Source of the DNA: Pecten maximus
Lineage: Eukaryota
DNA length: 64,000 bases
Assembly: GCF_902652985.1 (NCBI RefSeq)
Contig: NC_047016.1
Location: 28,086,001 to 28,150,000, forward strand
Direction of reading: 5' to 3'
The notes beneath the pieces were generated by a model that was not told where the DNA came from, did not search any database, and was given only the letters and a program-made list of their open reading frames with translations. This document shows positions 1-64,000 of this stretch, one piece after another. Each line of letters opens with the position of its first letter. Position 1 is the first letter of the stretch. Both the position numbers and the translations under genes were made by a program.

Positions 1-409
1 TAGGTCAGTCGAATTGACGCACGTGCTAAGATTCCAAAATACAGCTGTTTTCCGTCACTGCCGTATACAGTAAAAATATATACGGTGGGTGTATTCCGAC
101 AATGCGGTGGCAGTTGCAGGATAAATAATTATATGTGCTATATGTTACAGAATGGTTACCGAAGGATTTTAATTAAAACATAGCAACATCGCAGATACCA
201 TTCAAATGTCCATGCAAAGCCAAAAAAAATCATTAGACCCTTCATCGATAATCTTGATGTAAAAACAAGAAGTGAAGGTATTGGTCTTTTATTCAATTTA
301 GGATCAATTGCATTATCTTTCTAATTGAAGAGTAAATCGTTACTACCGTATAGAGTAGAACGAAAACGAAAATGTTATCTTCACAATCTACGTGTATAAA
401 CAACTATAT

Positions 410-843
410 ATAACTTTTTATTACATTTTTACCAGTGAAATATCAAAAATTATTCATTTTATAAAAGTGATATTTTTCACTAGTGATATTTTTCACTAGT
501 GAAAAATATCACTTTTGCTGATTCGACCAATCAAATTAATGATTAGAAAATACCAAAATAATTGACCAATCAGAAAGCCCGACATATATGTCAGCACCTA
601 GACAGGGGGAACTACATTTTTTGTATGCAAACTTTCGCTGTAGGCCTAGTTAGCACACGGGGTAGGTTTTTGTTGATAAAAAATGTAATAAACAGAATAT
701 CTAACAGTGTCTTCAGTAATACCAAATATATTTCACTCGTGTGGCTAATATTTTGATATTTTAAAAATATCAAAATATTAGCCCCACTCGTGAAATATAC
801 ATGTATTTGGTATTACTGAAGGCACTGTTAGATATCCTCTATA
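410..843. mobile_element. Non-autonomous palindromic (fold-back, possibly Crypton-like) DNA element
   Basis: ~140-bp hairpin at ~697-836 (atatctaacagtgtcttcagtaataccaaata...tatttggtattactgaaggcactgttagatat), inverted pair ttttattacattttt (~417) / aaaaatgtaataaa (~679), and an internal palindrome gtgatatttttcactagtgaaaaatatcac; no ORF. Superfamily is a guess from structure. Confidence 0.55.
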
Positions 844-3399
844 TATTTTATAAGGTTAACAAACATGTCTTAGATATGGTCTACGTTAACATAGGAATAC
901 TGCTTATTCTAAGATATAGATACCAATGATGGTGTAGGTACCTGAAGATCAATAGTATTGTTATAAGATATTGTCTTCAGAAAGAAATTATTCTAGAGAT
1001 GCAGGTTGATTTCGATTTTTTATGTCGTTTGATACTAAAGATGTGAAAATTACCTGAGTTTATGTCATCCAGATGATATTTTATTTTTAAACATTTCCTC
1101 ATTTTATCGTTTGGGAAATCCAAGCATTTATGGACATCCTGCTATTGTAACGATACATATTATAGGACAAACCCACGCACACTTTTAATGTATGAATAAC
1201 GAGGCAAATGACCGGTAGTCACGCAGGTCGTTACGGAATCGTAATAATTATTAATTAATTAAATTTGGTTTATGATTTTTATGGATCGTGTCTTAAATGA
1301 CTAATTCCACGTACATGATTGTGTCACTCGAACATTTGTTCAGCTGATTGTAAGAATAGTTTACATGTGATTTACGTCGACGCTCGGACTTGTCTGCTAC
1401 AAAAATACAGTTAACATCTGTTTTATACATCGCTATTGTTGGGTTAAACTGTAAATCAAATATTAGGAATGGATAAAAGGCACACAAGGCTTGTATACAG
1501 AAGAGAGGGATTGGCATAAGCTCCTATTCTATTTGTAAAACGTATATAATGTTAATGATGGAAACTAAAAACAAACATTTCCGTCGGAGTTGTTAAAAGA
1601 CGTAGCGTTGATGAAGTTAAAGTCTCTAGTCATTTGCATTCCCTTCATAATAACTAGTAACTTGACACGCTGTCTTAATGTGACATGTCATCACGTCCGA
1701 TTGTGATTGTTCTCTGACGATTAAAGTCACCCTCGTGTAACTCCAATTGTTTTGTTTATATATAGGTATCCAGGTTTACAACGGTACACATTAAGGTCAA
1801 AACGGGGTCAAATCGTTAGATATTGTAAAGGTTGACTAGCGTCTATCATTCTGTTGAGAATAATTGCTCATTGTCTATTGTTTTAATTTACTTGTAGTTT
1901 GTACTTGAACACTTCATGTGTACATTACATCAGTATTAAGATGTATGTACGAATGTATATGAACTACATTATTATAACGGTTATCATTTTTACTCGTTGT
2001 CTTTTTCAAACATTTGACTCAAATAGTTGGCTACAAAGAGAATCTTATAATTCTGTTAACAGCGAACTGCGTAAGGACAATTTACCACCTTTTAGTGAGA
2101 CAGTGCATGCAAAGTTTACTGTGTATAGTGTTAGTAACAAAAGAGATGTGATGGCGGTATCTTCGTAACGTGTATTACCTGGAATGTATTTCACAGGTGT
2201 ACAATAGCAAACTTACCGTCAGTAGGAACACCTTTATCCACTTCATAACGGTAACATTCATCCGTTCGTGTTATTATCAACCTATATAGCTACACATGTT
2301 ACTGGCCGAGTGATGCTGTAAAGGGGGCGGAGTTTACAGAAGCTAGGCTGTCATCATGTATTGTTGTGTCCCAACATTACGGGCTTGAATACAAATGAAC
2401 CAGAGCTAACCACAGTCAATCAAAATCGAATATACAATAATGTTTTTGCAGTCATGCAAAACAAGGACGCTATGACCTGATGTAAAATTACGTCATCGTA
2501 CAAGATTTCACAGATGAGTGTTGAATTGATTGACACCTATAGCCTGTGTACAACTGTGTAAATGCGAACTGTGTAGTACGGTGTGTAACGTTTTGGTGAT
2601 TACCTTTCACGACAATTAATTTTGTAATTTACTCAAGTAACGACCGTATTTCTCACTTGAATATATGGTCATTTATCTTTGCTAACTTTGTTGGGCGTCA
2701 TCCCAGACCCTACCACCTCAACGTCTTAGTTCAAGGTCTTTCAGTTAATCAGGGAAAAAAACATTAATTTGTGACCTTCAATAGGAATGAAGATCATTTC
2801 TTCTTGCAAACTTTATTGGGCGTAACCCCGTATGCCCACCAGACAAATATTTTGATTCAAGGTCTTTCAGATAATCAGAAGACGTGCCTTTAGTGTTTTG
2901 ATAAATTTGGCCTCTGTCAAGGTCATTTCTTTTCATAAAATCACCATTCAAGGGACCTGCCAGCCTACCGTCTTGATTCTAGGCCTATCAATTAATCAGA
3001 AGAAACCATACCCGTGTTTTAACAATGACGACCTCTGTAATGTTAAAATAGATCAAGGACATTTATTTTCGCAAAATTTGTTGGATGCTACCCAAGAAAC
3101 CATCCAGAATGTTCAAGGAACCTACAAATATACCTGCTAAATATCTTGATTCTAGTCCTTTTATTTAATCAAAGACATTTGGTTTTCATTAATTTGGACT
3201 CCTATGACATTGAACATGGGTCAAAGTTTACGGAAAGAAATGATCTTTACAGAGGCCAAATTTATCAAAACACTCAAGGGACGTCTTCTGATTATCTGAA
3301 AGACATAAATTCAAGATTTCTTTGCAAACATTGTCGCATGTCTTCCAAGGAACCTAACAGCAAAACATCATCAAGGCCTCGGGGGATTATTACATAAGC

Positions 3400-3605
3400 C
3401 GTCGTGTGTTACTTAATACATCAAACACTGTATGTATTCCTCTCGGAAGAGTATTTAATTTCTTTACGAACATTGTGTTTACCCTAATACATGGGAACTT
3501 ATCGATAGTTATCATCATATATGTAGACTTGAAGAGAGAAAAATATATGTGTAGTATTTTTATGATATTTCCAAAGCTTTTCGTTTTGGATTTGGCATGG
3601 TGTTG
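3400..3605 (+). mobile_element. Degenerate CR1-group LINE reverse transcriptase fragment
   Basis: Visible similarity to ~28335-28730 of the intact LINE (e.g. aatacatcaaacactgtatgtattcctct; gatatttccaaagc...tttggcatgg). Confidence 0.6.
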
Positions 3606-3679
3606 ATAAAAAAAGTCACAATTGAAAAACAAAACATCCAATATCAGATAACATACGTGATTAAAATTAATCTTATTTC

Positions 3680-5165
3680 AGTGCGAAAAGAAAGGAAGAA
3701 TTCAAGGAGTTCCAAGACTTTACCGACCCTGATTCAATGAAGATTGTCTGGCATTGTGGAACAAGACGGCTTAGCCTGGGAAAATGTGTTGGGAGAATGT
3801 TGCAACAGTGGCCTGCCTTCACAGTTACTTTGAAAGTAACACATAGCCGGACTCTCCTGGCAGGATTTAGAAATGTGCCGATGCACTGCAGTCACACACA
3901 GTATATATTCACTGCCTATTTCTGGATTAATTTCTGTCATTGCTGAATGAATCCAATACACTTTTCCATGTCTGCTTTAAAACCACATTCTATATAGTCT
4001 TTTCATAACAGTTGATTTAATCAAATTAAAGGTAATGTCAAAATGTTTAACTAAATTGAAGGTAATGTAGAAATACCAACAAAATGATGAGTTAAACATT
4101 TTTATTCTTTTAGGCTAGTGTATCCCTGGTAAGCCACCTCTATACCCAGATACAAGAGACTGCTGAGAAGGCTCCTGGGTAAGCTTGTACATCTCAAGGA
4201 AATCACAGCCCACACAGACTTAGAAATGTGTAGTGCCTTGATCAGGAAAAACAGCCAGCCAACAACTTCCTTGCAATTAGATTTGAAACCAGAACATTCC
4301 TTTCCAATCACTCAGATGACCTCCTACCTAAAGATGTTGAAACAGTATTTAGGTTTGTTATTCATTCATTCAGTTTGTTTAAAGAATCAATTGTTTGATT
4401 TTAACTTCATTGAACTACACTGTACACACAATCAAATGTATATACCTATATCATAAACACCGTTATTAGTTGGATTTTTTTTCTATCTTGCAGCTCTATC
4501 AGGACTATTTATGAAAGGGTGAAATAAAAGATGAAGAAATTTGCATTTGATGACGAAGCTCTGCAGCAGATGAGATTTTTTAACCTTGCAGGGAGGAAAT
4601 ATATTACACAGAGCGAAGGTAGGTGTCCAATACATTCACCCTACAGTGTTATTTTCAGTACCAGCTACACCATATCATGGGCTAGCTATCAACGTATCAG
4701 AATTAAAGCTTTACAATCCAATAGTAATTTTCCTTTATAGTTGGAGACCTTGCAGAGAGGTTTTTACCCAATATTCCTCGACAACTCATTAATAATGAGG
4801 TGCTAGACTTCATATTGTCACCATTATCATCATTGCCTTCCAATGACCCTCAGAATCCTAAACGTTCCTGGGTAGAAATGGACCACCAAAAAGACCTAGC
4901 TGGAAAGCCGTTCTATGAGAATCTTGCTCAGCTTGTCCTTGCCTTATGTAGCATGGCCCACTAAAATGCTGCATCTGAGAGGAGTTTTTTCAATTCTTAA
5001 AAAAATCACACTGACTGAATATGAAACTTGTCAAACAAGACAATACATTCGTTGATGTCTGTGAAATTTAACATACAGTCAGACTGTTTCCGTTATACTC
5101 CAACAGATGTTGTACTTCAGAAAACTAAGAAAGCATGTGCCATGTGAAAAGTGATACAAAATGAA
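3680..5165 (+). pseudogene. Degenerate hAT-superfamily transposase (C-terminal half)
   Basis: Hand translation: SAKRKEEFKEFQDFTDPDSMKIVWHCGTR(R)LSLGKCVGRMLQQWPA (3680-3820; TRW motif decayed to TRR), LFLD*FLSLLNESNTLF (~3915-3965), and dimerization-domain-like H*NAASERSF..ILKKI (~4960-5010); stops and frameshifts throughout. Confidence 0.7.
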
Positions 5166-5199
5166 GCAACAGTGTTAATGAACATGAAATTATGTGTTC

Positions 5200-5900
5200 C
5201 CTTACAATCCATAGGAAAATATGGCATGTATGGGTTTGTTGGTTAAATTAAAGTCGTGTCGTATTTCGGGTATATTGGTATTCTTGGCTAGAAATTATAG
5301 ACGACAAAGGGTATTTTTAAATGGCTCTTATTCTACTGTAAGTCAAATCGAAGCAGGTGTTCCTCAAGGCTCAATTATTGACCCACTTGTGTTTTATATT
5401 TATATTTGTCAAATTGCTGACATCTGCCTCTCGCCTATTTGCAAATGATATTTCACTGTAAATGTCGTCATCTCATTGCCTGTTTGGATAAACTTTGAAT
5501 AGTGATCTAGATATGTTAAATGCATAAGGCTAAAACAATAGCTATGCTCTGCGAAACAAAAATTACTATAGAATTCCTCAATTGTTATACCTTCTAAGAT
5601 GAATATTTTGCACACAAGGCTTAGACACGAGTGTACACGTAGTTCCCTTAATCATGATGTCTTTAGAGCACGCATTGCAAATAATGCAGCATGTACTTGT
5701 GGAAGAAATAAAAATGAAATATCTGTAGATATGTGCAACCGTTTATCAAATTCAGCACGCATTGCATTATTGCAGAAATATGCATGTTTTCATTGCATTA
5801 CTAGTCTTCTGTTGATGTTTATTGGGAGAAGACGTAGATCTAATTGTTAATAACTTGTGCATATTCCTTTGTCATAAGATTAACAATAAATACGTTTAAA
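5200..5900 (+). mobile_element. Degenerate, internally deleted CR1-group LINE 3' part
   Basis: [12 protein letters not shown] (RT motif), NILHTRLRHEC...CTCG (C-terminus) and a 3' tail (ggagaag...taacttgtgc...aataaatacgtttaaa) matching the end of the intact LINE at ~30225-30298. Confidence 0.75.
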
Positions 5901-6299
5901 TCAGATTCCTCGACAAAACAAATATGGTCAAGAGTCATTAATGATGTCAGTAGAGACACGTCGGAGTCAATATGGCTTGACAATCTTGATAGTCTATACG
6001 TGTTTAAATTGGACCTACATTTTACCTTAGAGTGTGCATCTTTTCAACATGTTGGGGCTAGATCAAAATTCGGTCAAATAATATATCTCGGTCTTTTTAT
6101 ACTGGTACCGTGGGTCTAAATACAGAATGTACATATAAAATCATAAATTGTATCCACAGGCGTCTGCTTCTGGTTATTATCAATATGAAAAAATATTTGA
6201 CCCTAAGCATACTATATCGGCAGTAAGAATAGGGATAATACACCAACCCCAACCCCTTATTAATACTAACCAGTCCCCCTTTTCCCAGTTTTAGACCCA

Positions 6300-6720
6300 T
6301 GCAGAGAGGTTTTTACCCAATATTCTTCGACAACTCATTGAGGATGAGGTGGAAGACTTCATCTTGTCACCATCATCATTCATTGCCTTCCAATGACCCT
6401 CAGTAGCCTGAAAGTTTCTGGGTAGAAATTGGCCACCGAAAGGACCACTCTGGAAATTCATTCTATGAGAATCTTACTTACTTGTCCTTGCCTTATGTAA
6501 CATGGCCCACTCAAATGCTGCATCTGAGAGGAGTTAGAAAATTAGAAAAATTCAAACTGATTTGAGAGGAAACTTGTCAAACAAGACAATCCATTCGTTG
6601 ATGTCTGTGAAATTTAACACTTCAGACTGTTTCAGTTATACTCCAACAGATATTGTACTTCATAAAACTAAGAAAGCATGTACCATGTGAAAAATAATAC
6701 AAAATGAAGCAATAGTATTA
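6300..6720 (+). pseudogene. Duplicated hAT transposase C-terminal dimerization region
   Basis: MAHSNAASERS...IRKIQTDLRGNLSNKTIHSLMSVKFN readable at ~6502-6620. Confidence 0.7.
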
Positions 6721-6859
6721 GTGAACATGAAATTATGTGTTCGTTTTTTATTTTGTATAACATTATGTCACAAAATGTGCCTATATTTGTGCTGCGCGTA
6801 TACCTCCTTTATTTCAGACCAAAATCCCTTTAAATGGTTGTCAATCTCCCTTACCATCC

Positions 6860-7550
6860 CTAGGAAAATATGGCATGTAAAAGGTTTGTTGGTTAAATCA
6901 AAGTTGTGTCTTATTTCGGGTGAATGGTATTCTTGGCTAGAAATTATAGACGCAAAGGGTATTTCTAAATGGCTCTTATTCTACTGTAAGTCTAATGGGA
7001 AGCAGGTATTCCTCAAGGCTCAATTATTGAACCACTTTTGATTGTAATTTATATTTGCCTCTCGCCTATTTGAAAATGATATTTCGCTATGAATGCCATC
7101 TCCTTGCCTTGATTCGACAAACTTTGAATAGTGATCTAGATAGGGCTAAAACATGATTGGTTACTCTAATCCCGATGTACAGACGTATTATCACTAATTC
7201 TGTGTCCATTGATGAAGATTTAAATTCAATATTAGATTGGAAAACCCTGAACTGTACTGGTCATCTTAAACATTTAGGTGTAGCTTTTAATTATGATGCA
7301 AAATGGGGAGATTGTGTTTATGAAATGTGTACCTCTGTTATGTGGAAAATTAATGTCTTAGGAAAACTAAGCACATTCTTATCTCTACATTCATTTCACC
7401 ATTCCAGTAATCGCTTGCGAATTATGGGATGGGTGTGCTCGATTCGAATCGGGAAAAGTTATAGAAAGCGCAAAGATAATGTGTCCGTATTTTTAAGGGC
7501 CTTTCATCGTATGCCCATATTGATGATTTGTATTTTGAAATAGACTTGGA
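6860..7550 (+). mobile_element. Degenerate CR1-group LINE RT fragment (second duplicate)
   Basis: KIWHVKGLLVK, HLKHLGVAFNYDAKWGD...SVMWKINVLGKL align with the intact LINE ORF ([26 protein letters not shown]...[12 protein letters not shown]). Confidence 0.75.
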
Positions 7551-8276
7551 AACTTACCTTAAAAAAAACAAAAACAAAAAACAATCATAATCATCTGTCG
7601 TAAGTTTACAATGTATACGCTTAAACAAATTCCTCGACAAAACAAATATGGTCAAGAGTCATTAATGATGTCAGTAGAGACACGTCGGAGTCAATATGGC
7701 TTGACAATCTTGATAGTCTATACGTGTTTAAATTGGACCTACATTTTACCTTAGAGTGTGCATACATGTATTTTCAACATGTTGGGGCAAGATCAATATT
7801 TGGTTAAATAATATATCTCATTTTGTCATTTTATACTGGTACCGTAGGTCCAAATACATATAAAATCATAAATTGTAACCAACAAACCCTCAAGTCGCTG
7901 TGATATGATTAGATCAAAATTACATGAAACAGATCCCTGGTATCCAATCGGTTTACTGTAGTTGGTATATCCGCTGAACCCATAAACCCAAATCAATTGT
8001 TGTGTACACAATGTCCTAATTAAATGATATGTAGGAAAAAATACTATTTCATACAAAACACTATTTTATACAACGCCGTGCAATATTCTAATTGGAATCC
8101 GGAACGTTGAACCCGTTAAAAAATCTTGAAGTTTAAATTTAGTAGATCTCGTAAGTTTTCATCTAGACGCTTTGATCTCAGATCGCGTCTTGCTTTCTTT
8201 TCAAACGCCACAGAGACCATGATATAAACGTCATTTGTTTGGATGGAAACAAGCACAGAGTGATTTTTTTAAGAAA

Positions 8277-11200
8277 ATGACGAACGAAACGCCGACAACT
8301 GAGGGTCAACCAGGAGAAGAAGAACCTGTAGAAGAAGTAGAGGTTTTGCTTCCGAATACTACTATTGTAACCCACTGTGTATTGAAAAACGATGTTGAGA
8401 GACTTGTGAAATGTTTTGAAAGCGATGAGGACCCATATAAAGAGACAGTAGCCGAACTAATAAACCAGCGTGATGAGGATGGGAAGACACCTCTCGACGT
8501 AGCAGCCACATTAGGTCGTGTAGATATTGCTAAGGAACTTATTACAAGAGGAGCCGATGTGAATTCTGTAACAACAAAGGGTATGGCAATTGTAAACACT
8601 TTTCATAAGATATATACATTGTATGTACTACTCCAACAATGTTAGGGGTTTTACACGGCGAGATACTTTTGACAGGCGCCGTGTAACGTCGCAGTCGGCA
8701 AAATAATATCCGATAGAAAAAAAGCCGACCAGCGGCCTCTTATGTTATAGGAGTATGTATGTACATGCAGTACATATACCATGTAAGCTTACATGTACAT
8801 TGTACATATAATATATTCTGTACAGTACGTGTACACATAAGATGAACATGTATACATTACACATGCGGCAAATTTTGATTGACTTATACATTGTATATTG
8901 CATATAGTGATACAGACCTGGTGTCAGGGTCAGAGAAAACTTACATTCCTGATAAATTTGGTGCCATATTCATTGACCAATCCAAGTTCAAGCTATAGAA
9001 TATTCCGAGTCCTTGTTTGAGTTAGAACCTAGATTGTACGATCACATTTGAAATTGGGAGTGTATTTAGTGTACATAGTGATGCAGTCATCTTAGCGTAA
9101 GAGACTTCTTTTTAGCTTGCAAATTGATTGGTAGAGTTTCAGACTGGAAAGCCGAGGGTCACAGTCGCACAGATTTGATCCCTAGTGGCAGCACACTTAC
9201 CTGCTTTCTTGTAATACATCAGGACATACAGTCCTGATATGAAAATGCAAATCTTTATAGTGGGACTGGACTGAACACCAGTAGCCAGATAACTCAAATG
9301 GTTAGAGTATGTCCTGGTCTCAGACCGTGTGGTCGTTGTATTTTTTCTCTCCTGTTACACCTTTCTCACATGTGCAGAATTGTTATTATTGGAGACAAAA
9401 AGTTGTATAAGAGAACTGATATATAGGCCTACACTGTAACTTCACTAACTTGGTGTTTAAAATTTACTATCTTGGAACAAAATTTGTTGATGGTGAACTA
9501 ATAACTGATGATCAATAAGAATACCCAGTCCAGATCTACATGTAGTACAATTAACATAGATATTAGAATGAGATAAACAAGTGGTTATGGTAAACATCTT
9601 TACTTTTCATATTGATCCAGCAATACACCCATGTGCCTGGTAACAAGCCGTTCATATAGTATGTTTGTTGTTCAGTAGAATTGCTTACAACTATGTGATT
9701 TTGTTGTGATAAGCCACACCCATGTGAATCCAAGATTGCCAAAGATTGTGTTTGTCCCCCACCCCTTTGTCTTATTGCAGAAAAAAATATGGTAATAGTA
9801 TCAATGAAACTGCTTTTTATTGACTACAGGATATTGTTCCCTTCATCATGCCAGTGCCTGGGGACGTATTGGTGTACTTAAAGTTCTCATTGAAGCTCAG
9901 GCTGGACTACAACAGAGAAACACAAATAATGAACGACCAAGAGAGACAGCACTTCGATACAACCAAACAGAATGTGTAGATTACTTAGATTGGGCAGGTA
10001 ATTATACATTTTTCATTTAACATTACCTTTGAAGGTCCCACTAACAATTTGAGATAATTTACTTGATGTAAGACATCACTTCTTTCCTAATAAGTAAAGT
10101 CTTTATTTTGAGATTGTGTTTAAGTTAGGTATGATTTTTCAGTTGTCAAAATCAGTGCTGGATGCTACTTTAAAAACTGAACAGGTAAAATATTACATGT
10201 ATATAATAGACTATACTCACAGATCTAAAAGGATAAACAGAGATAACACCTGATTTTTAAATCTTTTTCCCTATGAAATATGAATACCAGGTACATGTAA
10301 GATTCAAAGTTTACAAACCAAATATGGAGTAATGCTAAACATCCTTGTGATAGTATTAGACTTTTCAAATGTACAATATGTAGTATTAAAAAAGTGATTA
10401 ATTTTTTTTTTATTTTAGGTCCCTAAAAAAATGTTTTGCTTATTTTGATAGACATTTGTTATTAGTGCAATCACAGGGGAATCCACTGTATTGAACCAGC
10501 CTTTAAGTAAGTGCCCTGCATATATTTTGTGTGAAAACATTTCCATTGAGTTGGCAAATCAAAGGATGAAATGTTGGATTAGCAAAAGAATAGAGGGATG
10601 TTCTAAGTTATGTGGTATATAATTATATAACCATTCATATTTTATTACAAACACTGTCCTGTTTAACTACATTGATTATGCTATATGTTTTAGAAGCTAG
10701 AGTGGCTCTACAGGATGCTATCCGCAATGCCCAGGAGACAATCGCAGATCCAGAGAAGGTCCAAGGCAGACTCACTAAAGATGACAAGGTAAAATGAGGA
10801 CGTACTTGTAGCATGGTGAATAAAAAAATAAACATTAATTCCCACAAATTAAGGCAGAGAAAATACTATCAGTTAATCAATGTTTTCCCTGTGGGAACTT
10901 ATTTCATGGTATATAAATATTCTTCACTAGTAAACATTTAACATCTACCAAACCGATAGTCAGTCTGTTTTATGTGTAAGTTATGTCTGTCAGATCAGTC
11001 ACTGTAAAGTTATTAATGCCAATGGTTCCAGGTTTCAGTTTGTATACAAACAAAAAATAAACAACCAAATAAAATCCCTTAAAAACACCCATCTCTACAG
11101 TAATGTTGTTGATGTTGTAGAACCTGACCCTGAACACGTGTAAGGAGAAGACAGAATGGATTGACAGTACTACAGATGCTACCACACAGGACTTCCTCAT

Positions 11201-14200
11201 ACAGAAACAGGCTTTTGATGAAATCCTTGCCCCTATCTACCAGAAACTTTCAGAACCAGGCAAGTTAAATCACCTACACTTGATACCATTGATTGCAATT
11301 TGGTATCATATAAACAGAAATTAGATTATTCTATCGGGAGGGGGGAGAATGGTTCACATTCAAGGAAAATCTACTTTAAATCGTATTGCATAAATAATTT
11401 CCAGATATTTATGTTAAAAAGAGTATATTTGTTTTAATGTTTTATCATTATTTTTTAACGTCTTTGTATTTTAACGACTTCCAACACCTTTATTACCGAT
11501 AGTTTAAAAAATCAAAACAGAAAAATTTGTTACATACATACTTATGCATATACATGTATATTCATCTAATATTTGAATGACAAAATAAGATATAAAACAT
11601 TAACAGAACTTTAATATAACATTTCTTTCCCAACAGTGGAAACAGTAAGTAGCTGCTGAATGTGCTCATTTGTGACATGTAATGTACATCTAGTGTGGCT
11701 CATAAACTCTGTGTCTTGTTTGGTGTCTGCAACCACAACACAGCGTAACATGTATTGTTTTTATTGTGTGTCCGTATAGTCATAACCAAATGTGTCTATA
11801 GTTTTCTATAAAACATCATATAATGATCTACATGTACAATGTATATGTTTGATTGATAACAAGTCAGTTTTAAAAATTTATCAATAAGTAAATAATTAAT
11901 CACTATAATGTCAAAATCATAAAAAAAAATTGTTATCTAATGTTAAATGAAAAAGACAGATTTTTAAAACCCAACTTGACTTTAAACATTTTAAAAGATG
12001 AATTGCCAAAAATCTGGATCTAACAGGACATTTGAAAGGATATGGAAATGAATTTCAGGGTTTTGAAGTATAGTTCAAAGATGTAATGGGGCATTATGAA
12101 TGTTTAAAATTCTGAACATTACTTATATATTTGTTCTGCAAGATTGTAATGATGCTTATATGTTGAAGCTGGTTCACAGATTTTTTTATAACTATAACTA
12201 TTTTTTTATTTGATACAGGCTGACAAAGAATGATTATTAATAAACGTGTTTCATAATTGTTGTAATAGAAGAAAGTTTAATATCTATTTTTACCTGGTCC
12301 ATTACCTGTATAAAACATATTTGGAGTGATTGAGTGTTGTACTAGGCTTGCCTTGCAGCATGCATGCATCGGCTGATAATGGGTGATTTGGTTTTGAATG
12401 CCTACAACAAGCACAAATAGTGTTCCTAAAAACCTTAATGACTTTATCTGTGTTATTGTGATGATAAAACCATGGGTGAAAGTGTCAGATTCTTGAAATA
12501 CTGAAATATCTGTAGTATTTGCCATAATTTAACATCCATATCAATCATATCAGGGAAAATATTTCTAGAATATAAATACTGAACTTACCAAGGGTAGTAT
12601 TAATACTGAACACTTTCGCACATGTAAAAGCTTTAGATCTAATTTGAACAGAGTCAAAGAAGATTAACCAAGTACATATTTATCCAATTCTGAGTTTTAG
12701 ATCTAGTCTGAAGAAAGAATCATTTAGACTATATATAAAATCATACTAAAATCAATTGTTTTATATTACAGCAAACCTATTAGATCTACAAAAGACATAA
12801 TTGTTATTCTTTTATTGTAAATATGTTTTGATTAACCATATAGATGCCTAACTCAGTGTGTCCAATCACAAAATAATTTAAAACTACCAAAAATGTTAGA
12901 ATTTCTACTATCCGAAAGTCTCTACAAAAAGTTGGAATTTCTACGATCAGAAAGTCTCTAGAATAATGAACCACCAATTAAGTGACATGGTCAAATGGCA
13001 GAGTGATCAATTTTATCTTGCACAGTTACTGTAAACATAAATTTGAAGGTTTCAAAAGCAAGTGAAGAGAAATGCACAGGTGTTATAAGAATTAATGTAG
13101 GAGAGTAATGTAACCACACAAATATATCGGATCAGTCTGTCACAATCAATGTCCATATTTTTGTGAGGATTTTGTCAACAAGATATCACTTTTAAAGTTT
13201 TATAGCAATATCAAGGCTAGTATGACAAGTCTATCATTGAGGACTGCTTAGTGCTAGATAAACCATAACTCGTTTGTTTACATGATCTTTAGAAGTAATG
13301 AGATGTTCAATGTTTCTGTTCGCTATATTAGTGTTTTGGACAGATCAGTCGTAATCAGTAAATGACACATACTCGTTTCATGAGTGACACACAGGTTGTG
13401 ATGGTGTTGCATGCATCCCTTTATATATATGTGCCACATCTTCCCCACTTCCCTCGACCTGTGGTGATTATCTATCTGTGCCTGCAATCTTCCACTCTAC
13501 TCACTCTATACTGTCACCATACTGTCAAATAAGGTCTTTGTCTTGGTTCGCGTTTATCAACCAAACTTTTACCTTTTTGCATATGGATATTAATTATTAT
13601 CAAACAATTGCTATTCTTAGTGCAATCATGATGAATATTTATATCAAACAACAAATTGTTGGATGCACACAATACAGCTATGAGATCAATACTGCATTTT
13701 GATTTAGCACATTTAGAATTTATTTTTTTACTGCTGCTGCAAGTTGAAGATCATAAGCATATGCTATGTTTATCAATACTGGATAGTATATTTTAAAATA
13801 AGCAAATATATGGACTAGATTACTTTTCCATTCAATTAAAAGGTAAAAGCCCTAAATCAGATATCTAAATATTTGTCGGTTAATGCATGTATGTAATGCG
13901 CTGTATATGGGCCGGCATACAATAATTGTGTGATGCTCTTTAAAAAAAAATTTCTAGCATCCTCATGACCCAACGGAATCGGGTAATATTTTCATAACCT
14001 TCCTTCTTTTGTGTTTAAACAGTCAGCTTTTTGACTGCAAAAAACTGTATCCAAATTTGCTGAATTGATCTACTTTGTAGCTTCCCAGGGGTGAGTGGGA
14101 AAATGCAAGAACAGGAAGAATATTATGTACAGGATGTGATTAGACTTAGAATATTTGCTTTAATTTCTAAGGTGACCAACAAAGCCCATAGACTTCTTGT

Positions 14201-16891
14201 TTTCTGCCCCTGGCCATCAGATAGTTGGTTGCAGAAATATTGTCCTTCATCTGTCATCCTTCCATCCTTAAAAAATCTTATCTCCATTTCTTGAGAAGTA
14301 CTGAAGGATCTTTCTCAAACTATGTATATGTTAGTTTCCCTTGGACCCCAAATGTTCAGGTTTGATTTTGAGACTGATTAGAAAAACAAAATGGCCAACA
14401 TAATGTCATTATTGAGTTTGATATTAAAAGTTTGGTTGGTGTCACTATGTGCGTTTCTGTGACAATATGGCCATCTTGAATTTTGATATTTACAATTTGT
14501 TATTCAAATATACATACAATTATTAATAATTTGATTTTCAAGCCATTTTGTGAGAAAGACAACTAAAATCAAAATACAAATAATGGTCACATTGGTAGAT
14601 CTGTTTGCAGATTTTTATAAGTAGGTTACTTTTGGTGAATATGTAACTACATGACTTATCCATGCAATAGGCAGTACTGTCATATGATACAATAAATAAG
14701 AAAACAAAAACAAGATAAATTATCATATTACATAGAAACAATATTGATCATATAACAGTGATCTCCCAGACCCTGTGCATGTCGTATTACGGTGATCTCC
14801 CAGACCCTCTAGGATGTCGTATTACGGTGAACTCCCAGACCCTCTAGGATGTCGTATTATGGTGATCTCCCAGACCCTCTGGGATGTCCTATTACGGTGA
14901 TCTCCCAGACACTCTAGGTTGTATTACTGTGATCTCCCAGACCCTCTGGGACGTCGTATTACAGTGATCTCCCAGACCCTCTGGGACGTCGTATTACGAT
15001 GATCTCCCAGACCCTCTGGGATGTCATAGTACGGTGATCTCCCAGACCCTCTGGGACGTCGTATTACGATGATCTCCCAGACCCTCTAGGATGTCGTATT
15101 ACAGTGATCTCCCAGACCCCTCTGGGATGTCATATTACGGTGATCTCCCACACCCTCTAGGATGTCCTATTACGGTGATCTCCCAGACCCTCTGGGATGT
15201 CGTATTACTGTGATCTCCCAGACCCTCTAGGATGTCATATTACGTTGATCTCCCAGGTGACTGTGGGATGTCCTATTACGTTGATCTCCCAGACCCTCTG
15301 GGACGTCCTATTACGGTGATCTCCCAGACCCTCTAGGATGTCATATTACGGTGATCTCCCAGACCCTCTGGGATGTCGTATTACAGTGATCTCCCAGACC
15401 CTCTGGGATGTCATATTACGGTGAACTCCCAGACCCTGTGGGATGTCATATTACTGTGATCTCCCAGACCCTCTAGGATGTCGTATTACGGTGATCTCCC
15501 AGACCCTCTGGGATGTAGTATTACGGTGATCTCCCAGACCCTCTGGGACGTCGTATTACGATGATCTGCCAGACCCTCTGGGATGACGTATTATGGTGAT
15601 CTCCCAGACCCTCTGGGACGTCGTATTACGATAATCTGCCAGACCCTCTGGGATGACGTATTATGGTGATCTCCCAGACCCTCTGGGACGTCGTATTACG
15701 ATGATCTGCCAGACCCTCTAGGATGTCGTATTATGGTGATCTCCCAGACACTCTAGGATGTCGTATTACTGTGATCTCCCAGACCCTCTGGGACGTCCTA
15801 TTACGGTGATTTCCCAGACCCTCTAAGATGTCCTATTACGGTGATCTCCCAGACCCTCTGGGATGTCGTATTATGGTGATCTCCCAGACCCTCTGGGATG
15901 ACGTATTATGGTGATCTCCCAGACCCTCTGGGATGACGTATTATGGTGATCTCCCAGACCCTCTGGGATGTCATATTACTGTGATCTCCCAGACCCTCTG
16001 GGATGTCGTATTATGGTGATCTCCCAGACCCTCTGGGATGTCGTATTACAGTGATCTCCCAGACCCTTCTGGGATGTTGTATTACGGTGATCTCCCAAAC
16101 GCTCTGGGGATGTCATATTACGGTCATTATTACGGTGATCTCCAGACCCTGTGGGACGTCGTATTATGGTGATCTCCCAGACCCTGTGGGAGGTCGTATT
16201 ATGGTGATCTCCCAGACCCTCTAGGAGGTCATATTACGGTGATCTACCAGACCCTGTGGGATGTCATATTAGGGTGATCTCCGAGACCCTCTGGGATGTC
16301 ATATTACTGTGATCTCCCAGACCCTCTGGGATGTCCTATTACGGTGATCTCCCAGACACTCTAGGATGTCGTATTACTGTGATCTCCCAGACCCTCTGGG
16401 ACGTCGTATTATGGTGATCTCCCAGACCCTCTGGGATGTCCTATTACGGTGATCTCCCAGACACTCTAGGGATGTCGTATTACTGTGATCTCCCAGACCC
16501 TCTGGGATGGGGTCCGCTGGGATGTCCTATTACAGTGATTTCCCAGACCCTCTGGGATGTCATATTACAGTGATCTCCCAGACCCTCTTGGATCACCACT
16601 TTTAGTTCTTGTTGGGATGCCCTAATGCAAGCAAGATAATCAATTCCAGTTCATTTTTTAATCAATTCCATCTTATATTCCAATTCCAGATCATTTTGTT
16701 TATATTTGTGTACACTTGAGTTGTTCAAATCATTGATATTGGTCTTCATTTTTAATGATGATAAAATGACTGTAGCTATCATATAATGAACAAAATGAAT
16801 CACTACAAATTCTAAGTAAATATTTAAAGATATATATTGAAATGTTTATTTTCTTTATTCTTTAGCCACAGAGAGGCCAGAAAAAAAGTAG
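8277..16891 (+). CDS. ANKRD45: Ankyrin repeat domain-containing protein 45-like; exons 8277-8580, 9830-9997, 10694-10788, 11121-11259, 16866-16891
   Basis: Phase-consistent exons: MTNETP...DEDGKTPLDVAATLGRVDIAKELITRGADVNSVTTKG|YCSLHHASAWGRIGVLKVLIEAQA...ERPRETALRYNQTECVDYLDWA|EARVALQDAI...DPEKVQGRLTKDDK|NLTLNTCKEKTEWI...KLSEP|ATERPEKK*. Two ankyrin repeats plus a helical C-terminus recalled as ANKRD45-like. Last intron has a GC donor (CAG|GCAAGT); terminal exon less certain; AATAAA at ~17170. Confidence 0.8.
9105..9360 (+). mobile_element. Degenerate tRNA-derived SINE-like fragments
   Basis: A-box-like segments (tagcttgcaaattgattggtagag; gataactcaaatggttagag) and a ttctctcctgttacac end; heavily decayed. 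Confidence 0.3.
14755..16598. repeat. 35-bp minisatellite (~52 copies), consensus gtgatctcccagaccctctgggatgtcgtattacg
   Basis: Directly visible head-to-tail array in the last ANKRD45 intron; each unit has a 7-bp inverted repeat tcccaga-ccc-tctggga. Confidence 0.97.
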
Positions 16892-18669
16892 ATAAGACTT
16901 GTATGTTGGACATGGAAGTTGGCATCCAGTGATTTGTCATGCTACAATAGAAGAGCTACATTGACACAAACATACAGTCCAGATGTCGGCATGCTTGGAA
17001 AAGACACACAATAACAATTACACTGTGAAAGTGAATATGATATATAACCTGATAGACTGAAGTCTGAACAAACTATACCGTCCATTTTTTATTTATTTTC
17101 AGTTCTTCATGTTTTAAAACAATGTAACTCAATTTGTCACATATTCTACAAAATGTTTTATCTTTATCAAATAAAATGTCTTTAAGAAATGAAATATCTT
17201 TGGTATCAAGCATTTTATCTTCCTACTAATGCAAGTTATCAGTGAAATAATCTTCCTTCTTCTATTTTTTTTTGTGACATAGAGGATATACACATATGTA
17301 CTGAATCAATGAGGATGACTCGATCACAAGCACAAGTTACAATGTATCAATGGTCTTATTGGAAGGACAAACATGTGATATAATATAATCAAGTAAAGCC
17401 TCTACCATGTGTAAAAGTTTTAGTATTAAAGTCTCTGGAAGGCTTATTTGTGTAACTATTTAGCTTTTTTATAATTAATGAAGGTGGCTTCTTTGAAGGC
17501 GGGGGTTTACTTGCGGATAAATACCCAGTTTCTCTCTATATACACTTAATGGTTACCCTTCTCACATATACTCAATAAGACCATAGATACATTGTACCGT
17601 GTGTCTGTGTCTCACTGATTGACAGTCTATATATACAGCTGAGATGGCATAGACTAAATATGCACATATAATTAATAATATATGTACAATTATTAATAAT
17701 TTGTTTTTCAAGCGATTGTGTGAGAAAGACAACTAAAATACAAATACAGTTTACATATTGAGGATTATGTTGTTTATATAACCGGTATACTGATATTGAC
17801 TGGGCTGGACTGAAAAATAGCTTCACATCCAGGAAAGAATGTGGACAATTCCAGAATTCTAGAGTATTGATAGCAAATATGGTCTGGAATATACCACAAC
17901 AAACACTGAAATGTAATAACAAGTTCAATGTTTTCTATTTACATCACAATCATCAACATTGTATTAACTGATTAAAATATGTGACTATTTACTGCCATGC
18001 AAAAATATAAAATAATATATAAAAAGTAAACAATACCCATATCAATGTACCAACATACAAAAAGTATCAATATAAAAAAAAAAACAATAATGTATGTACA
18101 TTTGTATATACCAAACTGGCATGTTTTCAAGATCTAGGCAAAGGTGTGAATTCAGCCCATTGTAAATGCATAATTATTTGGATGGATATATAATGTTTCT
18201 TAAAAATGTTACACAAACTATTGTGGTAAAACAGTACAATGTATATTCATTTTAAACCCATTATTAGTTAATGAAATTTTTACATGTATGTATATAAACT
18301 GCAATTCACACAACCTAAAAATATCAAACTACATACACAGATTCACTCCAAATTTGGACTATATTTCTTTGCCCATTTAAAACAAGGCGATTACTGTATC
18401 GACTGGTGCTTTTAAAAGCAATATCCAACACCTGTATCAGTAATAATCACTAATTTTGACATCTCAAATTAACATTGCAGTGTTCACTGACATTACTAAT
18501 ATAGACTAGAAAAAAATTATTTACAATATATTTTGACATTTGATCATATTGGAAATATAGGATAACACAATCCATCTGTAGGAATGAGGTTTAGATATAG
18601 TCCTTTAAAACAAAAGGTTGTAATAACAAAGAAAGTATCAAGTGAATCTCAGATTTTTCATCTCTCCAG

Positions 18670-18903
18670 GACCCAGTTGTTCAAATGGTGATTAGCTTAA
18701 TCGCTTGATTAGTGAAAATCTCATTTCTCCTTTACTTCAAATCTGATGTGTTCATATTCTTCAAAATAAGCAGGTAGGAAGAGACTGACAAAGTGTTATA
18801 GTTTCATGAATTTGGTCAAGTGTGTTTTACCAGAAATGATTTTATCATGATTGTAATGTTGTTAAACTGTAATTAGCCTAATCACCTTTTGAACAACTGG
18901 GCC
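18670..18903. mobile_element. MITE, PIF/Harbinger-like
   Basis: TIRs gacccagttgttcaaatggtgattag / ctaatcaccttttgaacaactgggcc; 3-bp TSD CAG at 18667-18669 and 18904-18906. Confidence 0.8.
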
Positions 18904-20225
18904 CAGTACGATTATCTAAACCTCAACCAAGCAAAGACAAATTGGTAACAAACAGTCATTTACGTAAATATTGACTACTTTAATGTACTCGTATTCAAAA
19001 TATAAACAATATTTAAGTATAGACTTAAAATAGTCAATAAATCTTACAAGCTAATAAAACTTTAATCTCCATAAATAGACAAACACCAACAACTTGATAT
19101 TAATGACTGCTTAATTTCAATTGAGATCCATAAAAAAGTAAAACACTCCTGAGGCCCGGGTTAAAAATCATAAGCAGACTGCAACACCCCAGGCCACTGC
19201 TTCAATATAATCAAATATTAACTCTGGAGTATAAAGGATTACAGACTGTAATACACACGGAAACTAGTCTGTTACAAATTCTGCTGAGTATGTTGAAAAG
19301 CTTATGTCACTTCAAAACTTACAAGTTGTTGCTAAATAAATGGAAATCTGCCAAACAACCAAAGTAAATTTCCATCTGGAATCCTTTTAAAAATAACCTA
19401 CATGTACGATAAAGTAATGACTTTCAAAAGGTTTAAATTTTTAATAGCTGACTTGCGGTTCCTCCCCAACACATTAAGATTTAAAAATTCAAATCATGTC
19501 GTTCCGTCATACTGGTTGTTACTTCACCTTGCCATGATACTAATATTTTCAAACTTCTCAGAAAATCTCACCCATATCATGATAGCAATTCCTTGGAAAA
19601 CTATGTCAATTTTCACAGTGGAGGGAAGCATTGCCCAACGATCAAAAGAAATTACATGTATTGTGATTTTTCCAGACAGCGATATAGGAATGATAAAAGT
19701 ACCAGTAATTCAACCTTTGCTAATTCCATTCTGAGAGCATTTAATTTTTCCCTCACAACTATCTGGTAAGTAAAACATGTAACCATCAAACATGTTTAAA
19801 AAATCATTTTTGAAGAAAAATATAAGATTCATGTTTTAAAAAGCAATTAAAAAATAAACATTTGTATATCTGGTACACTCATAGTTTTATCTAACGAGAT
19901 CCCCAGTCATATAAATATACACACATAATGTAAGTCACGAATGTTGACATCATACCATTAGTCTGAGAATACTATTGAACTGTCCCTTAAAAGAAAAATT
20001 GTTTTCCTTAATTAATTGGTACTGAAGCTCATTGTTTTCTTGATTTAAAAAAATTAACGTTTGAATCAATAGAAATGTAGAATTTTGAATCTAGGATATT
20101 GACCTTTAACCTATATCCTATGGCCTCAAAATGTAGTTATGTAGATTATTTTTGTTTACTACATGTATTAAGATTGGCACCTTTAAATACCCCAACAGAC
20201 AACGTAGTAAGAATCCTTCATAGAG

Positions 20226-20447
20226 TTTGTTTGTTTGTTTTTATTTAACGTCCTATTAACAGCCAGGGTCATTTAAGGACATGCCAGGTTTTGGAGGTGG
20301 AGGAAAGCCGGAGTACCCGGAGAAAAACCACCGGCCTACGGTCAGTACCTGGCAACTGCCCCACGTAGGATTCGAACTCGCAACCCAGTGGTGGAGGGCT
20401 AGTGTTAAAGTGTCGGTACACCTTAACCACTCGGCCACCGCGGCCCC
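20226..20447 (-). mobile_element. tRNA-derived V-SINE
   Basis: Minus strand: A box TGGCCGAGTGG, B box GTTCGAATCC, V-domain-like GGTTTTTCTCCGGGTACTCCGGCTTTCCTCCAC, (AAAC)n tail; 12-bp TSD tccttcatagag at 20214-20225 and 20448-20459. Confidence 0.9.
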
Positions 20448-20854
20448 TCCTTCATAGAGACATTCATACATACCATTGTAATCTTCACCAATGGTCTTTA
20501 TCTTGCATAAATTTTAAGTAACACCTGATTCATATGTAAATGTCTGCAATACTGATTTAAAGATTTTGTTACAGAACAAACTATATTTTTACCACATGGC
20601 CTTCAATAACATCAAAGAGAATACACTGTCAATACCAGTTTAATCTTTCTTCAACAATATTTTTCCAGTACACCCATTTTACAGCTATGTACATTGTATA
20701 TGCATTTCCATTGTTTCCTGCTAGCTACAGCCACATCATTTTTATAAGGTATGTTGATTAAATGTCTATTTACATCAAATTCAATGACTACTATACTGCC
20801 TAGATAATAATGCCGATGTGATATAATATTTTTCGAGAAATAGACAAACATTCA

Positions 20855-21350
20855 TTTAAGCATTGGACGGCTTTCATAAAGCCGTTCAATGCTTATATTT
20901 ACCATCTGCGATTTTTCATTTGTTGTGCGATTTTTTTTTGAAATTTTCAAATTCAAATTTCAGTTGGCAGTTCATAAGCTGGTGAACTCGCATCTGAATT
21001 GGTAGGGTTATATAGTGGCAGTGCCATACAATGGTAAATATTTAAGCATTGAACGGCTTTCAGTTGGCATTCATAGTCAATATGAATGCCAACTGGACAG
21101 AGGCAAATTCAACATGAAGCGCACTAGCGCTTCATGTTGAATTTGCCTCTGTCCAGTTGGCATTCATATTGACTATGAATGCCAACTGAAAGCCGTCCAA
21201 TGCTTATATTTACCATCTGCGATTTTTTATTTGTCGTGCGATTTTTTTTGAAATTTTCAAATTCAAATTTCAGTTGGCAGTTCATAAGCTGGTGAACTCG
21301 CAACTGAATTGGTAGGGTTATATAGTGGCAGTGCCATACAATGGTAAATA
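20855..21350. mobile_element. Fold-back element dimer with a central 164-bp palindrome
   Basis: Two direct ~150-bp copies (atatttaccatctgcg...caatggtaaata) separated by a palindrome at 21043-21206 (80-bp arms, 4-nt loop); a third, inverted copy lies at ~60590-60812. Confidence 0.85.
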
Positions 21351-21759
21351 TAAAGATATAAATACGGTTTGTATACGGGGCCTTGTAAACAGTCATACAT
21401 TATAAGACTGGAACATATAAATCCATATCCCAATCTCAAAAAAGTTTATATCTGGCATTGTTGGACTTTATTCATGATATTGAACACACATTCATGATAT
21501 TGAACACACATGTACAACTACATGTAACTGCATGACGGAGTATTTTTAATCATATATCTTCCATGTAAATTGATAAAATATTTATGTTTGTTAGGGTTGA
21601 TAAGAGTGGTATTTTTAAAAACTATACTAGTCTCTGATATTAGTTCCTCTTCACACAATTTACTTAGCAAATGCCCCCTAAACTCTATACATGTATATAA
21701 AATATCATGCAGCAAATTCCAGTACAATAGCTAAGTTCAACTTAGATCTCTGCAACCTC

Positions 21760-24700
21760 TCACACTATTCCCAATTCTAGCAGTGGTTCAGGCCTATCAA
21801 ACCTGAACAGGTCTAAGTTAATAGCATGGAATTTGTCGTACAAAATGAGCTCCATCAAGGCATGCCCTATACATAATGCCTGCTGTACCCCATGTCCACT
21901 CATCCCATTGGCAAAGAAAAAGTTCTTGTGAAAAGGATGGGGGCCTATAATCAGATTCTGGTCAAAGGTGTTGTAGTCGTAGTAACCGGCCCATGCACTT
22001 TTCACCTGAAACAAATGATAATAAAGACATGCGAGTATATTATTATATGTGTACATATTTAACAAATATTGCATGGCACTGAGAGCAATATGGGAGTTTA
22101 TGGACTGGTCAGTCACCGAAAAATATGTATATGGACCGAAGCAAAACTAAGGTCCATATACATATATTTGGATGACAGACCAGCTAGTACATAAACTCCC
22201 ATTCTGACCTGAAGAAACATGCAATATTTGACATTATACCGAATCTACCCAACATAAGGTTGGTTTCATCCATGGACACAAATCTTTCAGACAACTACGA
22301 ACTGAATGAAGGGTATACAAAGGAAGATTACATCGTCTGGTATTATGACATCATAATATAAAATTATAGTGCCAGACTGTTGTCCTTGACTCCAGGCCTA
22401 CAGACAAAAATACAGATCCAGGCAACAATAAGCATCGTATAGACACCAAAATGAATGAGGTATCTTATATACAAATATTGTAATCGAAAATTTTAGATGG
22501 ACGGACAGAAGGGTTAATGTGCTAATTTCTTAAAATCAATAATGAACAGGGTTTGGGGAGTTTGAGTTATCAAATAACCTTTGAAACTGTTCAGCAGTTA
22601 GATTACATAAAAGTACAAATAGGACGTTTATGAAGACTTTTTAAAGGGCAAATACACCTATATACACTGCTGTGGTATCCAGAGACTCTCTAGTTGCAGT
22701 ATCAGTTTTTACCTATAAATGACTTTCCAATAACCTGGAGGCCAAAAGTCTTGTGATATGAGGTTAGTAGCATATTGGAATGAAGAACCATAAAGTTTGT
22801 TCAAATGAATAATCTTGACACATTTTCAAAGTCACAAGGGTCAAATGTGTTATAATCTTCTTCTCAATAAACAGTAAGGGCGATGAGAAATTAATTGTAA
22901 TGTACGTGTCAACTGAGGAGTTCTTAAATCTTTTAAAATGAAGGACCTTGACCAATTTTCAAAGTAACAGGCAAAATCTGGAAAAATTTTAACTAGAACT
23001 GTTGCCAGGATGGCTGACTAATACCCCCGCAATCTGCACGAGACATTTGTGAATTGGAACTGTTGATTAGAGGCTAACTAAGATAACCCAGTAATATAGT
23101 GACCAGTTGCCATAGCAAACATAATTTTGAGGAAAAGAAAGTGGCATGCACATCTACACATGGTCCTCTATATTTGTGTGAAGTTTCATTGAAATCGGCC
23201 CTTCAGTTTAGGAGGAGTTGTCCAGACAAACTTAAAGTTATGGTTCTTATCAGAAAACCTGTTTATAATGACCAGTTGCCATATCAACCATGATTTTGAG
23301 AAAAAGAAAGTGAGATGCACATCTACACATGGTCCTCTATATTTGTGTGAAGTTTCATTGAAATCGGTCCTTCGGTTTAAGAGGAATTGTCTGGACAAAC
23401 TTAAAATGGTTCTGATCGGAAAACCTGTTTATAGTGACCAGTTGCCATAGCAACCATAATTTTAAGGAAAAGAAAGTGAGATGCCCATCTACACATGTTC
23501 CTCTATATATTTGTGTGAAGTTTCATTGAAATCGGCTCTTCGGTTTAGGAGAATTTGTCCGGACAATCTTAAAGTTATGGTTTTTATTGGAAAACCTGTT
23601 TAAAGTGACCAGTTGCCATAGAAACCATAATTTTGAGGAAAAGAAATTCAGATGCACATCTACACATGGTCCTCTATATTTGTGTGAGGTTTCATTGAAA
23701 TCTGCTCTTCGGTTTAGGAGAATTTGTCCGGACAAACTTAAAGTTATTGTTCTTATCGGAAAACCTGTTTAAAGTGACCAGTTGCCATAGCAACCTTAAT
23801 TTTGAGAAAAAGAAGTGGCATGCACATGATCATTAATATTTGTGTGAAGTTTCATCGAATCGGCCCATCGGTTTAGGAGGAGTTGTCCGGACAAAAGGTG
23901 TCTACAGACAGACGGGCTGACGGACGGACGGACGGACGAAGAAACACAGGCGGAGGGACGGTCGGACAACCTGATTCCAGTATACCCCCCTAACTTCGTT
24001 GCGGGGGTATATTCCCCCCTAACTTCGTTGCGGGGGTATAAATACAATGTACCTTGATAAGTGAAAGGTCCGAGATAATATCTGACCAGAACAATGATGA
24101 AATGCTATGATGAAGCTTGTGAAAATGAGAAATGCTATGATGAAGCTTGTGAAAATGAGTGAACTTAACCTAACTTTAAGGTCACAGCAGTGAAATCTGC
24201 TAAATTATTCAACAATTTCTGATTTTCCAAGAATCCAAGCACCATTTGGTCAGATATATAATGGAATGAAGGTACAAAAAGTATTGGATTCTAAAGAATG
24301 ATCCATGAAATAAAATAGCTTAAAACTTTCATAAAGTGTATAATTATGAATTATTTATAAGAAAGACTCTCTTTTACCTTACCCACATTGAAAGTTGCAA
24401 GTCGCAGAGTCTGATAAAGATTTCAGCAATTCAGGCCCATTGGGCCTCTTGCTTATTACATGTGATGGCAAATACACATAGCATAATTATATCACACAGT
24501 GTAATTACAAGTAATGGCAAAATTATGAGACTATATCAATATGGATTTTATTGGTTCAGTCCGAGTCAATGATAGACAAAATATTCTTGGTACAGTAAGC
24601 AGTATTAAAGTGAATGCAAGCATATGGCACATTTTTCTTTTCTCTTTTTTTATTTCATGAAGTGAAAAGATATACATGCGTAGTTGCAATATTGAAATCC

Positions 24701-27700
24701 CTTTTACACCACACTGATACACTAATTACATAATGAAATACCTGAATAAGATGATTGACCTTAGAGCTCACTCCACTGATCATTTCTTTTAATTGCAGTA
24801 TCTTGTGATGTAAAGTGTTATCACAGTACAAACAACATTAGATAGTACATGTATATCAAGGGAGATAATCAATACAGCAGAATACCACATAAAAGGGTAT
24901 CATTAATTAGTTCAGTTTTACAGATGTTTGAATATGTGATTTCAAAACAACAGATAACATCGGGAACATAACAGAAGACTGAATGATTGGGATACAGAAT
25001 CAGTAAGTGATCAGTGAAACTTTTCACAAAAGCTTCCATGAGCAGTTGTGAAATGCTGCATAGGCTAGCTTCTGCATAACTAACAAAGTGCAGTACATGA
25101 AAAGTATGTTATTACATCTAAATCTATATGATTATTTTATACTACATACCTTAAGCTTTTCAAAGGAAGGCACTCTATGAGCTAAGTTTGGCCACACCTC
25201 CTCATCAAAGAAACTGTAGTCCACTTCTAAGTTACTAACATCAGGTTCCTGATCCTGGAAATCAAAGAAAAGTTTTTTTTTAGTAAAAATTAGTTTTCGA
25301 CATCACAAAATATTCCCTATATATCTCCTCTACATCTTAGCCTAGAGCTATAAGCAGTGTTGATACACACACCTTCATAACAAGAGATCCCAGAGGGATC
25401 ATCAAACCACCATTGGATGATGTTTATTTGTTCTTTGTTCTCTCTACTTTTCACTTCTTTCTTCTTTTCCTCTTAATTATTTGATGACAAGGACAAGTGG
25501 AACCTACATGCGAAGTTTAAGAAACATCCTTCCAGTACTTTTCAAGAAATAGTGATAACAATATTCAATTCTCAAAAAACAAGATGGCCACTTGTCAACC
25601 TCTTTGTTTTTCTGACCAAAAATCTAAATTGAAATGGCACAATTAAGATTCAAGGGGAACATACTCATAACATTTGAGAAATATCCCTCTAGTTCCTTCA
25701 CTGAAATAGCGATAACAAACTTCAAAATCCAAGATGGCCGACTGTTGGTCATTTTCTTTTCCAGACAAAAAATGTAAGTTAAATTGGCACAACTAGGTAC
25801 CAAAGGGAACGTAAACAAGAAGTTTGAGGAATATTCCTGCATTATTTTTCAAGATGTACGACTGGCAGTTGACAATCAGACATTAGACAGACAACAGAAA
25901 GACGATGTACAACAGACGCTGGGCAATTTGAATAGCAAAGACTCGAAGAAGATTATCATTTGACACACTGCAATCTGCCATATGGAAATCAGCTGAGGAC
26001 TCGCCTCTGTGCTTAAACTAGACTAATGATAAGAAAACATGCACTCAATAGTTGATATTAAGAGTAGGCAAACCTCATATGGACTACCTCCTAGAAGGTA
26101 GTGTCCTCCTAAACCTTCTGGTCGAAAGTACATTCCTGTGGTATCCACTACCATTGGGCATTCTAGTCCTGGACCCTCTGGACAATGGGTAACATACACA
26201 AACCTCTTCCTGTCAAAAACATATCACTAAACAATAAGATCAGTCTGGGGCAGTAATAGCCTATCAGTAGATACCAAAAGATCAGGGATCAATGATCTCC
26301 AGATTGATCACTTATTTAACAAACATGGTAAGGCGTGAAACAAATGCGTGTAGAGCATGTAAAAGTTAACCAACATTCCTTTTTTTGCAAAATACATAAA
26401 TACGTACATAACTAGAATTATGTTGAAGCATCATAAATGCTGCTGTTCCCTGCTTTATTTGACCCCCACAAATCACCTAAAAAAACGTGCTAAAAAAATT
26501 AACCCATATTTTGTATCAGCAGATTGACAGATGGACAGATGGAATCAAAAGTAATGCCCCCATTCACGTTGTTTGGAGGGCATAAAATATATTTTTTAAG
26601 AAAGTAAAGTAAAACAATCATCATGATAATAAAGTCTGCCCTTCTTTGATACCGATTCGCTGTTCTGAACCATTTTCTTTCTATGTGTATGATAATGGGT
26701 AATTCGTACATGTGTCACAGAATAGCGATCGGTATCTTTTATTCAAAGGTCTACGGTAAATGCATGAGGAAGTATTTCGTGTGTATATCTTTTAGTCTAA
26801 AGATGCTTATATGGTTGCTAGACCGAAGTCGTTTTTATATTTCATGGTTAATTAATCAATTAAATGTGCTTATTTCTTCATGCTTTCAAAATGTTGAATT
26901 TTCAGTAGTTTTACTACTACTTTTATTACAAGATATGGATATAGAGTCCAATCCCGGCCCGAGGCCCGACGAGCTTTCAATATTTCACCTCAATGTACGA
27001 AGTGTTAGGAATAAATTAGATTGTGTAAAAGACATAGCCGATGAATATGATATTATTTGTTTAACAGAAACTCATCTAGATGATCAAGTATCTACAGATG
27101 AATTACTTATTGATGGTTTTCATGAACCTTTTCGTCTTGACAGAAATTTTGCTGGTGGAGGTATATTAGTTTACACTAACAGTCTTTTAAAAGTAAACCG
27201 ATTAACGGAACTTGAATTTCCCGGCCATGAAGTAATTTGGATTAATGTCCAGTTAACGAATTCTTCTTTCATTATTGGCACTGCTTATAGACCTGAATAT
27301 TCTGGTTTACCTTTCTGGGAAAATTTTCGTACATCTATTAATAGTGCCTTAGACATTTCACCAAATATTATAATAACTGGTGATTTGAATGTCGATTTTT
27401 TAACTGTATCTACTAATCATATTATTTTTGATATAATGAGATCTTTTAGTATTACTAATGTCATAAATGAACCAACTCGTATTGGGCCGACTAGATCCAG
27501 TCTACTTGATCCTATTCTCTTATCCCAGTCTCTTTCCTGTATCGATTCGTCTGTAATACCTGTTGATAAGTCTATCAGTGACCATGATAGTTGCACTGCT
27601 AGTATTAATATTCCTTGTACTTTTAGACCCACTTTTAATCGTAAAGTTTGGCTTTATAAGAGAGCCGACTTTGAAAAGTTTAATAATCTTATTACTAATT

Positions 27701-30700
27701 ATAACTGGAACGCTCTTTTCTCAAATTGTAATTCGGTTGATATTGCTTGTGATCGTTTTACTGATATATTTTTAAATTTTGCAAATTTGTGTATTCCATC
27801 TAAATTAGTCACTTTTAGGCCTAATGATAAACCTTGGATGACCTCAGAATTAAGAACTAATTTGAGAACTCGTGATAGATTACACAAAATTGCTAGGTCA
27901 ACCAAGCTTCTTTCGGACGTTAATAAATTTAAGCAACAACGTAATAAGGTAAACAACATGAAAAAAATATGCACGATTATTTTTTTATGAAAACGTAAAC
28001 GGCATTATTGATGCATTTTCAACCACTGATCCAAAATCTTATTGGAGACTTATTAAACGATTACTAAAATCAACCGGATCTTCACAATCTATACCTACTC
28101 TGGTAGATTCTCTTAACAATTCTATTGTCACCAATGATGAAGATAAGGCTAATCTATTAAACAATTACTTTTGTAATATTACAACAGTTGACGATACTAA
28201 CACTGCTATTCCTTTGGTAGAACAAAGAACTGATAAAACTTTTAGCTCTATAAGAGTGAACATTAACGAAATTAAAGATATCTTACAAATATTGAAACTC
28301 GGAAAGGCCTCTGGTGAAGATGGAATTAGCCATCATATGTTACGAAATACTTCACATACTGTATGTATTCCTCTTGAAATTATTTTTAATATGTCTTTAT
28401 CGACCAGTAATTTTCCATCTAGTTGGAAAATTGCCAAAGTTATGCCACTATTTAAAAAGGGTGATCGACATTCTCCTTCTAATTATAGGCCAATTTCTCT
28501 TTTATCTACCGTTGGTAAAGTATTTGAACGTGTAATTTTTAAACATATATATAACTACTTCATGGAAAACTCTTTGTTTTATAAATATCAATCGGGTTTT
28601 ATGCGTGGTCATTCTACTGTGTATCAACTTCTTGAAATTTATCACAATATCTGTATCTCACTTGAAGAAAAGAAACATGTATGTATGGTATTCTGTGATA
28701 TTTCAAAGGCGTTTGATAGGGTGTGGCATAAGGGTCTTCTGGTCAAACTTCAATCATACGGAATTTGTGGAGAGTTACATTCTTGGTTACAAAATTATCT
28801 ATGTCACAGACGACAAAAAGTCTTTTTAAACAATTCATATTCTCAATTGGGTTTAAATTTAGCAGGGGTTCCCCAAGGTTCAATCCTAGGTCCACTTTTG
28901 TTTTTAATATATATAAATGATATTGCCAATGTTCTTGAGTCAGCTGCTCGTCTTTTTGCAGATGATACCTCTATGCTAATGTCTGCGTCATCCTGTCTTG
29001 AAATTGAAACTGTTTTAAATAGGGATCTAAATTCTTTAAATCTTTGGTCTAAAACTTGGCTAGTTACATTTAATCCAGACAAAACTGATGTAATATTTAT
29101 TTCTAATTCTAATGACTTAGACGAAGACCTAGAATTGAACTTTGATGGGAAAAATTTGATTTTTACTGACAACCATAAACATCTCGGAGTATATTTTAAT
29201 TCGAATGCCAAATGGGGAGATCACATTAACGCAATATACAGTTCTGTTATGAAGAAAATTAACGTTTTAAGAAAATTGAAGTTTTTACTAAGCCGTGAAT
29301 GTCTTTTAAGAATTTACAAATCATTCATCTTACCAGTTTTAGAATATGCATGTGAGGTATGGGATGGTTGCACCAAAGCCGAATCAGAATTGTTGGAGAA
29401 AGCCCAAAGGGAGGCCATTCGTATCATAACAGGCCTTCCGTCTTATGCAAATATCGAATATTTATATTTTGAATCAGGTTTAGATACTCTATCAAATCGT
29501 AGAAATCGAAGAAAACTCCAACTTTTATATAAAATGCAAAATAACTTAACACCAATTTATTTGAATGATCTCCTACCATCTACAGTAGCAGAAAATAACC
29601 GATATCCTCTTAGAAATAATAATAATTACAGAGTTCCTCCATTTCGGCTTTCTCTTACAAATAGTTCTTTTATACCATCTACTATTCGTAGTTGGAATTC
29701 ATTAGATTTATCCGGACGATCATTACCTTCTTTACCTTTATTTGTAAATTCTTTGGCTTTAAACGTGCAACCATCCCCACCTATCTATTTCGGTTTGGGT
29801 GAAAGAAAATTCAATATTATGCACACCAGACTAAGACACCAGTGTAGTCCACTTAAGTACGATTTGTATCGTGTAAATCTTGTTGATGATCCAGCTTGCT
29901 CATGTGGATATCCATGTGAGAATGCCTTTCACTTTTTATTTGAATGTCGCCTTTATGCTCAGGAAAGACGTATTATGCTACAACATATAAATGCCTTTGG
30001 AACAGAACCTAGTTTAAAACTTCTATTGTATGGTAATACTCAATTTTCCGTAGATCTAAATTGTCGTATTTTTAGACTTGTGCATTTATTCATAAAATCC
30101 AGCAACAGATTTTAAAATATTTATAAAGTTCTTGTGAACTATTGTGTTTGTATTAAATTTTCATAGTCATTCAAACTTTATGCCTATTTCTATATGTAAT
30201 ATACATGTGTTTATATGTGTAATGGGAGAAGGCCTTAGTAAGTTGCAATAACTTGTGCCTAATCCCTTTTCCTTAATTGAAATAAAATATGTTTAAAGTA
30301 ATAAAGTCTGCCAAGTGTTGATGAGATTGGTACAAATACGTGAGGAGATCCAGGACAAAAATCTTAGTACTGCAAAATAAATAAATGACTGACATCAGAA
30401 CAGGTAAATTACCTGTTTTTACCTTTCACCCTTTACAATAATTATACAGTGATTCTAATGAGTTAGTTGAGACTATAAGCATTTTATGCTACAAACTTTA
30501 TTCCCATATAAATGACATTCATATATTTACACCTGTAGTTTCTAAATACATAGACTATACATGTAAATATAAGTGACCTGGCTATGCCTTTCTTTAGTGA
30601 CATACCGTGGTTCTACAGGTAGGCCAAGAGATAGGGGTCCATCACCTGTCCCTATACCTGCCAGTCTGGCCACATCCGCGGCCCAAGCACCAGCACAGTT

Positions 30701-33700
30701 GATACATGTCAAAAATTCCATGCAATCTGACGTTCCATCAGCACATTTTAGCTGAAAAAAAGCAAATCATAAATAAAAGTAATCATAAATGCAAATAAGA
30801 GATCATATAGACAAGTCTATCACAATTCAGCAGCTAGGTTTTAAGGTCAAAGAGAGGTTTAACAAGGCAACTGCAAGAGGTTTTAATTGTTAATCTCCAA
30901 CATGACTGCACTGCAGCCGCTATCAAACTTAATTTTTAGATTATAGTTCAAAACATTGAATATTACAATGAATATAATTTATAAATCATGACTGAACTAA
31001 TTTGATTTGATTTGGTTTCTATGGCAATTATTGTTGGTGTGCTTATTCATGAGATTAGTTAACCTAAGGGTACTATGTAAGCAACTCCTTACAATGGTTA
31101 GTGATATACCTGGAGTCCAGTTAACCTAAGGGTACTATGTAAGTAACTCCTTACAATGGTTAGTGATATACCTGGAGTCCAGTTAACCTAAGGGTACTAT
31201 GTAAGTAACTCCTTACAATGGTTAGTGATATACCTGGAGTCCAGTTAACCTAAGGGTACTATGTAAGTAACTCCTTACACATGGTTAGCGATATACCTGG
31301 AGTCCAGTTAACCTAAGGGTACTAGTTAAGTAACTCATCACACATGGTTATTGATATACCTTGAGTCCAGTTAACCTAAGGGTACTATGTAAGTAACACC
31401 TCACACATGGTTAGTGATATACCTGGAGTCCAGTTAACGTAAGGGTACTATGTAAGTAACTCATCACACATGGTTATTGATATACCTGGAGTCCAGTTAA
31501 CCTAAGGGTACTATGTAAGTAACTCCTTACAATGGTTAGTGATATACCTGGAGTCCAGTTAACGTAAGGGTACTATGTAAGTAACTCATCACACATGGTT
31601 ATTGATATACCTGGAGTCCAGTTAACCTGTCCTCACTCAGGAAAAACCCGTCCACTTCTGCGTTCACATAATTCACACCCATACTGATGTTTTTGTTTTT
31701 CAGTGCAGAAAGGAGCAACCAGGGGTCAAACCAACCCTCTCCCTGAATTCCTGTCCAACAAAAAGTACAACAAGAATAATGTAGAGCAGAATAACTTAAG
31801 CCCATCCCCTGTCAATGAGAAATTATTGTATCTAAATGAATATGATCTAAGTGATGAGACATTAACTGTCTAATCAAAATGTCAGTGGTAAAGTACAATT
31901 TCATATCATAGCAAACTAAATAGAGTTTGAAGGAAATCGGTTAAAGACTGAAGGAGAGGATCTACAAAAAAATAATATTCAAATACATGTACTGAAATAA
32001 ACAAAAGGCAATAACTTTTGCAAAAACAGTTGATACAAAATGCTCTTAGGTAAACTTATTTACATATCATGAATATAAAGCAACATAATGTAGGAAAAGT
32101 TCAAATGAGATCAGAATATTGAGGTTGGAGATTTCTGGACAAACAAACATTGAAGCCAGTCAGACGTACATACAAAAGGAATGCTATATCACCTCGAGCT
32201 CCACAACTTTGTCGGGAAGGGATACTGACTGTGTTTTAACAATAGTGAGTATAGTTCACTTTATCCGAGAATGATCCTAGTTAAATTTACATCTTCCATA
32301 AAGAAGAAAGAGATACACCCTCCAATTACACAATGCCGAATCCCCTTCATTAAACAATGTCCCATGCCTTCTTTGGTCAAAATCCATTCTGCTGATGTTG
32401 AGAATAGTCTAATCAAATTATAATTTCATTCCACTTTGGTATCATATGTTGCATGTAACAAAATACTGTAACAGAAAGTGGACTGAAAGATTTGATTTCA
32501 CTAAAGTCAGTACTAGTTAGAACTGTCATCAGGATGGCCGACTAATCTAATTACCGTATTCAACCTTGTAAGGTGCACAGTGTGCTTAATAAAGCTAGGT
32601 ACTGAAGAGTTTCTACACGGAATCTGGGTGGAAAAATAACAACCTTTCTTCTTTATGTAGCAAAAACAATCCAGAGTTGTTAGACTGAATATTATAAGGC
32701 AAGAGTAAGGAAGATTTTAAATGTTTCAATTATGTGCACACATCTTCTTTTCCTGAAAAAAAAAGATGGGGGTGCACTTGGTTCCCTCCCCCATTCTTTC
32801 GTTAATGCTGAGTCTTTTTTCTCCTTCCAGTACATTGTTAAATATGTGATGGAATAGAAAGCACAGAATCAAACTCTTACTAACTAGACATTAGTGAGCA
32901 TATTACAAGGAGCCACGTTTTGGTTGGATACAAAAATATTTGCTAAATTGCAACGAAGGGACATAACTTTTGGAAAAAGCGTCAACATTGAAAACCATGT
33001 CAAAGGGCACAACTTCATAAGGTCATGGTATAACTAACAGGGTTTGAAGAATATTGGCTGAAAATAACTGAATGCATAGCATGACTCTTGTCAAGAATTT
33101 CAACAAATTATCAGACTGAAAAAAGATTTAATTTTGCAAAAATAACATCTTACCCTGTGACCCACATTCAACGCCGTCTAAGTTGAGCCAAGGATATTTC
33201 TGAGCAAGGCGGCTTTTAGAGAACAATTCGATGTTGGCACCTAGTTCTCTGTTCGGTTATAAAGAAGAAAAATGATGTTACATACATATAAAACATTCCA
33301 TTTTAATGAATTATATATAATTATTCTAAATATAACAGTACATGTACAAATCCATGTTTTGTTCACTTTCAGGTAAAAAAAATGTACTTGATTTGCTTGT
33401 AGGATACATCAGTAATGAGATCAGTGTATACCAAACAACAATTAAATTATCTTTATACTTTTGTAATATGTATTTTTATATAGCAGCAGTAATAGATAAT
33501 TGAATTTACTTCAATAAATCGCTAATCTGAGTTGGTAGGGGTGACATATAAATTGATAAAGTGATGACAAGGATACTGTACTCTAATGACACTATGAGAG
33601 TATCTATACTATAATTAAGATTATATAAAAGGGAATCTCAGTAAGATAGCCAACATACGTAACTTAATAAGCTGACTGGTTTCTGGGAACACAGTCACCT

Positions 33701-34591
33701 GATTTCTCATTTTCTGTACTCTTCTCTGCATCGATCATAATCATAATGTAAAATGCAGCATTTCTAGATGTGCACTGTGTTTACCAAAAGGATATTCATC
33801 AGCACACATAATGTTTGATATTGTAGATATACAATTAATGAGTTCTATTCTTTACATACTTTGCTCACAAACTGCTGATGCAGCAGTGTATGTCTAAAGA
33901 ATATGAAGTTGACTCGTAAAAAATATCAGAATATTCTGTCACTAGAATGTGAAATATGTAAAATGAAATGATTCAACATTCACTATGAATAATTGAATTT
34001 GGACAGAAATCAATCTGACAAGTGACACATATATGTTATGCCAAATTTAATGTGCAAATGTCATTTTGATGTACATGTCTAAAAAACATTCCTGACTTAA
34101 GCATGTATGAACATCACACTGGAGATACGGAAATGTCAGATGGCAAGAGTCACGAGACTTCTCCGTATAATGGACAGTTGCAAATAAAAAATAAAAATTT
34201 CTATAAAATTCAAGTTAACAGAGAAATAAAAACAGCTCCATATGGAGATCGTGAGATATGACTGCTAACCTCTGCATTTTGACACTCTGACTAAGGGCCT
34301 CTGCACTCTGTTCAGAGGCCAGGAAAAGGTATCCTTGAGGGTGGAACTGTACATCAGGAGGTTCTTGGCCTACAACATAAGAATTTAAATACATGTATAA
34401 TGCTGATACATATATATTCCAACTTCCGACCATCCTCATATGAACCTGACTGTTGTGAAGATGTTAACAAGAGTTGTCACAAGATAACATGACTCTGAGA
34501 ATGGGTTGTAGTACCAATGGAAAGGTCTTGTGACAAGGAATATACATGTCAAATATGAATGCTTTATCTCATACAGTTAATAAACTGTGGC

Positions 34592-34622
<31 letters not shown>

Positions 34623-37600
34623 GTTAGAGTCAAGGTCAGCAGACCTGCGATGTAGTAATGGGAAAGTCTTGTCATAAGGAACACACATGAAATATCAACA
34701 TTACTGACACACTTCAAACTAAAGACTATAGATGTCTACAGATGCCGACACCAAGGGTATATCAATTAGCTCCACTGGACTTCTGCCCAGTGAGCTAATG
34801 AACCTAGATCACTTGACCTGAGAAACCTGAAACATGATCTCATCTGAGGTATTCAAAAACTTAACTAAACCATAAAGAGTGTTCAAATTCATCAAAAGAA
34901 ATCAAGTCATTAAAGTTAAATATGAATTAAGGGAAACAATGGACATACATGGGTATTTGATATTCGTTTCGCCCTCCTCACTCACAATATGGCGAGGGTA
35001 TAAAAATATGTATTGATTTTTGCTCATTATATTGTAACATACAATATTGTCTTCAATATATTGTTTACTCTGAACAAGAAAGAAAAAAAATTATATATGA
35101 AACAAGAGGCCCAGAGGGCCTGTATCGCTCACCTGGATTTCATGAGATATGAAACAAGAATGATGATTAAGTATACTTGTCACTGGTATTGCTATGTCAA
35201 TATATCATAGGCATTTTATATGGGTATGTGAGGTTTTTATGCCAAAAAATGCATTAATCCATGAAATAAAATTGACTTTTGGCACAACCCCATAAGGATA
35301 TGCTACCACACAAATGTGAGTGATATCCATTGCTTAGTTTCAGAAAAGAGGTTGTTTAAACCAATTGACCCCTTTTGACCCTGCCCTCTGCACCCCAGGG
35401 GGGAGTGGGGGTCAGTTCCTTCCTTTATAAAATTTTGAATCCCTACCCAAAAGGATGCTACCAGGCAAATATGAGTGATATTTATTGCTTAGTTTCAGAG
35501 AAGAAGTTGTTCATATCAATTCAGCCAAATTGACCCCTCTTGGCCCCGCCCCTCAGGCCCCTGGGGGGTCAGCCTCACCATTTGTACAATTTTGAATCCC
35601 CACCCAATAGTGATGCTACCAGACAAATATGAGCAATATCCATTGCTCGGTTTCAGAGAAGAAGTCTTTTATATCAATATAGCCCAATTGACCACATTTG
35701 GCCCCGCCCCACAGGCCCCAGGGAGGTGGGCCCCACCATTTGTACAATTTTTAATCCCAACCCCAAAGGGATGCTCACAGTCAAATATGAGCAATATTTA
35801 TTGCTTGGTTTCAGTGGAGAAGTTGTTCATATCAATTTAGCCAAATTGACCCCTCTTGGCCCCGCCCCTCAGGCCCCCTGGGGGTCAGCCTCACCATTTG
35901 TACAATTTTGAATCCCCACCCAATAGTGATGCTACCAGGCAAATATGAGCAATATCCATTGCTTGGTTTCAGAGAAGAAGTCGCTAATATCAATATAGCC
36001 CAATTGACCACATTTGGCCCCGCCCCTCAGGCCCCTGGGGGGTCAGCTCCATCATTTGTACAATTTTTAATCCCCACCCCATAGTGATGCTACCAGGCAA
36101 ATATGAGCAATATCCATTGCTTGGTTTCAGAGAAGAAGTCGCTAATATCAATATAGCCCAATTGACCCCTTTTGGCCCTGCCCCTCAGACCCCTTGGGGG
36201 TCAGCCCCACCATTTGTACAATTTTGAGTCCCCACCCCATAGGGATGCTTCTGACCAAATTTGGTCAAATTCTGATGTGTGGTTATGAAGAAGAAGTCAA
36301 TTGTTGACGGACGGACGGACGACAGACGGACTTACGACGGACGCAACGGTAGGGCATAAGCTCACCTTGGTCCTTTGGACCAGGTGAGCTAAAAATGTGT
36401 TGTTGATGTGTATATATACATGTAATGATGTATATTGTACTGAACACGATTGGCTGTCATGCTGAAACCAGTTTTATAGTCATCTCCCAGCTATCCCAGT
36501 TACATAGATAAATGATTGTGTAATAGAGGACTTCAGGCTCTAGCTGTGACTTATCAATTTCCTAGAATACCAAGATGCTGGTGTATATTATGATGAAGTC
36601 TGATGTATCCACAATGCTGAATTATCATTAGTTAGTTGATTACTGGTTTATTGCCATCATGCCTATTGCTAGTTTCATCTTACCAACTATACTCATTGTT
36701 CTGTCAGCCTAAGGAAGTGGCTCTGTTTTGATCAGAGGTTCATAGACGGAAACGTTAACAGGTCTGTTATGTTATAACAGAACCTGGGAGTGGGTGAAGT
36801 TGGGCAACTCCAGTGAATGGTTAGGAAATGTGAGGTTAAAAATATATTTCTAATTAAATCTAGCTATAACATACCTAGAATGCCGAGATGCTGGTGTATA
36901 TTTCTGATGAAATCTGAGGTAAACATGGACATTTGGACATTCTCAGGAATACTGAATTGGTGCCTCACACCACCACAGACAACATGCTTGAGGCTTGAGC
37001 GTACTGCAAAAGTATAGTATGTGTGCTATGTCATTGGAAGCTAGAGATAGAAAATTAGAAATAATTACACTTATAGTAATATCTCAATTTATTATTATAC
37101 AAAGACCATGTAATAATGCTATTCAATAAACAAAGACAAGTACCAAACTTTGACGAAGAATTCTTTCCTATACTCTTTTCTGCCTGATAAACTTGCCCTT
37201 TAAGCATATATCCCAACCTTTTTTCAGAGTGCACTTATTAGCTTGAATACAGTATCATATTGTCAGCACAGTTCACTTATTAGGTCTAATACAGTATCAT
37301 ATTGTCAGCACACAGTTCACTTATTATGTCTAATACAGTATCATATTGTCAGCACACAGTTCACTTATTAGGTCTAATACAGTATCATATCATCAGCACA
37401 CAGTGCCCTTATTAGGTCTAATACAGTATCATATTGTCAGCACAGTGCCCTTATTAGGTCTAATACAGTATCATATTGTCAGCACAGTGCCCTTATTAGG
37501 TCTAATACAGTATCATATTGTCAGCACAGTGTACTTATTAGCTCGAATACAGTATATGTATCATATTATCAATGTGGAATTAACTACAGACATCTTAGAA

Positions 37601-38056
37601 CAATTAAGTGACAATTTTCTGGAGATATACTTAGTAACTACAGGAAGTTAAAAAATTGCTACTTACATTGGAGTCTCTCTCTATAACCGTCACACTTATT
37701 GCTTTTCGGCTTTGCTTCCTGATCCAAAATGCGGCAGCTGAACCCACGAGTCCCCCTCCAATAATAGCTATATCCGTTTGCCCAGGAACAAAATTATAAT
37801 CCGATTCGCTGCCTTTACTCATTGTTAACAGAGATTTTCTTACACGTCTACCATGTGCGGGATGAAGTTCAGACTCATTTTCGTTTTTTGGAGATTGACT
37901 TTGTTTTGAGTTCCTTTTTGCTGTGGTATCTGTTTCAGTATCTTCTTTATTACTACCCATATAACGTGACATCTGTGACCAGAACTGTGAGCAACATACC
38001 CTCTGTCTTCTTATCACACCGTCAGTGACTTTCTTGAAGATTATGGTCGACATCAT
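21760..38056 (-). CDS. FOXRED1: FAD-dependent oxidoreductase domain-containing protein 1 (mitochondrial complex I assembly factor); exons 38056-37667, 37003-36875, 34369-34270, 33248-33154, 31750-31611, 30751-30606, 26209-26074, 25254-25150, 22005-21760 (~495 aa if one 1-bp deletion in exon 2 is corrected)
   Basis: All introns GT-AG; phases consistent except for one missing base in exon 2. Motifs: [11 protein letters not shown] (FAD GxGxxG), VIERDSN|[88 protein letters not shown] - colinear with FOXRED1 as I recall it. Confidence 0.93.
22045..22240. mobile_element. Degenerate palindromic (fold-back) element end
   Basis: Imperfect hairpin: aaatattgcatg...gggagtttatg...atgtatatggacc / ggtccatatacat...cataaactccc...catgcaatattt. 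Confidence 0.5.
22991..24045 (+). mobile_element. Non-autonomous Helitron/Helentron-type element with ~169-bp tandem core repeats
   Basis: About 5 cores (gttgcc anchors at 23106, 23275, 23441, 23612, 23781), a (GACG/GGAC)n microsatellite at ~23905-23940, and a duplicated 3' hairpin cccc(c)taacttcgttgcgggggtat. A related 5' end stub lies at ~32518. Confidence 0.75.
25379..25960 (+). mobile_element. Degenerate Helitron-type non-autonomous element
   Basis: 5' aacaagagatcccagagggatc, about 2 decayed ~170-bp cores (caagatggcc at 25580 and 25730) and a (GACA)-like tract at ~25885; a related reverse remnant lies at ~14170-14480. Confidence 0.45.
26641..30298 (+). mobile_element. Near-intact CR1-group non-LTR retrotransposon in a FOXRED1 intron (antisense to the gene)
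   Basis: 14-bp TSD taataaagtctgcc at 26627-26640 and 30299-30312; long APE+RT reading frame; 3' end aataaaatatgtttaaag. Confidence 0.93.
26683..30115 (+). CDS. LINE polyprotein: 2A-like motif + APE endonuclease + reverse transcriptase + C-terminal Cys/His motif; split by a +1 A in the A7 run at 27961-27967
   Basis: APE motifs HLNVRS, CLTETHL, AGGG, YRP, GDLN, LDPI, SDH; RT motifs [38 protein letters not shown]; CSCG...HFLFEC. Removing one A gives [15 protein letters not shown]...KSYWRLIK continuous into the 28214-30115 frame (~1143 aa). Confidence 0.9.
31057..31628. repeat. 62-64-bp minisatellite (~9 copies) overlapping the donor of FOXRED1 exon 31750-31611
   Basis: Unit agttaacctaagggtactatgtaagtaactccttacaatggttagtgatatacctggagtcc at 31057, 31119, 31181, 31243 and onward. 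Confidence 0.95.
34467..34800 (+). mobile_element. Degenerate Helitron-type non-autonomous element
   Basis: aacaagag 5' start, aaggtcaa/gtcaaggtca-type core, 3' hairpin tagctccactggac...ccagtgagcta. Confidence 0.4.
35101..36395 (+). mobile_element. Helentron-type non-autonomous element carrying a 158-bp satellite array
   Basis: 5' aacaagaggcccagagggcc...gctcacctgg; cores spaced 158 bp apart (35492, 35650, 35808, 35966, 36124); (GACG)n tract at 36306-36345; 3' hairpin agctcacc...ccaggtgagct complementary to the 5' subterminal repeat. Confidence 0.85.
36562..36623 (-). pseudogene. Decayed partial copy of FOXRED1 exon 2 (3' part)
   Basis: acatcagacttcatcataatatacaccagcatcttggtattctag vs exon acctcagatttcatcagaaatatacaccagcatctcggcattctag; donor GT lost. 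Confidence 0.75.
37228..37568. repeat. 42-bp minisatellite (~7-8 copies)
   Basis: Unit cagtatcatattgtcagcacagtgcccttattaggtctaata. Confidence 0.93.
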
Positions 38057-39190
38057 CTTGAGGAAAATGAAACACAATTGTCAAATCAACATTGAATTCA
38101 CTTATATCAAATCTTTTCTTCGACTAAAATTTACTATATATATTTTTTTTGACATGAAGTTAGTCATCATTAACTTAACTGAGTCTCTGATTTTATAACT
38201 TAAACTGATTTATAAGAAGCCTGTCACCACAAAGTGTGGTACAGTTACTGTAGGTATGAAAATCCAAACCTATATAGATATATATATACATGTACAATGT
38301 ATATATATATATTGATCTAATAGTAAGACTTTACTTTTTCTGTTGTAGATCCTCTGTGTCTTTGAGTTTGGTATTGTTCGTGGATACATGTATGCAACCC
38401 TCTACTCCAGCAATGTTAGAGGTTCAACACAGTGAAAACTTCTGACAGGAGACAACAAAAAAACGTCAGATAATAATCAGCTGACCAGTGGCCTATTATG
38501 TTATAGGAACAGCAACCCTCCTACATGGGGCTTGTATGCATCATGATCATACATGTTTATTATATGTAGCCTGCATAAGTTTCCTCTGACCCTAACACCA
38601 TACTTAGACATTCTGGACAAACATGTCTTGAGTAGGGCTCCTACATCTATATAGCTATATTTGTATCTGCCAGGATCGGGACAGAGAAAATTCAAGACCT
38701 GCCCCAGGATTTTTTTTTTATTTCATTTAATAGTAGCTACCTGCATTTACATGAATAAAAAAGTATAGGTCAGAGATACTGTCATGATCATCGATGAAGT
38801 GCATTGCGATTTATTCAAGGTGTGTACATTTTACCTTTTAATTTGTTTAATTTATATTTCACACAGTACAGTAGGCCTACAATAACCTGAACGTACAATA
38901 AAATGTACACCCTGTTGCTTAGCTGCCATAACATAGTTCTGGGCGACGGACTGACAATTTCTGAATGATATATTCGTTCTACCTGCTGCCCGAGTTTCCT
39001 CTAACCCTGATACCATGTCTGATGTCGTGGTCAGACGAAACTCGAGCTAACTGGTCTGCTACCCCTATATTTATTATCTGACGTTATTGTATCGACTGTC
39101 AATCATTTGCTGGAGTCTAAGGCTTAACCAGATACTGTACGTATTGGAAGAACTTTGCTCAGAAGCGAGCTAATTTCCATTATTTAAATA

Positions 39191-39205
39191 CAGTGGCGTA
39201 GGAAG

Positions 39206-39261
<56 letters not shown>

Positions 39262-40350
39262 ATTGCCCCCCCACTTTTTTCAGTGGGGGGGCAAACATAT
39301 CTTTTTGCCCCCCCACTTTTTGACATCCAAAATCTAAAAAAGGGGAAAAAACACGAATTTATATATTCATTTCGATAAATATCTGTATATTTTCGAACCG
39401 ATAATGTTTTCTTGAAGGCAACGATAAAAACTATCTTGTACATCCGGAACATTCCGACTTTTATACTAGTATATCAATCCTCAGACCTGTGTGTCGGTCG
39501 TCTGCAATAGCCTGGTAAGTCAATATTTATATCTTAATACGAAATTTTGCTTAACTTCATCACATAGATTCAATAAGTTGATGATAATTTGTGAAGTTAA
39601 TTGAGTTCATAATGAGAACAAGACAGAAACACAACATGAATAAGAATGCGCAGTTTTAACGTGAATAGAGTGATACTAATTACAGACAGGTACGAGGAAA
39701 TACAAAAAAAAATTCGGCTCGCGCCTACGGCACTCGCTTTATCACTAACTTACTGCCCCCCCCCCCCTTTCGATTGCAGATCCACAGGGGGCTTCGCCAC
39801 CCTGGGACCCGCTGGACGGCCCCCAGACCTCTCGCAAAAAGGGAAAAAAATTGGCTCGCGCCTTAGACGCTCGCATGATCACTTAATTACTGGACCCCCC
39901 TTTCGAAAACTCCTTGATCTGCGCCCGATCCCAAATTATTGGAAATGTGCTATATTCATTTTCCACGGAGGGCTTAGACCCCCTTGAACCCCCTATCAGG
40001 GCGCTGCCCTGGACCCGCTGGGCGGCCCCTCAGACCCTTCGTTAAAAAAAATAAATAAATAAATCGGCTCGCGCCTACGCCGCTCGCATTATTACTAAAT
40101 TACTGGACCATCCGCCCTTTCGAAATTCCTGGCCGGGCATGGTGATTCATGTTTTGCCATAAATAATATATCCTGATTTGCGTAAATAACTTATTTTGTA
40201 CTACATAAATTATCAAAATTATCATGGGATGTTGAAATGATAATTATTGCCTAATTTTGCGGAGATGGCATACGATTTGTTTAGTGCGTAAAATTTAAGG
40301 TTAAAAAAAATTTGCCCCCCCCCACTTTTTGACGACTTCCTACGCCACTG
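39191..40350. mobile_element. Non-autonomous DNA transposon, hAT-like termini with apparent 5-bp TSD
   Basis: 15-bp perfect TIRs cagtggcgtaggaag / cttcctacgccactg; aaata on both flanks (39186-39190, 40351-40355); internal G/C runs and repeated ggctcgcgcct blocks. Confidence 0.8.
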
Positions 40351-41806
40351 AAATAGATACAGAAAAAGTATTTACCGACCACAAGGGCATGCCCTAGCTG
40401 CGATAACGTAGCCTTGAACGACGGACGGACAATTTCTGACAGATGGTCGTCGTCAGAGAAGCAGTGCACGTAGGCAGGGTATGAATATTCGTTCTAGTTT
40501 GTGACTGTGTTCAAGTGTGTGTACGTTACCCTTCAGTTATAATAACTGATAATGATCAAATGAGATAAGCGTGCTAGCACTGCAGTGACAACGCAATTAG
40601 ATTGTAGCATTGTTCTCAGTTAATTTTTAAATACCTATTTTATGTTTAATTCTGATCACCAATTGATGTTGACAGTTAATCCCTCTCGTCTGTGGCTTCT
40701 TCAGCTGTTCTTAGGTGAAGGCGGCCATTACAGTAAGGGACGTTACTCTGTTTTACTTCTCAGCGCCCAGCTCTTATTTCATTTGCAGTACTGTTTATTT
40801 TTTCATCATTTATAGATTAAACACTAAACTTTGAGCCAAAAAATCAATACCCATAATAATGTACAACATGCATTGTATGTTAAAGAGTTTTGGTCATTTT
40901 ACTTTTCACGAAGAGAAGAACTCAAATGTAGACCTATGGGAATATTTTATAATACAAAAAAAACCTACTAAAATTCCAGTTGGCTAGTCTACAGTCTGTA
41001 CACTGTAGCTATAAGGCCTTAAATTATCGACGGTTTCCGTATATTGTTCACAGAAACCACTTTTGTTATAAAGGTCGAAAACACATGAAAAATAGACTTG
41101 GTTACCATCGTAGCCGATGCAAAGTTTTTAACAAGGAGCACACAAAATATAGATTGTTCGTGTTTTTTATGCCTTAAGCAATCTGCCACATCCACTAAAA
41201 TCTCTGGGGGGTTTCTGTTAAAAAACAACAAAATAACAAAAGAAATAACAAAAGACAAACCAGTCCCTGAACAAACATATCCACATAAATTGATAGCACA
41301 ATCGGCATTTTAAAAATCTGATATGGGCCGACCATTACACTTTAATAAGCTGAAAATCTTCGTGATGTATCGTAAAACAAATAACAAACGCAAACCAGTC
41401 ACTCAAAGTTTACTGAAATATGATATGTTTACTCAATAAATCATCCTCCCTAAGAAGAGAGAAGAAAACACAGCGACATATTAATTACAGATCTTTTGCC
41501 AATTTGACAGTAAACTATAGTTGTTATTAAGTCAGTTGGAGAAACGAATAATGAATATCTTACATGTGCGTACATTTTTTTTTAAATCTAAGACCGTTTT
41601 AACACCTAAATGCAGCAAACCAGATTTGGTTGAAGTTACACTGAAACTTTTCGAGAGAATTATTGCCAATCCCACAGGATAACAGAGGAAATGGGATTAA
41701 ATGTTATTTAAAACGGTTTGCCATATGCACATGATTTTTTGCATCAATTGAGATTAAAATGGATGTGCATGATGATATATATGGCAAGCCAAGTTGTCAT
41801 TTATCC

Positions 41807-41860
41807 TAGCCCGAGTTTCCTCTGGCCCTGACACCAGATGGTGGAGGAAACTCGGGCTAC
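41807..41860. mobile_element. Very short MITE/hairpin (tagcccgagtttcctc...gaggaaactcgggcta); related copy at ~38987-39049
   Basis: 16-bp inverted repeat seen directly; two related copies in the window. Confidence 0.5.
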
Positions 41861-41874
41861 ATTTATCCATGCCG

Positions 41875-42285
41875 AGCAATGTTGATCCAGTATTAAACAC
41901 AATTATATAAGATATTTTACAAAGTGTGTAAAATATCTTAGATGTTTAAAAGATATGTTATTTAAAGTTAATGAGATATCTGATATCTTTTATTTTATAA
42001 TTAACTCATAAACTTTTCTTTACATCTTATCATGTAAGATATCTTATACATGTATATCAGATATCTTATAAACTTTATAAAATATATAATATATCTTATA
42101 TCATATATCTAATATGCTAGATATCTTATATAAAGAAAGTATGTAAGATATCCTATAAAGTATATACGATATCTCATTTATTATAAAAGATATATTATAT
42201 ATTTTAATAATATCTTATAAAGTGTATCTCATAAAGTATATAAAACATCTCATATAATTTGGTTAATGACTGGATCAGCATTGCT
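41875..42285. mobile_element. AT-rich palindromic MITE
   Basis: TIRs agcaatgttgatccagt...aattatataagat / atctcatataatt...actggatcagcattgct; interior built of agatatct-type palindromes. Confidence 0.7.
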
Positions 42286-42949
42286 TATGAATGATGATAA
42301 CTTGGCTTGTCATATGGATCTTCCAAAGGACAGCATGCGACGAAGTTATTTTCTGTTATGGTGGACGTCGTGTTTCGTTTGTTGGACAGAGCTGTGTAGA
42401 TGAGGACGGTGCCTGTGATTCTGACGAAGATAGACCGTATTTTGTTGTTCTGTTGATGATTTGTTAAATTGGGTTTAAGTTGATTGTTGTTGCTCTTCAG
42501 AGGGCGTCTATCTCCTTCAGAATTTCGGACACAATCACTATCATTGCTGGTATGTTTTGTTTTTCGATAACGAGGACATTGCACTACTTCCGCACCCACG
42601 GCCACAGTCCACAGTAGGTATATGGATTATATGTCTCCGTGGTACTGCTGTGGTATATTTGTATAGTTTAAGAGTTAACGGTATATTTTGTCTTTAACAC
42701 CATTCTTTTTATTTGTCACCTATATTAGACTGCTTTTATATTGAATAAATGAATTGACGACCATTCAAGCAAATGTATCAGGAAATTATAAATATTCTGG
42801 TGTCTATTTTATCTATTTTGCCCTTCTTTTTTACGCTTATCGACAGGAAGAGCGTCCTTATATAAATATCGTCTTAATGATTGGTGTCAGACTATCAAAG
42901 TCCTGAAACGATGCCTAATGGTAGTTACTACTTCTCCTTATCATTTTTG

Positions 42950-43235
42950 AAGTGGGACGACTGGTTCCCATGTTGTCACTATAATCTAGGTCCGAATGGT
43001 TCTGACGATCCCTACGCTTAAATATTCTGCTAATGGCGGATCCCTGCTCCTAGCAGTTTATCGAAGCGGCTAGGTAGAATCATTCGGACTAATTTTGGCC
43101 GGGTGCGATGTCCTACTGGGTGTCTTCAGCAGTAAGCTTCGGTGAGGTACCACTTAAAGTCGGCCTCAGTTCCACAATATCACAAGGAGACGAGCATGAT
43201 CATTACTGCAGTCCCCCAAAGCCTTCTTCAAAAGG
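42950..43235 (+). mobile_element. Degenerate SINE (Meta/Deu-core-like)
   Basis: ggtgtcttcagcagtaagcttcggtgaggtaccact...tatcacaaggagac resembles mollusc SINE core sequence from memory; no clean A/B boxes or TSD. Confidence 0.3.
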
Positions 43236-44250
43236 ATGAGCATTCAAGGTCAAGAGTGAGACTGTATCGTTAGTCACGAGAGAAATTATCAACAACGCCA
43301 TCTTTTCAATGTGTATAAAAGGGCTTTAAGGTAGTCGCATGTTTGTAATGTTTTTACTTTAAATGTCCATCCTGTCTAAAAGACCATTTTACCATGGCCA
43401 ATAACATGTAGATTGTAATACAAAATTCATTTCATAGTTCAAAAAGTCAAAGGCTGTATCCAGAAATATATTTCATTTAAACGGGGTCGAAGGTAAGCTT
43501 GGAGATCTCTTCCCGTCGATATTCAAATCAGTCTCTCAAAGTATACAGTTTTAAGGATAATTCAAAGCGGTATCTTAGTGAAACATGACTTGGAATATAC
43601 ACAATAGAATGTATTACTATTTTTACAAAATAAATAACTTAATTGATATTTATAAAATCCTCAAGGCCATCAGTGGAAATAAGTCTTTAGATTTCCACGA
43701 ACTATCCTTGGCTACATGTCGTATACGTACGTGAGTTTATAACATTGTGTTATTTTACATTTCTTTTAAATTAAGATTAATTTTGTTTTTTCTTAAACAT
43801 TTTATAATCAAATTTGAATTTGTCTACTATACGTGTTGTTTGTGAATGCATGCATGAATATAATTACTAGAAAACGATGTAGTTGTATGATGCTGACGTT
43901 TTATATATAACTAAATTTGATTGTACAATACAGCACCATGAATACAACTCGGATTAACACGGATTAAGTTTGATATTATCAATATTGAAACAAAGAATAA
44001 CTAGAAAACTTTCTGATATATTTGAAAACATTTTTTTGCTGCGATTTCTCTATCCTCAAATACAGGTTTATAGCGGGAAACCGCTGCTTAAGACTTATCA
44101 TGAACTTTCTTTAACAAGAAACAGGTTTATAGACTCGGTCCACTTTCATGCCTTTATATAAAATATATCGTACAACCACAATAAAACTAAGAACAAATGT
44201 TAGGGATGTGCTAATTGTAATGAAGATCAAAATAACACATAACGAATTCG

Positions 44251-47200
44251 TCAGCGGCCCAGCTGATTGTCGATTGCCAGACTGCCGTCAACACACGTGT
44301 TAGTAATGGGATCAAAAAAGTCCAGTCCGTTGTTGGTACAGGACTGCAAGTACATATGGCCCGTCAAATCACATTGGATATAGTGATGGCGATCACCAAG
44401 CACAGGGAAAAACAGTTTCGCGTGGCTGATGTGGTCCGCGTCACAGGGTGTAGTGAACAGGGGACATTGGCTACAGAAGGGATACGCCCCGTTGATTGAC
44501 GGCGTGTTAACCACCGGAAGTCCTATGGTTGGAGGCGCTGTCACAATGCCAGAAGGGTTGGTGACTGAATTTCCATTACAAGTTCCGGGGGCTGGTGTAT
44601 TAGGCACGAATGAGTTTGGATTTACGCATGACTGTGATGACTGCTGGAAGTAGAAATTTGGCGGATTGCATTGGCGTGTGAACGACTCATGCCAGAGATC
44701 ACACTGGATGTACTTCGTCGGGTCACATGGGTATGTGTACAGTAACGGGCCATCAGGAGCTCTAAGATGACAAGGGTTAGCAATATTGGAGGGCACGATA
44801 CAGGTCAACTCATGCTGGTCCCATTCCTCTCCTGTGGGACACGGTCGTACCCACGCCTTCCCCCACACGTCGCAGTGGATAAACTTGGTTACGTCGGACG
44901 GATAAGTGAAGAAAAACTTGTTCGCCAAGATTGCTTCTACTGAACAGGGATTTCCTATGGCGTGGGCGAGCGGGGTTCCTAATACGACGCAGGGTGTATC
45001 AGCACCAACACACTGCTTACAGGCATCATAGTAGGACTCGTTCTGGGGGCATTGTACCACATACAGCTTACCCTGGTTATCACACTCCAAGTATTTGGTA
45101 TGATCATCCGGATGTGGAAATTTGGTGATTCCAGCTAGAAGTGTTTCCTTGGTGCAGATATTGCCATAACCCCAATGTTCTGCAAATACAGAAATTGAAT
45201 GAAACTTTCAGACACATACTAAACATATTATTTCAATCAAGGTATTCAGAACATGAAAATGGTGGTGCTGTCTGTGAGCCATCTTCACTAGCCAAGGCCT
45301 CTGATTACGTTACACTCCATGAACGTTCGAGGAGTGTAACGTAATCAAAAGCCTTGGCTAGCGAAGATGTTTGTGAGCTTGCTCTTGCCTTCTTAATTAC
45401 TACACTGCAATACGTGTTAAATAATGCTCATAAAAATGTATTTGTCGCGACTACAGTATTGATGTCTGGGGGTGTAGCAGATCGTACATCAATCAATTAT
45501 CAAAATGATAACCAACCCTGTCTTATGATCTAGTCCTTTGTACTGCTATGTATCTTACCTTTACAGTCGTCTGGACACTTGATCTGTACGCCGTTCTGGT
45601 AGCATTTGATTTCTGTAAGAGAAAATCATCATAAGGATTCAAACAAACGAAGTTTTATTATTTGAATCATGAATAGGAACAACAGTCTTTCGACCAGAGT
45701 GTATATGATCGCAGGCTTCATACAGCAGTTAACACAGCTCTTTCTTGTTCTTTAAATAACACACTGCTGAGACCGTTGGTAAAATCAATCATGTCAAATG
45801 TATTCATGTTTATCGTTTACTTTCTTTCAAAAAACATCTATAGGACTTTAATAAAGATGCTTCATCTCTGAAAAACAGTAACTATGATAGATAGAAAACA
45901 AGGGCCGTTATATACATGTATTTATATACAAATCCAAAAGTTACAATGTAATTTACGCAATTATCACCCTCCAAACGTTTTCATCTTCTTTTTATTATCT
46001 TTAGAATTTAAAATGGAAAATCTCCAAAGAAATTCCATCGTACGTTTATGCATTTCTGTTTTGTATGATCCTTCTGGTTTCGTAGGAGATCATTTTAAGA
46101 CTATTTTATTCTACTTTCTTGGTGTTCACTAGATAAATGCGTTTTTATGAGACATTGCGTATATGTTGTCGGTCGGCGATCTCTATGCGGCGAATTAGAT
46201 AATACAGATGATAATTTATGTAATTACCATGGTCACGATGATCCCCATTGTAGGGCGTTACGTTGATGGTACAGCCCCTGGTCCCATTGGTCAATTTGAG
46301 TGCATCCCCTAAACCCATGAAAAGAGTCTGGGTGGTGGTAGTATTTCGGAACACGATTCCAAGATCAGTAGCCTCGGTTTGAGTTTGCGTTTCATAGTAT
46401 GAGTTTCCAGGGTATGGGCTCCCGAACGCCGTGAATAATGTGATTTTACCGCAGGTTACATTAGTCTGAAAATATAAGATATAACAGGTGATTACATTAT
46501 CTCTATAGAGAATAAGTAATGAAGGAATTGGATAAGTAATGGGAGAATTGAACAAGTAATGATGTATGGCTAAGGAATGGAATGGTGAACTGCATGATGG
46601 GAATGTTTAATTATTAGTTTTGATCCATTTAAAGTCTTAATTAGTAAAGAGAAACGAATAAGTAAGGATGGAATCGAATAAGTAATGGGATAAGTAATAA
46701 GTAGCGAATATGTAATGATTGAATCGAATGAGTAATGGAATAAGGAATAAGTAATCAATTTCACGGAGGTTCTCTATAGAGAATATCCAGCGAGTAACAA
46801 TTTGGTTAAAAGAATACGGTCTATAGTAAGTATCTAGCGAATGATAAAAGGGGATAAACACAATCAAGGGAAAAACTGTAAACACTATCTGATTGAGGAG
46901 GAGAAAATACATTTCAACCAATAATAAAACACAACCTTAGTTTTGATCATATGAAGTATGATAGCTTAATATCATTTCAAAATTACCTCTACAGTAACGC
47001 CTCCTGGTGGTGTAATGACAGCAAGGGGAGGGCACTCTTCCATAACACACGTGTAGGTGTGGTTCATTTTAATATATAAGGGTGCTGCCAAATAAAGAAA
47101 AAATGCAAAATATTATTTACACAATCAAATGAAAATAATTGAACTACTGCTTAGATTAGTCAGGAAGTCAAACTATGGTATGTAATTACTGACAACTGCA

Positions 47201-50200
47201 CCCGTGAAGGAATGTTTCAGTGTTTGACAGTATTATACGTTTTAGTCATATTTGCTGTCCAAGGGAAGACAAGGCGGGTCGGTAAAACTTGGTTAGCGAG
47301 GATGTGTTTTAAGTAAGACAAATACTCATTATTGCTTAAATATATCAAATACTAAATATTTGCCGCTAATAGATATATCTTTCTTATGATCTATCAATTA
47401 ATTGTCAAGTGCTGAATAGGGATGCATATTCATATTCTCTTATGTAATAGAAACATTTTTACATTAATGATGTAGTATAAGTGAAACTTAATTTTATGAA
47501 AACACATTACAAGTATACTGTATACACGATGCTTCCTCAGAGTAGAGAGGGGAGCAAAACTCATATCTAACTTAAGGACGTTGATCCGTTGGTTTTCGGT
47601 AGAGGTCATTTCTGCAATGTTTTGTGTATTTGGATTACAGTAGGGACTAGCCATGTCAACATAATGTTAAATACCTTTTACACTAAGGTATGATTATCTG
47701 TACACCTATATTCTCGTTACCTCTACATGTCTTTTCCTGAATCTCTTGTTTAAGAGCCGTCAGGTCAGTGAACCCAGACACCGTCATTACGTGTGTACAT
47801 GACGGACTTGTTGCGATGGCGTTGAGCTCGCCTTGATTGATATGGCTGCCCACACCAATTGTAAATGTGACAATGTTGTTTACATGGATGGCCTCGGCAG
47901 CGTGCAGTGTATTCAGGCGGTCATTGGAAGCGCCGTCCGTGATGACGATAAGGACCTTCACCGCATCCGTCCGGCTTCCGTGAGACACCTAAAATGGCCG
48001 TGAAGTACCATATATCCTTTTCCTCATGACCTAATTGGTACCTAATCCATTGCGTTAAGTTTTGGGATCAACTTATCTTTCTTACCTTTTTTCTTTAAAA
48101 AGCAACAACAAAAGCAAGCAAATTTGCAGTTAAATTTTTCATGTAATAAAAACTAATATAGCAAGCACATATATTTATATTGCTCAAAGAAACAGCTGGT
48201 ACTAGCCGATATGAACATGAAATTACTATAACAGGTTCTGGCCAATGCAACTTCGTTAAAGGTAAGACTAATTGGTTTGAGATCAATTTAAGCAGAGAGA
48301 TATCTATTTTTGAAGTGAGTTAGCTACCTGGAAGACCTCCGTCAATGTTTTCTTGAGAGCTTCGTCAGTTGCAGTGGTGCCACTATCAAATGGTATGTTG
48401 TCTATTGCAGTAGACACGTCGCTCTTGCTGTTGTACGTGTCCAGAAAAAACCTTGTAGTAGCATGTGTGGAGTAGGTCACCATAGCAACCCTTGTCTTGT
48501 CCGGCGAGACAGGGAAGTCGTTGATGATGTCCTGAATGAACATTTTCGATCGTAAATTATCATCGGCGGATAGACTGTTAGACTGGTCCATAACAAATGC
48601 CAAATCTATCTTCTTTGTGTTTGAACAGCCTAAGGAAGAAAGTTAACAAAAATCCTTTACTGTTCAATAAGAACAACAAGTCATAGCAAATAACAAGCAC
48701 ATTCTCAACCAATTATTTACATGTAGACAATTCCTTTGTCTTAAAAATTCAAAAGGGCATACATCCTTAAATTGAATTTAAAAAAGCCCATTATAGGTAA
48801 TATACAACGCAACGTAGACAACGCATGCATGTACATTGTATTACAGAGGAGTGTGTTAACAAAACAAATCTCCCTAGTTTACCATCTACGCATATGGTTA
48901 GCGACTATATCATATCCTCGCCGTAGAGAGCACTTGCCATCCATTCAATAATCACTATCAATTACACGTGATACAAAATGCCGAGTTACAATGAAGAATA
49001 TTCATTGGTTTATTTATTACGTTAAACTTTAGTTACTTTAATTTAAAAAAATCGGCAGATGGCTATTAGTAACATTTGGAAAAATAGTGAACATTTACAC
49101 TGATCATTGACAAAAAACAGCACGTGTCTATAAATTCACACAAAAAAACAATCTATACTGAATTATACCTACCTTGGGCAAGTATTTCTGCAAGATTGGT
49201 GAAATTGTTTCCACCCATACTAAGGAAATTATTGGCAAAGAACTGGCCCTGGTCCTCGATCCGCCATCCCACGCCTCCATGTATCTTTGTGAAGAGAGCG
49301 GCGGCTATCCCCGAGTACAGTGGCTTCCTAAGATCATTCCAATTTACCTCGCCCCAGTCTATATTGAACTTCTGCACAAGCATGTCATATTCGTGGAGTA
49401 GTTGATTGTTGTATTTCGTTTCCAGGAACTTGGGAAGGCTTAACTAATAATGAAAAGGTTGAGGAACATTAAAAGTGAACCTGGTCTGTCAAAAGAGTTA
49501 TTAAGTTGTATTTAGTTACATGTATATAATATTGACAGTTATTATATTTAAATGGATACTACAGTGTTAGTACTATTTATATGACGTAACAAAGACATTT
49601 TTATGTAAGCTGTTGTCAAACCAGTTACATTTAACATAAATCCTTAAAATTAGCAATTGATAGGTTACTGATAATGTCCATATAGGGATTGAATGGGTTA
49701 ATTTGTCATTTTCATTGCGGCTATGAATAGCAATAGCTTTACAGTTTCCAGTCTTTTTTTATTTTTGCTTTTTGCTTTTTATTCAAATAATGTCAAATAC
49801 AATAATTCGTGTTAAATTATATCTATTTTATGTGAATAGCAAAGAGAACGAAAACCATGTTTTCATGCTGTATTCATTGTGTGTTCATGGTCAAATGTTT
49901 GCTGTTTCAATTTGGTAACTTCATACAAAGAATGAACACTCAGAATATAAATATATTTAAGTAGTAACATTAATTTTCCGCTTTTTGTGCTGAAAGCCTT
50001 CCGCTTGATAATGAATGCGCTAATGGCACTAATACAGGTATGCATCATTGTGCTAATCTGTTTTAACCCAATTATAGAATAAAATTTGATTGTACAAAAA
50101 TATACAAACTACAGTATATGATTCTTTCATTTAATACTTACCTGCCATATACCTCCATCAAAACCAGGGCGGTACGTCTTCGGGTCGGTTCCGTCGTAAG

Positions 50201-50390
50201 ATTGGACGTACGCCAGACGCCGTAAGAAGCCTTTGTCGTCGGCAAACAGGCACGACTCTCGAATCCTGGAAACAACTGCTTCGACCACATTCGCACCATT
50301 ACCCCCGGGTTGCATCGTCTGATCCAACCCCAGGGTACCTACTATCACACCAGCACAGAAAATAGACACACACACTGCTATAGTATTCAT
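44251..50390 (-). CDS. Secreted multidomain protein, paralog A: signal peptide + lysozyme/SLT-like domain (Gln at putative catalytic site) + VWA + beta-rich domain + 4 chitin-binding type-2-like repeats; exons 50390-50142, 49443-49173, 48629-48328, 47988-47721, 47084-46987, 46465-46228, 45612-45559, 45179-44251 (~802 aa)
   Basis: All 7 introns GT-AG and phase-consistent. Hydrophobic N-terminus MNTIAVCVSIFCAGVIVGTLG; VWA DLAFVMDQSNS (DxSxS)...GTTAT...VLIVITDG...FTIGVG; four repeats of NPC-x-FPHPxDxTKYIxC-x-C-x-C in the last exon. Confidence 0.9.
45280..45369. mobile_element. Short palindromic MITE in an intron
   Basis: catcttcactagccaaggcctctgattacgttacactcc / ggagtgtaacgtaatcaaaagccttggctagcgaagatg inverted arms. 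Confidence 0.65.
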
Positions 50391-53300
50391 CTTTGTAAAT
50401 GAATAATAGAAGCAGTGTGAAGTCGACGTATGTTATTCTTATCAAAAACTTCCTTGTTAGAGAGTCAACCAAATGTCATAGTCACTGTGTAGGAGATAAT
50501 GGAAAGCATATGTTGATGCACGAGCGGAAGCGTCTTATGTATGACTTTTTCGCGTGCATGCATTCTGATGATCGTAATTACTTATGTAACCAGCTTTAAA
50601 AGCACGTGCTAGTAGGACGGTACATCACGCTCAGGATGATCTGTACTTATATGAGTCATACATTGTTACTTACTATCTTATATTAAATTCCTATTTAAAT
50701 ATGTTATTCACTTTTTTGTCTTCTGTTGAGTTCTGTGAGACACCTGTGTATTTGAACTTGTCGTTATTTTGAAAGAAAACAATTATAAAACATATTACGT
50801 GATTTATTTCTACGTTCTTTGTAATTGTCAGTAATTCGTTGATAGGGCGTATGGTATCGCAAACGTATCCTACACTATCATTCCTTTGAATTAAATTTGA
50901 TATTTACTTTATCACCAAGAAAACGCTTATGTTGAATAACTGATTGTCACTATTTATATTGTTGTCATATGTGGGGATGTAGATCAGACAAATACTTCTT
51001 GTATATGGGCAGGGAAGAGCAATGAGTCTTACTGTGGTTGCCATCTGCTAAAACATGTCGGATTGACATTTTCCTGTTATGCCTTCAATTGGAAATTATT
51101 TATCTCAGTTCCATTTACTTAATTGTTTTGCAGGAGATGTATTGTCCCCAATTGCAGTATCTTGGTTGTCGTCAACAATCGGCCGAATTGTTGCGACTGG
51201 AATATATTCCTGGCTGTCAGATGTCAGCTAGTACTGATGACCTCTCCAAAGGACAAACTCTGATAAACCATTCCTCCAATGTGATGTATTTTCGCATGTG
51301 ATGACGTGTGTATTTATAATCCTACACAGGCTTTATCTTGGTTTACCAGCCCGCCTATAATCAGGTATTTTACACATTGTTAGTCACGTTATTCTAGCTG
51401 TTATACACAGACTTATTTGTGTACATTGCTGATTTTTTTTATATTATATTATTCAATCAGATACATGTAGGTAGATAAAACACAAGTTGTGATATCCAGC
51501 ATTATCTAGGACTGCCCTCCTGTCGCAGAACATTTCCTGCATTACTTTTTAATGTAAAAGGCTTATTTAGCTAACAAATATATCCAACAGTTTGCACCTT
51601 TTGCAACACAGTTACAATAAAAGCAACAGGTTATAACCACTTACATGTATTTCATAGCTGATGTTACAATTAAACACTCAACTGCTTGTGTGGTCGAGTA
51701 ATACTCATTATTAACGGGTTAAATGTTCACTATCGCGGCCTTTCGGCCGTTCAGTGGACGAGTCATCCAATTACACCAAACGTCACAGGTATAACTACTA
51801 ATGTACTGGCGTGTTAAACGGTATGAGTCAACCCCGTATGTAATCCAGTTACACTCAACTTTGTAGTCATAACTCATGTTACCGGCGTGTTACACAAAAA
51901 TCATCTCCTAAGCCATTTACACTAAACTTTGTAGTGATAATTACTGTCATCAGTTAACCTAAACTAATCGGCATGTAATATATTTGTAAATATGATGTAA
52001 CCAATCACATTATATTATAATCCGCCAATAGGAATTAATCTACGTGTTTAAAGTATAGTTTTACAATAGTCTTTATAATGTTTTTATCTATTTGATAGAG
52101 TTAACTCCGTTATGAGAACTATGAAAGGTGATAAGACAACAGCCTGTCTAAAAAAAACGCGTGACATTGTTCCACATTCATACTTATCGATATGAAAGAC
52201 GGATTCGAGTGATTTTACGTATGTTACCTTTCGGATCTTATCTTAATAAATGTCTAGACATTGGCCTTAGCATCACTACTTAGCATACGTCGGGTGAAGT
52301 AAAGTTTAATTACCTGGATTACAATTAAAATACTAATTCATTTGGTTATACGGATCGCTTTGGTATGTTTTGTATTGTGATTATTTGTGCGTCAAGGGAT
52401 ATTTCAGGTTTTAAAAATGTTTGAGTTTATTAATATAAATCTTAATACGATGAGTAAATAGCTTTAAAGAGGTTCACATGAAAACCTCTCATGCATGATA
52501 AGATGAAGAAAATAAGAAAATGCCTATGCATCATTCACAATAAGATATAGTGCAGGTAAATTGTCTAAGAAGTTAAAATTGAACCTACTACAGTATGTAA
52601 CAGATCACATTATAGTAATTACGTATTGGTGTACAATCATCTCCACCCAGATATTGCTAGAGACATGCGCCATATTGACATATTAAACAGGCGCATTTCA
52701 ATTTAAATGTTGTATGAGGGATATATATTTAAGCGTCTTCTATGATAGAATTCAAGTAAATTTTCGTTTTAAATGCTTTATTATTATTTTGTTATATTTA
52801 TTCTATTTCATATGTTTTGATATTTTAGATTTTTAAATGTTACATGGTGGACATATATTAATCTAATAACCGATTATTAAAAAAAAGACAGAAAACTTGA
52901 CATTTAAAAACCAAATTCAAAATTCTTTTTTAAAGTACGAGGGAACTACAAACAAAGACATAGATGCACGAAGACCATTGAAAACATACAAAGGGAATGC
53001 GACCATGTGCTGTAATAGGGTAAGCGTCTTCGACGTCATCGACGACACCTGACATTTAAATCTAGGTACAATCCTTATCACATTCTCAAAACCATTCTCC
53101 AATTGGTAAAGATCGCATGTATATTTTTTGTCCATATTCTGTGGTTGTATTCATGAGTTTTAACGAAAGAATTCATAATTAATGATATAAAAGTACTGTA
53201 CATGGAAACTTACTTCCACAGGTTTTCTGATTAAATAAATGTTTCCTTTGCTTTGCTGTGTCCAGGTTCCATGTTGTGGTTTTGTAATGAGTTATCATTA

Positions 53301-53697
53301 TATCTATATATATATTTTATCCATAAAGCAGAAAGTTAATCTGATCTCCTTTCCCTCAATAAATGGAAAATAAAACATTGGTGTTGTAAAAAATAGTTTA
53401 TTACGTAGCTTTAAATGTTTAATGATACATTTGCATTGTATAATGCAATATCTATCTAGCTAATGTGGAACTGGGTATATCACATTCATGATATAACTTC
53501 GTTATCGTTACCAGTTGGTGAAAAAGTAATACGATTCTGTCACAGTGATGATGGATTTTACTGAATACGGCCAACATTTCTGTAATCATTAATAACATGC
53601 TGCTTTCACTTTTACTACATATTGTCATTCAGCCATAAGTCGGACATTGATTGTTGCTGATAATTTCTGTTCATGACTCAAGAAAATTGCCTATTGT

Positions 53698-56600
53698 TTA
53701 TTTTTTGCCTACAACTGGGACGGGAACAGTACTCATGACGAACAGACCTCTTGGCACGCAATTGAGGATATCCTGCCTCCAAATGAAGTAGGGTTTGCAT
53801 ACTTTCTCGAAGGCGTCTCCATACTGGTCACAGTGAATATACTTCTGGGGATCACTGGGATGAGGGTAGAAGAAAAGATCAGGAACGGTTCCACATGGCT
53901 TACTGTTAGATCCAAAGGAGCCCTTGGTGGGATCTACAACAACCTCTCGGTACAGACAGGTGAGTGTGGCCTGGTCCCAGAAGTGGTGAGGATCGCAGAA
54001 CTTCACCACAGCAACATACGGGAGATTGTAGCATTCGATGTATGCCTGATCATCGTTAGGATATGGAAAGAAAAATAGTCCATTTAGAATGTTTTCTGGT
54101 GTGCAGGGGTTGCCAGTCTGGACGACAGCGTTCGTTGGTCTTGGTGTAACTGACGGCAGAGGGGTCATGGTGGTCCTGGGGAGAGTGAAGGTCATCGGCA
54201 TTCCTGGTACACACGTCTGTGCCTGAAGATCAAATACTTCCATAAATGGACATAGCACTTCAAACACGTTACCATGTCCATCACAGTACAAGAAGCGGTC
54301 GTTCCTCAGAGGGTGTGGGAAGATCTGGATACGACTGCCTGAGCATGGGTTGGGGATAGCTGAAAAGAAAATCAGGTTTTTCCGTCATAAAAATGAAAAA
54401 AAATCGATTTAAGATATCTTACTATACGTTATATCGCTCCCATGATATATAGAAACGTTTTTCTCTACCTTAAAGCACATGATATACCGATATAATCCAG
54501 GTCTCAAATTTACAACTCTATACGGTATATCGATATGTCGTGTAAACACGAATTCCATGCAAACATGTCATCTCGGATTGAACTTGAAGAAATCATAAAC
54601 TAATTGGATGATGTTTTCATCCTTCTTTATTAAGGAGACGATATTTCTCCTTTTACAAATAATACACCACTATCAGCATAAGTTTCCTATGTTGTTATAC
54701 TTACAGTACGGTGGAGGGACAATCATGTACTGGCTACCGAAAAGTGTCTGGGCTGAGCAGTTGACAATGATCCGTCCAGCTTCTATACACAATAGGTTGT
54801 TATCTACAACACACAAGGCGTAGTTAGAATTTGCCTGGGTAATATTATATATGACTTTGGGTTCTTTGGATAATTAATGTCAATAGAACTTTAAATAGGT
54901 ATACGGATTGCTGTAACATCACTATAATGCCCCGTTTCATCCATATTCCTTAATTTAAGTCCAGAATTTAAATAGAAAAGTTTAATTGGATTTAACGGCA
55001 AAGAATAGTTAAGGAACTATCCTGTAATAATATGCTTTCCTATGACAAATTTTAGTTGAAAAATTAGCTTAACTTAAGGAGGATTGATGAAATGTTTGAT
55101 AATACTTACATGGTCGGATATTGTTTCCCTCCTCTACTGTAATGTTAAAGTTTCCGGCACACGTCTTGGTAGGGTATGTGGACATGACGGCCAGAGCCAC
55201 TGACCTGTTACCCCTCACATAGAACGACTGACCAGCGTTGATGTCGGCGATTTTGTAGAACTCATTCAGTACAGGACTGGGGTTTGCTGACGTCAGAGAT
55301 CCAAACACTGAGACGGTGCCATCAGTTGGTGTGATCTATATACCAGTAAAAGTTAATTTAATACTGAGGAATTACTTCAACATAAGTCATAGAGGGTCCC
55401 ATTTGTTCTTAAACAACTCTAGTGCGTACGGATTTTATGCTTTAAGTTGCCATATATGCATACTGTACACGTTCATATTTTAGCGGTTATGTTATTTTAG
55501 GGATTTTTGCGATTGAAGCATTCTGCTAAGTTATGATTGCGCTAATTGCACTTTCGATTAAACTGTTTCTATATTAAACAATATTAGCGCGCCAATTCAT
55601 CAATGCGCTAATCTGTTAGAATTTGAAAATGCCCCAAAAATTGAGTGCGTCAAATAAAAGAACGTTTACAAGTATGCTGCTCAAATATTTTATTGCAAAT
55701 TTAATGTTTTCTATATGTGTTAAATACTAAGAGGCGTGGTAGGTCCTAGCTCACATTTACAGTTCTTTACATATTTTCAATCAAACAATTTAACATTTGA
55801 TTTCTTAATATAAATTCAACTTCATTTTATGTGGTTTTGTTGTTTAATGGTACGTTTCATTTGACTTATATGGCTGCTGAGATATCGTCATGCTTTGTCG
55901 TAAAACATCTCTTCAGAATTTCTTGTATACAGTTTGTTTCTTGTTGTTATAATGTTCACTCCCTCTGTATGTATTTAAGCATTGAACTGTTTTTGTATGG
56001 TATTTATGATCTATTATGGTCGCGTGTTTTTTGGCAAACAAAATAGTACATGGAAAGTTTTTTTAAAAACTCAATTTTGTTAATCATTTGATTATCAACG
56101 TAATGCACAAATGGCATATTTTTCATAACAAATAATGTAGACAAAATAATTAGTCGTTAAACTTAATTATCCTGGATATTGTTGTTCCGGTATGTGTTGT
56201 ATTAATACGCTGATAAGTGTAGCGCGTGATGGGTGGCATTTAAAAGTACATCAACGCCAGAGCTCTCAAACAGACTACTAGTATATAGTGACAATGCCAG
56301 ACAAATGTAAATATTGAGCTACCAACACCGGTATCTTACCGTGACTGTGGTGCCTGCTGTGATGTTGGGTAAGATCTGCACGTTGATGTCACTTCCACAA
56401 TTGTACTGGTAGTTGTTTGGGGTCAGGATGGCGGCGGCTATAACATATCACCATGTCTTCTCTCATATTGTATATTAACAAAGAGTTATGCCTTATTAAA
56501 TTTCTTGGGGATATATTGAAGCCGCATGTATCCAGACAATTTCACTGCATTAAAGTCCAGTCGCTTCCCGTTTCGTTCTACCCATGTCATCGCCCTAGCA

Positions 56601-59600
56601 CATTATTTTCTTAACAAATTTAATGATACTTCATAAAAGTGTAGTGGAAAAGTGTCTCTAATTAGTTCTTAGTTCAGGATGTAAAGGTCAATTACTTCCT
56701 ATAACAAATATTTTGATCAAATGATAAAGATGTAATGTATACTAGCATGTCAATACGTCTTAATTCAGCACACTTATATATATATATAAATGTGATTACA
56801 TCTCAAGGGAACAACCAACCAATTGAAAAAAAATATATTTTTGAAACAGCCCCTGTGTATAGAAAGTTGAGCCAAGGATAAAATGTCTGGCAGCCACTGA
56901 TTGGCCAGTATGTTATGAAGTGAGAAAATAGATATGTAGCCTGATAGGTAACTATCAATAAGAAATGTTGATATAAATTTCGTAAGTCCGATTGATTTTT
57001 TCCCAAAAGTTGAGCTGAAGGACTCAACTTTTTTTTTGATTAGGTGTTATATCAGACCCTAAATTTTTGTTATAAACCATAATTGTCATATTGAATTCAA
57101 GAATTTGAATGAAATACTCCAAAACGTTAACACTAAGGTCTATGGGAAAACAATTGGTTGGTTGGTCCCTCAAAGTTGTTCGATACAATATTACGGAGAT
57201 ATAACGTTTCACGCGTTTCATTTCAAAAGTATTATTTCTTCCCGCCAGTTATCAAGTTATTGCTGCTATCAAAACTGTTCTTTATCACAACCCCACGATA
57301 CTGTGCTCGGCATAGATATATAAACCCATTCGATTTCTGGTATTAGACACTTATGTATTCATATGAATTAACGCGATACACTTTTTAACACAGTCTGGGA
57401 CATATTTACTTACCTTTACATGAAACACTCTGGATTTCAGTTTTCAGACTGTCCAAGTCAGCGTAGCTGTTGAGAATTTGTGAGTGAGTACAGCTAGGAG
57501 CACTGGCAATCCCGTCTAATTCGATCTACAAGTAAGTATTTTATTGTTTGTTTTAGCTGAATGACGAACAATGACTTTAATTTAAGTTTCGAGATTGGGG
57601 ACATCCGTATAAGGGGGATGACCATGACGCCATCAGATTTATTAGATTAAATCATCTTTGGAGTCGTACCAACACCACAGGACAGAGTTGCCTACCTTGT
57701 TTGCACTTTGTGTGACTCCGAGCGTGAAGATGGTAATTCCACTTCTTCTGGCGTTGTTGGCAGCAATTTGTGTGTTAACTGTGTTTTCTGACCTACCATC
57801 AGTGATCAAAATCATCACCTGTATAACAGAGAGGACAAATGTTGAAGTCGGTTTCTACTCCAAACTTCCTTTCCCATGACATGTTCTATTGTGTCTAATG
57901 ATTTTAAACTACCGTGGACATCTTAGTGTATCGATAGTTCGATGATAATTGTAAACTGCTGTGGCCATTGTAAACTCACGTGGACATTTTACTATATTCA
58001 TAGTTCGATAATGATTGCAAACTCCCGTAGACATATCACTGTATTGATAGTTCGATGATAATTGTAAACTGCTGTGGCCATTGTAAACTCACGTGGACAT
58101 TTTAAAATTAAATGGAAAGATTGAGAAAAAGATCACCGAGTAGGGTGAGAGTACTTTACAGAATGAGAGTACGGTGTAGGGTGAGAGTATCGGGTATGGT
58201 GCGAGTACTTTATAGAATGAGAGAATCGGGTAGGGTGAGAGTACTTTATAGAATGAGAGTACGGTGTAGGGTGAGGATATCGGGTAGGGTGAGAGTACTT
58301 TATAGAATGAGAGTACGGTGTAGGGTGAGGGTATCGGGTAGGGTAAGAGTAGTTTATAGAATGAGAGTACGGTGTAGGGTGAGAGTACCGGGTATGGTGC
58401 GAGTACTTTATAGAATGAGAGAATCGGGTAGGGTGAGAGTACTTTATAGAATGAGAGTACGGTGTAGGGTGAGGGTATCGGGTAGGGTGAGAGTACTTTA
58501 TAGAATGAGAGTACGGTGTAGGGTGAGGGTATCGGGTAGGGTGAGAGTACTTTATAGAATGAGAGTACGGTTTAGGGTGAGAGTACGGAAGGGATAGATT
58601 TATTCTCACGGCGATGCTAATGATATCATGTACTTGAAGAAACCATGAAGATAGACAAAGTGAATATATCCCCAGAGTTGAGATTACTTTTATGTCCACA
58701 CGGAAGAGAATTCTTACATAAACCTAGCAAAGTGTTGGACGTTTACCTTAGCCGCACCGTTCCGTGCACCATTAACGGTAGAGAAGACTTCATTGACGGT
58801 TTTGTCAATGGCGGCTGCAGTATTGGTACCGCCTGGACTGTAGACAATACCATCGACCGCCTTCTTTACTGCATCCTTGGAATTGAATTGGTTCAGCAGG
58901 AAAGAGGCCTTAACAGCTGTGCTGAATTCTACCACTCCAACACGAACAGTTTGTGTTCCGATGTCGAACTGGTCGATCACATCACTAACAAACTTCTTTG
59001 TAATGTCAAAATCGGTAGGAGACAGACTAGCTGAGCTGTCCAGGACGAAAACTAAGTCAATAGCATTGGTGCTGCGACATCCTGTCAACAGAATCAGGGA
59101 TGGTTACTGTAATTACCGTGTACAAATAACAAAGATAAGTTCTGTTTCTTATATAATGTGTATAGCTTTCATTGATCTTCATTTACTCGTTGAAATATGT
59201 ATGGAAAAGAAATAAATTATATCAAAGCGGTGATGAGGAACTATTCCAGGTTCTGACTTATTTGTTCGGAATTAAAGCCCAAAGACAGATCTTCTTTAAA
59301 TGTGCATGGCATTATTATGTTCAATTTGATGCCTGCATCATTACTACATCTTTAGCTTTATTTCGACAAAAGGAAATTAAAAGATATGTGGTCATTTTCG
59401 TTAAAATGTTAATGTGTTTAAAAACAATTACAAAACATTGTTACCAATAACATTGCCTGGTCTGTTCAATGCATATAACTAACCTCCCTGTAACTCGTTT
59501 ACTGCACTGTAGTATGCATGGGCCTCAAAAATGGTGTGCTTGGTGGTGTTGATCCAGAATGAGCTCTGCTTCTCCACTGAGCTTGGAAGGGAATCCGAGC

Positions 59601-61735
59601 CCGCCTTCAGGAGCGTATACAGAGCTGCAGCCACCCCGGAGTAAAGAGGCTTCCTCAGGTCCTCCCACCTAGCGGCTGACCAGTCGATAGTAAGAGTGTT
59701 CCTAAGGAGAGCCCTGGCTGTAGCCAGCATCCCAGACGTTTGTGTCTGTAGGAACTGGTCCTCGTCAATCTATGTATAGAAATCATAAAATAAGTATAGC
59801 TAGTGTAAAATTCGGTTTTACGTTAGGATTTATAATAGCAGTCAACATCAATATACTAATTCCATTTCCGTGGTAGAAAATGGTATAAATACCATATTCA
59901 ATAGAAAGGAACATACCACTTTATTAGTTATAATTGTGAAGAGTTTCAACCCTTAGATTTCCGTCTGCATGATATCGAGATGACACGGCATCAAACGTAT
60001 TGCCTTACTTTTTAGCTAAATTATCAAGGTATAATAGGCTTGGTTTGGTGTTGCTTTCTGTTCAGCTCAGCAACAGCCTTAAATTATAGTATAAATATTT
60101 TAAAGGTATTGAGTTGATCTTCTATAGTCCTTTCTTTCACATTCTGAACAAATATAGTTGAAGATACGTTCGATAAATCTAATTTAGACAGTGCTGCTTC
60201 AAATATTTAAATCATGTGTGTTCAGTTAATCTGCCTTAGGAATATCAAAACTGAAATTGATATCGAAATGTATCGGATATTGATTGTAAGTTACATACGG
60301 AAGAACAACGATAAGATGAACAGTATCAAATGCGAGATCATTTCTATGATACCCTGATGAAACAAGAAAATGTCTATAGTTTGATATCTTCTAAACAGAA
60401 GCTAGCGAAATAAGATTGTTTAGTTAAGTTACACAACATACCAATATACATTTATCATTCCCCTAGTTTCGTACTATAAAAACTACGATATACATGACAC
60501 GACATGTTTGGCCACAATGTTTGACCTGTAGAAAAATAAACATAGATACATCAACGAGGTCTTCCAGTAATTTAAGCATCCGCATGGTAAAATATTTACC
60601 ATTGTATGGCACTGCCACTATATAACCCTACCAATTCAGTTGCGAGTTCACAAGCTTTTGAACTGCCAACTGAAATTTGAATTTGAAAATTTCAAAAAAA
60701 AAATCGCACGACAAATAAAAAATCGCAGATGGTAAATATAAGCATTGAACGGCTTTCAGTTGGCATTCATAGTCAATATGAATGCCAACTGAAAGCCGTT
60801 CAATGCTTAAATGAACTACAGGGTTTACCGTAATTCCCAGTAGATATTATTAGTAATTATCATTATTAGGAAAGTGATTTTAAAACGAGATTGAAGTAAA
60901 CTATATTGTGTTTTATCAATGCTGCCGATACAAGATCTTGTTCATAAATACTGTTAACATATTTTAGCGATAATCCTGTTTAAGTGGTTTTCACGTTAAA
61001 AACGTTCTGCTGAATGATGATCGCGCTAATTGCAGTTTCTAGCAATGTGCTCCAGAATAGGTACGTTTACGGTAGCTTGTTTATATTTGAGATAGCCGTT
61101 TCATTGAACCTTAAGGTTTATTAAATGGTAAAAATAATAATAATGATAGCAATAATGATACAATAGTTTTATCATATTTCTGCCTAGCTTAGTATCATGT
61201 GTCTACATATAATCATAATACAACTTAGGAGTTGCACAGAATCCTAATCCTTACTGTTTGTATACATATATGTTATTAATTGACACACACCTGTGATTTG
61301 CATATGCATTTATTACAAGATGTTTATATACCAAATATCGAATATAGATAACCGCATCATAAAGTCATTTTCGTCCATCTGACTATTCAGTAGTGCTCAA
61401 TCAGTAAATGAGTGAAAATCCAGAAAACATGTACACCCATACAAGGACGTTTGAAATGATGTCCTTTTGTCATACTAACAACACTAACTCACCTGCCAAA
61501 TTCCACCATAGTACCCGAACCTGTAGGTGTCGTTAGCCGTACCGTCCTTGGATTCAACATATGCCAACCTTCGGAGGTAGAGTTTGTCGCTTGGGAATAT
61601 ACAGGACTCGTGGATGAGATTGATCACAGCCTCCACTACGGCAGAGCCACTGGCCTCGGGAACCCTTGTTTGATCCTGTATCTGGCCACTACACAGATAC
61701 ATCAAGCCCAAACCTAACAGTATTCTTGAAATCAT
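53698..61735 (-). CDS. Secreted multidomain protein, paralog B: signal peptide + lysozyme/SLT-like domain (Glu retained) + VWA + beta-rich domain + 3 chitin-binding type-2-like repeats; exons 61735-61493, 59769-59484, 59081-58747, 57818-57696, 57525-57414, 56437-56340, 55335-55110, 54803-54705, 54359-53698 (~727 aa)
   Basis: All 8 introns GT-AG and phase-consistent. Signal MISRILLGLGLMYLCSG; YLRRLAYVESKDG...GGIWQ|ID; VWA DLVFVLDSSAS...GGTNT...VMILITDG; three NPC/KPC...PHP...C...C...C repeats with a Pro/Thr-rich linker. Confidence 0.9.
57910..58102. repeat. Degenerate intronic tandem repeat
   Basis: gatagttcgatgataattgtaaactgctgtggccattgtaaactcacgtggacatttt occurs at ~57932 and ~58046, with partial copies between. 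Confidence 0.7.
58141..58590. repeat. 18-bp-monomer minisatellite (~25 monomers) with higher-order 54/36-bp arrangement
   Basis: Monomers tagggtgagagtacttta / tagaatgagagtacggtg / tagggtgagggtatcggg; lies in an intron of paralog B. Confidence 0.93.
60571..60812. mobile_element. Third (inverted) copy of the fold-back element at 20855-21350
   Basis: Reverse complement of ~21190-21350 plus the terminal hairpin taagcattgaacggctttcagttggcattcata...tatgaatgccaactgaaagccgttcaatgctta. Confidence 0.85.
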
Positions 61736-61837
61736 TATGATTTGTCGTTTGAATTACAAAAAACAAACTGAACTAGCCTCCTCCTATAGGGGAGAAGTAT
61801 GGCCAGGTATATTCGCTCTCCAGTTCCTAGGTGAGAG

Positions 61838-61870
61838 ACGATGACAGGGTTAGGATTTTCGTTTTATATA
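61838..61870 (-). promoter_or_regulatory. Candidate TATA box and initiator of paralog B
   Basis: Minus-strand TATATAAAA at 61870-61862 with TCATC ~28 nt downstream, ~105 nt before the ATG at 61735. Confidence 0.4.
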
Positions 61871-63099
61871 CCCAGCAGTTGGACAAGTCACGACATTAAC
61901 TTTCTACACCTCAAATCCATTGTAATGTATCTTAAGTGTATTCTGTCAATCAGAAAAGATTTTTATCTCGTTACGCCTCTATCATAAACAAACAACCCCC
62001 ACCTACAACACTGGATAATGTCTCACGATAACCTATGCAAATCAGAAAGAGTCGTCAACTACACCACAGTGCGGGAAATATTTCGATAGCCTTACTTATG
62101 ATGACTATTTGTTCTTTGATAGACCATAAGCCGGTATCTATGAAGACGGAGCACGTATAGTCGAACGCCCGTCCAAGGGTGGCGTCACTCCGAGGAAGAT
62201 CGCTTGGTTAGTGCTGACTTTGGCGTGGCTCGGTCACATTAACCCTTTAGCTAAAACATCTCCCTCGTTATCTTAATGGACATTTAATACTTTGAAATTT
62301 GTAATTAAAATCAATCTTAAATTTTTGCTCTACTTAATTGGTGACTTTTGTGCCAATGGGTCATGTCTACATTCTCCTGTAGTCTGTAAACACCTAAGAC
62401 GTAGTCTACATTGCGTGTGTTACAATTTTATAAAATATGCTATTATTGTTTACAGAAATAGGTGTACACAAATTCTACATGAATGCTTTTCAATGTCATT
62501 GTTTGTTAGTTTTAATGTTTGTCGTATTTGGAATATACGATATGACTCCTTTATTAATTATGTTTTAGTAACAGATATCTAACCATTGCAACCAGTATAC
62601 ATAATGGTATAGCATTCACAACTTTAATGTATTTCATTTTACGGGTTTCTTACTGAAAAGTATAATGTGGTGTACTTAATGAAAAAGAGATTTAATTACA
62701 TGATTGGTCAGTTTCAAGTCAACGTTTATCTTGTATCAAATCCAGCTACTTTATATTAATATAGAAAGCTGGAATATGCACCAAAAAAATACATAAAATT
62801 TGCTACGTAATAACCGAATTAACTTTTCCACTGCTATGCTGACCATGTAATACATCATATACTGTCATATCAAACTTCCGATCAGTGTCCTGATTTTCAA
62901 GACAAGAATCTTTCACTGGTTATAAACACTACGATCTTAATAAACTTGCAGAAGTGTAAGGCGAATCTAGGGAGAGAAACACAGATAATATCCCCATAGA
63001 GATGTGTTCATTGAATATGGTTTAAGACGGTATCAATACTCGATTATAAAAGGCCACTACTGGGATTGGTCTTATTATAAACCGTAACTCGAACTCAAA

Positions 63100-63850
63100 A
63101 TCGACAACACGAGAGCAAAATATGAACAAAAACTTGAGATTGGCATGGATACTCTTGAAAATGTAGAAGGAGAATACGACCAGGTGTTCCAGTAGAGTAA
63201 GTGTTTTCTGCTTCATTGACGACGACCGCCTTACAAATCTAGGTCATAACGACGACCGCCATACAAATCTACGTCATGACGACGACCGCCATACAAATCT
63301 AGGTCATGACGACGACCGCCATACAAATCTAGGTCATGACGACGACCGCCATACAAATCTGGGTCATGACGACGACCGCCATATAAATATGGATCATGAC
63401 GACGACCGCCATACAAATCTAGGTCATGACGACGACCGCCATACAAACCTGGGTCATGACGACGACCGCCATACAAATCTGGGTCATGACGACGACCGCC
63501 ATACAAATCTGGGTCATGACGACGACCGCCATACAAATCTGGGTTAAGTCAAAATCTCAAAAAATAGAACTAGAAAGATGACAACGGGACCACTGGGCAC
63601 TTCATGAATCACATGATACGATAGAATACTTCCAAATCAGATCATGATACGGACCATGAAACCTCTCCGTGGTATTTATCAACATGCAGCTTCCGTCGGC
63701 AGTCTACTTCTGTAAAGGAAATCGTGGTAATGACAATAAGTCCTTGAATTTCGAATAAACTGAGACATGTTAACACTGTCGGTAGAACATATGGATCCCA
63801 CTGTCTTGAAATTGAAAATTGGGAAATGAATTAATCAGGTCCATACAGCT
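63100..63850 (-). mobile_element. Degenerate Penelope-like retroelement 3' remnant; related 3' end at ~52960-53060
   Basis: Minus-strand SQFIRNSRTYCHYHDFLYRSRL (~63690-63765) resembles the SQLIRYAR..S...DF..R motif I recall for Penelope-type RT C-termini; 63150-63225 is similar to 52975-53050. Confidence 0.45.
63218..63544. repeat. 30-bp minisatellite (~11 copies)
   Basis: Unit gacgacgaccgccatacaaatctaggtcat. Confidence 0.96.
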
Positions 63851-64000
63851 TATATAGATGTACCTGCTCATGCGCCCACTACTCTACTGTTGAATCTGTA
63901 ACATCAATGGCGTAAACAAATGGTCTGTTATACTTGTCTTTCCATGAACTTCAATTTTATTCCTACATTCTCTATAGTAACGCTTTTGTTCTCTTATCAT

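Follow-up and report, generated by a model that had tools for sequence, protein, structure and literature searches.

Two neighbouring genes of the scallop Pecten maximus, contained in the 64,000-nucleotide stretch of contig NC_047016.1 that was analysed here (positions 28,086,001 to 28,150,000; the window), raise the question of what an extra domain placed ahead of the VWA and chitin-binding modules of a secreted protein may do. Our analysis suggests that the gene pair represents an undescribed family of mollusc proteins that are anchored in the matrix and either act against bacteria or remodel chitin.

Organization of the two paralogs

We identified two intact paralogs on the minus strand, gene A (44251-50390) and gene B (53698-61735), at the positions given by the earlier note. 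In each encoded protein a signal peptide precedes an N-terminal domain of approximately 155 amino acids (the N-domain), after which come a VWA domain, a spacer rich in beta structure and CBM14 repeats, distributed over the following exons:

61493..61735, minus strand: gene B exon 1; N-terminal half of the N-domain (LAYVESKDG and GGIWQ) behind a signal peptide
59484..59769, minus strand: gene B exon 2; C-terminal half of the N-domain, including WEDLRKPLYSG
57414..59081, minus strand: gene B exons 3-5 (58747-59081, 57696-57818 and 57414-57525); VWA, from Pfam, RNA joints and tblastn
54706..56438, minus strand: gene B exons 6-8 (about 56337-56438, 55111-55347 and 54706-54801); end of the VWA and beta-rich spacer, from tblastn
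53698..54357, minus strand: gene B last exon; linker rich in Thr and Pro, then chitin-binding repeats of the CBM14 type, with the stop codon
50142..50390, minus strand: gene A exon 1; N-terminal half of the N-domain behind a signal peptide, including LAYVQSYDG, in which Gln replaces Glu
49173..49428, minus strand: gene A exon 2; C-terminal half of the N-domain, including WNDLRKPLYSG, between canonical AG/GT sites
47720..48633, minus strand: gene A VWA exons (about 48307-48633 and 47720-47988); DxSxS intact
46229..47085, minus strand: gene A spacer-domain exons (about 46987-47085 and 46229-46471), from collinearity with homologs
44251..45180, minus strand: gene A last exon; three copies of the CBM14 repeat, with the stop codon

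The start codon of gene B is the ATG at 61735, with a transcript that reaches past 61750, and its exon 1 ends at 61493, where GGIWQ is followed by gtgagt; exon 2 begins with IDEDQF and includes WEDLRKPLYSGVAAALY. Gene A starts with the ATG at 50390 and its exon 1 ends at 50142. In both genes the N-terminal hydrophobic signal was read straight off the sequence, whereas the VWA domain (E 1e-29 and 3e-21) and, in the last exon, CBM_14 (E 3e-10 and 3e-13) were matched by Pfam. The DxSxS MIDAS motif of the gene B VWA is intact. The beta-rich spacer of gene B, for which an AF2 model of the ortholog gives further evidence, carries no family assignment. A and B resemble each other most in exon 1 (62%), with 39% for exon 2, about 40% for the VWA and 32% for the C-terminal exon. 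A minisatellite lies among the gene B introns that separate exons 3-5.

All nine exons of gene B were recovered in order, at 70-97% identity and with no stops, in a tblastn search with the Argopecten irradians ortholog (P0001, 726 aa), and homologs from Dreissena and Mercenaria are collinear with gene A. Pfam, tblastn and these collinear homologs agree with the earlier proposal of two complete paralogs that carry the N-domain ahead of a VWA and Cys repeats, and the motifs quoted at that time are present in the sequence as written.

Splicing and expression of gene B

Gene B is spliced and expressed. RNA contigs from runs of three studies join exons 5-4-3-2-1, as had been predicted for the attachment of exons 1-2 to the VWA exons, with joints at 57525/57696, 57816/58745, 59080/59483 and 59769/61493, all of them GT-AG on the minus strand. 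A single 2528-nt contig connects exons 1-5, and contig depth in one run reaches about 3500 over exons versus about 5 over introns.

These data bear on the reading that the N-terminal exons stem from an assembly artefact or from phage or bacterial contamination, or form a separate gene misjoined to the VWA gene. The nearest non-animal relatives of the domain are indeed phage proteins (see below), but a 1.7-kb GT-AG intron splits the N-domain of gene B, the locus lies 28 Mb into a chromosome-scale contig, and a third copy (C13) on another contig brings the genome to three copies with a common exon order. Furthermore, the combination of the N-domain with VWA and CBM14 recurs in bivalves, gastropods, one cephalopod and springtails. 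We give this reading next to no probability, as it is already refuted by the RNA contigs that join exons 1-5.

Relation to known mollusc matrix proteins

Mollusc proteins that combine VWA and chitin-binding domains are already a named family, VWA-CB dcp (PMC6231486), defined by a VWA and at least one CBM14 in one secreted protein, and both scallop genes encode this combination. Like the scallop pair, members of the family have one VWA, with peritrophin-A (CBM14) repeats and linkers rich in Thr behind it, are secreted, and belong to a gene family that is expanded in molluscs (PMC6231486; PMC11291548). The published descriptions of VWA-CB dcp make no mention of a lysozyme-like N-terminal domain, and our literature searches on the motif and on lytic transglycosylase together with mollusc and VWA returned no relevant description of the N-domain. 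The VWA and chitin-binding part is known from studies of mollusc shells; new here is the homology of the N-domain to phrog_3108 (see below).

The comparison with Pif and BMSP revealed further differences, as no laminin-G domain (Pfam, exons and P0001) and no Pif80-type acidic region were found, and BMSP has four VWA domains versus the single VWA of the scallop proteins, which end right after the CBM14 repeats. Candidate proteins consisting of the N-domain only were rejected, because they are first exons with VWA ORFs following.

Predicted fold of the N-domain and its link to lytic transglycosylases

For folding and searches, the N-domain exons of the window were searched singly and the natural full-length homologs P0001 and P0072 were used as stand-ins. 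The predicted fold of the N-domain is lysozyme-like, with a Glu-Ser pair that closes the second core helix, in agreement with the expectation of a lysozyme-like fold with a Glu at the end of a core helix. Structural matching was performed with VIA in place of Foldseek, which gave no row under E 1 against the PDB, and the best structural matches were mostly peptidoglycan lytic transglycosylases. The VES of gene B at the helix end aligns to E64-S65 of MltE, a feature that is absent in gene A and in the C13 copy, both of which have Gln-Ser. In addition, GGIWQ aligns in register with GLMQ, where Ile-Trp stands for the Leu-Met pair.

Of the three SLT/GH23 motifs reported for this domain, motifs I and II align in register, but the DLxDP..N...GA.YL helix was unconfirmed in any SLT alignment. 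The wider proposal of a relationship to SLT and goose-type lysozymes holds as a remote SLT link through a phage family: an hhalign comparison of a 13-sequence phrog_3108 profile with a 43-sequence SLT profile gave E 3.3e-5 (Prob 72), and both ES and GLMQ aligned in register. The nearest sequence relatives, however, are phrog_3108 proteins, and Pfam matched nothing to the N-domain in the N-terminal exons, in 19 family members (E up to 10) or in the phage members. PF01464 was absent from a six-frame search of the whole genome. Against PDB sequences, hmmsearch with an N-domain profile found no lysozyme and with a full-length profile found VWA structures only. Alignments by hhalign of A2, a profile that includes the window's own exons, with single MltE or Slt70 sequences were non-significant (E 0.2 and 0.13), and the A2-Slt70 alignment was discarded as out of register. 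Unlike SLT (PF01464)/GH23 enzymes such as E. coli MltE and Slt70 and phiKZ gp144, the scallop genes are eukaryotic, intron-bearing and fused to VWA and CBM14; the signature motifs of the C-terminal half differ as well, and cleavage of the MurNAc-GlcNAc bond to a 1,6-anhydro product would be a putative activity of the scallop domain.

Homology of the N-domain to the phage family phrog_3108

Judged by profile comparison, the N-domain is homologous to the phage and prophage family phrog_3108, itself a family of unknown function, which was the closest group found in the suggested search for bacterial or phage relatives. The A2 profile aligned to an ORF of the 636-kb genome of uncultured phage LR756504.1 over the whole domain of approximately 150 amino acids (hhalign Prob 99.6, E 2.4e-24, 31% identity), and tblastn against this genome gave E 6e-11. 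In a PHROG hmmscan, the close animal homologs P0072 and P0052 fell in phrog_3108 (E 6e-14 and 4e-13), with matches that span 28-156 of the 160 profile positions. Neither the window's exons taken singly nor the ortholog P0001 matched the PHROG HMM directly, since the bivalve versions are too diverged. The phage proteins share with the N-domain the helix-end Glu-Ser/Thr pair, G-x-(W/F/T)-Q and the I/LDW..W.DL..PLY core, and with basal animal forms YWKxxYNTxxGxGT. They differ in being stand-alone proteins of 150-200 amino acids that lack a signal peptide, VWA and CBM14.

The family occurs in about 15% of sampled Pseudomonadota genomes, and besides the LR756504.1 ORF its examples include Gp54 of Klebsiella phage phiKO2 and S144_44 of Shewanella phage 1/44. 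In phiKO2, gp54 is preceded by a holin-like protein with three membrane-spanning segments, and no further annotated endolysin was found besides the gp54 candidate. A spanin pair formed by gp55 and gp56 was not supported, because gp56 lacks a lipobox. Among the neighbours of two bacterial phrog_3108 genes, PHROGs identified only phrog_1103, of unknown function.

There are precedents for the co-option of phage-type peptidoglycan hydrolases in animal genomes, namely the phage-type GH24 lysozymes of bivalves (PMC5303276) and rusticalin (PMC6339383), in which a phage-type domain is joined to a Cys-rich domain. These proteins belong to other catalytic families (GH24 and L-Ala-D-Glu peptidase, respectively) and have no VWA and CBM14 fusion.

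A catalytic N-domain might alternatively target chitin and not peptidoglycan, the protein being a chitin remodeller held in place by CBM14, by analogy with the GH23 chitinase of Ralstonia sp. A-471 (PDB 3w6b-3w6f). That enzyme is bacterial, has 14-16% identity to the N-domain over the structural alignment and carries another type of chitin-binding domain; its activity is demonstrated, whereas that of the scallop domain is putative. We regard this alternative as improbable, given that peptidoglycan is the sole plausible substrate of the nearest sequence relatives, which are phage and prophage proteins of bacteria, that the top structural matches are for the most part peptidoglycan enzymes, and that no second carboxylate was identified which would correspond to the base in the GH23 chitinase.

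Conservation and loss of the glutamate

The Glu, whose conservation across homologs had been anticipated, is retained in 140 of 177 motif matches (approximately 80% of the family). Glu-Ser/Thr is found in all phage members and all basal animal branches, and Glu is the ancestral state on the tree, with at least eight separate losses.

The pattern of loss raises the possibility that in all three paralogs the N-domain binds glycan and has no catalytic role, as a lysozyme-derived lectin comparable to alpha-lactalbumin or the chitinase-like lectins, and that the proteins are structural chitin and matrix cross-linkers like Pif and BMSP. The Glu is missing in 20% of the family, including one persistent Glu-less clade, Gln replaces it in two of the three scallop copies (gene A and C13), and it is not among the invariant positions of P0001 (L119, P122, S125 and Q149); moreover, VWA-CB dcp is regarded as a structural family of the shell matrix (PMC6231486). 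Nevertheless, the Glu occupies the catalytic position of lytic transglycosylases, it persists in the phage and basal members, and its loss on side branches is the ordinary pattern for enzyme families that shed pseudoenzymes. We therefore consider a purely binding role in all three copies rather unlikely.

Proposed function and implications

On balance, we lean towards secreted extracellular matrix proteins of the VWA-CB dcp family with an additional phrog_3108-type lysozyme-fold N-domain, of which paralog B is probably muralytic; both the catalysis and the substrate of the N-domain are what we infer from sequence. The CBM14 repeats would tether the protein to chitin in the shell matrix, the gut lining or another chitinous surface, and the metal-dependent VWA domain would hold a protein partner. 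The N-domain of paralog B may cut a beta-1,4 GlcNAc-type glycan with the helix-end Glu as general acid. Bacterial peptidoglycan would be the likeliest substrate, and paralog B would then be a muralytic defence enzyme tethered to the matrix. Gln occupies the Glu site in paralog A and in the third copy, which probably do no more than bind glycan.

The mollusc shell literature views VWA and chitin-binding proteins as a passive scaffold. A probably catalytic lysozyme-fold head would give the chitinous matrix an enzymatic or antibacterial role, and the existence of such a subfamily would explain the expression of half the family outside shell-forming tissue.

It is possible, and we propose it tentatively, that an ancient transfer of a muralytic phage gene of the phrog_3108 type founded a new glycoside-hydrolase-like animal family, with dead binders among its members and an endolysin of N15-like phages as its counterpart. 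The domain would have been fused to VWA and chitin-binding modules and, as a lytic enzyme anchored in the matrix, would have spread among molluscs and springtails; catalytically dead binders would have arisen repeatedly, in paralog A, the C13 copy and a clade that contains Aplysia; and N15-like phages, phiKO2 among them, would draw their missing endolysin from the same family. This would be a further likely case of a phage cell-wall enzyme co-opted by animals. As the domain is absent from Pfam and from the annotated PHROGs, its definition would name about 500 animal protein clusters, together with the phrog_3108 phage and prophage family, which may be an unrecognised endolysin class. The adjacent natural Glu and Gln paralogs of the scallop are suited to tests of the change from enzyme to pseudoenzyme.

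Gene Models and Expression

The window, which lies on contig C2 (28.09-28.15 Mb) of a 918-Mb animal genome, contains no N and no part regarded as human, and the named proteins nearest to those that it encodes are scallop proteins (Argopecten irradians and Ylistrum balloti). It carries two paralogous genes:

Gene A: start 50390, stop 44251, minus strand
Gene B: start 61735, stop 53698, minus strand
Beta-rich spacer exons of gene A: 46229-47085, minus strand
Beta-rich spacer exons of gene B: about 54706-56438, minus strand

In both genes, exon 1 ends in ...GGIWQ followed by GTAAGT or GTGAGT, and exon 2, preceded by a canonical AG, contains W(E/N)DLRKPLYSG. Pfam analysis placed a VWA domain in the exons after exon 2 and CBM_14 in each gene's last exon, with no match to exons 1-2, which encode the N-terminal domain (N-domain). 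The DxSxS metal-site motif of the VWA domain is intact (DSSAS in gene B, DQSNS in gene A). Identity between the paralogs falls from 62% in exon 1 to about 40% in both exon 2 and VWA and to 32% in the last exon. The gene B ortholog of A. irradians (P0001, 726 aa) is 91% identical to gene B exon 1 and could be placed on nine gene B exons, in order and without stops; gene A is collinear with full-length homologs of Dreissena and Mercenaria.

Contigs of public RNA runs were aligned to window positions 57300-61750. A single 2528-nt contig connects exons 5, 4, 3, 2, and 1, and the four exon joints, all GT-AG, were seen again in runs from three studies. Since these contigs join exons 1-5, exons 1-2 belong to the VWA transcript, as the gene structure proposed in the earlier note requires. 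Gene B is strongly expressed in some tissue, with a summed contig depth, in one run, of up to about 3500 in exons vs about 5 in introns.

In all four RNA runs, the segment 60578-60875 within intron 1 of gene B reaches summed depths of about 550-1500, with near-zero depth on either side. It contains a 36-nt inverted repeat (60736-60771 / 60777-60812, 97%) and is probably a repetitive, MITE-like element whose transcripts stem from other loci. Intron 3 contains minisatellites at 58140-58586 and 57896-58104 (units of 54 and 198 nt, and 113 nt), which generate long spurious ORFs at 58112-58597 (plus strand) and 58133-58699 (minus strand) and produce a local GC-skew peak.

Distribution of the Architecture

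A full HMMER search with gene B exon 1 retrieved 495 cluster representatives at E ≤1e-3, 186 of them at E ≤1e-10. Full-length members, found in bivalves, gastropods, the cephalopod Argonauta, and two springtails, share the order N-domain, VWA, CBM14; they are named "uncharacterized," "collagen XII-like," or "matrilin-3-like" in databases, and no precomputed Pfam domain covers their first 180 residues. A third P. maximus copy (C13:13859323-13868000) has a two-exon N-domain, VWA, spacer, and C-terminal repeats in unchanged exon order, and is collinear with the family member P0040 as far as the analyzed stretch reaches. Three tandem N-domains occur in P0007, P0035, P0038, and P0196, all from eukaryotic assemblies, and at locus L007 tandem N-domains are followed by a VWA ORF, indicating that several copies of the domain can precede VWA. 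Proteins of 200 aa that appeared to consist of the N-domain only proved to be first exons, located on contigs >1 Mb with a VWA ORF 29-66 nt downstream.

The family of VWA plus chitin-binding proteins (VWA-CB dcp), including Pif and BMSP, is described as expanded in molluscs; part of it is used in shells, and half of the members are expressed in other places (PMC6231486; PMC11291548). Neither of these papers mentions a lysozyme-like N-terminal domain, a literature text search found no paper carrying the motif GGIWQ, and VWA is absent from the main text of a 2026 survey of arthropod transfer-fusion genes. The tandem pair, which the earlier note could not assign to a named family, is confirmed as observed and supported in its interpretation: it represents a family new to the lysozyme-like superfamily and adds a new subfamily architecture to the VWA-CB proteins.

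Fold and Phage Relatives of the N-Domain

Window N-domain exons were searched singly, and natural homologs served as a proxy for the complete domain. The short animal homolog P0072, folded from a 150-sequence alignment, gave a mean pLDDT of 87.6 (core 96-98), with helix 59-68 terminating at E67-S68. P0001, modeled whole, reached a mean pLDDT of 85.7 (94-98 over most of the N-domain, residues 21-140), and its helix 53-62 terminates at E61-S62. Both models agree with the lysozyme-like fold suggested from the sequence, with Glu at the helix end. The P0001 model further comprises:

Residues 184-365: VWA domain
Residues 369-490: beta-rich domain, confidently predicted between VWA and the chitin-binding repeats, without a Pfam match
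Three small Cys-rich beta modules

Foldseek against the PDB returned no significant row, the top rows being the Ralstonia GH23 chitinase, phiKZ gp144, and MltE. In BFVD, uncharacterized phage proteins share the predicted fold (TM 0.63-0.73, best E 7.5e-6) and rank above annotated SLT (GH23 lytic transglycosylase) and GEWL proteins.

A tblastn search of phage genomes with P0072 matched an ORF of LR756504.1, an uncultured phage of 636 kb (E 6e-11); weaker matches were to Shewanella phage 1/44 and to Klebsiella phages of the N15-like type, among them phiKO2 Gp54. The PHROGs family phrog_3108, of unassigned function, takes in the matched phage proteins together with P0072 (E 6e-14) and another animal homolog, P0052 (E 4e-13); one gastropod-type member, one springtail member, and tandem-domain members match it at 1e-3 to 3e-6, and bivalve full-length proteins have no direct match. 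An animal profile containing all four window N-domain exons aligned with the LR756504.1 ORF over 133 columns (Prob 99.6, E 2.4e-24, 31% identity), Glu included, and with a bacterial prophage-type ORF (E 1.6e-8). At the level of sequence, the window N-domain is securely assigned to phrog_3108, a phage kinship that goes beyond the earlier note. Of 301 sampled Pseudomonadota genomes, 46 contain the family, often with 2-4 copies each; at two bacterial loci checked, an 83-aa phrog_1103 ORF (function unassigned) follows the phrog_3108 gene. Outside the N-domain family, events of this kind have precedents in the phage-derived GH24 lysozymes of bivalves (PMC5303276) and in ascidians, where a phage peptidase domain is joined to a Cys-rich domain (PMC6339383).

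Against a 43-sequence SLT profile, the animal profile reached a P of only 0.046, in the right register; adding three phage proteins gave P 0.02, above 30/30 column-shuffled controls, again in register. A 13-sequence phage/prophage profile matched the SLT profile at Prob 72 and E 3.3e-5, aligning ..A.qES.. with ..Ii..ES.. and G(V/L)(F/T)Q with GLMQ, so that the first two of the three lytic transglycosylase motifs recognized in the earlier note fall in register. Phrog_3108 is therefore a probable remote relative of SLT/GH23, as the fold also supports, and would link the window N-domain to SLT via phages.

The Motif Glutamate and Possible Function

Glu occupies the motif position in 140 of 177 motif matches, and the next position is nearly always Ser or Thr; positions conserved more strongly are structural. 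A tree built from 87 animal and 3 phage domains has Glu in every phage row and every basal animal branch, requires at least eight changes at this position, and includes one eight-member clade wholly without Glu. Gene B carries the Glu, and Gln takes its place in gene A and the C13 copy; the same substitution was used to inactivate MltE and Slt (PDB entries). The N-domain may have a purely binding role, to which these Gln copies are relevant; the gene B head, with its Glu, would cleave a GlcNAc-type glycan.

Gene B encodes a spliced, expressed protein of secreted type, with a phage-type lysozyme-fold head, metal-site VWA, spacer, chitin-binding repeats, and linkers of O-glycosylation type. The CBM14 repeats would keep it on chitin, and the VWA domain would bind a matrix partner. 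Chitin may also be the substrate of the N-domain. We favor peptidoglycan for the gene B head, since all non-animal relatives belong to phages or prophages of bacteria, and since phiKO2, with no annotated endolysin and no other candidate, carries gp54 (phrog_3108) directly after the gene for Gp53, a small protein that has a basic tail and spans the membrane with three segments. This gene context is circumstantial support. Gp53 and Gp54 (phiKO2 region 46768-48190), encoded downstream of the putative late promoter, could be the holin-endolysin pair of this phage.

Follow-up and report, generated by a model that had tools for sequence, protein, structure and literature searches.

A putative lysozyme-superfamily domain in scallop VWA and chitin-binding proteins, with Glu-type and Gln-type copies encoded by neighbouring genes

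The molluscan shell and other chitin-based matrices rest on scaffold proteins that combine VWA and chitin-binding domains. To our knowledge, the cutting and remodelling of chitin in such matrices is poorly known. A lysozyme-like domain within such a scaffold would be a candidate for this remodelling, and copies with Gln in place of its Glu would, if this reading is true, serve as natural binding-only controls. The Pif/BMSP shell-matrix proteins (PMC11291548) are secreted molluscan proteins in which a VWA domain precedes peritrophin-A repeats, and the products of the two Pecten maximus genes described here, A and B, are organized in the same way. Unlike Pif/BMSP, however, A and B possess an additional folded domain, about 150 aa long, before the VWA domain. 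The survey of Pif/BMSP proteins describes no such domain at this position, but only low-complexity inserts in the PifS1 subfamily (PMC11291548). Membership of A and B in PifS1, in which a long insert separates the signal peptide from the VWA domain, was considered and rejected, as the PifS1 inserts are of low complexity and a match was not established. A and B showed neither a laminin-G nor a Pif80-like region. A literature search for lysozyme-like or transglycosylase domains in shell-matrix proteins returned nothing relevant, and a text search with the gene identifiers found no paper.

The best structural matches to the N-terminal domain (N-domain) of these proteins are the GH23 or SLT enzymes (PF01464), including MltE and Slt70 of E. 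coli, the goose-type lysozymes and the chitinase of Ralstonia A-471, with Z of 7.7-8.3 over 113-129 aligned residues. GH23 proteins such as Slt70 and goose lysozyme carry E-S and GLMQ motifs with a spacing like that of the E-S ... G-x-[IL]-[WM]-Q-[VI]-D of the N-domain family. In lysozyme-fold enzymes, the E-to-Q substitution is the standard mutant that is inactive but still binds ligand, and GH23 mutants of this type retain the binding of chito-oligosaccharides. Pseudoenzymes with lysozyme or chitinase folds are also known in nature, among them alpha-lactalbumin, human LYG1 and chitinase-like lectins such as YKL-40. By analogy with these proteins, A may have lost its catalytic acid while the fold and selection on it were kept, leaving a binding or regulatory role. 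A would differ from them in that its domain family has no annotation, the residue was lost repeatedly (at least 10 times), and the Gln- and Glu-type copies sit in tandem and share the remainder of their multidomain architecture. LYG1 is without both catalytic residues (PMC11576321), and a passage of the same source, citing Malcolm 1989, gives 0.1% as the activity retained by hen lysozyme E35Q.

Both genes lie on the minus strand of the window, which is the whole stretch of 64,000 nucleotides that was analysed (Table 1). Gene A encodes a signal peptide, an N-domain of the Gln type, a VWA domain, a linker without a recognised domain and four CBM_14 repeats. An RNA contig of 2780 nt (X11), together with X6, defines all eight exons, and these join into a coding sequence of 2409 nt that yields 802 aa and a stop codon, with GT-AG borders at every intron. 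The public protein P0151 is the spliced product of this gene. Gene B was delimited by tblastn with the Argopecten and Ylistrum orthologs (P0003 and P0176), which gave nine stop-free pieces with 70-97% identity. A 54-nt minisatellite lies in the intron separating the two VWA exons of B.

Table 1. Positions of genes A and B and of their main features within the window.
Feature	Position	Strand	Evidence or remark
Gene A, Pecten maximus LOC117321712	44251..50420	-	802 aa; 8 exons from spliced RNA contigs X11 and X6
A exon 1 CDS, signal peptide and first half of N-domain, GGIWQ at end	50142..50390	-	
CAA, Gln at putative catalytic Glu position of A	50202..50204	-	LRRLAYV-Q-S
A exon 2, second half of N-domain (LSLPKF...NIDW...W.DLRKPLYSG...)	49173..49443	-	RNA joint 50142/49443
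AGC, Ser of A	49438..49440	-	Asp in 71% of Glu-type members (GGIWQ-[VI]-D)
TTT, Phe of A	49237..49239	-	Trp in 90% of Glu-type members (Q-x-x-[FY]-W)
A exons 3 and 4 (48328-48629, 47721-47988), VWA domain	47721..48629	-	PF00092 E 3e-21 and 6e-15; RNA joints
A exons 5-7 (46987-47084, 46228-46465, 45559-45612), linker	45559..47084	-	RNA-contig joints
A exon 8, four CBM_14 (peritrophin-A) repeats and stop codon	44251..45179	-	PF01607 E 1.9e-16; 22 Cys
Gene B, Glu type, A-like architecture, three CBM_14	53701..61735	-	about 726 aa by homology; exon limits from homology only
B exon 1 CDS, GGIWQ at end	61493..61735	-	
GAA, Glu, putative catalytic residue of B, E-S motif at end of helix 2	61553..61555	-	LRRLAYV-E-S
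B exon 2 (IDEDQF...), Asp (GAC 59766-59764) and Trp (TGG 59556-59554) retained	59484..59769	-	
B VWA exons (about 58738-59091 and 57693-57821)	57693..59091	-	PF00092 E 1e-29
B last exon, three CBM_14 repeats	53701..54357	-	PF01607 E 2.4e-13; 12 Cys

The original prediction set a Glu codon in B against a Gln codon in an otherwise intact gene A with one extra chitin-binding repeat, and the sequence agrees on each point. The CAA codon of A sits inside LRRLAYVQSYDG and the GAA codon of B inside LRRLAYVESKDG. The flanking motifs are conserved as described, since GGIWQ closes exon 1 and W.DLRKPLYSG.AAAL is common to exon 2 in both genes. The last exon contains four CBM_14 stretches in A and three in B, with per-stretch E values of up to 1. 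VWA (PF00092) and CBM_14 (PF01607) domains are likewise found in the orthologs of both genes. Identity between A and B is 63% in the mature part of exon 1 and 32% in exon 2. The order of B, A and a D-amino-acid-oxidase gene is conserved across four scallop genera, and A and B would be ancient tandem paralogs under the explanation favoured below.

Gene A is transcribed and correctly spliced, with RNA contigs joining its first two exons exactly at 50142|49443. An origin of the CAA codon in faulty sequencing or assembly, or as a private allele, is refuted for practical purposes, and so is the decay of A into a pseudogene. Positions 50142-50420 are covered letter-for-letter by RNA contig sets of two separate studies, X6 (to 50369) and X11, and by a DNA contig set from another sample, X5. 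The codon is the same in transcripts and in genomic DNA, and a second DNA run (X4) gave no change at it among the rows listed. Gln is also present at this position in eight species, and a pseudogene is contradicted by the intact frame of 802 codons, the GT-AG introns and a dN/dS of 0.05-0.15.

The N-domain is not annotated by any database. Pfam searches with single exons, full-length orthologs and 12 homologs gave no match at E up to 10, a six-frame search of the whole genome with PF01464 gave none either, and a profile of the domain found only chance matches among PDB sequences. Alignment of the family to the C-domain of Slt70 with hhalign had a probability of 0.6% with the single sequence and 0.2% with a profile of Slt70 relatives. 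The single-sequence alignment fell on a spurious AFVES elsewhere in Slt70. The predicted structure is more informative. The AlphaFold model of the homolog P0114 has a pLDDT of about 95 over residues 41-205, and when it was compared with 48,161 chains by VIA-align, 49 of the best 50 rows were enzymes with the lysozyme fold or closely related ones that cleave glycans. MltE-E64Q scored highest (Z 8.3, rmsd 3.5, 128 residues aligned), followed by a fungal muramidase (8.0), phiKZ gp144 (7.8), Slt (7.7-7.8) and a GH23 chitinase (7.7), where a Z of about 8 is "middling" for helical models by the scale of the tool itself. Foldseek found no PDB match at E <= 0.001, and its weak rows pointed to the same enzymes; of the two structure searches, a coherent result came only from VIA-align, the slower one. 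The nearest named protein-atlas clusters were SLT, Lys and GH134. Together, the model comparisons support a resemblance in fold to the lysozyme superfamily, at the superfamily level only. The family differs from GH23 in lacking detectable sequence homology to these enzymes, in having its named members in animals and in standing N-terminal to VWA and CBM_14 domains, and its enzymatic character is putative.

The position of the Glu points in the same direction. In the model it has number 81 and lies where helix 2 (residues 73-82) reaches its C-terminal end, with Ser or Thr as the next residue, a placement that would parallel the single Glu of GH23, also at a helix end and followed by Ser. By the offsets of the aligned ranges, MltE E64, Slt70 E478, Pseudomonas aeruginosa Slt E503 and chitinase E141 fall on model residues 79-82, so the known GH23 catalytic Glu lies within two residues of the family Glu. 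The motif G-G-I-W-Q-[VI]-D follows this Glu by 16 residues, and both families have G-[IL]-[WM]-Q-[VI] 14-20 residues after theirs. On the basis of these offsets and motifs, the family Glu is putatively equivalent to the catalytic Glu of GH23. Among the PDB entries matched are MltE-E64Q with chitopentaose, Slt E503Q and the GH23 chitinase E141Q with a tetrasaccharide, titles that bear out the premise of the original prediction that E-to-Q mutants in this fold are inactive but competent for binding.

The N-domain family comprises 635 clusters (at 50% identity) at E <= 1e-3, and its named matches are from animals, namely molluscs, an annelid and a tunicate. Every member with visible context is fused to VWA. 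Homologs of about 200-240 aa were considered as standalone enzymes and rejected. A VWA open frame lies a few hundred bases downstream on their contigs, which indicates that they are first-exon fragments, produced when genes on eukaryotic metagenome contigs were called in the prokaryote style. Among 120 domains, the Glu column contains Glu in 79, Gln in 14, Ala in 10, Met in five and Val in four, while all 120 have Ser or Thr immediately after it. This variability raises the possibility that no member of the family is an enzyme and that the domain, although of lysozyme-fold descent, serves in glycan binding or protein interaction. Glu or Gln would then merely tune specificity or affinity, and there would be no enzyme/pseudoenzyme split. 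The Glu is conserved in only 66% of the domains as compared with more than 90% for about 20 other columns, at least 10 independent replacements have been tolerated, neither Pfam, the PDB profile nor hhalign provides a sequence link to GH23, and the fusion to VWA suggests an adhesion or scaffold setting. If the family were inert, what remains of the finding would be a structural domain without annotation, of limited interest. We nevertheless regard this alternative as unlikely, though it deserves serious weight. In rows without Glu, conservation drops only at Asp54 (0.71 to 0.37), Trp124 (0.90 to 0.39) and two hydrophobic columns and is unchanged in the remaining conserved columns, as though a discrete site had been abandoned. 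An independent-pairs test of the co-loss of Glu with Asp and Trp had only three supported pairs, with which significance is unreachable. In addition, one large clade keeps Glu in all of its 19 rows, and the spacing of E-S ... G-x-[IL]-[WM]-Q-[VI]-D resembles the generally known GH23 motifs.

The history of gene A can be followed in its clade of 16 rows (SH-aLRT support 99). Eight of these, including named heterodont and unionid orthologs, are from outside the pteriomorphs, and they all have Glu and Trp, with Asp in seven. Retention of Gln among bivalve orthologs of A, raised as a check in the original prediction, was found in all eight pteriomorphs sampled (oyster, mussels and four scallops). 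Trp is replaced by Tyr or Phe in all eight, and Asp by Ser in the scallops only, so that the three positions read Gln, Asp and Tyr in oyster and mussels and Gln, Ser and Tyr or Phe in the four scallops. Judging from these orthologs, the Gln of A is older than the divergence of oysters, mussels and scallops. The family may offer a clear comparative example of a pseudoenzyme formed in steps, with Glu and Trp disappearing before Asp in a process that spans hundreds of millions of years.

Selection on the domain has nevertheless been maintained. The dN/dS of the N-domain is 0.05-0.15 in A, indicating purifying selection, and 0.07 in B, values that are rough because dS approaches or exceeds 1 in comparisons among scallop genera. 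The comparison labelled "A mid" was left out because of a wrong frame, as were those of the B N-domain and VWA domain with Mizuhopecten and of the B N-domain with Ylistrum, where the first exons of B are absent from the loci and the rows had therefore matched paralog A. The mature part of A exon 1 is almost invariant across the four scallop genera, and despite the changes of Glu to Gln, Asp to Ser and Trp to Phe, A keeps GGIWQ, DLRKPLYSG, Q120 and the other conserved columns. This constraint, as strong as that on B, would also be expected if A were still an enzyme that uses another acidic residue, chemistry or substrate, the Gln marking a change of mechanism instead of a loss. Such a change seems improbable, since three site residues are altered and not one, the aligned segments of the A clade contain no conserved compensating acidic residue, and E-to-Q abolishes activity in the lysozyme-fold enzymes tested (PDB titles; PMC11576321). 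A thus has the marks of a pseudoenzyme, with a key residue replaced, the predicted fold kept, expression and purifying selection; its inactivity is what we infer from them. Since the Gln is ancient, yet A is expressed and strongly conserved, A is probably a non-cutting binder.

The explanation that we favour, with slightly more confidence than doubt, is that A and B are ancient tandem paralogs, of which B is a candidate glycan-cleaver and A a non-cleaving glycan binder or scaffold. Both would be secreted proteins in which a signal peptide and a GH23-like domain of about 150 aa precede one VWA domain and three or four peritrophin-A repeats. B retains what appears to be the ancestral trio, the Glu-Ser at the end of helix 2, the Asp after GGIWQ[VI] and the Trp in Q..[FY]W, and because it keeps these residues it is the candidate glycan-cleaving form. 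A, with Gln, Ser and Phe at these positions in a domain otherwise nearly unchanged, would most likely be unable to cleave and may act as a glycan-binding or scaffold module anchored on chitin through its four CBM_14 repeats. We infer a catalytic role for the Glu, activity for B and, for A, binding without activity. The substrate would be a glycan, of which chitin is the likeliest because of the fusion to CBM_14 and peptidoglycan is possible.

More tentatively, and with some doubt, the N-domain family may represent a previously unrecognised animal domain family of the lysozyme superfamily, located N-terminally in VWA and chitin-binding matrix proteins. Within the matrix scaffold, the Glu-type members would be putative chitin- or glycan-remodelling enzymes, and long-lived non-catalytic binders would have arisen from the family at least 10 times. 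The split between enzyme and pseudoenzyme proposed in the original prediction is partly supported by the predicted lysozyme-superfamily fold, the placement of the Glu and an A gene that is intact, transcribed and constrained, but it proved to be broader than one pair. A third scallop paralog, on another chromosome, likewise has Gln, so that scallops possess one Glu-type and two Gln-type copies.

Gene A and its neighbouring paralog, gene B, differ at a putative catalytic residue, and the original prediction took them to be a non-catalytic and a catalytic copy on that account. Both codons were confirmed by direct reading of the minus strand, with LRRLAYV-Q-SYDG (CAA at 50204-50202) in A and LRRLAYV-E-SKDG (GAA at 61555-61553) in B. 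The flanking motifs are common to the two genes, as had been described: GGIWQ closes exon 1, with a GT donor at that point in both, and IDW....W.DLRKPLYSG.AAAL lies in exon 2. Identity between A and B is 63% in the mature part of exon 1 and 32% in exon 2. The window is free of any N, and over 50142-50420 the RNA contigs of sets X6 (to 50369) and X11 and a DNA contig of set X5 contained 0 differing letters, so the CAA codon is present in both DNA and transcripts, although these are Logan contigs and not raw reads and hence show presence and not allele frequencies. The three sets come from separate studies, and the RNA contigs show the exact splice junction 50142|49443. The complete spliced message of A was found in the RNA contigs of two studies, X6 and X11, in the latter as one 2780-nt contig. 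Every intron is GT-AG, and a CDS of 2409 nt encodes 802 aa plus a stop. Because the spliced product matches P0151 exactly, A is Pecten maximus LOC117321712, whose public label is 'uncharacterized protein'. The possibility that A is an error, an allele or a pseudogene was rejected; it is an old, expressed and conserved variant. At three other exon positions of A, 48345 (A>G), 48348 (T>C) and 46382 (A>T), all four runs (two DNA and two RNA) disagree with the reference; minority alleles or errors in the reference individual may account for this.

Exons of gene A and of the adjacent D-amino-acid-oxidase (DAO) gene, in window coordinates
Feature	Position	Strand	Basis and content
A exon 1	50142-50390, plus 5' UTR	minus	RNA contigs
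A exon 2	49173-49443	minus	RNA contigs
A exon 3	48328-48629	minus	RNA contigs; VWA with exon 4 (Pfam)
A exon 4	47721-47988	minus	RNA contigs; VWA with exon 3 (Pfam)
A exon 5	46987-47084	minus	RNA contigs
A exon 6	46228-46465	minus	RNA contigs
A exon 7	45559-45612	minus	RNA contigs
A exon 8	44251-45179	minus	RNA contigs; four CBM_14 chitin-binding stretches (Pfam)
DAO-like exons (PF01266)	~36860-38053	minus	similarity to the gene after A in Argopecten, Mizuhopecten and Ylistrum

The VWA is the single one in A. With four CBM_14 stretches in the last exon of A against three in that of B, the extra chitin-binding repeat predicted for A is borne out. For these Pfam searches the exons were taken one by one, with full-length public proteins in place of spliced products, and B consists of nine stop-free pieces placed by homology alone (Argopecten and Ylistrum orthologs). 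A 54-nt minisatellite of ~8 copies, with higher-order periods of 90, 144 and 198, lies inside a B intron (58140-58586); the long open frames that it creates on both strands, of 161 and 188 aa, were rejected as genes. Upstream of B, a 30-nt unit repeated in tandem 10.9 times (63217-63544, 94% matching) likewise creates open frames on both strands. The introns of A hold high-copy interspersed repeats at 45221-45420, 46421-46820 and 49621-50020, where the summed DNA contig depth climbs from ~35 into the thousands or tens of thousands and loose ends are numerous.

The N-terminal domain of ~150 aa that precedes VWA and CBM_14 (N-domain) gave no match to Pfam in exons, full-length orthologs or 12 homologs, none to PDB sequences as a profile, and none to Slt70 by hhalign. 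Its family is nevertheless large. A profile of exon 1 (52 columns), run against 1.84 billion representatives, matched 635 clusters at E <= 1e-3, and the named members, labelled 'uncharacterized protein' in nearly every case, come from bivalve and gastropod molluscs, the annelid Owenia and the tunicate Clavelina. Homologs of ~200-240 aa were rejected as standalone proteins. In two eukaryotic ENA metagenome contigs (L010:3001-4423 and L011:3001-5448), the listed proteins (209-241 aa) each consist of an N-domain in a single exon, and they represent fragments of multi-exon genes left by gene calling because an open frame for VWA lies 270-1000 bases further downstream. The N-domain is intronless in that clade.

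The AlphaFold model of P0114, a homolog ~45-50% identical to A and B that stands in for them here, is all-helical, with a pLDDT of ~95 for residues 41-205 from a 12-sequence alignment. Foldseek returned no significant match to this model, its weak rows being a GH23 chitinase, phiKZ gp144 and MltE. With VIA-align (48,161 chains), 49 of 50 among the matches listed were lysozyme-superfamily or closely related glycan-cleaving enzymes. They included MltE-E64Q (Z 8.3, rmsd 3.5, 128 aligned), a fungal muramidase (Z 8.0), phiKZ gp144 (Z 7.8), Slt (Z 7.7-7.8) and the GH23 chitinase (Z 7.7), although the tool itself warns that, for helical models, a Z of ~8 is middling. Further matches were FlgJ, GH19 chitinases, g-type lysozyme and destabilase. 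What gives this model-based result its weight is how uniform the list is, together with the coverage of the whole domain. In a protein atlas, the nearest named clusters were SLT, Lys and GH134. Overall, a lysozyme-like fold is well supported by the modelling, a claim that stops short of membership in GH23.

In the model, the family Glu is residue 81, the last of helix 73-82. Directly after it stands Ser or Thr in 120/120 domains, and 16 residues on comes G-G-I-W-Q-[VI]-D. The GH23 signature is E-S and then GLMQ[IV] (GLMQVD in goose lysozyme), with the same spacing as in the N-domain family. Aligned-range offsets place MltE E64, Slt70 E478 and P. aeruginosa Slt E503 at model residue 79 and chitinase E141 at 82. 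These offsets and motifs, which are not residue-level, are consistent with the family Glu being the catalytic Glu of GH23-type enzymes. The premise that E-to-Q is the usual inactive, ligand-binding form of lysozyme-fold enzymes also held, since the matched PDB entries include three such mutants: MltE-E64Q with chitopentaose, Slt E503Q and chitinase E141Q with a tetrasaccharide. For hen lysozyme E35Q, a passage in PMC11576321 (citing Malcolm 1989) gives 0.1% activity left.

Among 120 aligned domains, the Glu column holds Glu in 79, Gln in 14, Ala in 10, Met in 5, Val in 4 and a few others, with at least 10 changes by parsimony. In rows without Glu, the Asp after GGIWQ[VI] falls from 0.71 to 0.37 and the Trp in Q..[FY]W from 0.90 to 0.39, counted over rows, for which a phylogenetically independent test is underpowered. 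No other conserved polar or aromatic columns drop; G1, D21, LRR, A29, G36, GGIWQ, W82, DLxKPLYSG and Q120 are unchanged. The A clade comprises 16 bivalve rows (SH-aLRT support 99, in a quick-search tree of ~150 columns). Its eight non-pteriomorph rows, including named Sinanodonta, Mactra, Dreissena, Mercenaria and Mya orthologs, all have Glu and Trp, and 7/8 have Asp. The combination is Gln, Asp and Tyr in Saccostrea and in three mussel rows, two of them named Mytilus, and Gln, Ser and Tyr/Phe in the A orthologs of four scallops. Based on these residues, Glu-to-Gln and the loss of Trp belong to the pteriomorph stem and the later loss of Asp to that of the scallops. All three residues are kept in B and its relatives, two Mytilus-type rows included. 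The third P. maximus paralog, on another chromosome (G000:C13:13859406-13859561, plus strand; loci L002, L004 and L005), has N-domain, VWA and CBM_14 as in A and B. It has Gln (LAIVQSDDG), as does its Argopecten ortholog P0061, but keeps Asp (IDEAKF) and Trp. A further B-like copy in Argopecten irradians, P0177 (527 aa), is 96% identical to the B N-domain; it lies on the chromosome record of P0002 and P0003, the latter the Argopecten ortholog of B, and its precomputed Pfam matches include a C-type lectin (PF00059).

The order B, A, DAO is common to four scallop genera (Argopecten, Mizuhopecten, Ylistrum and the Pecten window), and the mature part of A exon 1 shows few residue differences among four genera. 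Nei-Gojobori estimates made exon by exon and then summed, with no joining of sequences, gave dN/dS of 0.05-0.15 for the N-domain of A (dN 0.06-0.12), 0.04-0.07 for its VWA, 0.05-0.10 for its CBM_14 and 0.07 for the B N-domain (against Argopecten only), ratios that are rough because dS is ~0.6-2.3. The A N-domain is nevertheless clearly constrained, and Gln is present in all pteriomorph rows of the A clade.

Taken together, A has given up three residues that behave as one site across the family. The best reading is the predicted split between B and A, widened to the third paralog, because A is conserved with these residues lost and E-to-Q is typically inactive and ligand-binding. B would be the ancestral, possibly catalytic form, and A, and partly the third paralog, would be non-catalytic binders. 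A family that only binds, with no enzyme among its members, is a serious though rather unlikely rival, because conservation is higher in many other columns than at the family Glu, and VWA is fused in every member whose context could be seen. Under the widened split, A would resemble lysozyme-fold pseudoenzymes of a kind already known, such as human LYG1, which is without catalytic residues (PMC11576321). The new elements are a family of animal domains without annotation, the partners to which it is fused, and a recurrent and datable loss of its site. In their VWA and chitin-binding architecture, A and B are like the Pif/BMSP shell-matrix proteins, a survey of which does not mention a lysozyme-like domain (PMC11291548). 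An equation with PifS1 was not adopted, because its 'long insertion' is low-complexity by description (PMC11291548).
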